This document shows positions 1 to 64,000 of a stretch of DNA of 64,000 bases, piece after piece. Made by a program: the position numbers and the translations under genes. Positions within the stretch are counted from its first letter, which is position 1, and each line of letters opens with the position of its first letter. Under the pieces are notes generated by a model. It saw only the letters and a list, made by a program, of their open reading frames with translations, was not told the DNA's origin and ran no database searches. The stretch is from Cyanidioschyzon merolae (lineage: Eukaryota). The stretch lies in NCBI GenBank assembly GCA_000091205.1, contig AP006492.2; one strand, given 5' to 3'.

Positions 1-466
1 CGCTGGTGTGTACTGCGAGTACATGCAAGATCCCGTACAGCGTCCTCGGCGACATCTCGGGCGTTTCGCAGGCGCTAATATGCTGGAGCCCGCGTCCACC
101 AAGCAGGTCCCTCGGAAGGACCTCCTTTCCATATCCGCATAGAGAAAAAGGCACCGCGGAACGTGGAGGCATCCACCAAATCGAAAAGATTGAAGTCCCT
201 GTGGCTTCCTGCGTTCGCCTGCCCGAGCTGGGTTCTGCTTCGATTAGGCGATCCTGTCTGGTGCAAGACTGCAGTGTTTTGCAATCGCTAGGCGCAAGAG
301 ATATATGCCGTGGAATCGTTGATACGAGCAAGGAATTACCTTTTGCTTGAAGCTTATCGGCATGCGGGGACGCCTCCACACAGGCATTAGTACGCCTGCG
401 ATGTTTATTTGGGTGCAGGATCTTTTACAATAGAAGCGGATTCCCTTTTGCGTGAAGGTCATCTGC

Positions 467-2467
467 ATGAAAGGCAGCGTCCAAGCACGCATTGATGTGC
501 CGCAAGACAGAGGCGCGCGCACATCAGTTGCTGCAGATCGGCGACTCGACCAAGAGGCGCGGCTTCTTGCGGATGGGTTACTTACGGCAGACGTCGAACT
601 CCGATACAGAGTTCGGCAGATGAGCTCCAAAGAAAAACCAGGTTCCTCGCTAAGCAAACCTAACCCTAGAGAGAAAGAGAGACCTCCCGTTGCAACGAAT
701 GAGGAAGGCTTTGCGACTCCGATTTCACGCAAGCTTCTGCACGAACCTGCAGTTGTTCGAGTAGAGCTGTTGCAGACGCGAACCCCTGTGGAGGGGTGTG
801 AACTGACACCTTTTGTTCTTCTTAAGGACTTGAACGGTGATCAGCGCACAGCAGAAGCTATGGAAACGCGAACGAAAGGGGTCTTAGCAGCACAGTACCG
901 TTGGTATCGTCGGGAGTACCGGTTTGTGTGCGCGAAGACGGGTTTGCCGGCCCAGTTTGAGTGCCTGGAGCTTGGACGTGTCCGTACTGAGCTGGAACGC
1001 CTAGGAGATACATCCGTTGCTAATATAGCAGGACTCGCGTATTTTCACCAAAGTACTGAGATCATAGATATATGGTCAACGTTTCGGGAACTCTGGCGGA
1101 GAGTTCGTGTTTTACAGCAACAAAAGGAGGCCCGCAGAGAGCCCGCGCTTCGCAACAAAAATGCATTACGCATCGACCAGAGCAGAGACGAAGCCTTGGT
1201 GTGCGAGATTCCGCCGGAAAATGACTCGAAGTTGGTGGAATGTGGTTTTGTGCGGAACTATGCCCCCACTATGGTTGACATCGGGAGGACTCTTGTACTC
1301 GAGTGTCGATATATCTGGAAAGTGCCCAATGAGGAGATCCGTATCGGTCCGCCAGTTTACTTTGAAACTCTACCGGTCATACCGTTTCCACCACCGCCTC
1401 CGGAGAGGCGCATGTTTCTGGTTGCCGACACAAACTGTGATTACTCCGTCAAGGATCGCGTCTGCAGTGGTGAACCGAACTGCTTCCCTTTGCGCCTGCT
1501 ATCATACAATTGCTTGGCAGAGATATACGCGAATTCAGACCTCTACTCATATTGCCCAGACTGGGCGCTGTCTTGGAATTATCGCCGACGGAATCTGCTG
1601 CGGGAAATTCTGAGCCTTGAGGCTGATGTGGTTTGCTTGCAGGAGATCCAGGCGGATCACTTTGAAGAGCATTTCAACCCAGCAATGCGTCGCGCTGGCT
1701 ACGAGGGAATATACAAAGCGAAGATGCGAGAGTCCATGGGGCGTAAGGGCAAAGTCGATGGATGTGCAACATTTTACCGTCGGGATCGCTTTCAACTTAT
1801 TGAGAAACACGAGATTGAGTACAGTACGGTAGCCCGCGAAAAGGTGAAAGAAAAACGTCTACTCAATCGACTTATGAAAGACAATGTTGCTTTGCTTGTT
1901 GTTCTCGAGGATACTGCAACAAACAGCAGAGTCTGTGTCGCGAACACGCATATTTTCTGGGATCCTGACCAAACGGATGTCAAACTTTTTCAAGTAGATA
2001 CTTTTCTGCAAGAGGCGGAACGTTACATTGGGCCTCGCAACCTTCCGCTTCTCATCGCAGGCGATTTCAACTCGCTTCCTGAGAGTTCTATATATGAACT
2101 GGTAGTAGGAAACGAAGTCAGCGGTCAACGACCAGATGTTATTGATGGGATGCTTGAAATATTGAAAATTTCTCCATGTCAACATAACATGTTGCTTCGA
2201 TCCGTGTACGGTCTAGGAGGCGAGTTCACGGAGCCTGCATATACGAACTATACTGGACACTTTGTTGGGACCCTAGATTTCATCTTTTTTACTCCTGACA
2301 AGATCGTGCCGGTTGGAACGCTTGAGATCCTCGATGAGGCGCGGTTACTTGGGGAAGAATATACCGCGCTCCCGAATCCGCGCTGGTCCTCGGATCATAT
2401 CTCGATCATGGCGGACTTTGACATCCGCGTGCTTCATCCGGGGCAAAGCACAGCCTCGTGGGCCTGA
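467..2467 (+). CDS. CCR4/nocturnin-type mRNA deadenylase (endonuclease/exonuclease/phosphatase family)
   Basis: The ORF is 452..2467; the first in-frame ATG is at 467. The C-terminal ~340 aa carry the EEP-nuclease signature of CCR4/angel deadenylases (LLSYNCLAEIY...CLQEIQADHFEE...GCATFYRRDRF...LIAGDFNSLPESS...SDHISIMADF). The N-terminal ~330 aa have no recognisable domain. Confidence 0.75.
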   Translation: MKGSVQARIDVPQDRGARTSVAADRRLDQEARLLADGLLTADVELRYRVRQMSSKEKPGSSLSKPNPREKERPPVATNEEGFATPISRKLLHEPAVVRVELLQTRTPVEGCELTPFVLLKDLNGDQRTAEAMETRTKGVLAAQYRWYRREYRFVCAKTGLPAQFECLELGRVRTELERLGDTSVANIAGLAYFHQSTEIIDIWSTFRELWRRVRVLQQQKEARREPALRNKNALRIDQSRDEALVCEIPPENDSKLVECGFVRNYAPTMVDIGRTLVLECRYIWKVPNEEIRIGPPVYFETLPVIPFPPPPPERRMFLVADTNCDYSVKDRVCSGEPNCFPLRLLSYNCLAEIYANSDLYSYCPDWALSWNYRRRNLLREILSLEADVVCLQEIQADHFEEHFNPAMRRAGYEGIYKAKMRESMGRKGKVDGCATFYRRDRFQLIEKHEIEYSTVAREKVKEKRLLNRLMKDNVALLVVLEDTATNSRVCVANTHIFWDPDQTDVKLFQVDTFLQEAERYIGPRNLPLLIAGDFNSLPESSIYELVVGNEVSGQRPDVIDGMLEILKISPCQHNMLLRSVYGLGGEFTEPAYTNYTGHFVGTLDFIFFTPDKIVPVGTLEILDEARLLGEEYTALPNPRWSSDHISIMADFDIRVLHPGQSTASWA

Positions 2468-3619
2468 GCAAGATGTTTAAGCCAATGGCAAGTGTGGGTC
2501 CTCGAAACTCCACCTCAAGCTAGGTTTTGGCACAGCGTCGTGACTGCACCGGGGAGCCGTTGCTGCAATAAAGAGAGTGCGGCAATATCAGTCGTGGATT
2601 CCGGAAGCGGGGGCGCTTCTTTCATCTGGCAACAGTAAGGATTGTATTGGACGCAGACGCGAGTGCACAAGGTCAAAAAGTTTAAGACTTTATGAGCACG
2701 AGCCTGCGGAAGTGTGAGCCCAGAAACTGTAGAGTAGCTGTAGGACCTTACGCTTCGAGGCAGCCTCGGCTACACTTTCCCATGAGCTTCAACTGGAACT
2801 TGCCTGCTCTGTGGACCTTGTACAAGGAGACAATACCTTGGAGTTTCCCGAAAATCTGCACGATTTCGGTGGGAGCTGAATACTCATCAGAAGAACGAAT
2901 AAACGCAGCTCCCTCATTCACTGAAACTGGCTGGTATACCAAGCCCAAGAGATGCAAAAGGGCGCACTCCGAGCCGAAAGTCTGAATAGTCTGTGAAACG
3001 CCAACGCAAGTCTTCGCGGAGCCTCTGCCGCACTCCAGCCGTGTTCGATGTTGACCAGAGTGCTTAAAGGCTGCTGAGCGCCCCTGTGAAAATAGTAAAA
3101 ACGCTTGTTCTTGCACTGCTCAGCTGCAGGCGCAATCTACTGCACAAGCCTCATGCTTCCGACCAAACGCATTCTTTAGCAGTTGTGCACGAAATACAGT
3201 GCCAGCAGGCCACTGAGCATACCTGCGAAAACTTCAAAAAGCTTCTGTGTGCGCTGGTCTACAGCAGAAGCTATCAATCCAAGCACACACCTCTTACATT
3301 AGCTCTAAACTCAAAGTTCCGCAACCGTGAAAAAGCTCAGCAAACGCTGAGTTTTCAATACACCCACGAAGTTTGCTCGTAACAGGTGCAAAACTATACT
3401 AGAGCAGTCCGCACTGGCCTGCTCCACGTGTGCTCTGGTAGCAGCACCTAAAACTTCGCCTCTTCGACAAGCCCGCGCTCCGAATGCATTCGACCCAGCA
3501 TCACGGGTTTCATTGCACAAACAGTGTGCTTTCGAGCCTCGTGACACTTTTGCCTCATCAGCTAGAGGCAACCGGTCTGGACGTGAAAAACCTTTGCAAC
3601 TTTTCAACAGCACAAACTT

Positions 3620-5146
3620 ATGCTCCCAGCTAGCGTTGGAGGATCAATCAGCTTGGAAACAGACAACCGTGGCGAGCGCACCGAGCGGGCTGCACGGAGA
3701 AGCTTCCGAGGTCGCCTAGCGTTCCTAGGTCCCAAACTTGGGGCTTGGGGACCCACGCAGAGCTGTTCGGCTGCTCCAAACTGTGCGATATCTGAAGCAC
3801 AGCCACGGAAAGGAGCTGGTCGCGGGACGGCTTACCGGCAGGGGAACTCTCTGCGGAACGTGAGGTTCGTTTTGAACGCGAACCAGGAGACGGGCGCTGT
3901 TGGACCAGCGGAAGCCCCCCATCGACGGCTGTCTAACTGGGGAGGCCTTGGCGGCGCATACGACACAAAAGTCTACCCGGCCAAGAGTTTGTGCTCTCAC
4001 TGCGGCTTGTGTGATACCCGCTACATCACCTATGTGCGCGACAGCTGCGCGTTCCTGAACCAGCACATTGCAGAGCTCGAGCAAAAGGTGCATGGACGCA
4101 GTCGCGCTCTGGATTCCGAAGATGAGCTCTATTTTGGTGTATTCCAGAGCATGCTGGTTGCACGCAAGAAGAAGCCTATTGCTGGCGCCCAGTGGACAGG
4201 CATTGTTTCATCGCTTGCTATTGCAATGCTAGAAAGCGGTCTCGTTGAGGGTGTGGTGTGCGTCCAGAGCAGCAAGGACGATCGTTTCAAGCCCGTGCCG
4301 GTAATTGCACGCAATCGAGCTGAAATCTTAGCGGCTAGGGTGAACAAGCCGACGCTGTCACCAAACCTGTCCGTGCTGGACGCAGTAGAACGAAGCGGTA
4401 TCAAACGTCTGCTTTTCATTGGCGTAGGCTGTCAGGTGGAAGCGCTCCGATCCGTTCAAGATCGAATCGGACTCGAAAAACTTTACGTTTTAGGGACTCC
4501 ATGCGTGGATAATGTGACGCGAGCCGGGCTTCAAAAGTTTCTCGATACGACCTCATCGTCACCGGAGACTGTCGTCTACTATGAGTTCATGCAGGACTTT
4601 CGGGTCCATTTTAAACACGATGATTCCGTGATTGGAGGCCCTGGAAGAAAGTGGGACGAAATCGTACCTTTTTTTGCGCTGAACACACAAGAGTTGAAGG
4701 AAGTTTTCGCTCCATCATGTCTATCTTGTTTTGACTATGTGAATGGTTTAGCGGATCTCGTGGTGGGTTACATGGGGGCACCTTTCGGATGGCAATGGCT
4801 TGTTGCACGGAACGAAACCGGACTGGAGATGCTAGAGCTCGCCCGACAGGTCTGCGGTCTGGAGGAGGGCCCCGTCGACGCATGCGGCGATCGACGCGCT
4901 GCTGTCCAGCAGTCGATCACTGCCTACGATCGAGCGCTTACCCTGCCTCGATGGATCGCTGAGTTTTTGGCCATCATCATCGGTAAGATTGGCCCAAAGG
5001 GTCTGGAGTATGCTCGCTTCTCCATCGACAGCCATTTTACCAGAAATTATCTTTACGTGCGGCGCCGATACCCGGAGAAGCTCGATGCTCATGTTCCCGA
5101 GTACGCGAAGCGTATCGTGTCCCAGTACAAGTTGCCGGATACATGA
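3620..5146 (+). CDS. HCAR: 7-hydroxymethyl chlorophyll a reductase / F-type divinyl reductase family Fe-S flavoprotein (FrhB-like), with a probable ~110-aa N-terminal transit peptide
   Basis: ATG at 3620 confirmed. From CSHCGLCDTRYITYVRDSCAFL onward the protein has HCAR/Slr1923-type motifs (GAQWTGIVSSLAIAMLESGLVEGVVCVQS, LLFIGVGCQVEALRSV, LYVLGTPCVDN, APSCLSCFDYVNGLADLVVGYMG, GPKGLEYARFSIDSHFTRNYLYV), compared from memory with plant HCAR. The N-terminal region is R/S/A-rich and presequence-like. Confidence 0.85.
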   Translation: MLPASVGGSISLETDNRGERTERAARRSFRGRLAFLGPKLGAWGPTQSCSAAPNCAISEAQPRKGAGRGTAYRQGNSLRNVRFVLNANQETGAVGPAEAPHRRLSNWGGLGGAYDTKVYPAKSLCSHCGLCDTRYITYVRDSCAFLNQHIAELEQKVHGRSRALDSEDELYFGVFQSMLVARKKKPIAGAQWTGIVSSLAIAMLESGLVEGVVCVQSSKDDRFKPVPVIARNRAEILAARVNKPTLSPNLSVLDAVERSGIKRLLFIGVGCQVEALRSVQDRIGLEKLYVLGTPCVDNVTRAGLQKFLDTTSSSPETVVYYEFMQDFRVHFKHDDSVIGGPGRKWDEIVPFFALNTQELKEVFAPSCLSCFDYVNGLADLVVGYMGAPFGWQWLVARNETGLEMLELARQVCGLEEGPVDACGDRRAAVQQSITAYDRALTLPRWIAEFLAIIIGKIGPKGLEYARFSIDSHFTRNYLYVRRRYPEKLDAHVPEYAKRIVSQYKLPDT

Positions 5147-5184
5147 AATTGAAGTTCCATGCGGCTTGGAATGAGCTGATTGCG

Positions 5185-7326
5185 TTAAGGCACCGGATGC
5201 GATTCTGGTGCTGGATTGCTTGTCTGCTCACCACGTCTGCGATACGTAAGTTCGAGGTCTTTCGGACTTTTCCAGATGAGCCAGCGCACGGTGCCCAGGT
5301 TCATATTGGGATCCAAAACGTGGCCTCGGCAGAGTATTTCGATCTCCTGCGGGGGCGGGACTATCGGCTCGGACGAGAGGGCATCTGTGGCGGCCCGGCT
5401 GGCGCCCAGGGCCCCTCGGTGACCACCAGGCGAGGCCCGTTGATTCGCAGACGTTGTCTGTTCGGAGAGCTTCGCGGAAACGTACGCCATGGCTTTGCGG
5501 ATTCGCAATATTCGAGGTGCAGTCAGTTTGCTCTGGCGAAGGCTCTGTAATGTGCTCCCAATGGCGGGTTCCAGACCGAACGATATCTTGACTTGCTCTT
5601 TGGCAAGCGTGCGATTTCGTCCGACAATGTCGATGACCCATGAAGGCATGAGCCGCTCTTCAATTTCGGATCCATCAAAGCGATGCGCAAGCTTATGAAT
5701 CAGAGGTTCGATGTGGCCCTGCTCGTTGACCACCACCGGAATGTCGCCGGGGAAAACAAATGGTGTAAGTACCGCAGCTTTCTTCTCCGCCGTCGTTGAT
5801 CCTGTATCACTGGATTGGCCCGAACCTGTATTCAAGGTTTCCGCTACATGAGGGTTGCGCTTTAACCACTGCTTTCGCCACCAGTGAAAGAGCCCTCGGA
5901 GCGTGTGCTCGCCAATATTGACTTTTTGGTCTTCGGATTCGGCCTCCAGACCAATATCCACTGCGTAGACATCTGCGTCGCTCACAGTGCTTTTGCGCAA
6001 ACGGATACCGAGGCTACCCATACGAGTGTCCACGTTGAACCAGGACGGCACGTAAACGAGCTCATCGATCTCTGCGATGACATCATCAAGGCTTCGATCG
6101 CGACCGAAACTTCGAATGTTCAGCGCTCGACATACATCCCACAAGTGAATGCCATGTTCGCTATCTCGGACCAAAACGTGACGTCGATTGTTCAAGACTC
6201 GATAGTCGACTACGGATGGGAGCCCTTCAATGACGCATTCATGAGTCGGATCTGGATGTTTCATGGAAACGCATCGGAGTTGAGATTCACCAAATCCGAT
6301 CCATAAATTGGAGGAATAGTTGGCTGTCGGTGCAATGCAAACATCTAAAACAGCCTTAGACCAGTCACATACCTGCTCTCTGCGCGCCGAGTGCCCGTCG
6401 GGCTCGAACAGCCTTCGTGTCTCTTTCGAATTCCGGAGATCGGTGCGGCAGACAGTCCCGTCACGTGAACCGGACACGAACCACGAAAAAGACGGTGGTA
6501 CATCAAGCGACCACACAGAGTCTTCATGAACGTGGTGGAAGACACTGAGGCAACGCTGTTGCCGAATATCCCAGAGCCGAACCGCCCCGTCGCTGCCGCC
6601 ACTAAGACACAAAAGTCCGTTCGAAGATAGTCGAATGCGACGAACGATATCAGCATGTCCATGCAGCCTCATGACATCTCGACTCGTTCGCAAGTCGTAC
6701 AGCCGAATAGATCGATCTGAGTGCCCTGCGGCGACAACAAAACAGTCTGCCGAGCCGTTCAGTGCACCATCCCGATGAAGCGCTGAAGCAATGCAATAGA
6801 TCGACTCATTTTCATCGCCTCTCATTTCAGAAAAGGCCACCATACGATCTAGATCCCACAGAATGATACGATTGTCGTATGCGGTGCTCACGAACTGTCG
6901 GCTACTGACGTTCGCGAGAGCTCGCACATAGTCCTGGTGTTCAACGAGCGTCGCAAGGCACGCTCCGGCCGATAGGTCCCAAACTTTCACGGTCGCATCA
7001 GAGGAGCACGAAACCAGCGTAGGATAGCCTCCTGGGGACACAACGTCGTTCACCCAGTCGGTATGCTCTTCCAGAGAGCGCAAATGTGCCTGCTTAGCGA
7101 TCCGCCCCTGTTGCGCTCTATGGTCGATGGACCACAGCCGCACTGACCCATCCCGACCGGCTGAAACGAGAAGGTAGGCGTCCGACTGAGATTCGGGCTT
7201 CTGTAAGGCCAGCACAGCGTTAATGCCGTAGCGATGCTGTTGCTCTGGAAAGCGACACCAGTACGTAACCGTCCGCTGCTCAGACCTGGCGTTCCGCGGG
7301 AACGACAAACTTTGCGCGTCCGTCAT
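5185..7326 (-). CDS. WDR48: WD40-repeat protein, WDR48/UAF1-like (deubiquitinase-activating factor)
   Basis: ATG at 7326 (minus) confirmed. The N-terminal half has at least 7 WD40 repeats (LVSAGRDGSVRLW, LVSCSSDATVKVWD, TAYDNRIILWD, AAGHSDRSIRLYD, LSGGSDGAVRLWD, VSGSRDGTVCRTD) and a WDR48-like N-terminus (VTYW...GINAVLAL). The C-terminal ~300 aa resemble the WDR48 ancillary/SLD region. Confidence 0.75.
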   Translation of the reverse strand: MTDAQSLSFPRNARSEQRTVTYWCRFPEQQHRYGINAVLALQKPESQSDAYLLVSAGRDGSVRLWSIDHRAQQGRIAKQAHLRSLEEHTDWVNDVVSPGGYPTLVSCSSDATVKVWDLSAGACLATLVEHQDYVRALANVSSRQFVSTAYDNRIILWDLDRMVAFSEMRGDENESIYCIASALHRDGALNGSADCFVVAAGHSDRSIRLYDLRTSRDVMRLHGHADIVRRIRLSSNGLLCLSGGSDGAVRLWDIRQQRCLSVFHHVHEDSVWSLDVPPSFSWFVSGSRDGTVCRTDLRNSKETRRLFEPDGHSARREQVCDWSKAVLDVCIAPTANYSSNLWIGFGESQLRCVSMKHPDPTHECVIEGLPSVVDYRVLNNRRHVLVRDSEHGIHLWDVCRALNIRSFGRDRSLDDVIAEIDELVYVPSWFNVDTRMGSLGIRLRKSTVSDADVYAVDIGLEAESEDQKVNIGEHTLRGLFHWWRKQWLKRNPHVAETLNTGSGQSSDTGSTTAEKKAAVLTPFVFPGDIPVVVNEQGHIEPLIHKLAHRFDGSEIEERLMPSWVIDIVGRNRTLAKEQVKISFGLEPAIGSTLQSLRQSKLTAPRILRIRKAMAYVSAKLSEQTTSANQRASPGGHRGALGASRAATDALSSEPIVPPPQEIEILCRGHVLDPNMNLGTVRWLIWKSPKDLELTYRRRGEQTSNPAPESHPVP

Positions 7327-7643
7327 GCGCTGTGTGGCTTCGTAGAAAGCACAGTCCGCTGCACGACGCCTTCAAACACCAGGCTCCTAAGAAACCTTGT
7401 GCATTCCTCAGTGCGATGCAACAACGCACCGTAGCCCTTAGACGCTACGGATTGTAACGAAAAAGGCGGTTAAGCGCGACATCTGCGTGCGAATTGGCCG
7501 TCACAGCCTTGGAAACGTCCACGGGCTTGAAGCGTTCGCAGAGCGCGAACAATTCTCCTGCAATCGCCATGGGTAATGTTTTACTTTAGTTCAGGTTCCC
7601 AGAATCATTTGAATGCTTAGGTTTGGTGCTTCCGTGGAGAGTT

Positions 7644-7668
7644 CCCTGTCTCCAGGATATAATGCATC
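7644..7668 (+). promoter_or_regulatory. TATA-like element copy 1 (TTCCCTGTCTCCAGGATATAATGCATCG)
   Basis: One of two ~24-bp imperfect direct repeats sharing a GGATATAATG core, in the 1.3-kb divergent intergenic region between WDR48 (minus, start 7326) and prohibitin (plus, start 8650). A regulatory role is a hypothesis. Confidence 0.2.
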
Positions 7669-8002
7669 GGTGAGATCCGAGCGATCTGCTTCTCGGATAC
7701 TGCACACCACAGGTCACGCGCATGGGTCGTGTCCTATTATCGTCACTATCTCTGATTTGATACGTTTTTCGTTTGGTTATTCTACGATGGGCGCTCAATG
7801 GCTTCGTTCGTAGGATACGTTTTCGCCCAACCAGAGGCGTCTATACGGCTGCAAAGCTGTTTGCGTCCGCGTTCAGGCACGGGTGTCGCATGGAAAGGCC
7901 TTTCGGGCATCGACTCGACATCCGCACTGGGCGCTTGATTCCATAGAGCGATGTATCGCTCCGGATGCGAAACAGGGCAGGATACTTTTTACATCGCCGG
8001 TT

Positions 8003-8025
8003 TTCCCTCTGGATATAATGTTCAT
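8003..8025 (+). promoter_or_regulatory. TATA-like element copy 2 (TTCCCTCTGGATATAATGTTCATG)
   Basis: Second copy of the GGATATAATG-containing motif, ~357 bp downstream of copy 1 in the same orientation. Confidence 0.2.
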
Positions 8026-8649
8026 GCTGCATGGAATATAGCGATGACCACAGTGCTACCCAGAGGCTTTACGTAGGAATACTCCATTTGAATGATGTCC
8101 ATCCTTGGCCCCTGCTGAAGAAGAAGACGCCTCTGTCAAGGCCAGTCGGACCATTGCAACAATCCGCGCCCGGTAATCATAGACTAGTGGTGTTGGAGAT
8201 CCGCATGCCATGGCGCTCCAGGTCGGCGCCAAGCTCACGTCTGATGGGGTGCTTGAAACCTTGGGATCCTTCGAAAGGAGCACAACGACACCGACGCTTC
8301 ATGAAAGATAATGGGTATGAACTAGTCGGCATCGCTCGCAGAGCCCCGAATATGTCGATGCAGAGAAGTCCCGCGCATCATACGTTGTCTGCACGGCGAG
8401 CTAGGTTCCGAGCGCCGCCCGTGCGAATCGGCACGCTGCAACGACTCGAACTGTGAAAATGGAACATTTAGGAACAATAAGTATTTATTTGATATGGATT
8501 TGGTATTTGTGGACGTATGACGGCCGGCGCCCGTCTCGAAAGCGCTGATGGCGATGGAATCGTACGCCGTTCGTACCCCTAGCAGACTTTCGAAAGTTTC
8601 GCGTACCCGGCAGTCTTCGGAGACGCGGCGCTGACGCTCAGGATCGGGT

Positions 8650-9504
8650 ATGGGCGCTTCAGGTAGAGAGGCAGCGGCCAAGCTGGCAAAGACGCTGAAC
8701 ACGGCAGCCAAGTACTCCATTGCGCTGGGCGTACTGGGAAGCCTCCTGCAGACGTCGCTGTATACTGTGGAAGGCGGTCATCGCGCCGTTATCTTCAACC
8801 GCTTTACCGGAGTTGAACAGCGTGTCGTTGGTGAAGGCACACATCTGCGCATTCCCTGGGTTCAGAAACCCATTATCTATGACGTGCGCACACGTCCGCG
8901 CACGATCACTTCCGTAACAGGTACGAAAGATCTTCAGATGGTGAACCTAACGCTCCGAGTTCTCAGCAAGCCAGATAAACAGCAGCTTCCACGGATATAC
9001 TCGAGGCTAGGTGTGGACTATGATGAGCGGGTGCTGCCCTCCATTGGCAACGAGGTTCTCAAGGCGATCGTTGCACAGTACAACGCCGAGCAGTTGCTGA
9101 CGCAGCGGGAGAAAGTTAGTCGTCAGATTCGCGAGACACTCACGGCACGAGCGAAATCCTTTGACATTGAGCTCGACGACGTATCTATGACACATCTGAC
9201 GTTTGGACGCGAGTTTGCGCAGGCAATTGAGCAAAAACAGGTTGCACAGCAGGAAGCTGAACGCAGTCGATACATCGTCGCCATCGCTGAACAAGAGCGG
9301 CAAGCTGCCATCACTCGTGCCGAGGGCGAGTCCGAGGCCGCGGCCCTTGTTAGTCAAGCGCTACAAGAGAGTGGTGCCGGTTTTATTCAGCTGAGACGCA
9401 TTGAAGCTGCACGGGAAATCGCGGAAACACTTTCAAAGGCACCAAACGTCGTGTACTTACCGGCGACACATGGAACAAATATCCTTCTGAACCCAGGAAT
9501 ATAA
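8650..9504 (+). CDS. PHB: Prohibitin (SPFH/band-7 family, mitochondrial inner membrane scaffold)
   Basis: ATG at 8650 confirmed. The 284-aa protein is colinear with prohibitins: an N-terminal hydrophobic anchor ([31 protein letters not shown]), an SPFH core ([24 protein letters not shown]...[26 protein letters not shown]) and a coiled-coil ([31 protein letters not shown]). Confidence 0.9.
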
Positions 9505-9992
9505 CGAAGCAAGTTCAACACAAGCTTTTTTGTGGACAAGTTGCATCGGCCTGGGCAATAGATAAATTCACACTCAAGTGAATTCGTCCGCTTTGAGTGT
9601 ACATGCATCCTGTTCTAGAAGCTGAAACCGAGCCAAAAGAACACAAATGTTATCGTTGCTGGCCAGTTCCTTGTTGGCTACCATGAAATCCTCGCATTGG
9701 TTGCACCGGCTATCAGTTGATGCCGAACGAATTGAAACTGGATGCAGTCTTTTCGCTGCCGAGAAGACAGACGCGTCAAGCACACATACGCACCAGTGCT
9801 GCGAGCCCAATGCGCGTAGCGAGGTTGTGAAGATGCCTCGGGAGAAACACGATGCTGCCCTGCCTGTACTGGGCGATATGCAGATTCGCGAAATTTGCTT
9901 TGAAAGATACGCACACATCATGTATTCCTCATATCGAGCAAGCAGCATGATGCTTACAGAGAAACCGAAAATACCCCGTTTTCCAGTTAAAG

Positions 9993-11123
9993 TTAGTCGT
10001 AAAAAATAACGCTGTGCCTTGAATCATCCCTGCCGAATACATTGGGGGAATGGGCGCGCCGAAGCGAGCACAGTTCTCCCAGAGCTGAATCGTTCAACAG
10101 CTGGGGTGCCTGGGAGAACTCCGACAACGATGTCGCCGCTGTGGTGCTGGGCGACGCTGCCAACCGAATCGGATTCACAATGCGCATGAGACTCCTCGCA
10201 ATTTGAAAAGTTTGAGCGTTCTCGTGAAAATAATGGAAAGCTGTCTGGCCGAAACAGCACAAAGCGATGCCTATGGCATGGCCTCCCACGCCGCACGCGA
10301 TCGACCTCGTGAAGGCCGTACCCTGCATGTGTTCGACAGTGTGCAGCGCAGCCTGCTCAAGAGAAAAAATGGACAAATCTACTTGGCATCGAAGGCCCTT
10401 TGGTGTCACACGTGAGGCACCACAAGTATCAGCGAAAATGATTCGTGACCCGTGGGCGAAAACCATGCTCCAGACAAAGTGCGATGTGGACGGTGCTGGT
10501 TGACCATTGGCCAGCTCGCCCCGGTGAAATTCATGCCACAGAACACTGGGCAGTTGATCAGCGTCTACCTGCTCCGCTGTGTAGAGCGTACGAATTAACT
10601 CTACGTCGTTCTCATCAAAACGATATTCTGTTGCATGTAAACAGACAGCCGCTGGGCTGGTCGCAAGCTTTCTCCTGATATCCTGCGCAGCGAGAAGCAT
10701 CACGCGCCGCAGCGTGGTGGACTTCCCCGTCATATGGCCGCCATACGTAAAGATGCAAACGTCCGCAACTCCGGCTATTGCGGCCGAAATGGCATCCTGG
10801 ATAGACCATACAGGCTGGGACGTTGGTACCGATGCGTCCTGCTCACGCAAGTTTTGACTCCGGAAAGCTGCATCGAAGTAGAGCTGACTCGGGCTATCGT
10901 TGCTCCCGAACACAAACGCACCATCAAACGCGAGCCGCTGGCAAGATAACCGGTCAAGTATAACGCTCGAGTCGCCGTAGCACGTATACACAGACTCGTC
11001 GCGCGCAGTGAACAGCGTACTCTGCGAGAAACGTTCAGAATCCACGAGCGGTCGTCCACAAAGTGCAACACCTATTGGCAGCGCAGTGTGAAGCCAGCGG
11101 AACCTATCATCACTTTTATTCAT
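9993..11123 (-). CDS. Divergent kinesin-motor-like protein with a non-canonical P-loop
   Basis: The ORF top (11180) is a TTG; the first ATG is at 11123 (minus). The motor-domain order is recognisable: RLAFDGAFVFG...(N1-proximal), ADVCIFTYGGHMTGKSTTL in place of IFAYGQTGSGKTYTM, SHFVWSMVF in place of SSRSHxIF, and RIIFADTCGASR in place of LVDLAGSE. The P-loop and switch II are degenerate and there is no long coiled-coil tail. Confidence 0.45.
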   Translation of the reverse strand: MNKSDDRFRWLHTALPIGVALCGRPLVDSERFSQSTLFTARDESVYTCYGDSSVILDRLSCQRLAFDGAFVFGSNDSPSQLYFDAAFRSQNLREQDASVPTSQPVWSIQDAISAAIAGVADVCIFTYGGHMTGKSTTLRRVMLLAAQDIRRKLATSPAAVCLHATEYRFDENDVELIRTLYTAEQVDADQLPSVLWHEFHRGELANGQPAPSTSHFVWSMVFAHGSRIIFADTCGASRVTPKGLRCQVDLSIFSLEQAALHTVEHMQGTAFTRSIACGVGGHAIGIALCCFGQTAFHYFHENAQTFQIARSLMRIVNPIRLAASPSTTAATSLSEFSQAPQLLNDSALGELCSLRRAHSPNVFGRDDSRHSVIFYD

Positions 11124-11639
11124 CAAAATTTTTGGTTTTTTTTCAGGAGCGAAAATAACCCTAGACTTCCGGCTATTCAAAACGGCGACTAGAACACACG
11201 CTGCGGTTCGATGTTGAACGCGGGCTTTCCAGCTGTCGAGCCGCGACAGCCACCAGAGCGTTCCGAGTGCTCCTAGTACCGCCCAGGGAAGAGAATGATG
11301 AAAGCAGGATCACGCCCTAGAGGTCAAGAAAAGAGAGGCACAGGTGAGCTTTCCGAAAAACGTCGAGTGGAGGCGGTATCTAATGGAAACAGCGTGCAGA
11401 CGCTATTGATGCGTCGGAACGACGCAACGTAAGGATGCTTCGCGATCCGCGAACGCCACGATGAACAGATAGGATCGATGAAAACCTTTACAGTGTACTG
11501 TTCTAACTCAGAAACAGAGGAAATGGCTACGCCTGTCCCATTCTACGTACTTGGATGTATATTGAACAACGCCTCTGCTCGGCTGAGCGGTGGTCAATGG
11601 GTCGTTCATCTGGTTACCGATGTGCCCCGGGGAAAGCGT

Positions 11640-13292
11640 TCATGCGCTTTCGCTGCCGTTAGGTCGAGCGAGGCTCTCTGGAAGCCGGAACTCGACACAG
11701 TACATATACTTCTCCGGCGCGACGTGTCGTACGCAGCGAACTCGCAGTTGATCGCGGTCTGGGTCCAACTGGAACGAGTCCACCCGAGGTCGCTTCGAAT
11801 GCCGATCGATTGGAGCAGCGTCGGTGCCTGCATGCCTTGTGGGATTGACCTCCTCTGCGGCTTTCCCGCTATTGCGCTGCAACGCTGCGTCGAAAACCTC
11901 ATTCATCTGGTCGACGATCCATTCGTACGCGTTCTCGCCGTGCGCGAAGCAATAGCAGTAGATATACGGAAGCGGATTTGCTGGTGCAATACTACCTACC
12001 AGCGCATCTAGAAAATGGATTGCTTCAGCCGGCAGATTCATGATAATATGCTGAATCGGCAAACGATCTGAATGAAGGAGCTTCTTCAAAAAGGCGCGGG
12101 CGTCCATGCAGCACGTCGTACAGCGCCCTGGAGGAATCCGGTTTTCGCGAATATTTCGGTCCAGATATTCTACAGCGTCGGGATTGATATCGTTGGCGTA
12201 GACAATGAATCCATGCTTTGCCAGGGGGACGGCGAAAGGTCCTATTCCCGCGAAAGCATCCGCCACAAGCACCGGCTTTTGGCCGGAGGAAAGCCTCATG
12301 GAAGCAGCCGTATGTGGCACGGCATTCGGTCCAGCGGCCACGGGTGGCGTCACCAGCGGTAGCTTTGACGAATCTCGCAGAGGCTCGCTTCCATCCGCGA
12401 ATATCATTTGTTTCCTTTCGTCGATACGTGAGACATCGCGAGGATCAGCATCAAGTCCAGTCTGCGTTGATCCGTGGAGCGTTCGAATTGCATCGATGAC
12501 TCGCCGATGCTCAGTCTCTAGACGCGAATTCCAGTACACTCTGCTCATATCGACGTGAAACACACATCCATTCTCGCGCACGCATGTCTCTAGCGAGCAA
12601 CCAGGTACTGCTGCGAGGACTTCCATTTCGAACGTGCGGAATACGCCACCGACATTCGCTGCCTTGTTCACGACAACCCGGATGCCAGGTATCTTCTCTC
12701 GGAGTACTTGGCCAATGAGATACTTATATGGATGGTGTACGTCCCGTAGGTTCAGGTGGAGCACATGACCAGTTGCCTCAAAGGCTTTTGGAACCGGTAT
12801 ACTGGCCGGTAGAAGCTGTCGAAGGACATCATCATGTCCGAAATCGTCATAATCGAGCTTCAGTGGGTAAGTTGTAAACATGGATTCCTTCCATTCTCGG
12901 GTCACTGCACCGTTTGCCTCTGAAGACCGGGTCCCGGAACGCTCTTCGTTGAGCATGTGCACGAGCGCGGCCACATCTCGCGACTGAAAGTCAGTCGAAA
13001 AATTGGACTCTTGTGGTAAAAACTGTTCTCGAGGTTGCTGTCCCGCCAGGTATCGGAGCAGAATGATGCGCACCTGGTCGCTAGCTGTGTGGTTTGGTGA
13101 CGGCGCCACAACGCTCCGCTTCCGGGCGAGTCGCAACACATGCCGCGGGGATAACATACGACGGGCCGTTGCAACCTCCGCCAGTGGAACCCGTACTGCA
13201 TAGACGACCCATTCCTGCTGAAAACGAGTCTTGAGTTCTGCCGGGACCCCAGCACATATCTCGTTGTGGGTTGCCTCGCTGTGCGTAGCCAT
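11640..13292 (-). CDS. TRM5: tRNA (guanine37-N1)-methyltransferase TRM5 (class I SAM MTase, Trm5/TYW2 family)
   Basis: The ORF top at 13592 is a TTG; the first ATG is at 13292 (minus). Trm5 motifs are present: HVLHLNLRDVHHPYKYLIGQVLREK, VVNK...FRTFEMEVLAG, the SAM-binding VLVADAFAGIGPFAVPLAKHGFIVYANDINPDAVEYLDRNIRENR, and the NLP(A) catalytic motif HIIMNLPAEAIHFLD. Confidence 0.8.
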   Translation of the reverse strand: MATHSEATHNEICAGVPAELKTRFQQEWVVYAVRVPLAEVATARRMLSPRHVLRLARKRSVVAPSPNHTASDQVRIILLRYLAGQQPREQFLPQESNFSTDFQSRDVAALVHMLNEERSGTRSSEANGAVTREWKESMFTTYPLKLDYDDFGHDDVLRQLLPASIPVPKAFEATGHVLHLNLRDVHHPYKYLIGQVLREKIPGIRVVVNKAANVGGVFRTFEMEVLAAVPGCSLETCVRENGCVFHVDMSRVYWNSRLETEHRRVIDAIRTLHGSTQTGLDADPRDVSRIDERKQMIFADGSEPLRDSSKLPLVTPPVAAGPNAVPHTAASMRLSSGQKPVLVADAFAGIGPFAVPLAKHGFIVYANDINPDAVEYLDRNIRENRIPPGRCTTCCMDARAFLKKLLHSDRLPIQHIIMNLPAEAIHFLDALVGSIAPANPLPYIYCYCFAHGENAYEWIVDQMNEVFDAALQRNSGKAAEEVNPTRHAGTDAAPIDRHSKRPRVDSFQLDPDRDQLRVRCVRHVAPEKYMYCVEFRLPESLARPNGSESA

Positions 13293-14225
13293 AAGCGTGG
13301 CCGATGTGCCTCGCCGGATACGCCCGAAATCGATGCCAGCCGAGTCCGAGCTCCTCCTCAAGACGGACACCTTCGACACAGCAAAGCGACCAACAAACGC
13401 AGAGCACTGGATTTCAAAGCGTCCTAACGATTCTCCAGGTTGCTCGCTGAACTTGCAGCGCTGCAGTCGGAAATTAGGCAGCGATTCACCTGCCGCGCTC
13501 AATCGGTTGCTTCTCGCTTCGCGCCAGCTGAAAAACGCCCGTCGACCACAGGCACGAACATGACCTCCAGCGAGTCCCCAGCAAAAGCTCAATAGCTGCC
13601 TTAGGGCCTTCAGTTTGCCTTGCGTGCACGCCCTGGTCCCTTGTACTCACCTTGCAAGATCGTTGCGCGTCGCTCAGTGCGGAGCTTTTCCAGAAGCCCA
13701 GCAACTGCGTTTGCTGTCCCAAGACGTATCTAGAGTTATGGTGCTCGAGCAGTTGCTGCACCAAGACAAACAGCCTGAGAGAAAGAAGAAAAAGCGAGCT
13801 CACCCACGATGCTCCAAGTTAACGCCACCGCGAGTCTATAAACGAAAGCAAGAGAAACTGCACCCACGCACAAGCACACACACGTCTCAAGCAACCGTTA
13901 CCCCGGAGGCACAAAGGAACAGCAACAGGATCTGGATACGTATGTACAAGCTCCCAGCAATTGTTACCCCAGTGAAATAGGAAGAGAAACAAGTTCTCCC
14001 CGCTGCTCCTCGACGATCAAGCTACTGATATGAGAAGACGCAAGGCGTCACCGATCGACAGATGGGCACGCATGCCACACCCGCATGCATTCGGCGGTGT
14101 CGTCGCAGCGGCGGCGAAACGGCCGTCGACGGGCGCTTCTGACTTTCGCGGACACTGGAACACTACTGCACTGAAACGTTGAGCGAAAGGTTCGTTTGCA
14201 AGCCATCGACTCTTTTCGGTAGTCA

Positions 14226-15395
14226 ATGTTTATCCAATTGGAAGCATTCTGTGTTCAACCTTTAACTGGACGCGAATTTTGTGCTGGGAGGCCTCTCGTG
14301 TGCACGCAACCTAGCAGGTGGCAATTGCAGGCGTTTTCGCGGCGGCAGCTTTCGGTGCGAACCGGGAGCACGCTCCGAATGAGCAGTGCGGGGGGTACGG
14401 TGGCGGCTGACATTGACTATCGTAGCGTTCCAGATGTTCTCAAAGAAATACTACGGCGAAAACAGCAGGAAGTTGCCAGTCTGAAGGCTGAGGTCGCCCA
14501 GGCAGGTGCTGAGCACCCGCTGCAGCGTCGCCTCGATGCAGCCGCGGCTGGTCAGATTCCAAAGTCACGTCAGTTTAGCAGCGCAATTCGTAAACCGAAA
14601 GGAAGCATCTCTGTTATTGCGGAGATTAAGCGACGGTCACCGAGCTCTGGTTTAATTGCCGAAATCCCGGACGTGCGACAGCTCAGTGACCTGTACTACA
14701 ACGGAGGCGCAGCCGCAATCTCGGTACTAACAGATGCTGCCTTCGATGGAACACTGGATGATCTGCAAACCGTGGTGAAGCATCAACAAAAATTTCGAGG
14801 AAGATATCCCGGTCCTTGTCCGGTCCTCCGCAAGGACTTTATCATTGATGAAATCCAAATCGCTGAAGCTGCAGAGCGAGGTGCAGCAGCAGTGCTTTTG
14901 ATTGTTGCTGCAATTGGGGAAGCAGGGCTGCGCAAACTGCTTGAGGCAACACATCGGCACGGTCTTGAAGCACTCGTAGAGATTCATGACGAAGAAGAGC
15001 TGGAGATCGCAAAGGCTGCCGGTGCAGAGATCATCGGCACTAACGCACGCGACCTGCGCACTTTCAACGTCGACCTCAACCGTTGTTTCGAGCTCATCGG
15101 CCGGTATCCCCCGAATGTGATTCCAGTGGCGGAAAGCGGTATCCACGATGTGATGGATGCTTGGCGTTTGCGGGACGCTGGCTACTCGTCGATTCTAGTT
15201 GGTGAGGCACTCATTCGCGCCGCAGAATCCTCGAAACTACCGAGTAATGCTTACCAATCGAGCTTTAACGAAGCGTATGGATTGTTGAGAGCCTTTACGT
15301 CAAAAGGAAGCACCAAGTTTGGGCCAATTAGCACCACGAGAATTTTCGGGAAAGGTGAAGGAGCAAAAGAGTCGCTTGGGTATTTGGAGATGTAA
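14226..15395 (+). CDS. IGPS: Indole-3-glycerol-phosphate synthase (TrpC/IGPS), with a ~65-aa N-terminal presequence
   Basis: ATG at 14226 confirmed. It is a TIM-barrel IGPS: DVLKEILRRKQQEV, SVIAEIKRRSPSSG, AAAISVLTDAAFDG, LRKDFIIDEIQIAEAAERGAAAVLLIVA, GTNARDLRTFNVDL, VAESGI. The N-terminal 65 aa are R/S-rich with no IGPS homology. Confidence 0.85.
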   Translation: MFIQLEAFCVQPLTGREFCAGRPLVCTQPSRWQLQAFSRRQLSVRTGSTLRMSSAGGTVAADIDYRSVPDVLKEILRRKQQEVASLKAEVAQAGAEHPLQRRLDAAAAGQIPKSRQFSSAIRKPKGSISVIAEIKRRSPSSGLIAEIPDVRQLSDLYYNGGAAAISVLTDAAFDGTLDDLQTVVKHQQKFRGRYPGPCPVLRKDFIIDEIQIAEAAERGAAAVLLIVAAIGEAGLRKLLEATHRHGLEALVEIHDEEELEIAKAAGAEIIGTNARDLRTFNVDLNRCFELIGRYPPNVIPVAESGIHDVMDAWRLRDAGYSSILVGEALIRAAESSKLPSNAYQSSFNEAYGLLRAFTSKGSTKFGPISTTRIFGKGEGAKESLGYLEM

Positions 15396-16456
15396 AAAGC
15401 CTCACCTCGACCACCATGAGGTACTCGGACACGTTACACGCTTTCAAAGTTCTCACAACAATCCCGTCAGTTGCGAGATGCGGCTCCCAGATTCGGCGTA
15501 TATACTGAGGGAAGGATGCTCCGCAGGGCTCAGGTTGTGGGGTAGCGTCTCCGCCCGAGTGACGGGCCGCTCCTCATCGATGACATGACCTGGTGCATCA
15601 GCCTGCGCGGGTTACCAGTCTCGGCTCGATGAGATGGATAGTGTTTGATAGGATTCGTCGTCGAGAGACCTCGGAGAATCCGCTCGTTAGGCAGCCCAAC
15701 GGACTCGGCGCATTGCAGGTCATTGCGCTATCACCTGCTGATACGCCCGCGCACGAAGCTAGCGCTTTCTGCTGCTTGTCCGCCAGTGTCAGCTGTGAGC
15801 GTTAGCACCGGGCGTTGTGCCGGTTTTCGCGTGTTCGTCCGCGATTCCCGGCGAAACGCGGAGCCTGTTATCCGGCACGCCAGTACTCAAGCAAATCAAA
15901 AGTCCCACTTTCTGCAGTTGCTCTGGTCGTCGATAAAAGCGCTGTGCCAGAATTCGCGGAAGACGAAACGCGTACTGAACACGATCCCGTATCCATGCCT
16001 GCTTTACTGCATCATTTCTGAATAACTTCCGATTAACTTCCATCAGACGTCGGTAGAGACGGGGAAACCCGTACGTTTTCGCCACCGCGAACACCGCAAC
16101 CTTCTTCAAAACGGAGAGCATCAAGAGTTTCAAGAGCACGCCTGGCATCGAACGGTTACTCAGAAACGAGTGCGTACTCTGTTTCACCTAAAGACTTCAC
16201 CGCAAACCATGTTGAGCGCTAGAGAGTAGCAACAGTTTGGCGTATGCTAACGCTGGTACTCGGCGACGCGCTCGAGTCTAGGATACGGACGGTCCGGGGG
16301 TTCTATTGCCGCACGAGCGCACCGCTAGACGCCGGTAGGGAACGGCTTCGTTGAACCCAGCAACGATGCAAGTCAGGAAAAGGGGATCTCTGTAGGGTGC
16401 GGTAAGCAACGATTTTCGAACTCACTCGACAAGGACTAAGCAAAGGTTTCGCAAGG

Positions 16457-17773
16457 ATGCGATCCTGGCTACCTGAGCGGAGCCTCGGACCGCAGCCCTC
16501 GTGGCGGCTGTGGTACGCAGAAGCGAGCTTGGAAGCGCTAGAAAGGCTCTTTCGCGAGCAACAGCTCCCTGTCTATGTTGGAATTCTGGTCTTGTCTCCA
16601 GTGTCTGAAGAAAACGCTTCATATGATCATTGGACGGAACCGATACGGGCTTGTTTTACGGAGCTCGAAAGCATCCAGTTTGTTACACAAAAGTGTCAGC
16701 TCTCGCCTTTTGAGCTCGTGCAGTGCTTGCTCGGAGCTCGACAAGCCGGTTCAGCCCCGGCAGTTGCGCTGTCCCAAGAGGTGCACACACAATCTCGGAC
16801 AGGGTCCAGCGCTTCTGCCGCGGCTCACGTTGCCCCTGGTGGTCCAGCGTGTACTGCGCTCACCCGGGACCCGCAGCAACTCATGGCTGTCGATGCAAAG
16901 AGACGTTTCATACTGCCGTTAGAGGAAGCGCTATATCGTCGACTGGGCCTGATCGGACGGGGCCACCAGCCTCGTCTGGCTCGTCGACGATACCGCAGAC
17001 CGGTCTACGGCGATGGAGCATTTGTTATTATTGATCTTGCGCTATTGCAAGAAAAGCCAGAAAGCAAGTATCGACAGCAGGTCACGAGAGGCCTTCAGAG
17101 GTTCACGGATCGGCTCGAGTGGCAACTCACATCCATCAGCGGCACTGATGCGCCGCTCTCGCCCGAGCTTGGTGTCGTTGAAGACACAGCGTGCCGTGTT
17201 TACACGGGAACCGCCACGTCGACTTTCCCGTGGTTGTATCGAAACGTACTTCCTCAAGCTTACACGACCGCAGAAGAATTTCATGATCCATTAGAGCGTG
17301 CGGAGAACTTTTCGATGCTCATGGATGCGCTGGGGTTTTTGATGCGAGCACCCCGCGGCAAATGCATCGAAGACGCCTCACAGGAGACTCGATCCTACTT
17401 GCAACCTATGTGGAGCGCTCGGGCTGATGCAGACACCCAGGCTGAGCAGCTTTCGTTTTACCGCTTTGAGTGGGGTGCTACTCAAGCATCTCTCCTGCCA
17501 CACGCATGGTGGAAGAGAATTCTGCCCCTTGTATGGAAGCTGCACAGCACACCGACCGATTCGTCTCTGCAGATCGTGCTGCAGGTCAGGTACCAGGGAC
17601 TAGCTGATGAAGCTACCTCCCGGAAGCATCGATACAACACATTACAACACTCGCCGTACACTAGGAATCTTGTCGGATTTTTCGGTTCTACGTCGGAGCT
17701 GCCGTTCTCGAGCACGCGGGTAAACGGCGCTCACGATCAGATTCCTTTCGTGTCGTTCGAGCAACCGCTTTGA
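16457..17773 (+). CDS. Hypothetical protein (438 aa), no recognisable family
   Basis: ATG at 16457 confirmed. It is a long ATG-initiated ORF in a coding-like context, lying between IGPS and the midasin 3' end, with no motif I can assign. Confidence 0.4.
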   Translation: MRSWLPERSLGPQPSWRLWYAEASLEALERLFREQQLPVYVGILVLSPVSEENASYDHWTEPIRACFTELESIQFVTQKCQLSPFELVQCLLGARQAGSAPAVALSQEVHTQSRTGSSASAAAHVAPGGPACTALTRDPQQLMAVDAKRRFILPLEEALYRRLGLIGRGHQPRLARRRYRRPVYGDGAFVIIDLALLQEKPESKYRQQVTRGLQRFTDRLEWQLTSISGTDAPLSPELGVVEDTACRVYTGTATSTFPWLYRNVLPQAYTTAEEFHDPLERAENFSMLMDALGFLMRAPRGKCIEDASQETRSYLQPMWSARADADTQAEQLSFYRFEWGATQASLLPHAWWKRILPLVWKLHSTPTDSSLQIVLQVRYQGLADEATSRKHRYNTLQHSPYTRNLVGFFGSTSELPFSSTRVNGAHDQIPFVSFEQPL

Positions 17774-18476
17774 AGTTTGATTCCAGATTTTGGACACACG
17801 ATGAAACCCCGCTCCTTTTCATCACGACATTACAGTCTGAGGTACAGAGAGCACTCGACAGGGCGTTTACTGTTCACACCATAACATCCACTTGGTTGCT
17901 GCGGGGAATTCCAGCGCTCCGCATGCATCCATCAAGGAATCGCTGGCAACTGGACATTACCCAGGCACCACTGCATACATTTCAAAATTTGCGCACCTTT
18001 TCATGCCGCAGCGCTCAGGATGCTCGGTGCGTCGGTCATCCACACCGCTGTGAACACTCGAATCCGGTATCTTGGTCGAGAAACGAGTCCGCGTTGCCAG
18101 GTATCGCCACGGCGTCTTGGGGCACTTGCGCCGCAGACCGGTGTACACCAGCTGCGCCCTGTGCTCGCGTTATAGCTATGCTTGCGACGGTCTGTTCCAG
18201 TGAATCGCTGTACTGCACTGCCGATGGACTCGTACCGATCACCTTGAACACGAGCAACATCCACAGCAAACTGCAAAAACATCGATCATACAGTGTCGGC
18301 ATAAGCGTGAAACGCGCTGGGATTCCGATGCCTCGCGAAGCTCGGCGCTCACCGTGGGCACTCGGCATCGCGGGCGCTTGTCGCGAGCGCACCCAGGCAC
18401 AGACCCCCGACACAACGTCGCAATCAGGCACGATACCGTGAAAAGCACCTGGCAAACGCGGCGCTCTCGTGTGCTG

Positions 18477-21400
18477 CTAGCATCCGGAATCCATGCCGGC
18501 TGCGAGCCATTGCCGTAACGTGTCCCCGAATACCGCCGGCAAAGCGGCAATCTCCTCTACAATGACATAGAAAGGAAAGGGAAAATCTTCCAGGTAGCGT
18601 CGCACCTGCATGCGTCCACCCGGGGCAAAACCGACCTGCTTCATATCGAGAACAGAGGTACGCCGGACCGCGCTCGACGCCTGCTGCTCTTGTTCTCGAG
18701 TGCCAGCAACCTGATCCAATATGAAAAACACGATCCGCAGACGTTGTGCATTCGCTTCTCGAATGAGCGCGCGGAGGGCGTCTCGCTCTCCTAGTCGCCC
18801 GTCGGAAAGAATCAGCAACAGCTGCCAAGAATCGATCACACCGGCTTGCTGCTCCCGTGCCTCTCGGAACAACGCCGACGCACATTCTAACAGAGCGACC
18901 ACATTGGTCGCCTGCTGCTGGAACGTAAACTGACCAAGCAGCTGATCACCAACAGAGCCAGCGGCGGGTATTCCGGCGTGTAAGGAATGCACGACTTGTG
19001 CATCGCAACCGAAACGGATAACACCCAGATGTGCCAGTTCGAGTCGCTGCAGCGCCGCTGCAACCACCACCAGAGACTCTAGTGCCAAGCGAGACGCACC
19101 TGATTCGTGCATACTCGCAGAGTCGTCGACCGCAACAACGATATCGTATCGACGACGGTCTGGACGAATACGACGCATCCAGATACGATCGCGGGTGTAG
19201 TTGCTGGCCACATAATCAATGAGACGACGCATATGGAGCCGCTTCCCGGTGCGAAAGTCGCCTGCAAAACGCGTCATTTGGTTGTACTCGAGGACGGGTT
19301 CCAGTCGACGGCTGAGGTGTGCAATCGTCGCCTCATGAGAACGTTCAAGTGCGAACCAGGTGATCAAATCAGCATCAGCAGCCGCTTGTTCCAGCGAGTA
19401 TCGCGTATGGTCCGCGTCCATGTGCTGTGGTGCGATATCCTGGTTGTCATCCTTGTCGTTTTCGTCGTCGCGATGATGCAGGGACTCTTGGCGTTGCGTT
19501 GCGCGCTGGCGTTCAGGTTCTGGTGTCTTCGCGGTAGACGTCTGGCGTCCTGGTGACGCTTCCGCTGGTGACAGTGTCGACGACGCGCTCCACTGTGCAT
19601 TGCGATGGCTTGCAGCTGGTACCACCAGGTCGTCGACATTCGAACCGGTCATCTGCTGCACCTGCGGCTGATGCGGCACGCCCGTTGGATCCTGGTTGTC
19701 GCTCCAGAGATCGTCCGTCAACGCAGGCATACGATGTTGTTCATCTGCCGCAGCTGGTTTGTTCTGTTCCAACGAAGTTGATGTTTCCCCAGTGTACGGG
19801 TATGGCAAGTCAAGGGGTGTTGCGGTTGGCGCGGCTCCACTAGACCATTCTGCTGCTACGCTTGACGCAACATGAGCCTGCCGGTCCGGAGCGAGTGACA
19901 CCGCCGCCTCTGCTGCATACGCGGGTGCGCCTTGCGCCGAGGCGCTCCGCTGCTCTTCGGTGCTTTCCCAGGATGCTGGCTGGGGCGGCGTTGTCCAGTG
20001 CATAGCGTCCTGGCTCCAGATCGTCTCCGGCACATTCCTGGCTGCGAGCGGCATCGTTGTCGCAGCATCGACCTCGGTATGAGCCGCTCCGGGCCTCTCC
20101 CTGGGATTTTCCGATACCGCTTGCATGACCGGTGCCTCTGCGGATGCTGGAAGCGTACCTGACGACGCGGCTGCGGCTCCAGTTGCTGCTGCGGATTGCG
20201 ACGGTGCACTTGCAGCGTTTCCAGACTCGCCTCCGGTAGCCAGTTCGGGGAGCGCAGCATTGGCTAGTATCGAGGATTCAGAGACGGGCGAGCGGCCTGT
20301 GTGCTCTCTCGTCTCCGAGGTATCCCGAGCGTCAGACTGAGACCTCTCGGCATCTGCGGGAGACGCGTTCATCGTATCTCCATTGTCGGACAGAGCGTCC
20401 TCGTCTGAATGCAACGCGCTCCTCGCTTCGGCCTCCTCCGAGGCGTCAACAGAGACAGAGTCGACAGCAGGTTCGTCGCATTCCCAGTCTTCAGCGAATG
20501 GCAAGCCTTCAGATGCCTCTGACACCCTATCCGGAGACGAGTTGCCGTCCGGATGCACCAGGTCCTCGAGGATGTCGGGAGCGTCCTGCTCGGGCTCGTT
20601 CAGCGACGCTTCCGGGCTCATGGAGGGTTGCGCAGGCCCCGTGACTGCACACGGTAACCGCGGGGCAGCTTCTGCATCCACGGTGCTCTCGTTGCCAGAT
20701 GCAACCACCTCCGCTGGTGCATCTGTCATCGAGTCGGGTGCCGCTTCCTCCATACTCGTCGCAGCTAGAGCTGTTGCTGAGGTCGCTGTCCTGTCAGCAG
20801 GCAACGCGCGCTCCTCCGGGCAGGGCGTTGGTGCAGTCTCCGTCGCGGGCGGCGCTTCCGTGCCCCCTGGGTTGTTCATGTCACCGTCGACGTCGATGTC
20901 GTCTTCTGGGGCTTGCCCCAGAGTCTCGTTCTCTGTAAACGGTGCCGAGAACGCCGCTGTGGTGAGCAGCTCCTCATTCGATTCGAGGTCATCAGAGGAG
21001 CGCGGCACGCCCTGCTCCGCTGCACTATTCGTCGCTCTGTCGGAGGCGAAGAGCTCCTCACCAAGCTCGGATGCTGCCAGGTCGGCGGAACAGTCACGAG
21101 CATCCGCATTCAATGCTCCGGTGTCAGCAAAGCCCGCTCCCTGGCGCATCACATCCTTACCAACTGCATCGCGCTGTGCATCCACTGCTGCATTGTGAAG
21201 CAGCATCAGCGAACGATCCGCAAGACACAACAAAACCTGAACGATACGCACAAGCGACCAGTGCAGACGCCGCAACATGGCCAGTTTGCGCTCAAGTGCG
21301 CCATGCTGGTGCTCAGAGACATTCGCAGTGCCGTGCACTTGTCCCAGGCACAATACAAACGCTTCGCTTGACGACGGACGCCAGTGCAGGAGCTCCATCA

Positions 21401-24400
21401 GTGTCCAGTCCGGCGTTGCAGTCGGTGTCGCCGTCTGGCACTCTGGAGACGCTCGAGGGCTCGCTTCGGGGTGGCGTTCAGACGCGGGACCCTCGTTATC
21501 CCGACGAGAGTCTTCGGATACTGGAATTGGACCCGCCTCCATTTGGCCATTACCCCGCAGCGATGCAGGCACTCGTCGCTGGAGTTGGAGTCGGAGCCTT
21601 GCAACTTGCTCCAGAGCACATCGGTACAGTTGCGTACGCAATGCCGTTGCCGCAGCACTTGTCGTGCGAGACGTGCCAGACTGAAACGTACGCAGCAGTT
21701 GCTCGAGGTCGGTTGCGCTGCTTTCGATGCCGTCCCAGTCGTGCTGATGGAGCTGACGCCCAAGTTCCGCCGCCAAGGCCGCAAAGCGAGCCCCCAGTGA
21801 CGCAGCGTCTGGCCAACAGCGACACAGTACGGCCAGTTCCAGCGCAACACGGCGAGTATCCATTGTTGAGACAGACGCTTCATCGATTATCGAATATTCG
21901 GCAGCATGACGCTGCGTCTGTGTATCCAGTTCCGTGACTGGAGCACCACGCCCCGGGACCGCTCCCTTCGACAGCACTCGAGTCGCGTCGTGCGCACAAG
22001 TCCAGCTCGCGACCGCCTCCGAGTTCGAAGGCGACGTTTCCGCCGCTGCCGCTGCTGCTGCTGCGCAACGTACGGATGCTTGCGTCTGGACTTGCACAGC
22101 TGGATGAGCATGCGCGATCTGCCAGGTTTCGCGTTGGTCAGCGAGGTCGCTGAGCAGCCCGCGCACCAACGCCAGCAACGTAGCCACGGTGCGCAAGCCT
22201 CGCAGCTCTGCCGGATCCGTAGTAGCCGTCAGCTGCTCCCAGAACTTGGTATCCACCAGCAGCAACATGTCCAGCACATCGAAAAGAGCTGCATGATCGT
22301 CGTCGCCGTCGTCCGTATTGCTCATGTACGGTGTGTTTGGCTGCTGTTGCTGTTGCTGTGGCTGTTGTTGCGTCCGAAGACGCTCCGCTTGTCCCAGGGG
22401 GTATCCCCAGGGCGCCCGCCCGTAATAGAGCACGCCAGCGGGCCAGTGCAACCGCAAAGGCTCTCGCAATGGACGCTTTCGTATCCTCATTGGACGCAGC
22501 AGTTGAAAGATAGAGCGATAACAACGCTCTATAGATGCCCAACAGCACTTGTTCTGGTGCGCTAGGCGCTCCAGTTCCCTCAGTGCAGCCAACGACGCCT
22601 CGTGTACCAGCGATAACTGCTCCAACGCTGGTCCAGCTGCCTTCACGTTGGTGTCCATGAACGATTCTTGCGTCGAGCTGACCAATGCGGTTTGCGAACG
22701 CTCCAAGAGCTGCTTAGCGACGCGTTCACGAGCTCGCTGCCAGAGCGACTGCACACTGCTGTCCAGCAGGTGGTCCAGGGCTCGCCACTGCTGGCGCTCC
22801 TCCTGCTGCAGCTGCTGGACTGCTGCTCGGTAGCGCTCCCAGTCGGCAAGCTGTCGCCACGGTCGCTGCATCTGCATCCCGAAGCGCAGTCGCTGCAGTT
22901 GCCACTGGGGGAGCTGTTTCTGTTGAAGCTCATCAATCGCTTCCTGCACTATCTCGCAGTATCGTACGTAGTAACGGTAGACAAGTACCAGTTGCGCTTG
23001 GATAGCTTGCAAGCGAGGCTCCAGCTGGCTACCGTAGCGCGCAAGCAACCGCCACAGCTGTAGCAACGGAAAGACATATCCCACGGCGAGCGTCTCCATG
23101 CCCTGTCCACAACAGACGAGCCACTGGGGCACACGCTCATCGCCGAGGAGCATCTCTGGGTCTTGTCCAGCGCTCGTACGCTTTCCCATTGCATCCATCA
23201 ACGAGCATCCTGCCCTGGACTGTTCAGAGACTGCGGCGCTCTCGGCGAGCGTCGCAACCTGCAACCAACACGGGAGCGTGTCGATGACCCGCTTCGAATA
23301 GCGCAGAGCACGCTCTTCACGTTGCCAACGAGTCTGGGCGAAACAAGCGAGTCGCATCGAGACTAGCAGCGAGCCGAGCTGCTCCCAAGTGTCGCGCAGC
23401 GCACCATTAGTCGAATCATCTGCATCGGAGAAAGCACAACGCTGGGCAATCTCTTGTGCCAGGGGTTCAAGGAGCTCTCCCAGGAGCAGCTCGAGCGCTT
23501 CCCGCTCCCGGCCAAGGGCTCGCAATTGTTCGCTTCGCTTGGAACAACTATCCCAGCGCGTCGCAAGGTGCATCCAGAGGGCTCGGTCCGGCTCTTGACG
23601 CGCCCAGGCACGCAGCTGGTCACCCAGGCTAGAGAGCGCTGCTCCGTAGCGCCACGTAGGTTCGGCTGCGCTTCCATGCAGCGAGGCACTGGACTCTGCA
23701 ACCGGTCTCTGCCACGCAGTCCATAAATAGGGCAGGGAGTGTGGATGCTGGAGGACGCTCCACCAGGTAGTTGCCGGTTGGATACGCAACAACTGTATGG
23801 ATGCCACCACGTAACTCCGCAGAAGCGCTTCATAGCTGTGCTTTTGCAGTGCTGCGAGCACTTGAGCAGGGAGCTCTTGCGTACAACTCAAAGCTTCCAT
23901 TCCGATGAGCAGCAGCGCGAGAGCTACGACCACACCAGAGCACCACTGAGTCGTTTTCGTATCCACAGAGGAAGTACCAGGGGCAGCAGTGTTGACCAAT
24001 TGAGCCAACAGCCCGGGCAGCGATTGCCAACAGGTGCTCCCTGGCGGTACTGCTGGGTGCTCGCTCGAGTTCCAGCGTCGACCGCAGCCACCATCCGTAG
24101 CTATCTGACCAGAAGCAATCGCATTGCGCTCCGAGAGTGCTGCATTCCGTACAAAAGCAGTACTGCATGCTATCTGTCCAGCAGCAAGGACGTCGATCTC
24201 CGAGAGCACTGCATTCGGGACAGAAGCAGCACCAGTGGGTATCGCTAAAGGGACAGGTAGTGCGTCCGCCCTGCGCTCCAAGTCCTTAATCACGCTCACA
24301 TACGAATCCGAAGGCGCTACTGCTGCTGCTGCTCGCTGCGAATCTCGTGTCCCGTGAGTTGCCTCCAGAGACAGCAAACTGTATTGGTGCCAAAGACGCA

Positions 24401-27400
24401 ACGCTTCCCATTGTGGGGTTTCGTCGGGATCCAGGTCCATTCGAGCACATGCAGTGCCGGTTGATGCGGTGCGCTCTGGCGAGCCTTGCCGCAGTGGCTC
24501 TAGTTCGGACTCGAAGAGGCGCCTACAGTGTGCAAGCGCCTCATCGGAAGCTTCCGCGGCTGCAACAGCACCTGCTCGACTCCACGGCATTCCAGCTGCT
24601 GCAGCAAGCGTTCGCCAAGCCTCTTGTGCGGACGTTTCCGGAGCCGCTCCATTGGGAATCGATGCAGACGCCTGGGCGCGTCGTTCATCGAGACCAGGAA
24701 CACCTCCGGCAAGCACCACATCCAACAAGACTGCCCAGGCATGCCAGAAACGGGTTTGTGCGCTTTCCTGTCTACAAAGCAGTTGCTGCAACGAAACTAG
24801 CAGCCGTCGAGGTGCTCGAGCAAGGCGCACTGGTGCCAACAGGCCGCCTCTCGCTCCAAGTGATGGCTCAGGCTCGCGCTCAGACGCAAACACCGACTCG
24901 AGAAGCAACAACATCCGCGGCCTCCAGAGCGTCGACCAGTCCAGTGCGTCGGTGGTGCACATCCCAGCGACACTCTTTTCGGCATCGAGAAGCAGCCTCT
25001 CATGGTATTCCTGGTACCAGTCAAGCACGACAAGTCCGGCGGTATCATGCAGGGCGTGAAAACGTCCACCTGGCAGCAGTGCTTCCGCTGCTTGCAGTCC
25101 CTCCAAAGCCCCCAGGCGTTCCGCTGCACTCCAGACGTGTGTCCAGCCTGCAGCGGATTCTCGAGGAAGCATTCGGAGCAGCGGTTCCTGCTGCTCCCTC
25201 CAAGCATGACCGTACGCGAGTGCCGCTTCCAACGTCGGTACCGATGGGCGATAAAACCTACGCGCTCTAGCCTCGGCGCGTAGAGCCGCAAGCTGTGCTT
25301 CCGACAGGTCCACACGACGAAGGAGACTTCGATCTGCGGACCCAGGCAGCGTACAGCTGTAGCCGTTAAAGGCCTGCTCCACAATGCGATCATCACGCTG
25401 ACGCAGGGCCTCCATCCACGGGAGCAGCTCCTCATCCAGATAGCCATATACCTCGGCAGGATCGACCACTGCAGGCAACGACGGCATGCGACTCGCGGAC
25501 TGCTCGGTTTCCGAACGACCGTGCTCTTCGATGCCAAGCACCGGTGCAGCAGTCGGATGTTGAAAGCGACTCGCTGACTGCCCGGTTTCCGAACGACCGT
25601 GCTCTTCGATGCCAAGCACCGGTGCAGCAGTCGGATGTTCAAAGCGACTCGCGGACTGCTCGGTTTCCGAACGATCGTGCTCTTCGATGCAAAGCACCGG
25701 TGCAGCAGTCGGATGTTCAAAGCGAGGAATGCGCCACCAGAGCACCGCATGTCTCTGGGGTACAGTTCCAGGAGCCGTCGTACCTCCAGTGGTCGCAGGC
25801 GCGTTCCGAGAGCGACCTGCGGGCCCCGGTGCGCCCCGTTGAGCGTCCAGCGTCGGCACTAGACCTCGTTCCCAGAGTGCTTCCCAGAGATAGGCATCGA
25901 GCGCGTCGGCGGGCGTGCTAGTGCTGGGCTTGATATGCTGGGCGTCATTATAGGCCCCAAAGTCGTACTGCCGCTGCAACAAGGCATCGGCGAGGCAATG
26001 AAACGCGCATGAACCCGACATGAGTGACTCCCAGTGGTGCGGTAAACCGCAGCAGGTGCGCTGCGGGTCGAAATAACGCTCCTTGGCCTGTTCGCTTGAC
26101 TGCATGGCGTGCAACGTCTCCGAGGCCTCGCTGTCGTCCAGCAGGTGCAGCGCCCAGCACACGAGATGCCAAGACAGCGCTACCTGACGAAGCGCACACC
26201 GCACAAACCAGTCGTTTTCTCGTTCGGGAGCGCCCAGCGCAAGCGCTACCCGCATGGTGGCAACCACGACCACGAGAGGCCATGAAAAGCGCACTAGCCA
26301 GTTGTTCAGCTGCATCCAACGGCGTTGCAAGGCTCCGCGTTCCTGGGTGTTCGCGAAAGCAGCCTCGTGGCTAAGAAGCCTCTCGCTTGCACACAGCAGA
26401 CCCGCTAGATCCATCAGCACAAACCAGGCAAGCCATCGTGGCGTGGAACGCGGAAGCAACGCACTCACTGCGCGCTGTGCGGGTTGCTCAGCAAGCCAAC
26501 GAGTGCGAACGCTAGCATCCGTCGTAAAAGCAGCAACAGCAGCAGCAGCAGCAGCAGCAGCAACAGCATTGGCTGGTGTGCTCTTCTCGACTGCTGCGCT
26601 TTCGCCGGGGTCATCGAGCTCCGCATACGCCCCGTCCTGTTGGACCAAGGTATTCGATGTGAATGATTCACGTGCCGGATCACCGGGGGGCATCGTGAGG
26701 CGACAACATGCCTTGGCGGCGGCAGTCAACCAGTCCACAGAGGCCGCATATGCCGCCTCCCTGCCCTGGTTGTAGAAACGTTGCAAGAGACTGGATGCAT
26801 TCGACGTGTACGCATTCGGCAGGGCGCGTTGCCACCAGCACCAGCGCTCACCGCTCGACGAGCATACCTGGAAGCATGCAGCGTCAAGTTCAAGTGCGCT
26901 GCGTATTCTTTTCCAAGCTGGCTGAAACACAGCAACATACCCACGGGTGCTTGATCCAACTGGATGCATTATTGATGCTCGCCAGCGTGCATCGTTTCCA
27001 CTCTCCTGAAAGCGTTTTCGGGACAGGCTCTCGAGAGCATCCAGTCGAATGGCCGTAATCTGCTTCCTGAACGGGCCCTGTATCGTTGACGTCGACCAGG
27101 GAATCTGCCATGGCCAAAAACAACGCCAGTAAAGGAGCAACCACACGAGCACTTGCTGCTGCTGCATTGCAAAAGTCGATTCTGTGCCTGTATCGGGTAT
27201 GGGATGCAGCTGCAGCGTATCCAGTAGAGGTTCACCGCTCAATGACGCGGATCCGGTACGCCCAGGACTGGACGCTCCATCTCTGGGCAGTCGTGCAACC
27301 GGGGCAAGCGAACGAGATGCTCTGCGAAACGTCTCTGCGGAGAACGGCATCAATGGATACGATTCTGGTCCTAGACCGATGAGCGCGAGACGCAAACCCA

Positions 27401-30400
27401 AGTCCAGTGGCGAACTCATCATCAGGAAGAGGCCAGCAGCTTCCGCGTGCTGTCGCAGAGCCTGGATGACGCGGGTGCGGCACAGGTGCACCTGACGGCT
27501 CGCCCAAAAAGCCAGAACGTTCGCTTCGGTAGCGCGTGAAGGAGCGCTGCCCCAGATAGAGGCGTTTGTTGCATCCTCGTGACTCACCGCGGCTGGTGCA
27601 GACCGCTCACCTCCGACGCTGATGGCAACTGGCAACGTCGAGTTTTGCTCGCACCAGCTAGCGGCAGCTGTATCGAACAAGTCCAGCACCCGTGCCAATC
27701 GATCCAGATCGTATTCAATTACCGGACGTAATGGATCATAGAACAAGGAGATCGATGTTCGAGTGATACCGCTCCAAAGCGCTTCGGCAGGTACTTCGCT
27801 TGCCGCTGCAAAACACCGAGCATCCATGGGCTTTGTCGCAGACGCTGCTAGAGCATTCCCTCGTCCAGTAACGTCGCCACAAGGCAATGCTTGCCCCTGG
27901 AAAGCTGACGCTTGCGCGTGTGCTGCCTCGACGGGCTGCTCGGAAGCAGCGCTGCCGCCTACCCACAGCGTCAAACAACGGCTCATGAGCGCCTCGGAGA
28001 GAGCCGGGCTCTGACGTGCAGCACACCCTGCAGCAGCTTCCGAACAAGTTGCCGTCAGAAAAATACGACACCTGGGATGGATGACAAAGCGTCGGATGCC
28101 GGTGTCGCTGGGGTCATCGTGTTGGGATAACATTGGTGGCGCTTCGGGTACCGGGAGCTCGAAAACATCCTCCTCAAGCAGCGGATTCAAACGATCCAGT
28201 AGAGCCGGTGACAACGCCTCCACGTGCCGCAGTAAGAGCCAGTGTCCTTGTTCAAGGGCAGTCAGCAGGCGCGACGGACGCCAAACGAAGTACTCAGGGT
28301 CTTGTCTTGCGGACGATGAAGACGAACGTGCTCTACTGGAGTTGTGCAGCGACGACGAGGCGCATATCGTTTCCCTAGTCCGCTGCTCTGAAGCGTGGCT
28401 GTAACCCCCGAACAGATCCGTAATATCGGTTTGGTTGCTGAGCACCACCTCTGTGAGCGGCATCGCCAGGATTTGCGCCATACCCTGAACAAGGCTGGCT
28501 TTGCCGCAGCTCGCTGGACCAACCAGCAAGCAGGGCCATCGCTGGGTAACCGCTACGGCTAAGGCTGTCCAGTGGGGTGCCTGACAGGGCCTCCATTCCG
28601 GCACGCTCTCAATGGCGAGACTGGGTCCCAGCAGACCGTGTGCACTGGGACCCTGCACCTCGCGTCCCGCTACGAGAACTGGACCCCAGCAAAAGCACCA
28701 CTTCAAGTTGCGGGATGCGTCTGGTGTTTGGATCGTATCCCCGATGTACAAGTCAGAGGCGCTTGGCAGCTGTTTCGATTCGTGTGCGGATACTGTGCCC
28801 AGGGGAACCGCATCACCCGAGTTTTCCGCCAGAGCGTCCCCCGAGACTGCTACAGGAACGTTGTTCCCAGTCTGGAACTGGGGTGCTATCTCAGAGGATT
28901 GCTCTGCCTCCATGGAATGCGGGGTCCGTGAAGAATCGTCTCGAGTTAGCGACTGAGACAGTGGACCTGCGTGCATCGCTGTTGCCCTGTCTGCGCGGTG
29001 CTCGCTAGTGTTGTTGCGACAGAAAAGTGCACAAGGATCCATTTGGAGCCACTTTCGGAAAAGCTGCTCCCGGAACGCAGAAACATACCGAGGCTGCCAG
29101 CAACTGCACGTCACGAGCGATGCAGTGCCGCCCACAACCGGGTCTACGATACCGCAAAGGTGATCCTCCTCAGTGGATGCTGCATCCATCCGGAGCACAA
29201 CTTGCGGCAACGGGGTCCGAAACGACCACCAGGAACCATCTGGTGCTGGCGGATATTTCTCAAAAGTGACTCGTTTGCGCCCGGGTGTCGGTATAACTTG
29301 GTTTCCTGCATTTGACTCGCCGTTGTGTGCATCCAAGCGCTGCGTAACGAAAACTCGTGATAGAGAAAGCGAACCTTTTGGATGCTTTTCCGTGACCGTC
29401 TGTGAAAGGTATCCTTTCCGGTGCGCATGATCACTATCATCGTTATCCTTGTTCTTATCGTCATCATCGTCGTCGTCGTCGTCAGCAGCGGCAGCAGCAG
29501 CAGCACCGGATTTAGTTGCATGCTCATGGACTGCCGCCAATACACGAGATGCTTTCCCGGGTGCTTCCGCATCTCCAGGGCTTGACCCCTGCACAGTATC
29601 CTTCCCAAATACCGGATGCACGGCAACATCCACTTTGCGCCCTGTATGCGCAACAGCTAGAGTCTCGGGGACTGAAACCGCTCGTTGGGCAACCTCCAGC
29701 GGCATCGGCAGAAGCAGCTGAGCCCAGCTGCGCAGCGGCACACTGGGGTACGCATTCCAGAGCGTTGCCAGACGCAGCACATCCCGCATCGTGGCTGGTT
29801 GTGCATGAACCAGGCTCAACTTTTGAGGCCACCAGTGCGTCAGCTGTTGCAACACGTCAGGAAACTGCTCCAATGATGGAAATCGTAGCCTCAGAACCGC
29901 TTCATAGTCTGCAGCATCATAGTCGTCGCAGGGAATCCGCCAAAAGCGGTTCAGAAAACTGCGTGGGAGCGAACGCCGCCCCAGCGTCGTTCCCGCAGGA
30001 TTCTGTGTTGCGAAGAAACGAAAACCCTCGGATGCTGGAAGCGAAAGTGCAAGCTCCGGAACATGGAGCATTCGGCGATGATCCAACACTGCATTGAGAC
30101 CTTCGAGAACCGACTGACTCGCCAGGTTCAGTTCATCAACGAGAATCCAGTCGCCTCGCTCCATTGCCGTATACAGTGGACCTCTCCGGAAGCAGAACCC
30201 GCTGCCGTGGGGAACAAAGGTCCCCACCAGGTCCATCATTTCGGTGAACTCGCTGAGATTCACCCGGTGCACCTTTTTGGAGAGCGTTTCAGCAAGCGCC
30301 AAAACAAGTTGGGTCTTCCCGACCCCTGGCGGGCCCTCCAGCAGAACAGGTCGCTGATCCACAGCACGAACTCGCTCCAAGCGTCGCAGGTTGCGTTGCA

Positions 30401-31759
30401 CTGTGGGAGCAGTCCAGCACCAGGAAGGGCGCCCGGTCGACTCGACCGGTTGGCGCTGGTGCTGCAGTACTTGTCGCTCATGTTGCAGTTGCACACCATG
30501 TATCGCAACTGCATGTTCGTCTTGAAAAAGGCTCTGCAACTCGTTCCGAAGCGAGAGTCGAGACACTGGCGACAAACTCCAGGCACTCTCCCAGAAGGCT
30601 TCGAGGGCCTCGTAGAGGGCCGCAACCACAGCACCTCGATGTTGCTGTTGCTGTTGCTGTTGCTGTTGCGCTCGATAGATACGAATACAGGCCACGAGGT
30701 CCCGAATGCTCATAGCAGGCTGCTGGAGCATACGCTGACGCTGGAGAAGCCATTCGAGGGCGCGCTTCCAGAGTTCCAGCACCAGCGGTGGTTCGCTTGC
30801 CAACAGCTCCGCAGCCACCGGGAAGAGATCATCGCAGGAGCCCTCATAGGGTATCCATATCTCGGTAAAGCGATTCCGTATGGCAGCGGAGAGTTCCTTC
30901 TTGCCAAAGTCACCGCTGGGGTTCATACAAGCGAAGACGCCAAAGCCCGGAGCTGCCTGCACCTCTGGAAGGGGTTCACCTCCGTGTTCACTGAGCACCA
31001 GTTTGCCTGCGGGTTCTAGCACACTGTTCAGACGCTCCACCACAGCGTCGTCGATCATGTTGATTTCATCAATCAGGAGGAACGCACCTTGTCTCATCGC
31101 CGAGGTGAGTGCTCCATCTTGCCACTTGAAACGAGGTTTTCTCGTGCTCGTAACCACTTTGGATGCCGTTGTAGCGCAACTCTGCGGCACGGCAGTCGAT
31201 GGAGGATCGTTCAGGGCCTCTGTGCTCACTACGGGAACGTAACGACCTACGAGGTCCGCAGCTTCCGTATGACGATGACCATTCAGGGTATAGAGTGGCC
31301 GATTCAGGGCAGCAGCTAATACGGCACAGACCGTGCTTTTGCCGATACCGGTCTCACCAATTAGAAGTACCGGTTCTTGGTTAAGAATGGCGTGTAAAGC
31401 GAGTCCTAGTACGCGTTGCAGACTCGGAACCATGACGAGTCCCAATGCCTCCACCGCAGTTGCCTCAATGCGTTGCCACAGGAGTGTCCCCAACGGCACC
31501 GAGCCCGATCGATGCAACGCGTTGCCAGTTTGGTGATGTCGCTGCTGTTGCTGCTGCTGCGTCTGATAGACTTGATCTGCGCTTGCTTGGGGCTGCTGTT
31601 GCGGCATTTCTGCCTCATGGTCTTGATCTGCGCCTGTACTGTCGAATAGATTCAACCAGGGACACTGGTCGCGCTCAGGTAGCGAATCCAGCAGTTCCCG
31701 GAGCGTCAACGGTGGAAGCACATCCACCATCGCCATGATGGTATGCTCCCTAGTCACCG

Positions 31760-31801
<42 letters not shown>

Positions 31802-34800
31802 GCTCGCTTGTCGACGCTTGCACGCCACTGGACGTCCTCGCGTCATTTCGTGGTGACTCCTCCACGACACCCAGACCTATGTGTTGACAGAGTACTCTCC
31901 AGACAGCGTTACGTTCCGCGGGTTCGCGCAGGCGCTCCACCAGCAAACAACGACCGTGGAAACGTAGCGCTTGCCGATCACGTGCTCGCCGGTTGGCCCA
32001 GCGGAAGAGGTCCCGCGCGGTTACCAGGCCTTCTGTGCCGGCAAAAATGCGTTCCGTACAGCGTCGCAGTTGCAAGTCTCGCAGAATACGAACCATGGCG
32101 CTCGCAAAGCTAGCCGGTACCTCGTAACAGATACCGAGGATCTCTAGGAGCTCCTCATCTTGCATCTCGGGCAGATGAATGAGAACAAAACGAGAGCGAA
32201 ATGCCGGAGAGAGCATTTTGCGTCCACCATAGCGGCTACCACTGGGATTCTGGGTAGCAAACAGAGCAAACTGCGAATGCGCTTGTACCACTTGACCAGT
32301 TTCCGGAATGACGAGTTCACGATTTTCGTCCAAGAGTCGGTTGATGGACTCGAGAACGTCACCGGGAGCCAGGTTGAGCTCATCGAGAAGCACCCAGTGT
32401 CCGTGACGAGCAGCGCGCACCAAAGGACCCTCGACAAACCGTAGACACCCATCAGGTCCTACCAAATACCGACCCAGGTATTCGCTCACATCCGTGTGCT
32501 CGTGTTGATTGAGTCGAATAAGTTCGTGACCGGTACGCTCGGCCAGGTGCTTGACCAAGGCGGTCTTACCGACCGCAGTTGCACCCTCGATGAGCACTGG
32601 CGTCTTCTGGAGTCCATCGACCAGTGCCCGGGCGATATCTGACAGCGCTTTCACCATCGTTCGTGTACAGACGAACGTCGGGCTGCAACCTCGGGTACTG
32701 GCAGTGCTCAACGTCGCCGAGACACCTTTGGTGAGCAGCTGCTTGCAAGCAGCACCTGACGCAGCGGTAACGGAGTGTTCTCCCGGTACGCGGATCTCTC
32801 GTCGAGACTCGCTGGCGGGTACCTGAGCCTCACCATTCGTAGCTTGACTGGAGGCAGGCGAGGCACCTGGCTGTACCAGGGTGAGCCACTGGCCTCCGAC
32901 ATCGACCACTGGACGCTTTCGTGGTATCGCCGGTAACAGTTTCGTCACTGGCGTGAGCAGATGACGCTCGGGTGTTGCCAAGTCAGCAGCCAGGAGCTCG
33001 TACGCGAGATGCAGCACACGTTGGCGGCTTGTCTCCGCGAGAAAAGTGCTGAAACCAAGACAAGCGCCTTCGTAGAGAGCCCTGCGAGCATCTAAACCGC
33101 ACTGAGTGAGGTGCAGCGCCAGTCGCAGCATCCGACTGAGCGTTCGCAGCGGAAAACGGGGAGCAGTCCCGTCACCAGCGCTGGACAAACTCGAACGAGC
33201 CAGTCCGCGCACTCGTTGATAAAAAAGCACTACACGCTTCGTCAAAGAATGTTCGGTATCGACCCGAGCTTGACTCGGATGCAGACGCTTCGTAAAGAGG
33301 TGCTCCACCAGGCGATGCAGGTCCTCGTCTGGAAGCTCATCGTTCAACCGAATAGTCGTGAAACGTCTCTGGAGGCTCGCGGGTAACGCTTTCCGGCCAA
33401 TGTTGGTCTCCGGGTTCATACAGGCTACGAGTCGGAAAGCTGGATGTCGGTTGATGCTACTACTAGCCGACAACACAGCGACTTGGTTGCGGTGCCTGGG
33501 CGGCAACGATGCCGTTGGCGAGTGTGCTGTGCTTTCCCATATCGAGTCGAGTACGCCAGTAAGGCGTTCCAGACAAGCCGCCGGAGCTAAGTTCAGTTCG
33601 TCGAGGAGCAACAGGTCGCCACGACGAAGCGCTAGCGCCAACAAGCCTTCTCGAAAAGCGAAGCGCAAAGGCGGCTCTGCCTCCGCTGTTGGTGTCTCGC
33701 GGACGAGCACGTCGCTCTCGTCATCGTCCATTTCGTTGTCCAGGGCGGTAGCAACAGCGTCAGAACAATCGCTTCGGCTCTGCAAGTGCTGTCGTTTGTC
33801 CAGCCAGCGTACTTTGCGAGCACCAGATGTATCAATAGAACCGGAAGCCGGCTCGCTCGTGGACGTCACAAGAGTGCGGTGTCGCTTTCGCAACCGTGAG
33901 CGCTTTTCCAACGCTGTGGACCCGTAGGCATCCTCCATTTGCGAAACGAGTCGCTGTACCTGATCCCAGTGCGCCCGCTGCTGGTGACCTTCGAGGCGGC
34001 CACTGCTCGCCACTCTGGTAAAGAGGCTGCGGGCGAGTCGAACTAGGCGACTCGCGTCACGACGACGGGCCATTAGACGAAGCTGCAGGATCAAGTCCTG
34101 GTTACGATGCGTGGAGAAGGTTGTGCTGAATGCAACCTCCAGCTCATACGCCAAGTCTTGCAGGAGTTTGCGCGTATCGATCGGTTGATAGCCACCAAAC
34201 AGTTCCGTGAGGTCGCTCTGCTGCGACATATTGAGCACGACGAGTCGTCGTCCCAGACTTTTCGCCAGCTCCTGTACCATAAACGTTTTCCCGACACCTG
34301 TTTCGCCAATCAAGAGGACTGGCTCATCGTGATCGAGTGCTCTGTAGAGTTGACCTAGCGCCGTGCAGCTGGTCTCGGTGGGCGCTACGGCCATGCGTTC
34401 CAGCAGTTGCGGCAGAGGTGACTGCTTCCACGCTAGCGACCACCATATGCGTGCCTCATGGGCAGAGAGACTCCACTGGCTAGCCAGTGCTGTGAGCAGA
34501 GCATCCTCCACGTGCTTGTCTTCGGCAGCAGCCGGCGGCAACAGCGGTGCCAGAACATCCAGCGCATGGATGAGCGCAACCTCAGGAGTCAACGGTTCGG
34601 TGAGCGCCTCTTGGGTGCGCGCTAAACGAGTAGCCAAACGAACTGCTTCGTTCAGTCCCGGAAGCGGGAGATTGTCGGCGAGTTTCCGACAGCACGCCGC
34701 GGTGCAGTCTACGCTAGCGAGGACGCGATCGATCCACGGGGTGCAAGTTGGGAATCGTTCCCCGAGCAGTTGGTGACGCTCCGCTCTCGCATACGGTGGC

Positions 34801-36398
34801 AAGTCGATAACGAGCCAGCCGATCCACGAGGAAGACGTCTCGTCCGTGGTAGTAAGCGATGCTGATGTTCCAGTGCGAATCGCGAACAGCCGAAAGTCCT
34901 GATGCAATTGCAAGGCGAAATTTCGCCCTGGAAGTTCGAATACTGCACCAGGGCGTATCGAAGCGAGCTGCTGCACAACACTCGTGGCAAGGCGTCGGTT
35001 GGTAGCGCTCGAGCTGCCGAGGCCCTCGAGGACAAGCCAGTGTCCCTGGGCCAGGGCTTCACCCACAGGACCCAGTCGCCACTGGAAACGACCAGGGCCG
35101 CAGGGCGCAATGACTGCGATTGCATCCAGAAAAGCGTCTTCCTCGAAACCCAGCCGATCCCAGTAGAAGGCGGTGATGGGGCGCTTCAGCTCCTTCGCCA
35201 GAAAGTGCAGCAGAGCACGCTTGCCGGTTGCAGGCTCGCCTTGGAGTAGCACCGGGGCGCCATACACCACAGCAAGGTGTAGCAGATTGAGCGCTCGGTG
35301 ACGACTTGGGACGACGATGTAGCGCTGGTGACGCTGGAGCGCCCGCGAGTCGAGTACCGGATCCGCAGTATCTGTATCTGAGCTCGGGTGGCTCTCGTTG
35401 CGTCCCGTTGACGCCCCGTCTGGCCAGCAGGGTACTGGTCGAGAGCACTGGGCACTCATTCGGGTCCGTGCGTTCAGTAATGCAGACTGGGCACCGCCTC
35501 CATGGCAGGTAATGCCATTCACGGGAGGTATTGCGTGCTGCCCAGCGTTCAAGAGCGTCGCCGCAGCCTCGGGTCTCGAGCTGCCTTCACTCGCTGGGCC
35601 TGGGCACGGTGCACCCACAGGCCAGCGGGCTGCAGTTGTCGCTTGGGGTCCATCATGACGAGACAATCTCGTACCAGCCACTAATTCTCGCCAAGTTGCG
35701 AGCAGCGCATGCCGTGCTGCCTCTATATAATCGATTTCGTGCCAGAACATGGCAAGCACCGCATCATGCTGTCGTCCGTGTACGGGGCAGTGTGTACCAG
35801 CGGGACGGAAGCGAGCTGTGCAGCTGCTGCGAACGCCAAACGTCAAGCTCAGTGCCAAACAAGCCATTGTCGATCGAGCGTCCGGTGCGTTCTCGTGCCA
35901 GTCGGCAAAGCAGGGTCTGAGATCTACGCTTCGCTGAAGAACTGCCTGGCCACCGGCACTGTAGGCTAGCAACGCGACTTGCCGACTCGTGGCTCGCCAG
36001 CCTCTCGGTAAGAGAGCAGTGAGTGTTGCCACACCGCCGGTTACGGCGACGAGCCGCACAGCGGCACCGCTGTGCCCACAACTCGTGAGGTACGCAACAA
36101 GCTGCGGAAGGTCTCGGGGATCAAGTGCCCCCAGCAGGCTGTACACTCGATCAAACAGCGCTTCATCCAGAGCACTCACATTCGGACGGCGTTGGAGCTC
36201 GACGCTCTCCGCGTAGGCAGGCGCTGGGTACGAGTACGCCGCCGTTGCCCCCCGCAGGTCGACACTCGTTGCCGTAGCAGCCGCGGAGGGTGTCTCCGGC
36301 ACCACGTACGACTCCCAGAACGCCTGATCATCGAGTTGCTCCAGTGCGATCAGATCGTTGAGTGTTGCTGGAGACAACAGACCTACACCGCTCTCCAT
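18477..36398 (-). CDS. MDN1: Midasin (MDN1/Rea1), giant AAA+ ATPase of 60S ribosome biogenesis, ~5973 aa in a single uninterrupted exon
   Basis: The ORF top (36500) is a GTG; the first ATG is at 36398 (minus). Six consecutive AAA P-loops are present: LLQGEPATGKRAL (~35220-35250), LLIGETGVGKTF (~34285-34320), LIEGATAVGKTAL (~32565-32600), LLIGETGIGKST (~31331-31370), LLEGPPGVGKTQ (~30311-30350), LLVGPASCGKAS (~28493-28535). Then come a long helical linker, an acidic D/E/S-rich region (~20000-21100) and a C-terminal VWA/MIDAS domain with a DxSxS motif, VVAVDDSASM (~19105-19150). This architecture is diagnostic of midasin. Confidence 0.9.
25491..25724 (-). repeat. In-frame tandem repeat, 3 x 78 bp (26-aa unit RFEHPTAAPVLGIEEHGRSETEQSAS) inside the midasin CDS
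   Basis: Three adjacent near-identical 78-nt copies, with 2-4 mismatches between copies, are seen directly at 25491-25568, 25569-25646 and 25647-25724. Confidence 0.9.
26530..26567 (-). repeat. (GCA)n microsatellite, poly-Ala in midasin
   Basis: cagcaacagcagcagcagcagcagcagcagcaacagca; the protein reads AVAAAAAAAAVAA. Confidence 0.8.
29455..29516 (-). repeat. (GTC/ATC)n followed by (GCA)n trinucleotide tract encoding poly-Ala then poly-Asp (DDDDDDDDD) between the AAA5 and AAA6 P-loops of midasin
   Basis: The trinucleotide run is seen directly in sequence; the protein reads AAAAAADDDDDDDDDKNKDNDDSD. Confidence 0.85.
30641..30669 (-). repeat. (TTGCTG)n hexanucleotide repeat encoding poly-Gln (9 Q) in midasin
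   Basis: gttgctgttgctgttgctgttgctgttgc; the protein reads YRAQQQQQQQQQHR. Confidence 0.85.
31761..31800 (-). repeat. (AGC)13 microsatellite encoding a poly-Ala run (13 A) in midasin
   Basis: A perfect trinucleotide run on the + strand; on the minus coding strand the codon is GCT = Ala (protein ...EHAAAAAAAAAAAAASV...). Confidence 0.9.
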
Positions 36399-36672
36399 GG
36401 ATACCTGGAGCTCTCGAGTCACCTCAGAGAGAGCGCGCTCAAGTCGGAGGCAGCTACCCAGTGCGTACGAAGGGTTGCGTCGGCGTCCGCGTTGCGCCAC
36501 CGCAGCGTCGTGACGACGACGGCGGCCTAAGGACTACCTCGACCCGCATGCCCAGAGCGAAGAGGTTTACCTGTTGAGTGTTTCCGGGGCTGGAGCAAAC
36601 ACCACAGGTCGATCAACTTTTGGCTTGGTCGCTGTTTAGCTTCGTGCTTGCGTGATTATAAAGGCTTCATCT

Positions 36673-36696
36673 TTGGCTTTGGCTTTGGCTTTGGCT
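36673..36696. repeat. (TTTGGC)4 hexanucleotide repeat in the divergent midasin / purD intergenic region
   Basis: ctttggctttggctttggctttggcta, seen directly. Confidence 0.85.
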
Positions 36697-36892
36697 ACGA
36701 ACTTATGCGCGCCGCTGGACAGGTTCATAGGAAACAGGTGCTTAGAAACTGAAAGTTTCCTCGTTGACTGTTTCATTAGCTTAGCATCGTAGAGCGCTTA
36801 ACTTTCATCACCACATCAGGGTATCATTGAAACCCGAGGCGAAACGTTTACAAGCGGTCAGCGTTTTTATACCGTTCCGTACTGCTTTCTTG

Positions 36893-38446
36893 ATGCAACT
36901 GGTCTCCGGGCAGGAACGGTGCTGTTCGATTCGCGCCTGGGGCACAGCGTGCATATCAAGCCAGCCCCGCTTCGGCAGTGGGTTGCAGCGGCTTGCATTC
37001 CTGACACAAGTCGCTGTGCAGCGATTCTCTGGGGAACGGCGAACGTTCAGCAGGCACTCTTGGAGACGAAAAAGCCGCAGTGCCTTGGCGAGCAATGTCC
37101 GCTGCTCCCTGAAAGTTCTCGTTATTGGTAGTGGCGGTCGTGAACATGCACTCTGCGATAAAATAGCAGAGTCACCGCACTTGAAGTCGCTGTATGCAGC
37201 ACCTGGCAACCCGGGTATGGAGCGCGTTGCTCACTGCGTGTCCGACTTGGACGCTGCAGATATTTCCGCAATTTGCGGCTTCGTACAGGAGAAATCGATT
37301 GATTTAGTCGTGATCGGGCCCGAAGCACCGCTTGTTTCGGGCCTGGTGGACGCTTTGGGTGCCCTCAAGGTTCGCGCATTCGGACCGAGCCAGGCGGCTG
37401 CTCGTCTCGAGGGCAGTAAAGCGTTCTCTAAAGCTTTCATGAAGCGTCACGGCATTCCGACGGCTGATTATGATCGCTGTGGATCTTTGGAAGAGGCCAC
37501 GACAGTGCTAGGCCGCCGCGAACGCTTTCCAGTGGTCATCAAGGCCGACGGCCTCGCCGCAGGCAAGGGTGTGTTTATCGCATCGAACAGAGGAGAGGCG
37601 GAGGACGCCCTCCGTGTGCTCTTTGTCGAGCAGAGACTGGGTGAGGCAGGCCGCACGGTGGTAATAGAAGATTACCTGATCGGGGAAGAGGCGAGTTTCT
37701 TTGCGCTGGTGAACGGAGAGCAAGTCGTGCCGCTTTTGCCTGCACAAGACCACAAAGCAGCCTACGATGGCGACCGAGGTCCGAACACCGGAGGTATGGG
37801 GGCCTATGCCCCAGCACCCGTCGTGACGCCGCAACTCGCGGAGCGTATTCTCGCGCAGGTCGTGCGACCCACGGCCGCTGGAATGGTGGCTGAAGGCACC
37901 CCCTACCGCGGGCTGCTCTACTGCGGTCTCATGATTGAGTCAGGGGATGCGTTTAGGGTCCTCGAATACAACGTTCGCTTCGGTGATCCGGAATGCCAGG
38001 TGCTCTGCATGCTATTGGAGTCGGATCTGTTGCCTGTCCTGTTCGAAACGGCGTCGTTTACGAGCAGCGAGTTGCCTGCTCAGTCCCTGCAATGGGCTGC
38101 AGACGCTGCCGCGCTCACTGTGGTCCTTGCATCGCCCGGGTACCCGGGCCCGTATCGAAGCGGTGACGTCATCCGCGGTCTCGAAGAGGCCGAAACGCTG
38201 CCCGGGGTCAAGATCTTTCATGCGGGTACTAGCCGCGATGCTCGCGGTCAGCTCGTGGCGAAAGGGGGTCGTGTCCTCAATGTCACAGCCCATGCTGCGA
38301 CCTTGCGTGAAGCACAGCAGCGAGCCTACGAGGCGATTGCGAGAATCGATTGGCCGGATGCATTTTATCGCCGGGATATTGGCTGGCGAGCGCTGGAACG
38401 AGAGCAAAGACAAAAACCTCCTCCAAACGTGTCGAGCGCTCGGTGA
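36893..38446 (+). CDS. purD: Phosphoribosylamine-glycine ligase (GAR synthetase, PurD), with a ~60-aa N-terminal presequence
   Basis: The ORF top at 36827 is a TTG; the first ATG is at 36893. PurD motifs are present: LKVLVIGSGGREHAL, APGNPGM, VVIGPEAPLV, PVVIKADGLAAGKGV, the ATP-grasp region (EDYLIGEEASFFAL, GPNTGGMGAYAPAP) and a C-terminal domain (KIFHAGT...LVAKGGRVLNV). The N-terminal extension is R/S-rich. Confidence 0.85.
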   Translation: MQLVSGQERCCSIRAWGTACISSQPRFGSGLQRLAFLTQVAVQRFSGERRTFSRHSWRRKSRSALASNVRCSLKVLVIGSGGREHALCDKIAESPHLKSLYAAPGNPGMERVAHCVSDLDAADISAICGFVQEKSIDLVVIGPEAPLVSGLVDALGALKVRAFGPSQAAARLEGSKAFSKAFMKRHGIPTADYDRCGSLEEATTVLGRRERFPVVIKADGLAAGKGVFIASNRGEAEDALRVLFVEQRLGEAGRTVVIEDYLIGEEASFFALVNGEQVVPLLPAQDHKAAYDGDRGPNTGGMGAYAPAPVVTPQLAERILAQVVRPTAAGMVAEGTPYRGLLYCGLMIESGDAFRVLEYNVRFGDPECQVLCMLLESDLLPVLFETASFTSSELPAQSLQWAADAAALTVVLASPGYPGPYRSGDVIRGLEEAETLPGVKIFHAGTSRDARGQLVAKGGRVLNVTAHAATLREAQQRAYEAIARIDWPDAFYRRDIGWRALEREQRQKPPPNVSSAR

Positions 38447-40902
38447 ATGAGCGCTACAGGCTATCGAAGGATGCGTATTTGCATTCGGGTAGCCAGATGC
38501 GTAAACAAGAATCCTTCAGTGCGAACGCGTTTCCTAGTGGCAGACGCTTGCCGCGAGGCGAACGATTGGTACCTCCTGATTATGTTGCCGGTCACAGGTT
38601 GCAAGTTCGCTGACATCGCTTTCAAGAAGAACGCCAAGCAACCGGTGCTGTAGACGAGTGCGATGTCGAAAAGAGCAGGTCGCGCGCGATCTTATGGTCG
38701 TCTCGTGCCAGGGCTGGGTCCTGCCGATGGTGACCCGCACGTTATGCTCCAGACCATTCTATCGGAACGGTATCGACGAGCGATGACGATACGCAGCGCT
38801 CGCCATGTCGAAGTTGTGCATCAGCTTTCGATTTTCGGTACGCATTTGGGTCCGTACCACGGCATCCATATGTTGAAACGGTCGTACACGGGCGCATGTA
38901 TGCGTCCAAATCGCGGTTGAAGCGCAGATACCGGTCTGGAAAACGGCGATGGTGCTGGATCCAGGAGAATGAATCAGCATACGAAATGGTGACGTACACG
39001 ATGACCTAGTCGAAAGTGTCTGGATCGGAACGGAAGCACGGAGCGGTCCACCTAAACTGCTGCCAACATGACTGTGATGGTACGTTATCGAGCGCTTCGT
39101 GCAGGAGCTTACTCCATCGTGATCGACCCGTCGCCGGGTTGTGCTGCGTTTCAGTGTCCCCGATACTATGCAGCTAGCCCGTTCAGAGCCTGGGTGTCGA
39201 GGCTTCGTTTCTCGGACGACGCTATAGATAGCCAAGCAGCGACCGTTTCTAGCCGCGTAAGGCGATAGTCGTGTCACTTGGTCGCTGCGAATATGAAAGT
39301 GGAACAAAGCATTGTCCGCTCTGCTCCTGCCTTGCGCTTTTTCCGACCTAGTTTTTCGATGTGCTTCCTTGACACTCGAAGTGCCGCAGTTCGCGCTTAC
39401 GGATCCATACCTGGTGCTAGGCGTTTCGGTCGTCGCCTCGGAGTGGATCAGTGGACTCGTTGTACCCGGATATCGTTACGTCAGCGGAATCCAAATGATT
39501 CGCAAAGTCATCGAACAACAGATCGTAAAATAATCGATACGATCGTCCGATTGAAACATAAAAGCCGCCACTGGTCTTTTTTCCTATGTAAAACATGCGC
39601 AACTCACGCATTTCTCGAATGTTGGATGTTTGGGGACCGTAAGAACTCGTGGACACTGCAATCCGCGGTGCTGGATTGACGACATCAACAACTGCACATC
39701 GTTTCTTGATGACGTGTTCACTGGTGCGTGCCGAATCCGCCTGAACGCTCATGGAAAACTATCGATTCCATTCGGATGACAAATCCCTCGTTTTTTGCGG
39801 CCAGGACGGAACGGTAGTCGACGGAAGCACGATACCTGTCAACGGATTTGCTGCTGGAGGCTCCTGCGACTTTTGCTCGCATGGGAAATGGCCTTGCACG
39901 CGGACTCCAGTCATGGGGCCACTCGCATTCCGTGAAGCGTGCAGCACTGCTCTGCTCGAAGGAAGCGTCGACGGATCACAGATTTCTGGAACACAGCTCC
40001 AGCTTGAATTCTCGCCTGCGGTACTTGTTCTATCGTGAAAAACACCGCGCTTCACCAGTTCTGTGTCGAATCGAACAGCGAATGTTTCCGCGTGCACCGA
40101 GCAGCTTGCCAGCCGAGAGGAGAGCGGGGACGGAGCCCCTGGCTCTGAAAAGGTACGGCATCGGACGCGGAAGCAGACGCGTTCTTTGAGGTGCGGCTTC
40201 GGTGCCGTTCAAAAGCATGTACTGAGCGATGAAGCGAGCGTTCATGTGCCCAAAGCGCGACCCACCGGAGAACAATGCGGTGCAGTGGACCCACGGGAAC
40301 ATCTGACGATAGGCAAGCCTCAGGGTTGCGAAGGGCGCACCGAACCTGCCCAGGAAAGCGGCTGCAAATGGCGAACAAAGCGTAGATCGCAACACCCGCC
40401 AGCGCCTGACATGCGTAGACGATAGCCAGAAGCGAAGACACTGGGACTCGAACGCTATCATCAATATTCTTCGACGGCTGACCATAGGAAAAAAGTAGGG
40501 AAGAGAGAGACCGTCATCTTTCAAGACGGGGATAGGAGAGAGGAAACGGAAGCAGTGGCATAGAAAGCCCGTAAATGGTGGTATTGGTGATCGTGGGAGG
40601 AAATCTATACTTTAGCGAGTACGTTCGTGTCAGGTTCTTGGCTCCTTCGTATTCTGGCATGGCATATGTGTGTGTTGTGGATATGTGTATCGCGCACCGA
40701 AAACTAAACCGGGGGGTACGCCAAGGCCTGTGAGCGCGCGCGAGTCTCGTGTACACGCGCACCGCCTGGCGAGCCTACCTGGCACTGACGGCGTTTTGGG
40801 GCGAACACGAGCGCTCCGGGACTTGCGACGCGCTCTGGGAACGGCAGAGGTACCGACTTGACAAGGTCACGGTTGCAGGAACGGTGCATGCTCTAGACGA
40901 AA

Positions 40903-41529
40903 ATGCTGAGCCTCAAACTGTCGTTGGTCGCCGTGGCGCCGCTCTGCTGCGCTCGGTTTCGGAGTCTGGTACCTGCTCGGAAACTGGAAACCTCTTTGGA
41001 GCAACCCGTGCGTAAACGAACCAGGAGTGGAGGATCGGTACGGGATGTGCCTGAGCCGGCCTTGCCCACGAACGAAGCGGTTCCAGCGGCTATTCGAGAA
41101 CTGATTCGCGCAAGCGCTGCCTGCTCGTTTTGGGAAGAAACCCACATCGATGCGCTGCACGACAAGGGTCTCGTTATTAACGGACTTGTTTTCAACAGCC
41201 GTGCGCTGCTGCTGCTGCCACACTATGTGCTTTCGGTACCTGCTGTGAACCGTGTGAGTGACGTGAGCCGGGACGCACTTTGTTTTCTCGAACTGCTCAG
41301 ACCGATGCCTGGAACGCTCATTCTGGGCTGCGATGAGGCGAACGCACCCGCCGCCCGAAACCTACTTCCAGCTGATTCAATGGAATATTTGGAGAAGCAT
41401 CTTGGCGTATCCTTCGAGAGTACGACAGTCGCTCGAGCTTGTGCAACATTTAATTTTTTGAACGAGGAGCGGCGCACTCCGGCTGCCCTGGTGATCTTGG
41501 GAAGCAAACCCAGCGCTTCTGTGAAATAA
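40903..41529 (+). CDS. NDUFAF3: NDUFAF3 / DUF498 (Mth938-like) family protein, putative complex I assembly factor 3
   Basis: ATG at 40903 confirmed. The 208-aa protein carries the family's characteristic core (LVINGLVFNSRALLLLP...PGTLILGCDEANAPA...HLGVSFESTTVARACATFNFLNEERRTPAALVIL) and an N-terminal presequence-like segment. Confidence 0.55.
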   Translation: MLSLKLSLVAVAPLCCARFRSLVPARKLETSLEQPVRKRTRSGGSVRDVPEPALPTNEAVPAAIRELIRASAACSFWEETHIDALHDKGLVINGLVFNSRALLLLPHYVLSVPAVNRVSDVSRDALCFLELLRPMPGTLILGCDEANAPAARNLLPADSMEYLEKHLGVSFESTTVARACATFNFLNEERRTPAALVILGSKPSASVK

Positions 41530-41867
41530 ATGTTACTGATGAGACGACTTGGCTGTTCAATGCGAAGCGAAGGTATGAGAGTATCTAGCGAGTCGCGAGC
41601 ATATCGCGAGTTAGAATGGAACGACTTGCTGGCGAGAACATCGCTGACAGCTTGCCCGAACCTGCTAGGGCCAGCAGCATTTATTCCATGTCAGCGGGAA
41701 ATCGATTCACGAAGTCGTAGTTAAGAAGGAAACGCTACTGTGGTTCACGAGTATTCCCGAAAAATTTCTCCCGGTGTATGTCTACGGCGCTCCGGTCTTG
41801 GCAAAATGCTGAACTGAACCGTCCCTGTGCCATGGCCGAAGCGAGAACCCAATGACCTCTCTCCTGA

Positions 41868-42182
41868 TCACTGCTTCTTTTCATCGAAAGTCTTCAGTGT
41901 TTCTTCGAACTGCTCACACCTAGTACTGAAATATTTCCGCAAAATCTCGCCAGATGCAAAGCCGCTGGACATTGCAGAAGCACCAGACATTGCCGGATAT
42001 TGATCAGGGCGTTCAAGTCTCGGTGTAGAAAAGTGCTTTCGTGCTGCGTCGCTGGTGAAATCCCATCTCAGCAATCCGTTCACATGTGATTGCCTCGCCG
42101 TCTGTCCTTCTGTTAGCGTACCGTACAGCATGCAGAGCATCTGGCTCTGTTTCACGCTCTTGTTCTCTAACTGATTCAGCAT
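41868..42182 (-). CDS. Small hypothetical protein (104 aa)
   Basis: ATG at 42182 (minus) confirmed. It sits convergent to the NDUFAF3-like gene and has no family assignment. It could be untranslated. Confidence 0.2.
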   Translation of the reverse strand: MLNQLENKSVKQSQMLCMLYGTLTEGQTARQSHVNGLLRWDFTSDAARKHFSTPRLERPDQYPAMSGASAMSSGFASGEILRKYFSTRCEQFEETLKTFDEKKQ

Positions 42183-43595
42183 ACAAGCGTGCTTGTGATG
42201 AATGTACGTCGTCTCGTAGTCATAGACGGAGATCGTACAATATCGATTCCTGTGGTCTTTGAACGCTTCGGCAGCGGGCGCGAGCGTGCAGTATTCACGC
42301 TCTACAGCACGTGCAGCAATCTAGGTTTCCTTAAACCGACGCGGTATGTTGGCAAGTTTTGCGTCCAACGAAGTGAATATGTTGGGAAATGTGCACCTGA
42401 TGTACCCGTACACGCGGAAGCGCTGGCGAGCCCAGCCCGATCGCATGCACCCCCACCCGTGCCCGAAACCGTCCATATGAGCCATTTGGACGCTCATGTA
42501 AGCTATGAATGAAGCGCCCAGAGCGTTTCCCCTGTTCGATACAGGGTAGGGAACGTCGCGATGGGTCCTGGCACCATCATTCGACCGGTGGTTGTACCTC
42601 GTGGCCTCCATCACGTCCAATTCCCAATGAAACCGAATCCAGGAAAATCAGATTGTATGGTACGTTCAGAACCGAGCAGCAGTTGTTGCACAAAGGAGTT
42701 ATCGAAAAATACCACAGCGTTGTGTGCAACAGGCATGCCCTGCGTCATGAACGCCCACGAGCAGGTGCTCGGGGAATTGCCCCAAGGCATGGGAAGGTAA
42801 TCAAGGCGTAGTCGACCATAGACGTGTGATCAATGGAACGAAACCCTCAAGCTACTGAATTGTAAATGTTTACTCATCCACAGACGTCTCCCAGTCTTTT
42901 TTGACCAGCTTCCTGCCATCGGTTGTAGTTTATCCTTGCACTTTTCGACATTGAGACGCTACCTCACGAAGTGAGACCGCCTCGGCTCCTGAAATCTCGT
43001 CCTCTCTACCAAACATCTCCTGATAATCATAGCAGCGTTGAAATCTTCGTTCACGAACTCGATGCGTACATGGACGCTGTTTGAACGCGCCAATACAAGG
43101 ATTCCTGGAACGATTGCCCTCTATGGCACTATGGTCTCGTTATCGTCCTGTGGGGCAAACATTTTTCTCGTCAGCATCCTCATTTCTTCCTTTTCTCCTT
43201 CATCATCAGCTAGTCTCCGCTCGATGGTCGGGCAAGATGAGGATTTTTCCGTCTTTTCTGGCAGCTCAGGGCAATGAGGGCACTCCAGAATCCCCGAATT
43301 TTATATGCACACCAATCCCTTAGATGCTGCATTTCTTAAAATGAACGTATATGGAACGCTTCTGGAATGAGCCGCGAAAAGCATTTGATGACACGCAGCA
43401 AGAAGGCGGAACACAATCAAGTTGAAAGACGACAACCAGCACGCACACACAGCGCATGGCGCTGCAGCAGCGCTTCATTCATATCCTCTACAATTTGAGA
43501 GGATAGGGACACACTGTATCGCGACGCTCGCATCGGCACAGACGGTACGCGCACACACGCGCGTATCAAGCGGACACGCCCGCTTCGCTTGGCTT

Positions 43596-44843
43596 ATGCC
43601 GCGCATGTGCAGCGAGTCGGGGGCATTGTTTCGCGCACCAACGGCTTTCGCGACGCCGTGTGCTCTGAATAGTGTTCAGCGCCCAAGTAGACAGCTTCGC
43701 TCGAAGGTAACTGACGACTCCAACTGGCCTCCTCAGAAGGCTTGGGTATCGGCGCACCGCTTGCCACGGTTCTCGTGGCGCAGGCGTTTCGAGCGACCCT
43801 TGGCAGGAACACAGAGTCCGCGTACACTCCATAATTCACTTGAATTGACAGCCTGCATGCACGGTGAGGCATCAGCGCCCGATCGGAAAGGTGCAACGAT
43901 GTCAGCGGTGGGTTTCATCGGCCTGGGCATCATGGGAAGCGGTATGGCGCGCAACCTGTTTCGGGCCGGTCACAGTCTCTACGTCTGGAATAGGACGCGG
44001 AGTGCGGCGGAAGCGTTTGCGAAAGAGCTTGTAAACGAGCAGTGCGGGGAAAGCAAGGGATATTCTTCTGGAAATGCGCAGGTGCACGTGGCGGACTCAC
44101 CGAGATCCGTTGCAGGTGCCTGCAACGTGATATACTCGATGCTGTCTACGCCGGAAGCCGCGCTTTCCGTTCATCTCGACGCTGAACGAGGGACGGTGCA
44201 GGAGCTCGGCCCCCAGAAGATGCTGATAGAATGTTCAACGCTAGATGTGAGTACCATGGAACGACTGAGCGAGGCGGTGCATCAACGAGGGGCACTCTTT
44301 TTGGAGGCGCCTGTTAGCGGCTCCAAAGTGCCAGCACAAACTGGAACCCTTATCTTTCTATGCAGCGGTGACCGGGCAGCCTACGATCGCGTTGCATCCA
44401 GCGGTCTCGATGTCATGGGCAAAGCTTCCTTCTTCCTCGGTGAGCGGTGCGGAGTGGGCACCAAGATGAAAATTGTGGTGAATATGATCATGGGTTCGAT
44501 GATGGTGGCACTCGCTGAGGGTGCTAGCCTCGCCGAGTCGTGCGGGCTCTCGACGGAGACCCTGAACGAGATCCTCGGACTTGGTGCCATGAACAGCCCG
44601 CTCTTTAGCATGAAGCTGCCAAACATGATTTCCAGCCAATACGAAGCGCATTTCCCTCTGAAGCACCAACAGAAAGACCTCCGATTTGCGATTTCCCTCG
44701 GTGACGAAATGGAGCAGTGGCTGCCGCTCTCAGCCATTGCGAACGAAGTCTTCAAAGCGGCACAAGCGAGTGGCTTTGGAGATTACGATTTCTCCGCGGT
44801 TGTCGAGGCTTTGCGGAACAAGAAACGACGCCCATCAAACTGA
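43596..44843 (+). CDS. 3-hydroxyisobutyrate dehydrogenase / glyoxylate-succinic semialdehyde reductase family (NAD(P)-binding, 6-PGDH-like); start may instead be the internal ATG at 43899
   Basis: The ORF top (43422) is a TTG. In-frame ATGs lie at 43596 and 43899. The Rossmann start VGFIGLGIMGSGMARNL follows the 43899 ATG. Family motifs follow: LIECSTLDV, FLEAPVSGS, GTLIFLCSGD, GVGTKMKIVVNMIMGSMMVALAEG, KDLRFA. The region upstream of 43899 is R/S-rich and could be a mitochondrial presequence. Confidence 0.7.
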   Translation: MPRMCSESGALFRAPTAFATPCALNSVQRPSRQLRSKVTDDSNWPPQKAWVSAHRLPRFSWRRRFERPLAGTQSPRTLHNSLELTACMHGEASAPDRKGATMSAVGFIGLGIMGSGMARNLFRAGHSLYVWNRTRSAAEAFAKELVNEQCGESKGYSSGNAQVHVADSPRSVAGACNVIYSMLSTPEAALSVHLDAERGTVQELGPQKMLIECSTLDVSTMERLSEAVHQRGALFLEAPVSGSKVPAQTGTLIFLCSGDRAAYDRVASSGLDVMGKASFFLGERCGVGTKMKIVVNMIMGSMMVALAEGASLAESCGLSTETLNEILGLGAMNSPLFSMKLPNMISSQYEAHFPLKHQQKDLRFAISLGDEMEQWLPLSAIANEVFKAAQASGFGDYDFSAVVEALRNKKRRPSN

Positions 44844-44908
44844 CGAGGACACATTTATGCTACGTAACGCTGTTCTCGGATACCAAGGCCCTTCCATTGA
44901 GAGCGACC

Positions 44909-46453
44909 CTATTTAGCTCCTTGCATCCAGCTGACAAAATTTGCAAATTCGCGCAGATGGTGCTTTTCCAGCAGTTCGGGTGTGAGGCGCAAATACGTAA
45001 AGCCGCAGAGCGTCTTTCTCGTCTCCGCCTTGCGGCCAAAAGGTAAGGATATGCCCCAGGAGGATGGTTTCGCTTGAGCGACGATCTGCTTGTACGCTTT
45101 GCGATCGTAACGCGGGAGCGCATTCTCAGCCGCGAGCGCAACGCCGTGCTTCTGGGCAGCGATGCGGACGCGATTGACGAGGCCCTCGGGACTGCATTTT
45201 CCCTCACGCTGCTCGCTATCGCGCATCTCGTAGCAGGTGAAATTCCAGATGATGCCATGTTTGCGCAGCAGTGCTGCAATCCCATCGTACATGGTCCAGG
45301 GGTCATCGGCGGTGTGATAATAGCCAGCCGTCATCTCGGCCGCGTGGCTTGGCGTTTTGAACCACCAATGGATACCGGCGACTTTGATCCCCAGGCGGAC
45401 GCGCCGATCTGCAATGTACGAATGGAAGCATTTGTTGGCAACGACTAAAACACGCTCACCATGTTCCAGTAGCTTGCTTCCGTACCACTTGAGAAAGAAG
45501 CGGCCAGCCGGTGTGGCATACAATGAGCGGAAAAACTCCGACTGATCCGGAGTGTCGCAATACGATCCGGCGGTATCGCGTGGTGGGATGCATTTGCGAA
45601 TCTCATCCTCGGAAAACTTCTGGTTTGCGAGCGCTTTCTCCAGATCTTTCATCAGAAAAGTATCATAACACTGGAACTCGCCGATTCCGGGGAATTTCCA
45701 CTTCCCGTCAGTGAGCGGATACGATGGATAACGTAGTTCGCTGGCGGGACCCATGCCAATGTGCACCTCGTGAATCACTGTACCGAAAAATTCGTCTCCA
45801 AAGTCTTTCACGAAAGCATTCATAAACTCCTCGTAACATTGAAGCGGGGAGCGCATCTCCACTTGTGCGCTGGCCGCTGGTGCTTCGGTTTCAGCCGAAG
45901 CCTGTGCGTCCGTCGCTGGTGAAGACGCATCTTGCCCAGATGCGGCCTGCTGCTCCGAGTTCGCAGCGGCGCTCTGTACTGGGAAAAGCGGTTCCTCGTC
46001 GGCCCCACACGATATGTACTCCTCGCTCATGTAGCCGTGCCGATCCATGTACAAGATCACTTTATTCTCTTTCTCTTTTAGTTCACGGGCACGTGCCAGC
46101 ACCCATTCGGGTAACCCGTAGGTAACGGAGTCGCCGACGTTCCCGCCGCACTTGTGAAAGCCCAGCACCACTTGACACTTGACGCCCAGTCGCTGGCACA
46201 TGGAAAACAGCGCTCGATAGCGATCCTCGCACCAGGTGTACTTCCGCGGCTCCTGTTCACAAAGACCCCACCAGAGATCCACCATGAACCCGGCGCACTT
46301 ACTGGCGCCAGCCACGTGCGGGATCGTCTGCTCGACTAGACGGCGACAATCGTTCTCATCCATGGTCGGGAACTCCAACGGAAGCATCACGTAGATGGGC
46401 ACGCTGTCGACAACGCGACTGAAAGATCGAAGGATGTTCCAGGTTCTTTGCAT
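44909..46453 (-). CDS. BAM: Beta-amylase (glycoside hydrolase family 14)
   Basis: The ORF top (46489) is a TTG; the first ATG is at 46453 (minus). GH14 hallmarks are present: VPIYVMLPLE, GFHKCGGNVGDSVTYGLPEWV (the HQCGGNVGD motif), YPSYP, VAGIHWWFKTPSHAAEMTAGYY and ENALPRYD. Confidence 0.85.
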   Translation of the reverse strand: MQRTWNILRSFSRVVDSVPIYVMLPLEFPTMDENDCRRLVEQTIPHVAGASKCAGFMVDLWWGLCEQEPRKYTWCEDRYRALFSMCQRLGVKCQVVLGFHKCGGNVGDSVTYGLPEWVLARARELKEKENKVILYMDRHGYMSEEYISCGADEEPLFPVQSAAANSEQQAASGQDASSPATDAQASAETEAPAASAQVEMRSPLQCYEEFMNAFVKDFGDEFFGTVIHEVHIGMGPASELRYPSYPLTDGKWKFPGIGEFQCYDTFLMKDLEKALANQKFSEDEIRKCIPPRDTAGSYCDTPDQSEFFRSLYATPAGRFFLKWYGSKLLEHGERVLVVANKCFHSYIADRRVRLGIKVAGIHWWFKTPSHAAEMTAGYYHTADDPWTMYDGIAALLRKHGIIWNFTCYEMRDSEQREGKCSPEGLVNRVRIAAQKHGVALAAENALPRYDRKAYKQIVAQAKPSSWGISLPFGRKAETRKTLCGFTYLRLTPELLEKHHLREFANFVSWMQGAK

Positions 46454-46631
46454 CTTTGGCGTTGTTTGGAAGCAGCTGTGTGTATGCAAGCGCTACGCGA
46501 CTAGAGGAGTGAGCGCGTGCTCCGCAACAACAGCAACAGCAGCAGCAGCAGTAGCAGGCAATGTTGAACGCTCGCCATGGCGCACCTGGCACGGCGCATC
46601 GAATGTGTGGTGTGCTGCGCTCGAGTTCGTG

Positions 46632-46745
46632 TCGCCATAGATTTTTTTCTTTTTTTCATGGAGAGGACGTTTACTTAGGCCAGCGTTCTCCGAGTGTGCG
46701 CATTTTTCTTTTCTTACTTTTTCTTGTGTTTTTTTTCAGTGCGAG
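46632..46745. repeat. Pyrimidine(T)-rich low-complexity tract in an otherwise GC-rich locus, upstream of the beta-amylase start
   Basis: gatttttttctttttttcatgg...cgcatttttcttttcttactttttcttgtgttttttttcagtgc lies about 180-290 bp upstream of the minus-strand beta-amylase ATG (46453). Confidence 0.7.
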
Positions 46746-48424
46746 GTGAGTGTCGCCATGGACGGCGTGCAGCAGCGATCTGGCGCAGGCTGGCGCATAA
46801 CGTTTCAGAGAGCATACGCTGCACGACTGTGGTGTTTGTACAGAACGAACGACCTATGTCAGAAGGAAACCGGCACTGTACGAATCGATGAGTTCATTTG
46901 TTGGTTGAGCGCGTGAGCAACAGCAATAGCAGCAGCTGCGGCGGCTGCGGCGGGGGCGAGAATGCGCCAGTGATCATGACGGGTACCCGGCTACGCAACA
47001 GAGCGAGAAGAATCAAGAGTGAGTTCACGAGGTATTCTATGTTTGTGTAGACGGTGCGAGAACAGTCGCAGGTATACCACAGAGTACGAGTCGACAAGAA
47101 GCAAACAGGTTGACTACGAGGCACTCGTTGAGGTCGTGGAGGCGGCACGCATAAACCCTGGTATCGCCCGGGGTATAATCGTAGTTTTGGTGTACAGCGG
47201 CGTGCAGCATCCCGCGTCCAAGTTCGAAACCGCAGCCACTGAGAACGAGATTCTGCCGAACCGCTCTACTGTGCTTGTTTCTAGACAGGTATACGTCGCC
47301 AGACGGTATGGTCCCGGAGCTCCCGTTCGAGGCGTCACAGCGATATCTGCCTGGTTTATTCCGACGGATGCTGTGGGGAAAACGTCCGTATCTACGGATC
47401 ATCATGAAGGTAACGCGGGTGTCCGGCCTGGGATCGTCTCTGTGGCTGCATTCGTGCATGCATTGATGCATGGACGCATAACGCCACAGTGCTGCGGACG
47501 TTGTGGCAACGTCACGGCACGCAACAAACGCAGGCTAGGAGTACTGCGGAGGTTCATACGTCGTCGAACAGCCACATTGCCTCGCTAGATAGGTCGATAT
47601 GACACCATCCTCTGGTCGAGGTAGGTGTCACACGGATGCAGCGAGCGCGCACTAGAACGATTGGAGTGCAGCTGCCGTGCTATGATCGATGCTGGTGCGA
47701 GCGCGCCTCGAGCTTCTGCAACCATGTCTGAGCGGATACAAAACTAGGTATGGATGCACAGGTGATGGGCGTCGCTGGCGCTGCTGTGCGGCGCGAGAGG
47801 CGGGTGCTGTTTGAGTGCGTCGGGGGCGAATCCAGATGTCAATTCACAGTAAGCAGCAATGCCGGATAGCTCGCACGCCATCGACAATGTTCACACTCTA
47901 TGTCTGTGAATGCGTCTCCCGTGTCCGGTTTAGAGGGCTCAAGCCTCGACACGACGCTCACCGGGCATGTAGGATGCTCTCCTGAATCGCTGCTAGAACT
48001 GAAACTGGTTCTGTAGCGGGCGCTGGTGCGCCAGCACTGTCTGACGGCACCGGTGCCTCGAAACAGAACCATCCGCAACGTCCAACAGCGAAGCAAACTC
48101 GTGTGTAATTTGCCTCGCTCTTGGTTTGCACCGGGAGCATCGATTTTCATGCGAGCATAGGCTAGGCTCGCCGGAGAGCGACACCGTCACTCTTTGCAAA
48201 TCGCGCATCTATAGGGGATACAGCATCGTCCATTGTGGAAAAGGGCGATCATGAGATCCGCGACTTGAAGTGCGTCCTGTGCCAAATGTTCGGAACGCGC
48301 TACCCTGTGAACGCAGCTGACGCGCCGGTGTCTCGATGTTGATGGTCACTTTAGGGCATGCCTTGTGATGACACCGCATGCGTGAAGCACCGAGAGAATG
48401 CTAGTGTGCGAGCATACAAGCCGC

Positions 48425-49027
48425 CTAGTCTTCGCGCTCGGTAGGTCCGGTTTCGGGGAGCGTCCCTCGGAAGGGATTTTCCTGTTTCCGGTACGTGTCA
48501 TAGACAGCAATCCCCGCAGGGTGGCGCGACTCGAACTCTTCGATGAACATTTCCAGCCCGCTAACCGGAGCCAAAGCACCTACAACACCACGAGGTATCC
48601 GATGACGAGCCGGCGGCGGCGGCGGCGCCCGTACACTTCGAGGAGGAGCCATACCGCGCTCCGTCGCTAGGGAGCAAGTCAGTGACTCTGCAGCGGTTCG
48701 ACGCACACTCGTGATGCGCAGGATCTGTTCGTCTAAGCGGAGCTGGTGCTGGACTTGCGGTAGCGCCTGCGGAAAAAGAAAAGCTCCGCACTCTACAAAG
48801 CTAGCAGCAACGTGCTTCTCCCGCGTCGGGCCTCGAAGTTTCTGGGGTAAGGGCCTTGCCGCCGCCTCGTACAGTCCAGCGGGTGTGAACGCCGACGGCA
48901 GTGCACGCAAGCGAGTCACAATGCCGCCCGCATCCATAAAACGAAGCACAATCCTTTTCAGTAGCTCATGAAGCTCTCCTCGCCCCAGACGTGAATCAAT
49001 CAACATAAGCGTTTCATAGTACGGCAT
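48425..49027 (-). CDS. Possible organellar ribosomal protein bS6-like (200 aa), weak
   Basis: ATG at 49027 (minus) confirmed. The N-terminus MPYYETLMLIDSRLGRGELHELLKRIVLRFMDAGGIVTRL follows the S6 pattern (M-x-YE-...-GG-I). The remainder is divergent and proline-rich. Confidence 0.35.
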   Translation of the reverse strand: MPYYETLMLIDSRLGRGELHELLKRIVLRFMDAGGIVTRLRALPSAFTPAGLYEAAARPLPQKLRGPTREKHVAASFVECGAFLFPQALPQVQHQLRLDEQILRITSVRRTAAESLTCSLATERGMAPPRSVRAPPPPPARHRIPRGVVGALAPVSGLEMFIEEFESRHPAGIAVYDTYRKQENPFRGTLPETGPTERED

Positions 49028-49334
49028 GGAGGAGGTGTGTCACCGAGTTCGCAGCACCAATTCGCGACTTGATGCTTCTGTTACGACGACGCCACGACGC
49101 GTTTCAACTGCTTGCCGCTGTAAGTGCTGCTGTGGAAATGCTCTGGGTAACCAGAATATAGACCCCGGAGCCTCTTCAGAAGCGTTCCGCTGAACGCAGC
49201 GAGCACACCCCTGCAGTACAGTGTAGTGCAGCGGCACAGACGGGAGAGCGATACCGCGCAGGGCGCCTGGCGGTACGTGGCGCGCCTCTGCGTACTGTAG
49301 GCACCGGTGCAGCGTTCGCTGCTCCAGGTCGAAC

Positions 49335-51959
49335 ATGGACCCGCTCTGCAGCGAATGGAACGGGAATAATAGCATGGATTTTCTGAAAAACTTGACCAAG
49401 GAGCAGTCGGTTGTGGTCCGGGCGCCATTGGAGCGCTCTCTACTCATTGCTGCGAGCCCAGGAGCCGGCAAGACGCATACGCTCTTGAGTCGGTTGGCGT
49501 TTCTTCTCTTGAGCGGAAAGCTGGAACCTGGGGAATTTGTTTTCTTCACTTTCAGCCGTGCTGGAATCGAAGAGGCTAGGAGTCGCCTTGAGAAGCACGC
49601 AGCTATCGAACCGCTCGTTAGAAGTGCACGAACGACGTTTCAGCAGGCGTTCCAGACGCTGCACAGCTTCGGTAGGCGGCTCGTGGAAAGCACCGCGGCA
49701 CCCGTTCTCGAGCGTACCTGCCAACGGCGAACGTTCATGAACGTCATATCGCAAACGCAAAAGCGGGCGATACTGCGCGAGGCAATAGAGCGTTATCGCC
49801 AAAGGCTCCAGACGAACTGGGATCGACTTCCGTCCTGCACCCAGCCCCTGTTTCATCAACTTGAGCTCAGCGCACTGGAGAGCGACGATGCCGGCGCCGA
49901 AATGGCGAAAGGTGCCAAGTCATCGGACGACCGTCTGGTAAAAGAGATTTCCGTTCAAATCGCTGAACGCAAAGCGAGGTTCATCTCGCCACCGACATTG
50001 GAACAAGTCGATAGCGCTGCGTTCCAGTGGCCTCTGCTCGACTTTGTGTACGCCCTGTACGAGTGCTGGTTGCAGCATCTGAACTGCATCGATTTCGACG
50101 ATATGATCGTTATGGCTGTACGCATCCTGGAGACGCAAGCAAATCCGCCGCATCTATTCCCGCGAGGCCTGCGCCTCATCCTCATTGATGAATTTCAGGA
50201 CACGAGCGCGAGCCAGTTGCGTCTGGTGCGTGCGCTCGCCAAACGCTACGCTTGCACTGTCTGTGCTGCTGGCGACGACGACCAGTGCATCTACGAGTGG
50301 CGACAAGCCCGGCCTCAGTTTATGACAGAATTTACGCGCTTTTTCCCCGATGCAGCAGTCATGTTCCTGCGGGAGAGCATTCGCTGTCCCGTGAATATCG
50401 CCTGTTGCGCAAATGCGTTGATCCAGCACAATACGCGTCGGCTCTGCAAGAGCATTGAACCGCTACCCGGATACGAGCAACTGCGGGTACGGATTATTCT
50501 GGGGCGTTGCGTTGAAGATGAGGTTGCGTATCTTGGACAGGAGCTTGTAAGATTGCACACGGAAAACGGGGTTGCCTGGAAGGATATGGCAGTGTTATGC
50601 CGCGTTGCACAGCCACTGGAGACGCTCCGCAAGTTGCTCCGCGAGCGCGACATCCCCTATGCTGGTGCCGAGCAGTCCAAGACAGTAGCTCGTAATCCGC
50701 AAAATGAGTACGGCATTCGCATGCCCGCGAGCAACCTCGATCATGCCTGGCGAGAAACGCTCATTCTGGCCAGTCCTTTGGTTAGTATGATCACGCTTCT
50801 GGTGAACGAGTACGATTTGCATTCGCTCGATGACGCCTGCAAGGCCTATGCGCCTTCTATGCATGCGCTCACCAGGACGTGCGTAATCGATGAGGCTCGC
50901 AAGCGCCGCAACATGCCGTTGATGCGGGTTGTGCAGTACATGGTCGAGAACGCCCAGGAATTCTTCGAGGGCGTCCCTGATCGCAATACGATGCCCATCA
51001 ACGTATCGCAGAACGCCAAAGCGAACTTTGTGCAAGCATCTGTCGCGCCTGGCAGGCTCGCGCCGGGTTTCAAACGTGTGTCGGAACCTGCACCCGATGC
51101 ATATCGTCCAAAACTCAGTCAGGGTCAGTGGAAAGCGTGCCGCGTGCTTCTCGCGGCATACGAGCGGCTGCTCGTCATTGCACGGGATCTGGGTCCCGAA
51201 ATCCGACTCGAGCGCATGCTGGAGGTCGCTCTGGAATTGCTGCCTGCTTCCGCTCCACAACATGGATGGAGCATTACGAACGATACGCGTCGCCTTCTTC
51301 GGCATCTTGCTCATCATGTCGATGAAGAAGCCCGTACCCGATGGGAATGGGCTTCAGGAGCTGCAGCGCTCCCGTCTCCGTCTCCATCTGCTGGGCCTGA
51401 TGCCGGTATATCCAACAATTACGGGACGGACGAGGAGCAACGGTGTTCGTTGCAGCCTGCCGCCGACTCGAGCAGCAAGCTACTCTACGGTGCACTCGCA
51501 AGGCGAAGACGGTGCACGCCCTTGGCACGGAACGAGTTGGGCATTCGATCGAGTGCCAGTCATCACGAAAAGGACTCGTGGCGCAAGCCTCTGCGTCAGC
51601 TACTGCTCTGTCTGCAGGATGCATGGCAGGAAGGCACTCGTGCATTCGCCCATGCTCGTCGCAAAGTGCCGCTAGATGCAGTCGCTGTATCTACGATACA
51701 CAACGCCAAAGGCAGAGAGTGGCCTTTTGTATTCATTTTGCGTGCGGTCCAGGGATCGTGCCCGTTGCTCTACCCGGAAGTCGATCTGGAGGAAGAGCGA
51801 CGCGTGTTCTACGTCGGGTTGACGCGGGCCCGCCAACAGTGCACGATCCTCGCGAGCGAACCGCAGACAGGCAAGCAGCAAGATCCGCAGCAGCAGCCAT
51901 CTATATTCCTCGATGAGCTCTCTGCGCCTCACTGCGAGCGGATACAATGGCGTCCAGTT

Positions 51960-51995
<36 letters not shown>

Positions 51996-52088
51996 GCCCG
52001 AAAAAGAGCAACTCCCGCCGGGCACGCGTCAGCGAAACGAGAACGGATCGCGGGTGCCTCGATACCTTCAGCACCAAAGAAGCCCTGA
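49335..52088 (+). CDS. UvrD/Rep/PcrA-family (SF1A) DNA helicase, eukaryotic Srs2/FBH1-like
   Basis: ATG at 49335 confirmed. SF1 motifs appear in order: I SPGAGKTHTL, Ia FTFSRAG, II LILIDEFQDTS, III AAGDDDQCIYEWRQA, V VSTIHNAKGREWPFVFIL, VI FYVGLTRARQQCTIL. The C-terminus has a poly-Q tract (11 Q) and a basic tail. Confidence 0.85.
51960..51992 (+). repeat. (CAG)11 microsatellite encoding poly-Gln near the C-terminus of the UvrD-family helicase
   Basis: A perfect CAG run; the protein reads VQQQQQQQQQQQRARK. Confidence 0.9.
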
Positions 52089-52343
52089 ACCGAACAGTTG
52101 CTTCCTCGAGCGGTGCACGCAGCACACCTAGCATTGCTGCGGCTGAAATGTACTCGTTCGACATCACCGAATATGCCATCAGAATGCATGCACTGTGTAG
52201 ACGCATCTTTTTGGGATCATGTGCGTATCTCGGGGATCGTGATTGCCACCCAGGGAACGCGTAGAGCAGCCCCAAATAGCTTCGGAAATCAACGAGCAAT
52301 GCAGATGCGCTCAAACCTGAATCCGGTCAGTGATGCGGAAAGA

Positions 52344-53735
52344 TCAAGCTCTCACCAAGTCCAAGAGAAATTGTGCCAGCGGAATCTTGGATTCCTCCGT
52401 GATCAGGTGTGCCCCGGTGAGCTCAATTGCAGGGATACCGAGCGCTTCTGCGAACGCTCGACACGCACGAGGTCGAGTAAGCGGATCATCACGGCCATAG
52501 AGGAGCATCGCTTTCTCTGGAATCCGCACGCGCAGTCGCTCCAAGTCCGCTCGCGTCAGTCGATAGACTTGAACTGCATGCAACTGGCCCAATGAACCAT
52601 ATGCGTTCAGCGGGTCAGCGTTTCTCCCTGAGGAATGCCGAACGTCGGCGATCTCATCCCAGGCTCTAAAACGCTCGAGTGATTCGGCAGTGTAGTTGAA
52701 GAGGTACCATTCGTGCCGGCGAATCGGGCGCGAGTACCGCTTCTTGGGCAAAGCGGATGCCGTCGCAGTCGCAGTTTCCGCACTGCGTCGAATGTGGTGC
52801 AACTCTCCAGCGCTTGGATCGGTCCGTGGAGCATGAAGCAGCGAGCGCTGCGCTGCAGGTTCAAGCGGACTCGCCAGAAACGCGTCACTGAAATGAAGAC
52901 TCAAATCGATAGCCGCACGCTGGGTCAGCAGCCTTAGGCGCTTACGTTCATTCTGCAGCGCCGTCGTGGAGATCGTTGCCGCTCGGATCCACCATAGCCA
53001 GTAGCGAACTGAGGCTCGCACTGCCCGTGCGCTTGGCGGAAACCAGTCCCGAAACCTTCCCTGATGCATGGACAAGAACATGATACCAGACACTTCGAGA
53101 GGCGGGCTTGTCAAAAGCAGATGGCACAAGATCGCGCTCCCGAGCGAGTGCCCTACCAGAAACAGTCGAATGGACGTATTTGCATGAGTCGAATCCAAGG
53201 CCTTCGTGGCTCCAAGCACCTGCTCGAGAACATAGCGCGCATCGTCTGCCAGCGCCTGAGCCGTCCATAACGAAAGGTTCGCTTTTCTCTCTCGAGCACG
53301 CACACAGCGACATATAGGTGCTGGTGGCGGGTACAACTCCGAACCACCAGTGCCGCGATTATCTATCAAGCAAACGAGAGTGCGCCCAACGGAAGTACGG
53401 TTCCCGTTACAGCGCTCAGAGAGCAGCTCGACAAGCGAGAGCCACATGGTATGCGACGCGCCCACGCCTGGCACGAAAGCTACCACACTAGTGGCCGGCG
53501 GTTTTCCGGAATCGACCGCACACTCCGACCAGTTACCGATTTTCACTATGCAAGCGGAGAGGCGGTACGGATCTGGCGGTACGCGCTCCTGGGGCAAACT
53601 CTGCAAACACGTGTCGTTCGAAGCGCCAGAAGCACAAGCTCCGCGTCCTATTTGCCGTCGATAAAATCGGACACAAGCCGGTCCTTGCAAATTATCTATC
53701 CATTTTCCGAGACGTTTCGCTTCCAAATATTCCAT
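52344..53735 (-). CDS. Alpha/beta-hydrolase fold protein (GxSxG nucleophile elbow)
   Basis: ATG at 53735 (minus) confirmed. Order of elements is typical of an AB hydrolase: VVAFVPGVGASHTMW (HG-like), DNRGTGGS, the nucleophile motif LFLVGHSLGSAI, and a C-terminal GAHLITEE carrying the His. Confidence 0.6.
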   Translation of the reverse strand: MEYLEAKRLGKWIDNLQGPACVRFYRRQIGRGACASGASNDTCLQSLPQERVPPDPYRLSACIVKIGNWSECAVDSGKPPATSVVAFVPGVGASHTMWLSLVELLSERCNGNRTSVGRTLVCLIDNRGTGGSELYPPPAPICRCVRARERKANLSLWTAQALADDARYVLEQVLGATKALDSTHANTSIRLFLVGHSLGSAILCHLLLTSPPLEVSGIMFLSMHQGRFRDWFPPSARAVRASVRYWLWWIRAATISTTALQNERKRLRLLTQRAAIDLSLHFSDAFLASPLEPAAQRSLLHAPRTDPSAGELHHIRRSAETATATASALPKKRYSRPIRRHEWYLFNYTAESLERFRAWDEIADVRHSSGRNADPLNAYGSLGQLHAVQVYRLTRADLERLRVRIPEKAMLLYGRDDPLTRPRACRAFAEALGIPAIELTGAHLITEESKIPLAQFLLDLVRA

Positions 53736-55440
53736 TTACGGGACAGAATAACCAAGCATTCTGGCTCAGCTTGGGACAAAGTCGGAGCCCAGCGCGTAGC
53801 GACGTGCGCGACCTCAGCGATGCACCTGGCGATCTCGGTGGTTAGCGTCTTTCTACTCAGATTCCTTTCAGGTTTGCTGCGGTGTATCGTACGAGGTCGA
53901 GGTCACGACGAAATGTATTGTATAGATTGTAGGTGAATTGCCTGTAGGATATATGCTTGCCTGAAGCGTGAAAAGAGAACTGCATTCCGGCCTCAGGTAA
54001 GTGATACCATTGTACTCAGATGGTTGAGGAACACGGAAAGAAAGACGTGGATGCGCTTTGAGCCATTAACCGATACGCTTAAAGACTGCAGGCGTTCAAT
54101 GGTAGAAAACGACGCCTTAATGACCTTAGGGGAAGCAAAATTGACGATGATAGTCGCTACGGGCGTCCTTGTGTCTCAACAGCTTGCTCATGTCGTGGTG
54201 ATCATACTGGGATCCAGGCGCCAAAAAGAGAAGAGTTCTGGTACACGCACGACCATTTTCTTCCCAAGTCGGAACGATAATGTTACTGCGACGTCGCGAT
54301 CGATATAAAGCACAGGGTCGTGGATTCCTTTTTGTTTTTCAATCTACGGCACTTGCTTCCCACGAAACCGTCGAGGTACATAGGGGTATTCGCGGAGCAG
54401 GGCGCTCGTTGGCCGTACGATCGAATTCGAAGAGACCGAGGACACCGTCCTCTAATCTATCTGCAGTGGATTCATTCCACGGCGTCAGTTTCTCTCGCAG
54501 GGAAGGCGCATACAATCGCACCCGCTTTGTCGTACTATTGAAGACTTTTCCCTGTCGTCTGGTGACGTTTTCTGTTCGAAAATGTGGTATTTCACCATTC
54601 ATCTTGCGTTTCGGCTTTTGCGGATTCTGCCGGGGTAGGGCTGCTTTTCATTCCTCTGTACGCTCCGAGATTCAACTCCGTCAAAGGAATGTTTTCCATC
54701 TTGATGCGTAGTGGACGCTCCCCTGGCCGAATTGCTCAAGCGTTCAGCACACGGTGACACACGCGGGCACCGCGACACATTTCGTCTTTTTTCAGTAGTC
54801 CTTCTACGTCCGGGGCCGTCCTCATCTAAGGGCATAAAGCAGTGTGTCCAACTAAAGTATTAAAAAATCCAAGGGATGAGCTACGGTGCACACTTCAGAA
54901 CGTCGAGATGGAGACGAGGCAGCGGATCGCCTCGGTGACAGCACAGATCAGAGAGCTGACAGCGCAGCAAATCGCACAGGCAGCACCAGTTCGATGCCTC
55001 CATGAATTGCCCAGATCAACCAGAGGCAATAAATCCATGGAGTTTTAGTACCGAGACTTGGAGGCCTCCACAAGTATCCGACGGTGTGCGGTGCTAAAGA
55101 AAAGACACGCAGAGCTGACAAGCGGAATTTTCGTAGGGCAGCCTCTCAGGCTCGAGGGATACGAGGCCGAAGCTGAACCCCGTCGCAGAAGGCGGGTCTA
55201 AAAATGCTTGGAGATGCCTCCAAGAAGGTGTATACATAAGCGCTACTGTCGTGCGACTTTTTTCTTTGCTTTATCAGTCGTGTGTAGAAGGCAGTCGGGT
55301 CGCTGCATCTCGCCGGTGTCTCGCGCGATTGCTCGCGGCTTTCTGTGGCACGGACGGGCGCTGTGGCGGGCCGCGGAATCCCCAATGGAAATTTGAATTT
55401 TTCCTTCGATTTCTCCTGGAACGTGCTGCTTCCAGAGATC

Positions 55441-56109
55441 ATGAAGCGCGTAAAGTGTGTTCTTATTGGTGATGGGGGTGTAGGGAAGACTTCGCTTGCG
55501 ACTAGGTTCGCGCTGGGCGAGTTTCCGGACTCGTACCTGCCGACTACCTTTGACTCGCACACTGCGGTGCGTCGGCTTGGCACCGGTGCGCTGGTGGAGA
55601 TCAACATCTGGGACTGCGCTGGTCAAAAAGAGTTCGACGAAGTGCGACAATACGTTTATCATCCCGGTTTGGATGTGTTTATTTTATGCTTTTCCCTTGT
55701 GGACCGTCGCACGTTCGAGCACTGCGCGCAGCGATGGCTCGCTGAGATGCGCGACTTTGACCCAGAGGTGCCGTTCGTCTTGATCGGAACCAAAGCGGAT
55801 CTCCGAGATCAATCTGTTTTGCAGGGCTCTTCGGCGATCGCTCGCATTGTGCTGACTGAAGAAGGTGTTCGTTTTGCACGACGAATAGGTGCCGCTGCGT
55901 ACGTGGAAGTCTCTTCTCGCACGGGAACGAACGTCGAGCGCGCATTCCGCGCTGCCGCCAAAGCAGCGCTCTCTACGAGTCATGAGGAATCCTTTGGCGA
56001 CAGCGATGAGCCTTTGGCGAGTGCAAACGGCAAGTTGCAAGGTAAACGAGAGCGAAATGAGGCTGCCGCCTCCGATCAAGGTGGCTGTTGCGGGTGCTGC
56101 GTGCAGTGA
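55441..56109 (+). CDS. Rho-family small GTPase (divergent), with a C-terminal CCGCCVQ lipidation motif
   Basis: The ORF top (55345) is a GTG; the first ATG is at 55441. G1 is KCVLIGDGGVGKTSL. Other Rho-type motifs: YLPTTFDSH, IWDCAGQKEFDEVR, DVFILCFSLVDRRTFEHCAQRWLAEMRDF, and IGTKADLRDQ (the TKxDLRD Rho signature). The C-terminus is cysteine-rich. Confidence 0.8.
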   Translation: MKRVKCVLIGDGGVGKTSLATRFALGEFPDSYLPTTFDSHTAVRRLGTGALVEINIWDCAGQKEFDEVRQYVYHPGLDVFILCFSLVDRRTFEHCAQRWLAEMRDFDPEVPFVLIGTKADLRDQSVLQGSSAIARIVLTEEGVRFARRIGAAAYVEVSSRTGTNVERAFRAAAKAALSTSHEESFGDSDEPLASANGKLQGKRERNEAAASDQGGCCGCCVQ

Positions 56110-57204
56110 GCTTATCAGGTTTCGGGTGTCTCTGTGGAGACTCGAAAGCCGGAAAGCCGAGAATCGGTGTGCTCCTCCTAAAAATGGCGAGTATCGATAG
56201 AGCGAGCGCTCGAGCGACTCGTGCTGGAGGCTCTGGCTCCTCCGATAGCGCGGGCGAGATGGATGCGACCCCTCCCGACACATCCATCTCGCCCGGTGTC
56301 ATGAGACAGCTTCGCTTTAGAGACGCGCTGCAGCGCAGCCAGGCCGGTACGTTTGATCGGTGACGGCTGCAGGACGGCCGCTGCACTGCGGTTCATGTTG
56401 TCGTGGCAGAAGCTCAAATGCGGAAGAGCGGCCTTGGGCTCCAGTTGCCTGGATCATTGGATTTGACGCGGTTTTATTCAGTGCATCGGGCATTCTGCCG
56501 TTCTGAGCACAAGCGCGAGCTCTCAGGACAGCAGAAGCGCATTGGATCCAAAAACTTGCGACCTTTTGGTCCAGCAGCACCCGAGGAAGAGTGAAGCGAC
56601 TTGTACGGGGTCGAAGCCACAATGACGGCTCCATGTCTGGAGGCAGCGTCCGCAGCATGTTACGTTTCACGGAAAAACGCGTGGAATTCGGAGGTCGTGG
56701 ACATGCGTATGTGCGCTGTCTAGCGTGCGTTTCTGAGGCACTCGCAAAGCCGTCACATGCGCTTCGAGCGTTCATTACGCGACAACACCCGCACTGCACG
56801 CGATACGGCGACACGATACCGTGCCAGTGCTGCGCGAAAGAGTACTAGCATCGCAACGAGCTCGTGGACGCTCATGCGGCGCCCAATCGCTGATCTGTTC
56901 TCGAAACCAGGCAGGCAGCTTTGTAGGTACCCTTGGAGAGGCACTTGGTATTCAAGACATTCGAATCGGTGTGGAGATTTCACGGGGCTGCTGCCTCCGT
57001 CCAGGATCTGGGCAAGGCTTTCGAAAAAGCACCACGCCGGGTTCCAAAATCAAACTTCAACGCTGACGCTCGTGAACATCCGGCATATTGGATACAAACG
57101 AGATCTGCGCGACATGACGTGCGTACACACCGATGCGCTGGTCGCTAACGCTCGTGAACATCGAGCACAGCGGATGCACACGAGACTTGCGTAGGATCAC
57201 GATC

Positions 57205-57206
<2 letters not shown>

Positions 57207-57239
<33 letters not shown>

Positions 57240-57251
57240 CACACACACACA
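57207..57251. repeat. Compound microsatellite (AGAC)8(AC)7 in an intergenic region
   Basis: agacagacagacagacagacagacagacagacacacacacacacacc, seen directly. Confidence 0.9.
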
Positions 57252-58171
57252 CCGGGGCGCTGAATCGCATCGCCGTGACTGCCCCGTGTACCCTGAAGCG
57301 ACAAGGAGCAGATACCGTACGTGGGGCCCCAGAGGGCCCGCAGCCACGCGAACGAGGTGCCTTCGTACAAGTCCGCGGCTTGGCAGCGAGCGGCAGCCCG
57401 CAGCGTACTAGATTGGAGTGCACGTCTACATTCGCATACCAGTCCGTCGTAGCGACCAGTGGTAAAGTGCGCTTCGTCCGAACCGCTCGAAAGCGATCTC
57501 TGCATCCAAATCAATACGACCTCAGCCGAACAAGAAACCCTGATGCGAGGCACCGCGTCGATCGAACCATTGTACAAATTAGTGCGAGACCAGCACGCTA
57601 CCTCTATCCAGCTGCTGCCTCGCATCGCTTCATCACGCGCCGGTACCTGTGTATCCGTACCCTAAACGCCACAAGCAGCCAAAAGCTGCCTTGTACCGCT
57701 TCATTACGCTCATGTGAGCCTGGATACCTACCTACCTACCACAGTTACCCGGTCACCGCCTTGAATCCCTGCTTTCGCCTCGTCTGGGTCAGGTGCTGTT
57801 GCCCGTTCTGGCAAGAGGCCAGCCCGTTACCAATTATCTGTTCCATATAAACACACAGCCGCTGTCTAGATCACACCAACGACACATTGGTTACCGCCGA
57901 TCACCTCACCAACGGATGGAACGAAAAGCCTCAAGTCAGCACTGCAGCGCTCTCCCGCTGATCCTAGGCGCTGTAGCGTTTCGGGCGGATGCTGGCGCGG
58001 CACCCTCGAAGGTCACACCGAGGCAAATCGTTGTGCTCTTTCAGATAAAGTGTATCCGGTTGTTCATTCTGGGCTGCTTGTCAGTTTTCTGTTCGGTTCT
58101 AGGATCATTACCTGTATCTTGGAACTCGTTGTTGTCTCTTGACGCCGTCGAACACCGGAAACCTCTCTGTT

Positions 58172-59935
58172 ATGTTCATGTTTGCAGGACACACGCTCTT
58201 GGCGTGCCGTCGACGCTGCACCTCGTTCTCCGCTGGGTGTGCGGTCAGGCTGCATCGGAGCAGCGCCTCGAGCACCCTCGGACTGCGTGCGAAAAACCTG
58301 CAAGCATCGAAAGCAACCTTGCTCTGGTGTCGACAAGAGCGAGTCCCAGCAAACGAGCAGGACGCAAGTGGGCAAACGGTGGGCCCCTCGCTCCGCAACG
58401 ACGATGCTCCGGAGACGAACGGTCCGGTTGGAGCGTCGCCCGCAACGCTCCCCGAAGCGAATACCGACGCTTCAGCTACCGATGCAGACGTCGAAACCAC
58501 TGGATCCGACGGACGCGCCAACGTTCGACGAGACCGAAGTCGCCTTGCGGCCTTGGTAACCTCATTCGGTATCATGGCAGCGCTCATCCGCGTCGAATGG
58601 GTCGAACACAACACCATCGAAGCGCTTTGGATCGTGTTCTGCACCGGGTACGCAGGTATCATCCTAGAGGACATACTTGAGTTCCATAAAGCGGGTGCAG
58701 CGCTTCTCATGGCTGTGGCTTCATGGACCGCACTGGCGCTGGCTGCACCCGGAGATAGCGCCCGATACGTGAACTCCGTAGAGGTCACGACAGCGATCCG
58801 AGAGTGTATGGCTGATGTGGCACCGCTTTTGTTCTTTCTGCTGGGAGCCATGTCCATCGTTGAAATCGTGGATGGACATCGCGGATTCCGGACGGTAACC
58901 GACTCCATTCGGACTCGGAATCCAGTCACGTTGTTGTGGATCATCAGCCTCATTACTTTTTTCATGAGCGCCATTTTAGATAATCTCACGACGACCATCG
59001 TGATGGTGTCGATTCTACGGCAGCTAGTACCGCCCAGTGCACGACGTTTGGTTGGCGCCGCAGTCGTCGTAGCAGCGAACTGCGGAGGCGTCGCAACGCC
59101 ACTGGGCGACGTTACAACGACGATGCTCTGGATCGGTGGGCAGATCACCACAGTGGCGACAATCAGGGATCTGCTGGTACCGTCTTTTGCATCGTTGCTT
59201 GTGTCGGTACTCGTGTTTAGTCCGATGGTAGCGCAGGCAGCGGCGAAAGACGCTATCGATCCTGTCGGCGGTGGTTCGCTGGCAGGAGCTGTGGCTCCTC
59301 GCGGGAGACTGATCTTTTTCAGTGGCGTCGCCTCTCTGCTGTTCGTGCCGATCTTCAAGGCAGGAACTGGTCTGCCACCGTATATGGGCATGTTGCTTGG
59401 CTTGGGCTTTATGTGGTTGCTGACGGATGTTTTGCACGCGGGCGAGCCTGGACGTTTGGAGCTGCGAGCATCGCGGGCACTCGCGCGCATCGATCAGAGC
59501 AGTATCCTGTTTTTCCTGGGAATCCTGATGAGTGTCGGAGCCCTGGAATCCGGCGGAGCACTGCGAATGCTGGCACAATGGTTAGATAGCCATCTTGCTG
59601 TTCGGGAGCTCATTCCAACAGTGATTGGTCTGGCGAGCAGCGTGATTGACAACGTACCGCTGGTCGCTGCCACCATGGGCATGTACGAACTGAGTCAGCA
59701 TCCGCCGGACTCTGAGCTGTGGCAGCTTATCGCGTACTGTGCTGGAACTGGTGGCAGCATTTTGATTATCGGTTCTGCAGCAGGCGTGGCGTACATGGGC
59801 ATGGAGAAGGTTGGATTCTTCTGGTATCTACGAAACGCCTCACTGGCAGCGCTCGCGGGTTATTTTGCGGGTATCCTGGTTTACATCTCTCTTCACGGCG
59901 ACGTTTTGCAGCGATTATTCCATCAGGTTTTCTGA
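58172..59935 (+). CDS. NhaD-type Na+/H+ antiporter (ArsB/NhaD permease superfamily), with an N-terminal presequence
   Basis: The ORF top (58139) is a TTG; the first ATG is at 58172. There are about 12 hydrophobic segments. The NhaD-specific motif FFMSAILDNLTTTIVMVSIL is present, as is ANCGGVATPLGDVTTTMLWI. The N-terminal ~90 aa are R/S/A-rich. Confidence 0.8.
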   Translation: MFMFAGHTLLACRRRCTSFSAGCAVRLHRSSASSTLGLRAKNLQASKATLLWCRQERVPANEQDASGQTVGPSLRNDDAPETNGPVGASPATLPEANTDASATDADVETTGSDGRANVRRDRSRLAALVTSFGIMAALIRVEWVEHNTIEALWIVFCTGYAGIILEDILEFHKAGAALLMAVASWTALALAAPGDSARYVNSVEVTTAIRECMADVAPLLFFLLGAMSIVEIVDGHRGFRTVTDSIRTRNPVTLLWIISLITFFMSAILDNLTTTIVMVSILRQLVPPSARRLVGAAVVVAANCGGVATPLGDVTTTMLWIGGQITTVATIRDLLVPSFASLLVSVLVFSPMVAQAAAKDAIDPVGGGSLAGAVAPRGRLIFFSGVASLLFVPIFKAGTGLPPYMGMLLGLGFMWLLTDVLHAGEPGRLELRASRALARIDQSSILFFLGILMSVGALESGGALRMLAQWLDSHLAVRELIPTVIGLASSVIDNVPLVAATMGMYELSQHPPDSELWQLIAYCAGTGGSILIIGSAAGVAYMGMEKVGFFWYLRNASLAALAGYFAGILVYISLHGDVLQRLFHQVF

Positions 59936-60466
59936 GAAGCGTCGAGCTCCTGCGGTATCGACACGAATGCTGCAGTCCGGCATCGATGGCATGGCGTCGT
60001 GAATGTTCTTCCAGCACGCGCTTCTTTGCGTGCCGTTCGTCATGCTGTTGCTGACAGCATATCTAGGGGCATATGCTTGCGTCTAGCCGGCACATGGTAC
60101 CGCAAGGCGCCGTGGTTATCCGTATATGCTTCGTCGCTATGCTGCCTTGCTCGCTTCCATGACCTGTAGAGACGACTGGTGACCGACGCCCCATATCTAT
60201 CGAACGACGCGTCTGGACGGTCTAAGGAAGCAGTGCTAAAGCGCGCAAAAGCGGCGTAAATGTTCGGGAGCGATGTTGTGCATGTGGAAGTTTGGGGATT
60301 CTGGTGTATATCCAGCATACGCTGCAGTGGAGCGCGCATATTTGTGGGTCTTTCGGGAACCGCATGCACGTCTCGCGGCCTCAGTTCGAGATCAGTACTG
60401 GTTAGCGAAACAGATCCCAGGTGACTGCATGGATTCGACTCTCCTTGTTCGCGTCCATTGGTTTTG

Positions 60467-60874
60467 TTAGCGCTGCGGCCATGGTAACGCCTCTCGTGAC
60501 AGCAAGCATTGGACGCACCTAGCTCCTGACGCGTGGAGCTCGAGTTCGTAGCGAAACCCGTACGCAGGTGTTTGATATCCGACGTCACGCGCCCGGGATA
60601 TGTCGAATGACGTCGCCTCAAGTACCCGTTTACGGAACGAGTCTGTATCTAAGGAAACAAGTCCCGAAATAGAGCCATCGAAAGCGTCGTGCGTTTGCTC
60701 TGAGCCGCACAACCTCTCGCCGAAGTGAATCACGACACGACCGTCTGGGCCATGCGCAGTTTCGCTATTAACTCGAGTTTCTAGCGCATACCTGTCGCTG
60801 AACACGCAAAACTGTCGCTCGGTGACCAGAGTCGGTCCGCCGGCGCTCAGCACAAAAACCTGTTTCGAATGCAT
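60467..60874 (-). CDS. Small hypothetical protein (135 aa)
   Basis: ATG at 60874 (minus) confirmed. No family assignment. Confidence 0.2.
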   Translation of the reverse strand: MHSKQVFVLSAGGPTLVTERQFCVFSDRYALETRVNSETAHGPDGRVVIHFGERLCGSEQTHDAFDGSISGLVSLDTDSFRKRVLEATSFDISRARDVGYQTPAYGFRYELELHASGARCVQCLLSREALPWPQR

Positions 60875-62045
60875 TCAAGACTGCGACGTATCCGCCCAAG
60901 TGTCGAGGATAAGTCACCGGCACCTGAAGCAGAAGCCCGCTATGTACCAAATCTCGCTTTCGTGTGATACGTGAAGCACTGGAAGCTCTAGTTTGTCGTG
61001 TTCGCTGAGCGTCCATTACCAGAAGCATGCATGAGTATACCGTCGCGAGTCATTCATCCCTGGGAAATCTGTCCGAATACGTGCGTGGCCAAGAGGCACG
61101 AGACACCACAAGGGGCCAATAGTTTGTCAATGCTATCTGTGTGCAACCGTAGCAAATAGGCGCGCTTCTCCTTGGGGTTCGCATGGCACCCAGCCTTGAC
61201 GGAGTATCCGCCCTGCTTGACAAGGCGCTGTCGCTAACGATATCGCTTGCTTTTCGCCATGGCGCGGAACCAGACTAGCTAGGTTGGTGAAGGTATTCAT
61301 GAAGGCCCTTGCAACCAGCATGGAGTGCGCCTATCCCTCAGCGGGAGCGATGTCTGTGCATACCGTACAGCAACGCAGCAATCCGCTTGCAGTGTGCGCA
61401 AGGCACCGCCAGTTTGCGCCGCCCAAAGTGAGTCGTGTTCCTGAATCTCGCGCAGAGTGCAAGCATGACGCTATGGATAGCGTGTCAAGCCCCTAGGCTA
61501 GCACGTCTTGAAGCGGCGCGTTCTGACCTGCGCTTCTTCGGCAGACAATCCGACGTTACTTGTAGACGCTGTTTGTCAGACGAGATGCCCGCACGCGATC
61601 CGCGAGACACGGTCGATGCCCGTGCGCTCCAGGCTACCGAGACTGGACGCTATCGCTAGTTGATCTGCGGTCTTCAGGCGAGGTTCACAGCGATAAACTG
61701 AGACTGTAAACGAAAGACTCTTGGCGGCAGCAACAGACGCTAGCTCCGGTTCTAAAGTGTCCAGTGGATGATCGGAAAGACCCGCTCATACCCTAGCTCG
61801 TCCAAGCGTGCCCCAGGGAAAAAGAGGCTTCTTTTGATGCACGGATACTGAACGAGGACGTCTGTTCACTGCTTACCAAGAATCACCCGCAATTCTGGAG
61901 CATTCTGAGTCGACACATCGATCGGACGCTGCCAAGTCATCGGCAGGGTTGTCCGGCTCTGCAGGAATGCACGAGCTGCGATCGCGTACGCTGTGGATCA
62001 GCGTGAACGGGCGCTCTGGCCTTGGGTATCACAGGTTGGCTCGCA

Positions 62046-63272
62046 ATGAACGGTTTTATTTCTGGAAGTTTTTGGCAGCAACATCAGTCGCTTTATTCTG
62101 ACACAAAGAATACCTATCATGCGGAGGTATTGACCTGTCGCCAACGGAAAGAAAGGCGCCTTCCTAAAGCGGCGTCGAGGGGGCTCGGTCGCACACCCGC
62201 GCGACACCTCGGGCGTGCAGCTCGAAACAGTGCTGGGCCGTTTACTCGTTCTACGACGTTGTACCGAAGAGAATGCTTCGGTTTGGCAATGTCTGGAACC
62301 GTGGATGCGATCTGCAGTGACACCCTAACAGGGCGCGGGGCCTATCGCCAGGAGCCGCGGTTCACTGCCTTGGAGACGAATGCTTCGATTCTCGAGGTCG
62401 GTACAGCGCGAATTTTTATCGACCCGCACTTGGTTGGCCCGCTGGTGTTTTTTGACCCCCGTTTCTTTGCCCAGTACAAAACCAAGCTGCATATATCTGA
62501 TACTCGACAAGTATCGGAGATGCGAAAGCGCATCCGAGAGCAGTTCGGCCCGATATCGCTGGTGGTGCTCAGCCAGGCGCTCGCGGATCACGCGCATGAA
62601 CCAAGCCTACGGTATCTGGATCGCGAGCTTCCTGTTGTGGCTCCAAATAGTGCGCGACCTTTGCTCACGAAACTAGGCTTCGAGAATGTTCAGTACCTGC
62701 GGCCCGGAAACAGTTTTCGAATGGACTGCGGCAGCGAGCGGTCCCCGAGCGACGAGTACGTCGACATACAAGCGGTGAAGGGCTCGGTTGTTGGACCTCC
62801 GTGGCAAGAGCCGGAGAACGGCTATATTTTCCGGTTGTATCGAGTGCTGGCGCCCAATGAAGCGCATGTTTGTGTCTTTCGCATGTTTTACGAGCCGCAC
62901 GGGAATTTCGATGCGTCGGCATTGCGCACAGCGTTGGCGAGTACGCAGGACCCCGACGGTCGCCTCGTCGACGTGGTGCTAACCCCGCCCATACGTGTTC
63001 TGTTTGCCGGAGTTTACGAGCTGCTCCGAGGGGCCCCCAGTGCCGTCGAGTTGGTGCAGCTTCTCCGACCACAAATGGTGATTCCAATACGGAACTGGGA
63101 AGGTCACCAGTCTGGTTTGCTCTCGGGGCTCCTGCGCGGCACCGGAAGCCTTCAAGAATTTCGAGAAAGCGTCGCGCAGATAGCAAGACGCTTGCAGTTG
63201 GACACGCAGCTGGTTCGCATTGGCGAGCCTGGGGAAGCGTTCACCTTACCCTTGCGCCCGCTTTCTTCGTAA
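62046..63272 (+). CDS. Hypothetical protein, possibly a metallo-beta-lactamase-fold hydrolase (degenerate HxHxDH: ADHAHE)
   Basis: The ORF top (62022) is a TTG; the first ATG is at 62046. MBL-like elements: ILEVGTARIFIDPHLVGP, LVVLSQALADHAHEPSL, VVAPNSARPLL, VKGSVVGPPW. Similarity is weak. Confidence 0.4.
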   Translation: MNGFISGSFWQQHQSLYSDTKNTYHAEVLTCRQRKERRLPKAASRGLGRTPARHLGRAARNSAGPFTRSTTLYRRECFGLAMSGTVDAICSDTLTGRGAYRQEPRFTALETNASILEVGTARIFIDPHLVGPLVFFDPRFFAQYKTKLHISDTRQVSEMRKRIREQFGPISLVVLSQALADHAHEPSLRYLDRELPVVAPNSARPLLTKLGFENVQYLRPGNSFRMDCGSERSPSDEYVDIQAVKGSVVGPPWQEPENGYIFRLYRVLAPNEAHVCVFRMFYEPHGNFDASALRTALASTQDPDGRLVDVVLTPPIRVLFAGVYELLRGAPSAVELVQLLRPQMVIPIRNWEGHQSGLLSGLLRGTGSLQEFRESVAQIARRLQLDTQLVRIGEPGEAFTLPLRPLSS

Positions 63273-63729
63273 CCATGAGGACGCTGTGCTGTCTCTTGTA
63301 TAGGTGGAAGCAGTACCGTACGGATTTGAATGGATCCTCGACTGGACGAATGCTCATTCCCTGCCGAGGCCGGCTGTGGCTGACGGACGTTCGTGACGTG
63401 TTTCGACACCAGCCCTCTACCTGGAATGCTTTCTGTACATCGGAGAGAACTTTTGGCGCTAGTTGTCTCGCAAGAAACCAAAAAATATTTACTGTTGGCT
63501 TGGGTCCACCTCTTCACAACTACCGATCTGGACATCGTTCCGAAGAAGAACTCGTTTCTGTGTGTGGACCTGGAGCACCTCCGAGCAGCGGTCCCGGGCC
63601 AACCAACGGTGCGTGTGACCGCACCCTGCGTCCTTGTCATGGGCCAGCGCAATCACACCGGGAAACGAGTGCTCCGTCTCTGGGCACCGATCGAGCCCGA
63701 CTGTCCAGCGGTGCGTGGATGAAGCGTCC

Positions 63730-64000
63730 TCACTTGTGCTTACGAACCTTTTCCCGCAGAACGCTCTCATTCGCACCCGTCAAGTCATCGATCTTCTTTC
63801 CTCCTTTATAAAATATGAACGTCGGCATCGCTGCAACCCCGCAACGCTGGGCAAGATCCGGAAGCTTGTCCACGTCCACTTTGATGAACTCGACTGTACC
63901 CGCGTACTCCTCCTGGAGTCGTTCTAAGACCGGGGCGATGAACCGGCAAGGACCACACCAGACAGCATAAAAGTCAACCACAACAAGCTTTTCAGTTCCT
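63730..64000 (-). CDS. TRX: Thioredoxin (WCGPC active site), 5' end runs off the window
   Basis: The minus-strand translation reads ...GTEKLVVVDFYAVWCGPCRFIAPVLERL...AAMPTFIFYKGGKKIDDLTGAN...; the stop is at 63730. The ORF track's M is a GTG (the second V of VVDFY), and the reading frame stays open to the window edge, so the N-terminus is missing. Confidence 0.8.
   Translation of the reverse strand, partial: GTEKLVVVDFYAVWCGPCRFIAPVLERLQEEYAGTVEFIKVDVDKLPDLAQRCGVAAMPTFIFYKGGKKIDDLTGANESVLREKVRKHK

Follow-up and report, generated by a model that had tools for sequence, protein, structure and literature searches.

CMJ079C of Cyanidioschyzon merolae, a stalkless protein derived from a kinesin motor domain and confined to the Cyanidiophyceae

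How much of a kinesin motor domain can be altered before what remains is no longer a motor? This question is raised by a 64,000-nucleotide stretch of DNA from Cyanidioschyzon merolae (the window, from whose first letter all nucleotide positions are counted), in which a first-pass annotation made from the letters alone had recognised a kinesin-motor-like protein with degenerate nucleotide-binding motifs, and had suggested that it could be either a catalytically impaired, regulatory protein or a fast-evolving, lineage-specific motor. The gene occupies 9993-11123 (minus strand) and is a complete ORF of 376 codons plus stop that runs intact from ATG to TAA, its product being kinesin-motor-derived and stalkless. 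A TTG start further upstream (end at 11180, 395 aa) is disfavoured, as the starts of the orthologs correspond to the ATG.

By exact sequence match the protein is CMJ079C of C. merolae 10D, encoded on chromosome 10 (BAM80216.1, XP_005534823.1, UniProt M1URG8) and annotated there as a "hypothetical protein". The searchable literature gave zero text matches for CMJ079C or for any Cyanidioschyzon pseudokinesin, and two literature supplements that were checked have no entry for it. Every string that had been quoted for the altered motifs is found in the protein and in kinesin order, with GGHMTGKST at residues 128-136 (within residues 127-138, YGGHMTGKSTTL), TSHFVW at 213-218 and DTCGAS at 232-237; a remnant of the RxRP motif, CGRP, stands at 22-25.

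The locus and its family

CMJ079C is flanked by a prohibitin gene, CMJ078C (8650-9504, plus strand; Pfam Band_7, E 6e-33), a convergent neighbour that serves as synteny anchor, and on its other side by the Trm5 gene CMJ080C (11640-13592, minus strand). In an HMM search of 1.84 billion representatives and in two indexed searches covering 5.8 billion proteins, members of the family turned up in Cyanidioschyzon strains, Cyanidiococcus and Cyanidium only, and the exhaustive profile search of the 1.84 billion representatives returned no homologs beyond the Cyanidiophyceae, in keeping with the lineage specificity that had been proposed. The sole addition made by the second indexed search was Cyanidium caldarium. 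Orthologs are present in two lineages of Cyanidiococcus yangmingshanensis, with 54% and 51% identity, and in Cyanidium caldarium (CDCA08G2390) and a related ENA contig, with ~36% identity; the automatic UniRef name of the Cyanidium ortholog is already "Kinesin motor domain-containing". The family alignment, which we call A5, consists of five sequences from three genera, and because it is so small the term "invariant" as used below for residues of the family is weak evidence.

C. merolae 10D, a JGI metagenome strain, Cyanidiococcus, Cyanidium caldarium and the Cyanidium-like ENA contig all carry the ORF in intact form and with identical domain limits. Furthermore the ortholog and the prohibitin gene are convergent in every genome, that is in the JGI Cyanidioschyzon contig, Cyanidiococcus, Cyanidium caldarium and the ENA contig. 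Between Cyanidium and Cyanidioschyzon the pair is inverted relative to a WD40/DUF3337 gene, and both genes have therefore moved as a unit.

Kinesin descent and the shape of the domain

When CMJ079C alone was compared with Pfam there was one match, to the kinesin motor model PF00225, which scored 12.6 bits (E 0.068) over residues 78-139, a 62-residue stretch around the P-loop, where the gathering threshold of the model is 29.3 bits. It is because the protein falls below this threshold that it has been missed by ordinary domain scans. PF00225 is nevertheless the top Pfam match for all five orthologs, at E-values from 8.7e-6 to 0.068, the others scoring 19.5-25.4 bits (best E 8.7e-6) and none reaching 29.3 bits. 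The orthologs also match NACHT, PIF1 and AAA models weakly at the P-loop, and a search of the PDB sequences with the single sequence of CMJ079C gave chance-level matches only, the best being a norovirus capsid (E 0.46). With an HMM of the family, all 49 of the 49 matches in the PDB are kinesins, the best being KIF3C (E 1.1e-4), and on KIF7 the model aligns in four collinear pieces that correspond to beta-1/RxRP, the P-loop, switch I, and alpha-5 to alpha-6.

The profile of the five orthologs was also aligned by hhalign with a reference profile of six kinesin motor domains (KIF5B, Eg5, KIF1A, Ncd, MCAK and CENP-E), the sequences of which were entered by hand and validated solely by their full-length PF00225 scores of 335-399 bits. 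The alignment has a probability of 97.05% and an E-value of 7.8e-11 over 266 columns, and was reproduced on rerun. Residues 17-319 of CMJ079C map to KIF5B 9-331, which is the entire motor domain from beta-1 to alpha-6, so the order and spacing of the kinesin motifs, noted in the first-pass annotation, are indeed preserved. This residue map, made in the local mode of hhalign, is used below, and motor positions are numbered as in KIF5B.

A first AlphaFold model, made with a four-sequence alignment, had a pLDDT of 48.3, and the top 50 Foldseek matches to it were all kinesin motors, at TM-scores of only ~0.25. The second model, made with six sequences (pLDDT 56.5, pTM 0.63), has its elements in the order of a kinesin: beta-1, P-loop strand, alpha-2, beta-4/5, alpha-3, beta-6/7, alpha-5, beta-8 and alpha-6. 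The protein keeps the kinesin fold. Confidence in the models is low to moderate and is poorest at alpha-4/L12 (pLDDT 32-39), which weakens any argument on microtubule binding, as it is there that such an argument rests.

Taken together, the PF00225 matches, the family HMM, the hhalign alignment and the models mean that kinesin ancestry is well supported, at the level of the family only. The PF00225 check suggested at the outset is borderline if taken at its word, the single protein being sub-threshold, yet the signal is consistent across the orthologs, all of which match this model first. Chance similarity around a P-loop is excluded as the source of the kinesin likeness. CMJ079C is confined to the Cyanidiophyceae and descended from a kinesin motor domain, which accounts for residues ~17-319 of its 376.

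Helix alpha-1 is interrupted by an insertion of ~22 residues, which is flanked by the invariant, family-specific sequences DAAFRS and VWSIQDA. The best conserved block is beta-8 with alpha-6, where residues 283-317 (10173-10277, minus strand) include AIGIALCCFGQTAFHYFHENAQTFQIARSLMRIVN; it was identified from the residue map and from HMMER alignments to KIF3C 332-388 and KIF7 304-359, and aligns with the kinesin consensus ...TxMIaxxSP...ETLSTLrFAxRAKxIxN. In the second model its predicted secondary structure is strand at 283-291 and helix at 296-316. The neck-linker Asn (N327) is present in Cyanidioschyzon and Cyanidiococcus and is Ala in Cyanidium. A metal site formed by the conserved Cys-Cys and His of beta-8 was considered and ruled out, as beta-8 of KIF5B has the same ICC.

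Some 16 residues precede beta-1, and ~57 follow alpha-6 in CMJ079C (~25 in the Cyanidium orthologs), which are too few for a coiled-coil stalk; its absence, remarked on in the first-pass annotation, is therefore real. What follows the domain, residues 320-376 (9996-10166, minus strand), is a short tail that is poorly conserved according to A5 and the models, with one predicted helix of 11 residues (347-357) and a conserved terminal FYD, and it is missing from the Cyanidium orthologs.

The nucleotide pocket and the microtubule-binding surface

Beta-1 and the remnant of the N4 motif RxRP are found in IGVALCGRP, residues 17-25 (11049-11075, minus strand), which was placed by the hhalign residue map and by a HMMER piece on KIF7 residues 15-39. 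The motif reads CGRP or QVRP in the family; R24 and P25 are invariant, as is E30 further along, and the first Arg (R14 of KIF5B) has become Cys or Gln. The P-loop (N1) is FTYGGHMTGKSTTL, residues 125-138 (10710-10751, minus strand), as placed by A5 and the residue map, and it is the segment on which the matches to PF00225 and to kinesins of the PDB fall. It had been described as degenerate, a description that does not hold: the Walker A pattern GxxxxGK[ST] is intact (G128-GHMT-G133-K134-S135), and across the five orthologs the loop is invariant as FTYGGxxTGK[ST]. What is changed is the kinesin-specific GQTxxGKT alone, with Q86 replaced by an invariant Gly and T87 by His, Asn or Gln. Expressed in KIF5B numbering, V11, R16, P17, E22, F48, D49 and G76 are invariant in the family, as are F82, Y84, G85, G90, K91 and T92 (Ser or Thr) of the P-loop itself, and with this last group kept the Walker A loop is intact. 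The position of H93, which stacks on adenine, is aromatic in four of the five orthologs and Thr in C. merolae.

The two switches are degenerate, as had also been noted. The remnant of switch I (N2) is PSTSHFVW, residues 211-218 (10470-10493, minus strand), and that of switch II (N3) is FADTCGASR, residues 230-238 (10410-10436, minus strand), both placed by the residue map and A5. Within the NxxSSRSH of switch I only the His (H205) is invariant and N198 is lost; the five orthologs have P/G/G/R/S at S201, S/N/Q/C/C at S202, T/S/A/S/S at R203 and S/S/A/P/P at S204, so that Arg is found at the R203 position in none of them. In switch II the equivalents of DLAGSE are DTCGAS, DTQGAS, DAHGAS and DLASSS, with the Asp (D231) invariant, G234 kept as Gly in Cyanidioschyzon and Cyanidiococcus and replaced by Ser in Cyanidium, and E236, the catalytic or salt-bridge Glu, replaced by Ser in all five. 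SSR and Glu are thus lost, and conservation across the orthologs, which had been proposed as a check, reveals that the motifs vary even within the family.

The region that follows, residues 239-282 (10278-10409, minus strand), is a remodelled switch II cluster comprising L11, alpha-4, L12 and alpha-5 up to LGG, as judged from region lengths and charges and from the residue map. From the switch II motif to LGG every one of the five orthologs has 52 residues, where the six reference kinesins have 60-76, and the cluster has 3-4 basic residues (K+R) against 7-14. A five-residue deletion in L12 takes out R278 and S280, which are invariant in kinesins. In alpha-4, K252 has become Cys or Leu, N255 Asp and K256 Leu, and in alpha-5 the K281 position is non-basic and R284 survives in Cyanidioschyzon and Cyanidiococcus alone; T283, G291 and G292 (LGG) and E311 (ExxxT) are also invariant in the family. 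The resulting surface is acidic and is conserved in a family-specific manner (DLxIF[ST]LEQ...), and the pI of the whole protein is 5.0-6.2 in the family against 6.1-9.2 in the reference kinesins. Net charge was considered as a decisive case against tubulin binding and set aside, as the trend is clear yet the region of KIF5B itself is near neutral.

In common with canonical kinesins CMJ079C has its elements in the order beta-1 with the RxRP remnant, FxFD, P-loop, switch I, switch II, LGG(N) and ExxxT...IxN, and it has kept Lys and Ser/Thr of Walker A as well as the Asp of switch II. It differs from them in lying under the Pfam cutoff, in the loss of SSR, in the change of Glu to Ser, in the deletion of L12 with R278, in the alpha-1 insertion and in having no stalk, tail or cargo domain. 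It falls short of the Pfam threshold and fails to match three of the four signature motifs, and for this reason should not be classed as a genuine kinesin motor.

A strongly conserved P-loop would also fit a retained, non-canonical form of hydrolysis.

Proposed role and alternatives

The pattern of kept and lost residues suggests that CMJ079C is probably a nucleotide-binding, hydrolysis-impaired pseudo-motor with a kinesin fold, and we infer that catalysis and microtubule binding have both been lost. Binding of ATP or ADP has most likely been preserved, since the residues that hold a nucleotide are retained: Lys and Ser/Thr of Walker A, Arg-Pro of RxRP, and the Asp of switch II (Mg-water). With SSR of switch I and the Glu of switch II gone, and in Cyanidium the Gly as well, the switches would fail to close on the gamma-phosphate and the lytic water would not be activated. 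Mutation of the switch I Arg or of the switch II Gly or Glu (R203, G234, E236) abolishes the microtubule-activated ATPase of kinesin-1 and Kar3.

Such a protein would not be expected to step along microtubules, which is an unlikely mode of action because L12 and its invariant Arg are deleted and most of the surrounding basic residues are lost. It would most likely act instead as a nucleotide-occupied monomer, a regulator or adaptor whose partner would be bound at the remodelled switch II surface; that this surface is invariant in length, conserved within the family and acidic suggests a use in docking. The partner could be a different protein, or tubulin held in a non-canonical, static way. 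Vik1 binds microtubules without the conserved kinesin contact residues, and CMJ079C may therefore bind tubulin despite the loss of those residues.

A less favoured explanation, which we regard as unlikely, is that of an active but extremely divergent lineage-specific kinesin or microtubule-regulating ATPase, which would rely on substitute residues and work as a monomer on spindle microtubules. The retained P-loop, Arg-Pro, switch I His and I-x-N (alpha-6/neck-linker start), and the switch II Asp-x-x-Gly in Cyanidioschyzon and Cyanidiococcus, would all suit an active enzyme, yet the switch residues are not only changed but unconserved at S202, R203 and G234, and E236 is Ser throughout. Deletion of L12 with R278, the loss of the neck-linker Asn in Cyanidium, a short and acidic switch II surface, and the absence of both a dimerisation stalk and a cargo tail argue further against a motor, whilst purifying selection and an expression level like that of canonical kinesins (see below) are as would be expected of one. 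By published count C. merolae has five kinesins, no dynein and no myosin (PMC1434745), so that extra microtubule functions could be needed.

A bolder version of the pseudo-motor reading, to which we give somewhat little credence, is that the motor domain was reduced to a monomeric nucleotide-binding switch in the common ancestor of Cyanidioschyzon, Cyanidiococcus and Cyanidium, and took on a partner distinct from the microtubule lattice. This partner might, for example, belong to the machinery of organelle or cell division, which in these algae is unusually streamlined. If this were so, CMJ079C would be a stand-alone, "G-protein-like" regulator with a kinesin fold, a class that to our knowledge has so far not been described.

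It might also be supposed that the gene is a decaying relic, an ex-kinesin drifting towards a pseudogene and transcribed without selected function, which we consider very improbable. Its functional motifs are eroded, homologs have been detected in three genera only, and it evolves fast, as had been proposed: between Cyanidioschyzon and Cyanidiococcus dN is 0.396 against 0.034 for the adjacent prohibitin gene, ~12-fold faster. By the method of Nei and Gojobori (NG86) dN/dS is 0.33 in the Cyanidium pair, which is unsaturated, against 0.065 for prohibitin, and 0.26-0.27 in deeper pairs, synonymous sites between genera being saturated (pS 0.72-0.83). A dN/dS of ~0.3 is relaxed relative to prohibitin but well below 1, and the ORF has stayed intact in five genomes or contigs despite the saturated synonymous sites. 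Synteny has likewise been kept, and there are blocks that are invariant across the orthologs, namely the P-loop, DAAFRS, VWSIQDA and GGxAIGxxLCC.

Expression data, proposed earlier as a check, show CMJ079C to be transcribed at 40-70 TPM overall: nine C. merolae libraries give 40-61 TPM (supplement of PMC13353863) and a second, independent study 56-70 TPM (PMC12770821), values comparable with those of CMC157C, the canonical kinesin-5 gene (42-83 TPM in these tables). For BHE84507.1, the Cyanidiococcus ortholog, the values are 82 TPM in diploid and 52 TPM in haploid cells; its protein is quantified in the DIA proteome of both, and the tables give neither a signal peptide nor a transmembrane segment (PMC13353863). 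Detection in the proteome, which speaks against decay, refers to this ortholog; for CMJ079C of C. merolae itself no evidence at the protein level was found. CMJ079C is a real, expressed protein-coding gene under purifying selection.

The least credible explanation is a generic P-loop NTPase, not derived from kinesin, in which the motif order around Walker A would be coincidental, for whilst the lone sub-threshold Pfam match at the P-loop, the weak NACHT, PIF1 and AAA matches and the empty single-sequence search of the PDB would agree with it, the alignment of beta-8/alpha-6 to KIF3C and KIF7, the collinear beta-1 and switch I pieces and the 266 columns found by hhalign would not.

Degenerate kinesin-like proteins are themselves already known, and the pseudo-motor proposed here is best viewed against them. 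The motor-homology domain of yeast Vik1 and Cik1 (PDB 2o0a, 4gkq) is the non-catalytic partner of Kar3; Vik1 is without a nucleotide-binding P-loop and pairs with Kar3 via a long coiled coil. A dead kinesin fold would be common to these proteins and CMJ079C, but CMJ079C has an invariant Walker A and no coiled coil. KIF26A/B (kinesin-11), Costal2/KIF7 and plant KAC1/2 are members of the kinesin superfamily that serve as scaffolds or regulators and not as transport motors, with weak or absent ATPase. They are large, with several domains, coiled coils and tails, whereas CMJ079C is a bare and far more divergent motor domain that is found in the Cyanidiophyceae only; KIF7 moreover retains a canonical SSRSH, as seen in the alignment, and DLAGSE, unlike CMJ079C. 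A bare, monomer-sized motor domain that retains its P-loop and is switch-less is a new form among such degenerate proteins.

CMJ079C lies outside the published count of five kinesins, and a sixth kinesin-derived gene alters the inventory of a minimal-cell model. With its P-loop intact and its catalytic switch residues gone, it is a compact natural test of what the kinesin fold is capable of after the motor is lost, and as C. merolae is genetically tractable, tagging and knockout of the gene should be straightforward.

Another kinesin-like protein of the same organism, TOP, is described where Yoshida et al. 2013 is cited (PMC6925296, PMC5398205) as a C-terminal kinesin-like protein with a part in the division of organelles and nuclei, a role that on this description is outside classical transport. 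Nothing connects CMJ079C with it; the architecture so described is different, and identity of CMJ079C with TOP was rejected on this ground.

Gene models of the CMJ079C family and Trm5/TYW2

At least one gene call in the CMJ079C family, the JGI record P0011, is 395 aa long, which is the length obtained from an upstream TTG start that would extend CMJ079C through 11124-11180 (-); alignment of the Cyanidiococcus and Cyanidium orthologs gave no support for this extension. The Cyanidium ortholog in EukProt (ctg_324.g210, record P0005) agrees with record P0021 over ~165 residues and then runs into Gly/Ala/Arg-rich sequence; it looks like a frameshifted gene model and not like a real isoform. A further TTG start is found in the mechanical ORF for Trm5/TYW2 at 11640-13592 (-), which is 650 aa long compared to 505-550 aa in orthologous gene calls, and no Pfam domain was matched in its first 100-150 residues. 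The true start of this gene is probably an internal ATG.

Gene order around the prohibitin/CMJ079C pair

Comparison of positions 5185-11123 with two further loci (L001 and L004) revealed that the convergent prohibitin/CMJ079C pair is kept as a unit, whilst its orientation relative to the WD40+DUF3337 gene is inverted in Cyanidium compared to Cyanidioschyzon. Among the loci compared, Trm5 and IGPS adjoin the pair in Cyanidioschyzon and Cyanidiococcus only. By gene content the whole window (1-64000) is broadly syntenic with a Cyanidium contig, the genes including FrhB-like, GARS, beta-amylase GH14, NAD-binding dehydrogenase and UvrD-type helicase genes. No tRNA genes were found by ARAGORN in the whole 64 kb.

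A possible p40 subunit and the midasin/Rea1 gene

The 438-aa ORF at 16457-17773 (+) had no Pfam match at E ≤1e-5; it may encode a divergent RNase P/MRP p40 subunit, as a weak Ribonuc_P_40 match is seen in Cyanidiococcus for the gene that lies past IGPS at the equivalent place.

The ORF at 18477-36500 (-) runs for 6007 aa in one uninterrupted reading frame, with six AAA_5 domains as well as midasin AAA-lid domains in its N-terminal half and a weak VWA match at its C-terminus, and is on its predicted domains midasin/Rea1, which is also a neighbour at the Cyanidium locus. GC content across this ORF is 0.58-0.62, compared to 0.52-0.55 in its flanks.

Follow-up and report, generated by a model that had tools for sequence, protein, structure and literature searches.

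The window analysed, a 64,000-nt stretch of DNA, carries on its minus strand a single uninterrupted midasin ORF (18477..36500, 6007 codons when counted from an upstream GTG). The first ATG is located at 36396-36398 and the stop codon at 18477-18479, which gives a protein of 5973 aa; the original prediction had named exactly the span 18477-36398 and ~5970 aa, with no strand. The chance of an open run of ~6000 codons is ~1e-89 by our own arithmetic (59% GC, with ~3.3% of random codons being stops). Seven other ORFs of the window match annotated proteins of Cyanidioschyzon merolae 10D exactly, namely IGPS, CMJ082C, GARS, CMJ085C, hydroxybutyrate dehydrogenase, beta-amylase and a Rho GTPase, and hence the window belongs to chromosome 10 of C. 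merolae 10D. Each of the seven is one ORF, and the midasin frame had rightly been described as uninterrupted like the other genes around it. The exact 5973-aa sequence was absent from the protein collection searched, and the BAM, XP and EukProt numbering each leave exactly one free slot between CMJ082C and GARS. Judging by the accession and locus-tag series, the midasin gene would be CMJ083C / BAM80220. The ORF is very probably the nuclear, single-copy gene of C. merolae 10D for midasin (Rea1/Mdn1/MDN1), a giant motor of ribosome assembly. It is located on the minus strand of chromosome 10 and comprising one 17.9-kb coding exon. The gene itself is ordinary and catalogued. It belongs to a model genome that has been sequenced and annotated in full, and the finding, which is not new, has modest value; textbooks already state that C. 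merolae has next to no introns and that midasin occurs in all eukaryotes. The features of the gene are listed in Table 1.

Table 1. Features of the C. merolae midasin gene, with positions in the window
Feature	Position	Strand	Basis or remark
Midasin CDS, complete	18477..36398	(-)	5973 codons + stop, uninterrupted ORF
N-terminal domain, aa 1-356	35331..36398	(-)	Profile match begins only at aa 357
AAA+ ring, six tandem AAA_5 modules + midasin lids, aa 357-2790	28029..35330	(-)	Pfam, PDB matches, profile positions 253-2216
AAA1 Walker A GEPATGKR, aa 387	35217..35240	(-)	Degenerate: Arg for Ser/Thr; no Walker B DE after
AAA2 Walker A GETGVGKT, aa 698	34284..34307	(-)	Walker B LLLLDE at aa 929
AAA3 Walker A GATAVGKT, aa 1272	32562..32585	(-)	Walker B VLLDE at aa 1335
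AAA4 Walker A GETGIGKS, aa 1681	31335..31358	(-)	Walker B LLIDE at aa 1773
AAA5 Walker A GPPGVGKT, aa 2022	30312..30335	(-)	Walker B ILVDE at aa 2084
Lineage-specific AAA5-AAA6 expansion, aa 2232-2589	28632..29705	(-)	PolyAla/polyAsp run at aa 2293-2324
AAA6 Walker A GPASCGKA, aa 2627	28497..28520	(-)	Degenerate; Walker B position = LLLRH
Linker, aa 2791-5200, ~2400 aa	20799..28028	(-)	Strongly diverged sequence
Tandem repeat in linker, 3 x 78 bp (26 aa, RFEHPTAAPVLGIEEHGRSETEQSAS), aa 3559-3636	25491..25724	(-)	In frame
Tether, aa 5201-5690, 490 aa	19329..20798	(-)	Position colinear with yeast D/E-rich region
MIDAS (VWA-like) domain, aa 5691-5973	18480..19328	(-)	PDB MIDAS matches

The Pfam search revealed AAA_5 in six stretches of the ORF product (E 2e-106) and both midasin lids, PF17865 at aa 1026-1136 (68.1 bits) and PF17867 at aa 1416-1509 (49.6 bits), the cut-off being 22.7 bits in each case. 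Phmmer against the PDB returned Rea1/Mdn1 chains with E-values of 4e-232 to 5e-230, followed by NorQ as the next family at 1e-18. Two parts of the protein, aa 357-2784 and aa 5268-5967, are matched in order by a midasin profile built from 16 sequences, and the domain order is that of all midasins compared by profile. The six AAA_5 stretches, the two lids and the PDB matches uphold the identification as MDN1/Rea1 made in the original prediction, and the HMM and phmmer comparison with MDN1 orthologues that it had proposed confirms the midasin family.

A syntenic orthologue is located between the GARS and IGPS neighbours in Cyanidiococcus (GCA_013995675.1, locus L001), and metagenomes contain intact midasin ORFs of the Cyanidiococcus type, P0123 (5337 aa) and P0126 (5365 aa). 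The Cyanidiococcus-type protein aligns colinearly with that of C. merolae at 5113 positions, with 45% identity, and, in its metagenome versions, is likewise encoded by a single ORF. It shares the degenerate P-loops of AAA1 and AAA6 and a weakly acidic, A/S/T/P/G-rich tether, but it is 640-800 aa shorter, C. merolae having 860 additional residues, spread over many small insertions, against 224 of the Cyanidiococcus type's own, and it features tandem repeats of its own. In the NCBI Cyanidiococcus assembly the midasin gene is broken by frameshifts, which are probably assembly errors.

Midasins have an N-terminal domain that acts as a scaffold for AAA6 and the stem of the linker. Its putative counterpart in C. 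merolae is conserved within Cyanidiales, being ~46-48% identical to that of P0123. No HMM match of aa 1-356 was found to non-cyanidialean midasins or to the first 252 positions of the midasin profile. In the ring that follows, all six of the expected AAA P-loops are present, and the canonical combination of GK[ST] with a Walker B hhhhDE is confined to AAA2-AAA5. Yeast Rea1/Mdn1 has the same distribution of complete catalytic motifs, with intact Walker A and B in AAA2-AAA5 only (PMC11603028), and a similarly long gap between the two motifs of AAA2. In C. merolae this gap is ~230 aa and falls at the position of the yeast AAA2 H2 insert, residues 692-813 (PMC6286127). The AAA1 and AAA6 P-loops end in GKR and GKA, respectively, in place of the GK[ST] of yeast Rea1/Mdn1, and the GKR of AAA1 also occurs in P0123. 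The P-loops of AAA5 and AAA6 are 605 aa apart in C. merolae, compared to 423 in the Cyanidiococcus type and ~300-310 in fungi and a vertebrate, which amounts to ~300 residues more than in yeast Rea1. Most of this expansion (aa 2268-2589) shows a pN/pS of 0.08, a value based on small numbers (8 synonymous and 2 non-synonymous variants).

At the other end of the protein, the tether and the MIDAS domain match the midasin profile with E 2.5e-98. DDSAS, the MIDAS motif, occupies aa 5758-5762 (19113-19127 in the window), and the MIDAS-site Thr (QQATNV) and Asp (LSDG) downstream of it align with yeast. The domain matches Chaetomium Rea1-MIDAS 6qt8_A with E 9e-61 and S. pombe Mdn1 with 2.5e-51; the Pfam VWA match at the C-terminus reaches 21 bits, which is below the Pfam cut-off. 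The anticipated MIDAS/VWA tail with its DxSxS motif is therefore real. The D/E-rich segment announced with it is there only in part: a net-acidic, low-complexity region occupies the colinear place, but it is weak, consisting of 18% D+E and 5% K+R, with half of its residues (50%) being A, S, T, P or G. Between linker and MIDAS, midasins typically have ~600 aa of unstructured, strongly Asp/Glu-rich sequence. A yeast-type midasin has 43% D+E in its tether, and the vertebrate midasins retrieved (P0064, P0068 and P0070, partial or near-complete, from fish and other vertebrates) have strongly acidic tethers, unlike C. merolae. Counting the residues that fall in 50-aa windows of 30% D+E or more gives 179 for the whole C. 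merolae protein, 330 for a Babesia midasin and 611-710 for four fungal ones; the peak 50-aa window of C. merolae has a D+E fraction of 0.34, versus 0.52-0.62 in the fungal proteins.

The midasin linker is long and alpha-helical, with stem, middle and top parts. The corresponding region of C. merolae gave no phmmer or HMM match to any non-cyanidialean midasin and no direct sequence match to the vertebrate midasins retrieved. Hhalign placed C. merolae residues 2947-5086 colinearly with positions 66-1780 of a 1806-position linker profile, with P 6e-4 but a probability of only 28%, against P 0.5 for the reversed-sequence control; nine higher-confidence colinear blocks lie at aa 4255-4760. Colinearity with MDN1 beyond the ring, as claimed originally, is thus firm by sequence for the tether and MIDAS domain only, and in the linker takes the form of this weak profile-profile alignment. 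AF2 models of the linker were mostly helical, with pLDDT of 28-34, which makes them unusable for fold comparison. Low conservation of the linker is usual within the midasin family (PMC11603028). The 26-aa tandem repeat is absent from the Cyanidiococcus-type orthologue in the alignment; contig L017, in which assembly collapse is possible, has one copy.

The lack of a detectable homologue of these middle 2400 aa outside Cyanidiales might be taken to mean that the frame holds two or more adjacent in-frame genes, e.g., a MoxR-like AAA and a VWA protein, or a fusion unrelated to true midasin. The AAA and VWA partners of bacterial MoxR/NorQ systems are mostly encoded apart, and the JGI label of a metagenome homologue reads 'MoxR-like ATPase'. 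Like midasin, the bacterial MoxR family (NorQ/NorD, CbbQ, CobS) does couple an AAA motor to a MIDAS domain, and NorQ and CbbQ match individual AAA modules of the C. merolae protein with E-values of 1e-15 to 1e-18. However, the MoxR type comprises hexamer-forming, single-module proteins with a separate VWA partner, whereas six modules, linker and MIDAS form one chain in C. merolae. The fusion of these parts in one polypeptide is the hallmark of midasin. With six modules and midasin lids, a Rea1 match (E ~1e-232) far beyond that of NorQ, a MIDAS domain of midasin type (E 9e-61 to 6qt8), the domain order of all midasins, single ORFs in five independent assemblies of two genera, a weak colinear signal in the linker and one gene slot left by the annotated genome at this position, separate genes or an unrelated fusion are hardly credible. 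The ORF encodes a midasin orthologue.

By all sequence tests, this gene is one uninterrupted coding exon, and its mRNA would be unspliced. GTAAGT and ACTAACC do not occur on either strand across 18477-36398; a preprint (bioRxiv 10.64898/2026.05.17.725761) gives these as nearly invariant cyanidialean intron signals and reports from RNA-seq only 39 introns genome-wide in C. merolae, with 38 intron-containing genes. A 17.9-kb ORF is to be expected, since the C. merolae genome has almost no introns, and the intron-poor eukaryote deduced originally has turned out to be just that. Short, stop-free introns hidden in frame would make the mature protein smaller than 5973 aa and turn some of the "insertions" into intron sequence. 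Several C. merolae-specific segments are indeed missing from the Cyanidiococcus-type orthologue and, according to the same preprint, ~15% of cyanidialean introns have no in-frame stop and the original annotation overlooked twelve introns (bioRxiv 10.64898/2026.05.17.725761). Nevertheless, introns of this kind are very unlikely here, given that neither near-invariant signal is found in the ORF, that population indels are all multiples of three, inserted segments included, and that the largest insertion has a pN/pS of 0.08. The single uninterrupted exon of the original prediction accordingly stands at the level of sequence, the frame being also open in relatives.

In metagenome contigs that are ~99.3% nucleotide-identical to C. 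merolae, midasin is called each time as one gene, with 5999, 6001 or 6003 residues, and one of these genes, rebuilt here, has 6003 open codons. All indels between C. merolae midasin and these relatives are multiples of three. The overall pN/pS is 0.43; it is lower in the ring (0.32) and the MIDAS domain (0.17) and higher in the linker (0.74) and the tether (1.14), the last value resting on 2 synonymous and 7 non-synonymous variants. Two contigs, L005 and L006, carry a TGG to TGA change at Trp2190. Such a nonsense allele in some populations, the high linker and tether ratios, the weak acidic region and the degenerate P-loops of AAA1 and AAA6 are what a decaying gene, i.e., a pseudogene or a gene under relaxed constraint, could display. 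Decay is, however, extremely improbable: all the other relatives keep the 18-kb frame open, as does the sister genus at 45% identity, every indel is in frame, the ring and MIDAS domain are under purifying selection with catalytic motifs kept, and the variant counts in the tether are tiny. Moreover, midasin is essential in yeast, and weak linker conservation is usual for midasins (PMC11603028). The analysis establishes the architecture and orthology of the protein at the sequence level, the open frame and selection that maintains it.

S. cerevisiae Rea1/Mdn1 (4910 aa; PDB 5jcs, 6hyp, 6i26, 6i27, 6ylf) is ~1060 aa shorter than the C. merolae protein. It shares with S. pombe Mdn1 (PDB 6or5) and C. 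merolae a succession of N-terminal region, six AAA+ modules, probable linker, tether and MIDAS, with E-values against C. merolae of ~1e-232 for the ring and ~1e-47 to 1e-51 for MIDAS. The excess is located in the N-terminal part (~100 aa), in longer P-loop spacings (AAA5 and AAA6 being ~300 aa farther apart) and in the linker, which is ~2400 aa against ~1700 in yeast Rea1 and is not HMM-alignable with the latter. SEG-like low-complexity residues number 650 in C. merolae, 233-485 in four fungal midasins and 145 in a Babesia midasin, a surplus over fungi of roughly 165-420 of the ~1000-1060 extra residues. Low complexity thus accounts for no more than about one third of the ~1000 additional residues, and the rest consists of scattered, mostly non-repetitive insertions. 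The protein is longer than yeast Mdn1, as had been noticed, but low-complexity insertions, to which this was attributed, are not well supported as the cause. The additional length comes from many lineage-specific in-frame insertions, made up of unique pieces scattered along the protein, homopolymer runs of codons and at least one tandem duplication of recent date. A vertebrate-sized linker contributes as well. Human MDN1 has ~5600 aa, and vertebrate midasin genes are split by many introns. In the vertebrate sequences (P0064, P0068, P0070), the linker, taken as everything between AAA6 and the acidic region, is 2250-2350 aa long; therefore, the long linker of C. merolae is nothing unusual outside fungi.

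By homology with Rea1, the six-module AAA+ ring would hydrolyse ATP at AAA2-AAA5, and the long helical linker would undergo remodelling. The flexible tether would bear the C-terminal MIDAS domain, predicted to bind the ubiquitin-like domains of the Ytm1/WDR12 and Rsa4/NLE1 orthologues, and the pre-60S assembly factors held in this way would be pulled off the nascent large ribosomal subunit. Both the mechanism and the substrates are those we infer from work on yeast. A weakly acidic tether rich in Ala, Ser, Thr, Pro and Gly takes the place of the poly-acidic one, the P-loops of AAA1 and AAA6 have lost the Mg-coordinating Ser/Thr, and C. merolae has gained a constrained ~300-aa segment between AAA5 and AAA6. 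These three features raise the idea that cyanidialean midasins are a mechanistic variant of the motor, which we regard as rather unlikely. Should the D/E region of yeast serve a particular function, for instance in autoinhibition or in charge-based docking, that function would be dispensable or performed otherwise in Cyanidiales. As a natural case of a diverged linker combined with a barely acidic tether, C. merolae midasin could help to show which features Rea1 cannot do without. In natural populations, the 18-kb frame stays open while the lengths of codon repeats vary.

Judged by its sequence, the ORF encodes a genuine midasin (Rea1/Mdn1) orthologue, as in the original prediction, and the coordinates and length given there both match the 5973-aa reading frame counted from the first ATG. 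At 59% GC, about 3.3% of random codons are expected to be stops, and therefore an open run of this length, with a probability of ~1e-89, is not attributable to chance. Pfam recognised six AAA_5 stretches (E 2e-106) and the midasin-specific lids PF17865 and PF17867. The phmmer search against the PDB returned the Rea1/Mdn1 chains of S. cerevisiae and S. pombe with E from 4e-232 to 5e-230, whereas the next family, NorQ, followed at E 1e-18. The C-terminal 280 aa match crystal structures of the Rea1 MIDAS (6qt8, E 9e-61); DDSAS is aligned, and so are the Thr and Asp that follow it. A profile built on 16 midasins (fungal, vertebrate, apicomplexan and other) matches aa 357-2784 (the AAA+ ring) and then aa 5268-5967 (tether and MIDAS), in the expected order.

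Walker B motifs (hhhhDE) are present downstream of the AAA2-AAA5 P-loops only. This agrees with Rea1, where AAA2-AAA5 house all catalytic motifs (PMC11603028). AAA1 (GKR) and AAA6 (GKA) have Walker A motifs without Ser/Thr in C. merolae and in the Cyanidiococcus type alike, the corresponding sites being aa 371 and 2362 in P0123, a 5337-aa Cyanidiococcus-type midasin from a metagenome. In contrast, the fungal and vertebrate midasins with six P-loops listed have GK[ST] at 6/6 sites. The features of the locus are collected in the table.

Features of the midasin locus and protein matches of the neighbouring genes
Feature	Position	Strand	Remark
Midasin ORF including upstream GTG	18477..36500	-	6007 codons from GTG
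Midasin coding sequence	first ATG 36396-36398, stop 18477-18479	-	5973 aa
AAA1 P-loop	aa 387; 35217-35240	-	GEPATGKR
AAA2 P-loop	aa 698		GKT
AAA3 P-loop	aa 1272		GKT
AAA4 P-loop	aa 1681		GKS
AAA5 P-loop	aa 2022		GKT
AAA6 P-loop	aa 2627; 28497-28520	-	GPASCGKA
Perfect-frame tandem repeat in linker, 78-bp x3 (26 aa)	25491-25724; aa 3559-3636		one of the C. merolae insertions
IGPS			BAM80218, exact protein match
CMJ082C			BAM80219, exact protein match
GARS			BAM80221, exact protein match
CMJ085C			BAM80222, exact protein match
Hydroxybutyrate dehydrogenase			BAM80223, exact protein match
Beta-amylase			BAM80224, exact protein match
Rho GTPase			BAM80228, exact protein match

As far as can be read from the DNA, the midasin coding sequence is a single exon without interruption, and the genome is well known for its scarcity of introns. 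Cyanidialean introns have a nearly invariant 5' splice site (GUAAGU) and branch site (ACUAACC); RNA-seq of C. merolae found 39 introns in 38 genes (bioRxiv 10.64898/2026.05.17.725761); previous counts were 26-27. GTAAGT and ACTAACC are both absent from the midasin ORF on either strand. The sole ACTAACC in the 64 kb lies antisense to a helicase gene, without an upstream GTAAGT on its strand. The predicted uninterrupted exon and intron-poor eukaryote are thus supported by the missing intron signals, by the RNA-seq count and by intact single-ORF genes in relatives. The syntenic gene is also found in hot-spring metagenome contigs with ~99.3% DNA identity, called as single products of 5999, 6001 and 6003 residues; the midasin of the 112,790-bp contig from JGI 3300005573, when rebuilt, has 6003 open codons. 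Every indel among the relatives' genes is a multiple of three, and the indels lie within codon repeats at aa ~978, 1533 (polyAla), 1910 (polyGln), 2309 (polyAla/polyAsp), 4022, 4678 (polyGln) and 4784 (polyAla). The ratio pN/pS from 127 variants is 0.43 overall, 0.32 in the ring, 0.17 in the MIDAS and 0.74 in the linker; the value of 1.14 in the tether comes from nine variants only.

Tri- and hexanucleotide codon repeats (polyAla, polyGln, polyAsp) are located at 31761-31800, 30640-30669, 29457-29509, 26529-26568 and 22342-22367. At most of these sites, natural populations of C. merolae carry in-frame length variants; the run at 26529-26568 showed no length variants among the relatives compared. 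In two metagenome contigs, L005 and L006 (JGI 3300005861, ENA ERZ27249350), Trp2190 (29829-29831) reads TGA for TGG, breaking the gene call into products of ~2200 aa and >1100 aa, while TGG is kept in eight other relatives. The TGA may be a genuine nonsense allele, or it may stem from an assembly error or a read set common to both contigs.

The sister genus Cyanidiococcus has a syntenic midasin orthologue. In the NCBI assembly of C. yangmingshanensis (GCA_013995675.1, VWRR01000003.1, 5239-20830) frameshifts divide it into at least 4 ORFs, and the 2820-aa NCBI model represents only a fragment of it. The breaks are probably assembly indel errors, since two frameshifts compensate inside the MIDAS and the adjoining GARS gene is split as well. 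Metagenomes contain unbroken Cyanidiococcus-type ORFs of 5337 and 5365 aa. The Cyanidiococcus-type protein is colinear with C. merolae midasin (5113 aligned positions, 45% identity), which has 860 extra residues distributed over many insertions of 12-95 aa, most of which have ordinary complexity. P0123 contains approximately four tandem copies of GDQRPGTSATQQSI.VATME in its AAA2 insert (aa ~839-930), as well as a 27-aa unit present twice in its linker (aa ~2960-3010); in-frame tandem duplication therefore recurs in the midasin family.

The 78-bp repeat of C. merolae is absent from Cyanidiococcus-type orthologues and occurs in three copies in the relatives' contigs L016 and L018 and in one copy in L017. 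The latter was rejected as a firm polymorphism: L017 is chimeric, with a junction inside the (AGC)13 run near 26565, and tandem repeats collapse in short-read assembly, which may be how the single copy arose.

The great length of the protein had been attributed to low-complexity insertions, an explanation in need of correction. SEG-like low-complexity residues number 650 (10.9%), compared with 233-485 in four fungal midasins and 145 in a Babesia midasin, and cover at most ~1/3 of the roughly 1000-1060 extra residues. The P-loop spacings from AAA1 to AAA6 are 311, 574, 409, 341 and 605 aa, whereas in fungi and one vertebrate they are about 300-345, 407-440, 281-306, 321-388 and 299-315 aa; the ring thus exceeds the family profile by ~460 aa, of which ~300 are between AAA5 and AAA6. 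Inserted segments of the protein include aa 1522-1639, 2232-2589 and 3559-3636. The linker has ~2400 aa, against 1543-1813 aa in fungal and 2250-2350 aa in vertebrate sequences, and the N-terminal region is ~100 aa longer.

Colinearity with MDN1 beyond the ring, also predicted originally, is firm for the tail and tentative for the linker. The Rea1 linker is of low conservation (PMC11603028). Four kinds of search (phmmer, HMM, word-indexed and full HMMER) gave no tie of aa 2791-5200 to non-cyanidialean proteins. With phmmer against the PDB, the linker had no matches beyond AAA6 and MIDAS, and the 16-sequence HMM matched neither the linker nor the N-terminal domain. None of the linker motifs WRxLELxxW, SWKDxN, FYxDPN, WPEH and KGFC, conserved in fungi and animals, is present. 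When aa 2400-5250 served as the query of a word-indexed search of 5.8 billion proteins, the linker was covered by Cyanidiococcus only; other matches spanned 4-9% of the query and presumably fall in the AAA6 module with which it begins. Full HMMER with a two-sequence linker profile against 1.84 billion representatives gave three matches, all cyanidialean. The comparison of a three-sequence cyanidialean linker profile with a 16-sequence linker profile by hhalign produced a colinear alignment of aa 2947-5086 with positions 66-1780 of 1806 (score 48, P 6e-4, probability 28%; best P 0.5 for the reversed query as control). Nine higher-confidence blocks, in order, at aa 4255-4760 face the best conserved stretch of the family linker. 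AlphaFold2 models of two linker segments from two-sequence alignments were unusable (pLDDT 33.7 and 28.0).

The description of a D/E-rich segment proved overstated. The tether (aa 5201-5690) contains 18% D+E, 5% K+R and 50% A/S/T/P/G; the Cyanidiococcus-type tether is alike (19% D+E), whereas the yeast-type one has 43%. Over the full length of C. merolae midasin, 50-aa windows that reach 30% D+E take in only 179 residues, compared with 611-710 in four fungal midasins and 330 in Babesia.

The midasin gene is already in the reference annotation. Seven neighbouring ORFs, taken from the first ATG, are identical to proteins of C. merolae strain 10D. Between CMJ082C and GARS, exactly one number is free in each of the BAM, XP and EukProt series, and therefore one annotated protein-coding gene occupies the position of the ORF. 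From these accession gaps we infer CMJ083C/BAM80220, since an exact look-up of the 5973-aa protein in the protein collection found no entry; a literature search found no mention of CMJ083C. The CMJ tag we take to denote chromosome 10.

ORFs of 300-320 aa on the plus strand and in alternative frames within the midasin ORF are presumably by-products of high GC. Two further ORFs, both without Pfam match, are probably spurious: one of 172 aa (17923-18441, plus strand), directly 3' of the midasin stop and absent from the protein collection, and one of 460 aa (58108-59490, minus strand), antisense to the CitMHS transporter gene. In the 64-kb window, the tRNA scan found no tRNA genes and Rfam no families above the gathering score. 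The gene content (an FrhB/FdhB-like reductase, beta-amylase, and IGPS and GARS with N-terminal extensions) fits a photosynthetic eukaryote. The GC-content is 0.57-0.62 over the midasin gene (18001-38000) compared with 0.52-0.55 across most of the remaining window; midasin is rich in Ala, and this would favour GC-rich codons.

Follow-up and report, generated by a model that had tools for sequence, protein, structure and literature searches.

The midasin (Rea1/MDN1) gene of Cyanidioschyzon merolae contains an in-frame tandem array of three 78-bp units, which we read, with a probability of roughly 80%, as a lineage-specific, nearly neutral coding minisatellite (in-frame variable-number tandem repeat, VNTR) whose copy number varies in nature. 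The array lies in a 64,000-nt stretch of chromosome 10 of C. merolae 10D, which was analysed as a whole and is referred to as the window. According to the scenario favoured here, a 78-bp segment encoding 26 residues would have been tandemly duplicated twice in a hypervariable, probably unstructured surface loop, either by replication slippage or by unequal exchange, possibly aided by a CGC microhomology at the unit boundary. Since 78 is a multiple of three and the loop seems tolerant of changes in length, the essential ATPase would remain functional. The array may then have drifted through mostly amino acid-changing substitutions, exchange of variants between copies and changes in copy number, so that 10D and the majority of wild haplotypes have three copies and a further haplogroup has one. 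How the duplications arose, that the loop is disordered and that the array is nearly neutral are inferences from the observations described below.

The repeat array

Tandem Repeats Finder reports a single array at 25488-25725 with a period of 78, 3.1 copies, 95% matches, no indels and a score of 441. It is the sole long-period repeat of the window, in which the other arrays have periods of 3-12 nt. Read in codon register along the minus-strand ORF, the array resolves into three head-to-tail units (Table 1) with pairwise differences of 4, 3 and 3 nt, against 49-62 mismatches to the flanking 78-mers. The unit or units are bordered by GGTGCTCTGGTGGCGCATTCCT upstream and CGCATGCCGTCGTTGCC downstream. 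A near-perfect in-frame 3 x 78-bp repeat had been described at this place in a first-pass annotation of the window, and its period, its coordinates and its 26-residue unit, which is the consensus of the three copies, are all borne out; so is the statement that the frame is kept, as each unit amounts to 26 codons within an uninterrupted ORF. That gene and repeat are read from the minus strand had been left implicit there.

The encoded unit is acidic and rich in Ser, Thr, Pro and Gly. Among the 10D copies, four of five substitutions change an amino acid. Copy 1 carries G50A (Gly>Asp), which is common to all three-copy alleles seen, and G34T (Gly>Cys), which is private to 10D; copy 2 has A65G (Glu>Gly) plus a synonymous change, C72A; and copy 3 carries G7C (Glu>Gln), again common to all three-copy alleles seen. 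With up to three mismatches tolerated, the 38-nt core of the unit matches the window only at the three places of the array (0 expected from 100 shuffles), which rules out a mobile element or dispersed repeat within the window. The DNA folding potential of the array, considered as a driver of slippage, is ordinary (z-score -0.86).

Table 1. Features of the midasin gene and its repeat array (window coordinates; amino acids numbered from the GTG).
Feature	Position	Strand	Details
Midasin (Rea1/MDN1) ORF	18477..36500	(-)	6007 codons from GTG; no intron; ~18 kb
AAA+ ring region	27891..35240	(-)	AAA_5, AAA_lid_5, AAA_lid_7; P-loop motifs; end at 27891 (aa ~2870) estimated by eye past the sixth P-loop, not a domain call
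Gly/Pro/Thr/Ala-rich segment upstream of array	25725..25868	(-)	aa 3545-3592; unalignable with orthologues (MAFFT)
3 x 78-bp in-frame tandem array	25491..25724	(-)	aa 3593-3670; three 26-residue units (Tandem Repeats Finder, codon register)
Copy 1	25647..25724	(-)	RFEHPTAAPVLCIEEHDRSETEQSAS
Copy 2	25569..25646	(-)	RFEHPTAAPVLGIEEHGRSETGQSAS
Copy 3	25491..25568	(-)	RFQHPTAAPVLGIEEHGRSETEQSAS
CGC codon (Arg3671) directly after array	25488..25490	(-)	same bases as at the start of the unit, hence a 3-nt microhomology at the duplication boundary
First conserved block past array	25221..25475	(-)	aa 3676-3760; AVVDPAEVYGYLDEELLPW...RVDLSEAQL...; homology to Cyanidiales midasins resumes
C-terminal MIDAS/VWA domain	18723..19145	(-)	aa 5786-5926; DDSAS at aa 5792 (DxSxS motif)

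The host protein

The identity of the host as midasin, proposed by the annotation, is confirmed by its domain content. Pfam detects six stretches of AAA_5 (E 3.9e-105) together with the midasin lid domains AAA_lid_5 (67 bits) and AAA_lid_7 (47 bits; cut-offs 22.7 bits each), and P-loops are found at aa 421, 732, 1306, 1715, 2056 and 2661. An acidic, basic-poor region follows at approximately aa 5100-5700, where the D+E fraction is 0.12-0.24 across aa 5001-5800 and K+R makes up just 0.04 in the 200-aa blocks from aa 5201 to 5600. The C-terminal VWA match (21 bits, E 4.4e-4) is slightly below its 23.8-bit cut-off and contains the DDSAS sequence of a MIDAS motif. This arrangement of AAA+ modules, linker, acidic region and MIDAS is the midasin architecture (PMC11603028). 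Like the yeast and animal proteins (midasin/Rea1/MDN1), the C. merolae protein has an N-terminal region and six AAA+ modules ahead of a long, putatively helical linker, and an acidic region and a MIDAS domain behind it. Unlike yeast Rea1, with a linker of ~1700 aa, the C. merolae protein has one of ~2100 aa, and its sequence is highly divergent. Full-length metagenome orthologues of 5999, 6001 and 6003 aa have the same Pfam content as the 10D protein.

The start codon is probably the first ATG (Met35, at 36398). Counted from there, the array covers residues 3559-3636, in agreement with the earlier estimate of ~3560-3640. Its assignment to the linker behind the AAA ring also holds, as the sixth P-loop precedes the array and the acidic region follows it; about 690 linker residues come before the array, which places it in the first third of the linker.

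Copy-number variation among metagenome contigs

Metagenome contigs were gathered via exact look-ups of neighbouring proteins and are 99.4-99.6% identical to the window. Three units are present in L006 (ENA ERZ27247228), L007/L015 (JGI 3300005573), L011 (ENA ERZ27247235) and L016 (JGI24721J44947). A single unit between the same flanks is found in L005/L017 (JGI 3300005861, 36.8 kb) and L008 (ENA ERZ27249350), in both cases identical to copy 2 of 10D. Only one and three copies have been observed so far, and a further metagenome scan returned three loci only, two of them already known. The one-copy and three-copy contigs are on distinct haplotypes, so that the suggestion of the annotation that copy number may differ between strains is supported in silico. 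The C. merolae midasin alleles also segregate for further in-frame indels of 6, 6 and 21 nt.

The one-copy state could instead be a product of short-read assembly, in which case every natural allele would have three units and the polymorphism would be unreal. Several contigs indeed end inside the array (L009, L010 and L012, by coordinates also L002 and L003), which marks the locus as hard for short-read assembly; short-read assemblies of C. merolae tend to break there. Moreover, L008 stops 120 nt upstream of its unit, and the full-length products on record differ from each other by 2-4 aa, not by 26 or 52. Against a collapse, the identical one-unit structure was obtained from two sources and assemblies, and L005/L017 extends 1.5 kb upstream and ~35 kb downstream of the unit. 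Over 3.5 kb downstream, both one-copy contigs carry the same SNP haplotype, which is distinct from 10D and from the three-copy metagenome group. In addition, the single unit contains G65 and A72 just 9 nt before divergence of the downstream flank sets in; this is so close that a k-mer (de Bruijn) collapse of any observed three-copy allele should not be able to yield it. Collapse of an allele whose three units are identical might nonetheless account for the one-copy contigs. On this contig-level evidence, the one-copy allele is probably real, and we regard a wholesale collapse as rather unlikely.

Age of the array and probable exchange between copies

The copy-specific markers G50A (copy 1) and G7C (copy 3) are common to 10D and all four three-copy metagenome alleles (4/4), which indicates that the triplication arose once, before these haplotypes diverged (pS about 0.55%). 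The same follows from the degree of divergence: the copies differ mutually by 4-5%, whereas the synonymous difference between 10D and the three-copy metagenome haplotypes is 0.4-0.6% over ~2400 codons of midasin (pN/pS 0.5-0.8), so that the triplication is older than the sampled haplotypes. Judged from these sequences, the triplication is young on the scale of the species, though not very recent. The first-pass annotation had taken the high identity of the copies as a sign of recent expansion. This stands on the species scale, given that the unit is absent from the midasins of two Cyanidiales lineages, and fails for a very recent event, given that G50A and G7C are shared across alleles.

As to concerted evolution, which had been offered along with recent expansion, strong homogenisation is not supported, because the units group by position and not by allele. 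The variants G65 and A72, on the other hand, occur in different copies across alleles: both are in copy 2 of 10D and in the single-copy allele, they are split between copies 2 and 3 in L011, and G65 is located in copy 3 in L016. This distribution suggests that copies have exchanged some variants. The one-copy allele cannot be derived from a 10D-like allele by a single unequal crossover, so that copy number may have changed either from one to three or from three to one.

Across copies and alleles, eight sites are variable, with seven nonsynonymous changes and one synonymous change. Such a 7:1 pattern, counted over eight sites only, is what would be expected without purifying selection on the sequence; as a background, the gene has a pN/pS of 0.5-0.8.

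The linker loop and related Cyanidiales

The unit was sought in other midasins by an exhaustive HMMER search with aa 3101-4300 as query against 1.84 billion representatives. It returned three matches, i.e. a same-species fragment, the midasin of Cyanidiococcus yangmingshanensis (KAF6004501; full model KAK4529759) and a metagenomic Cyanidiales midasin (P0078, variant P0081). The linker region is thus homologous to an annotated Cyanidiococcus midasin. For Cyanidiococcus and P0078, the best HMMER stretch starts at aa 3676-3678, 5-7 residues past the array. The alignments show a conserved LSGWCAxRCLG upstream and LDPALVYxYLRDEALPW downstream, with an unalignable segment between them. In this segment, the Cyanidiococcus and metagenomic Cyanidiales midasins have ~20 unrelated residues in place of the unit, and the one-unit state is similar in length to these orthologues. 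The comparison of MDN1 orthologues that the annotation had recommended thus covers two related lineages, both of which are devoid of the unit. Querying a word-indexed protein search with aa 3301-4000 and with aa 3553-3710 yielded no cluster representative carrying the unit. The 90% cluster of same-species proteins is represented by a fragment not covering the array region, and these negatives are therefore informative only about other families, none of which has the unit.

From the alignments, the Gly/Pro/Thr/Ala-rich upstream segment and the array together appear to be one variable loop. The linker spans the ~2100 aa between AAA6 and the acidic region, and for the part that was modelled, AlphaFold2 predicts mostly helix, with low confidence (three-sequence alignment, mean pLDDT 37). 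Helices are predicted on either side of the loop, and the array and the preceding 48 residues form coil with the lowest pLDDT of the model (24-32). The model thus weakly suggests that the loop is unstructured. Neither sequence nor profile searches of the PDB linked the solved Rea1/Mdn1 structures to this linker, so that the linker subdomain holding the loop (stem, middle or top) cannot be named.

Two similarities to other families were set aside as chance resemblance. A phmmer search against the PDB gave a single match to Nog1 (8i9r_CH, E 0.003) at aa 3671-3750, where Pfam finds nothing of the Nog1 C-terminal region (NOGCT) even at E 10. Like the PCF11 RFEGP repeat (PF20844), the C. merolae unit is a short repeated sequence that starts with an R-F-E-x-P motif; in contrast to that repeat, it is far below the family cut-off (14.8 vs 43 bits, E 0.035) and is not a member.

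A possible function of the units

Every sampled haplotype has kept the array intact and in frame, and the array predates their split; a functional role could account for both observations as well. The units might then form an array of short linear motifs that is maintained by selection, with copy number tuning linker remodelling or midasin regulation. They could, for example, provide acidic Ser/Thr clusters (S-E-T-E, following the casein-kinase-2 pattern S/T-x-x-E) or a docking site for a pre-60S factor. The acidic, Ser/Thr-rich composition of the unit and its position directly adjoining a conserved linker block are in line with this idea, as is the mechanically essential nature of the Rea1 linker (PMC11603028). 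Selection for such a motif array is difficult to reconcile with the absence of the unit from both related lineages and with the existence of single-unit alleles. Furthermore, residues change at seven of the eight variable sites, some of them in the SETEQ segment (E>G, S>A), and no known family, the PCF11 repeat and NOGCT included, is recognised at its threshold. A functional array is hence improbable, and near-neutral drift of the minisatellite is preferred.

A bolder proposal would extend selection to the family: the inserts of Cyanidiales midasins may repeatedly make in-frame tandem duplications of 20-28 residues whose copy number segregates in hot-spring populations, with selection tuning the swing of the linker via loop length. 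Independently of this proposal, recurrence speaks for the minisatellite reading: the P0078 midasin has repeats of its own, namely four copies of a 20-aa unit in the AAA1-AAA2 insert and two of a 28-aa unit in an earlier linker segment, and P0081 has an extra duplicated 28-residue unit relative to P0078 (5365 vs 5337 aa). These duplications resemble the C. merolae array in that in-frame, near-identical units of 20-28 residues occupy poorly conserved inserts and two contigs differ in the presence of one such duplication. They differ in that the unit sequences are unrelated and are sited in the AAA1-AAA2 insert, the AAA ring and the earlier linker. No such repeats were found in the Cyanidiococcus midasin. 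If the proposal were true, midasin would be a naturally length-polymorphic mechano-enzyme in an organism with easy gene replacement, and the linker swing being tuned is the one that drives assembly-factor removal; we consider it very unlikely.

That the three-copy array of the reference is itself an artefact of assembly or cloning, the outcome that the annotation had named as its refutation, can be practically dismissed, since only the general risk attached to tandem repeats speaks for it, four independent de novo metagenome assemblies reproduce the three units with their copy-specific markers, and the 10D genome is a finished Sanger assembly with reads exceeding the 234-bp array.

Comparison with known repeats and significance

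With head-to-tail units within the range of ~10-100 bp that are in frame and variable in copy number among assembled contigs, the array is a coding minisatellite, and thus a further instance of a familiar type of variation. In-frame repeats of this general type were reportedly described for yeast cell-wall genes by Verstrepen et al. 2005. With coding VNTRs, the C. merolae array shares head-to-tail units of tens of bp, a length that is a multiple of three, high identity, a copy number that varies between isolates and tolerance in a functional protein. It differs in its host, an essential nuclear AAA+ machine of ~6000 residues in a eukaryote with an unusually repeat-poor genome. The leuA gene of Mycobacterium tuberculosis, which likewise encodes a housekeeping enzyme, has a 57-bp VNTR (PMC2704214). 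A limited literature search retrieved no account of tandem repeats at this position of the midasin linker.

The array leaves the understanding of ribosome biogenesis unchanged. It provides a concrete natural case in which the midasin linker accommodates 26-78 inserted residues at one defined position. Such a permissive site would help to tag or engineer Rea1/MDN1 in C. merolae, which is genetically tractable, and the 78-bp step offers a simple PCR marker for C. merolae haplogroups in hot-spring samples.

Genomic setting

Five neighbouring proteins are identical to the 10D GenBank entries BAM80213, BAM80214, BAM80218, BAM80226 and BAM80227 (CMJ090C). Exact look-ups gave no record for a neighbouring 438-aa protein or for midasin counted from Met35, and no tRNA genes were found within the window. 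By Pfam, other neighbours comprise an FrhB-like reductase, IGPS, TYW2, GARS and a beta-amylase, which fits an intron-poor red alga.

Length variation in midasin beyond the repeat

The midasin of a related metagenomic Cyanidiales lineage (P0078) carries in-frame tandem repeats of its own that are unrelated to the C. merolae unit, with one unit of 20 aa in four copies and another of 28 aa in two. A 28-residue unit that is single in P0078 is duplicated in P0081, its variant from the same lineage, which gives proteins of 5337 and 5365 aa, respectively. The difference between the two is a second case of a repeat with differing copy number within the midasin family. Further in-frame indels segregate among the C. 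merolae-like metagenome alleles (contigs L005-L016), namely AGCAGC and ACAGCC as well as a 21-nt insertion in L005, and these account for midasin products of 5999, 6001 and 6003 aa. Several codon-repeat homopolymer tracts are also found within C. merolae midasin (see table).

Closely matching contigs from several environmental assemblies in JGI, ENA and Logan (L001-L017) share 99.2-99.8% identity with the reference strain 10D over up to 20 kb when compared with the whole window, and their SNPs divide them into at least four haplogroups. These contigs would serve as population data for C. merolae.

Divergence of the linker

In an exhaustive HMMER search against 1.84 billion representatives, the linker (aa 3101-4300, window 23601-27200, minus strand) matched only three proteins, every one from Cyanidiales, and no match to it was detected in solved Rea1/Mdn1 chains either by sequence or with a three-sequence profile. 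The C. merolae midasin linker is extremely divergent. With phmmer, the conserved block directly following the repeat weakly matched Nog1 (PDB 8i9r_CH, residues 434-512) at E 0.003. Nog1, the nucleolar GTP-binding protein 1, is, like midasin, a pre-60S factor. Since Pfam shows no NOGCT match on this block, the resemblance is probably due to chance.

Other loci in the window

A helicase gene contains a perfect (CAG)11 tract, and the spread in length among members of the helicase cluster (901-917 aa) suggests another length-variable coding repeat. An FrhB/FdhB-type protein, encoded in this red alga at window 3620-5146 (plus strand), carries the source annotation ‘similar to coenzyme F420-reducing hydrogenase beta subunit’ (BAM80213). 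It resembles plant 7-hydroxymethyl-chlorophyll a reductase, although red algae are not known to contain chlorophyll b.

Positions of the conserved block, repeats, indels and tracts
Feature	Window	Strand	Residues	Remarks
Conserved block directly after repeat	25251-25490	-	3671-3750	
P0078 repeat, 20 aa x4			829-909	
P0078 repeat, 28 aa x2			2950-3005	
P0081 duplicated 28-residue unit			2158-2213	
Segregating in-frame indels	about 22000-24400			1.1-3.5 kb downstream of repeat (gene orientation); L005-L016
Ala13, midasin	31761-31800			
Gln9, midasin	30640-30669			
Ala7-Asp9, midasin	29457-29509			
Ala-rich, midasin	26529-26568			
Ala8, midasin	22040-22064			
Gln-rich, midasin	22342-22367			
(AGAC)11 microsatellite	57207-57251			
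Perfect (CAG)11	51960-51993			inside helicase gene 49335-52088
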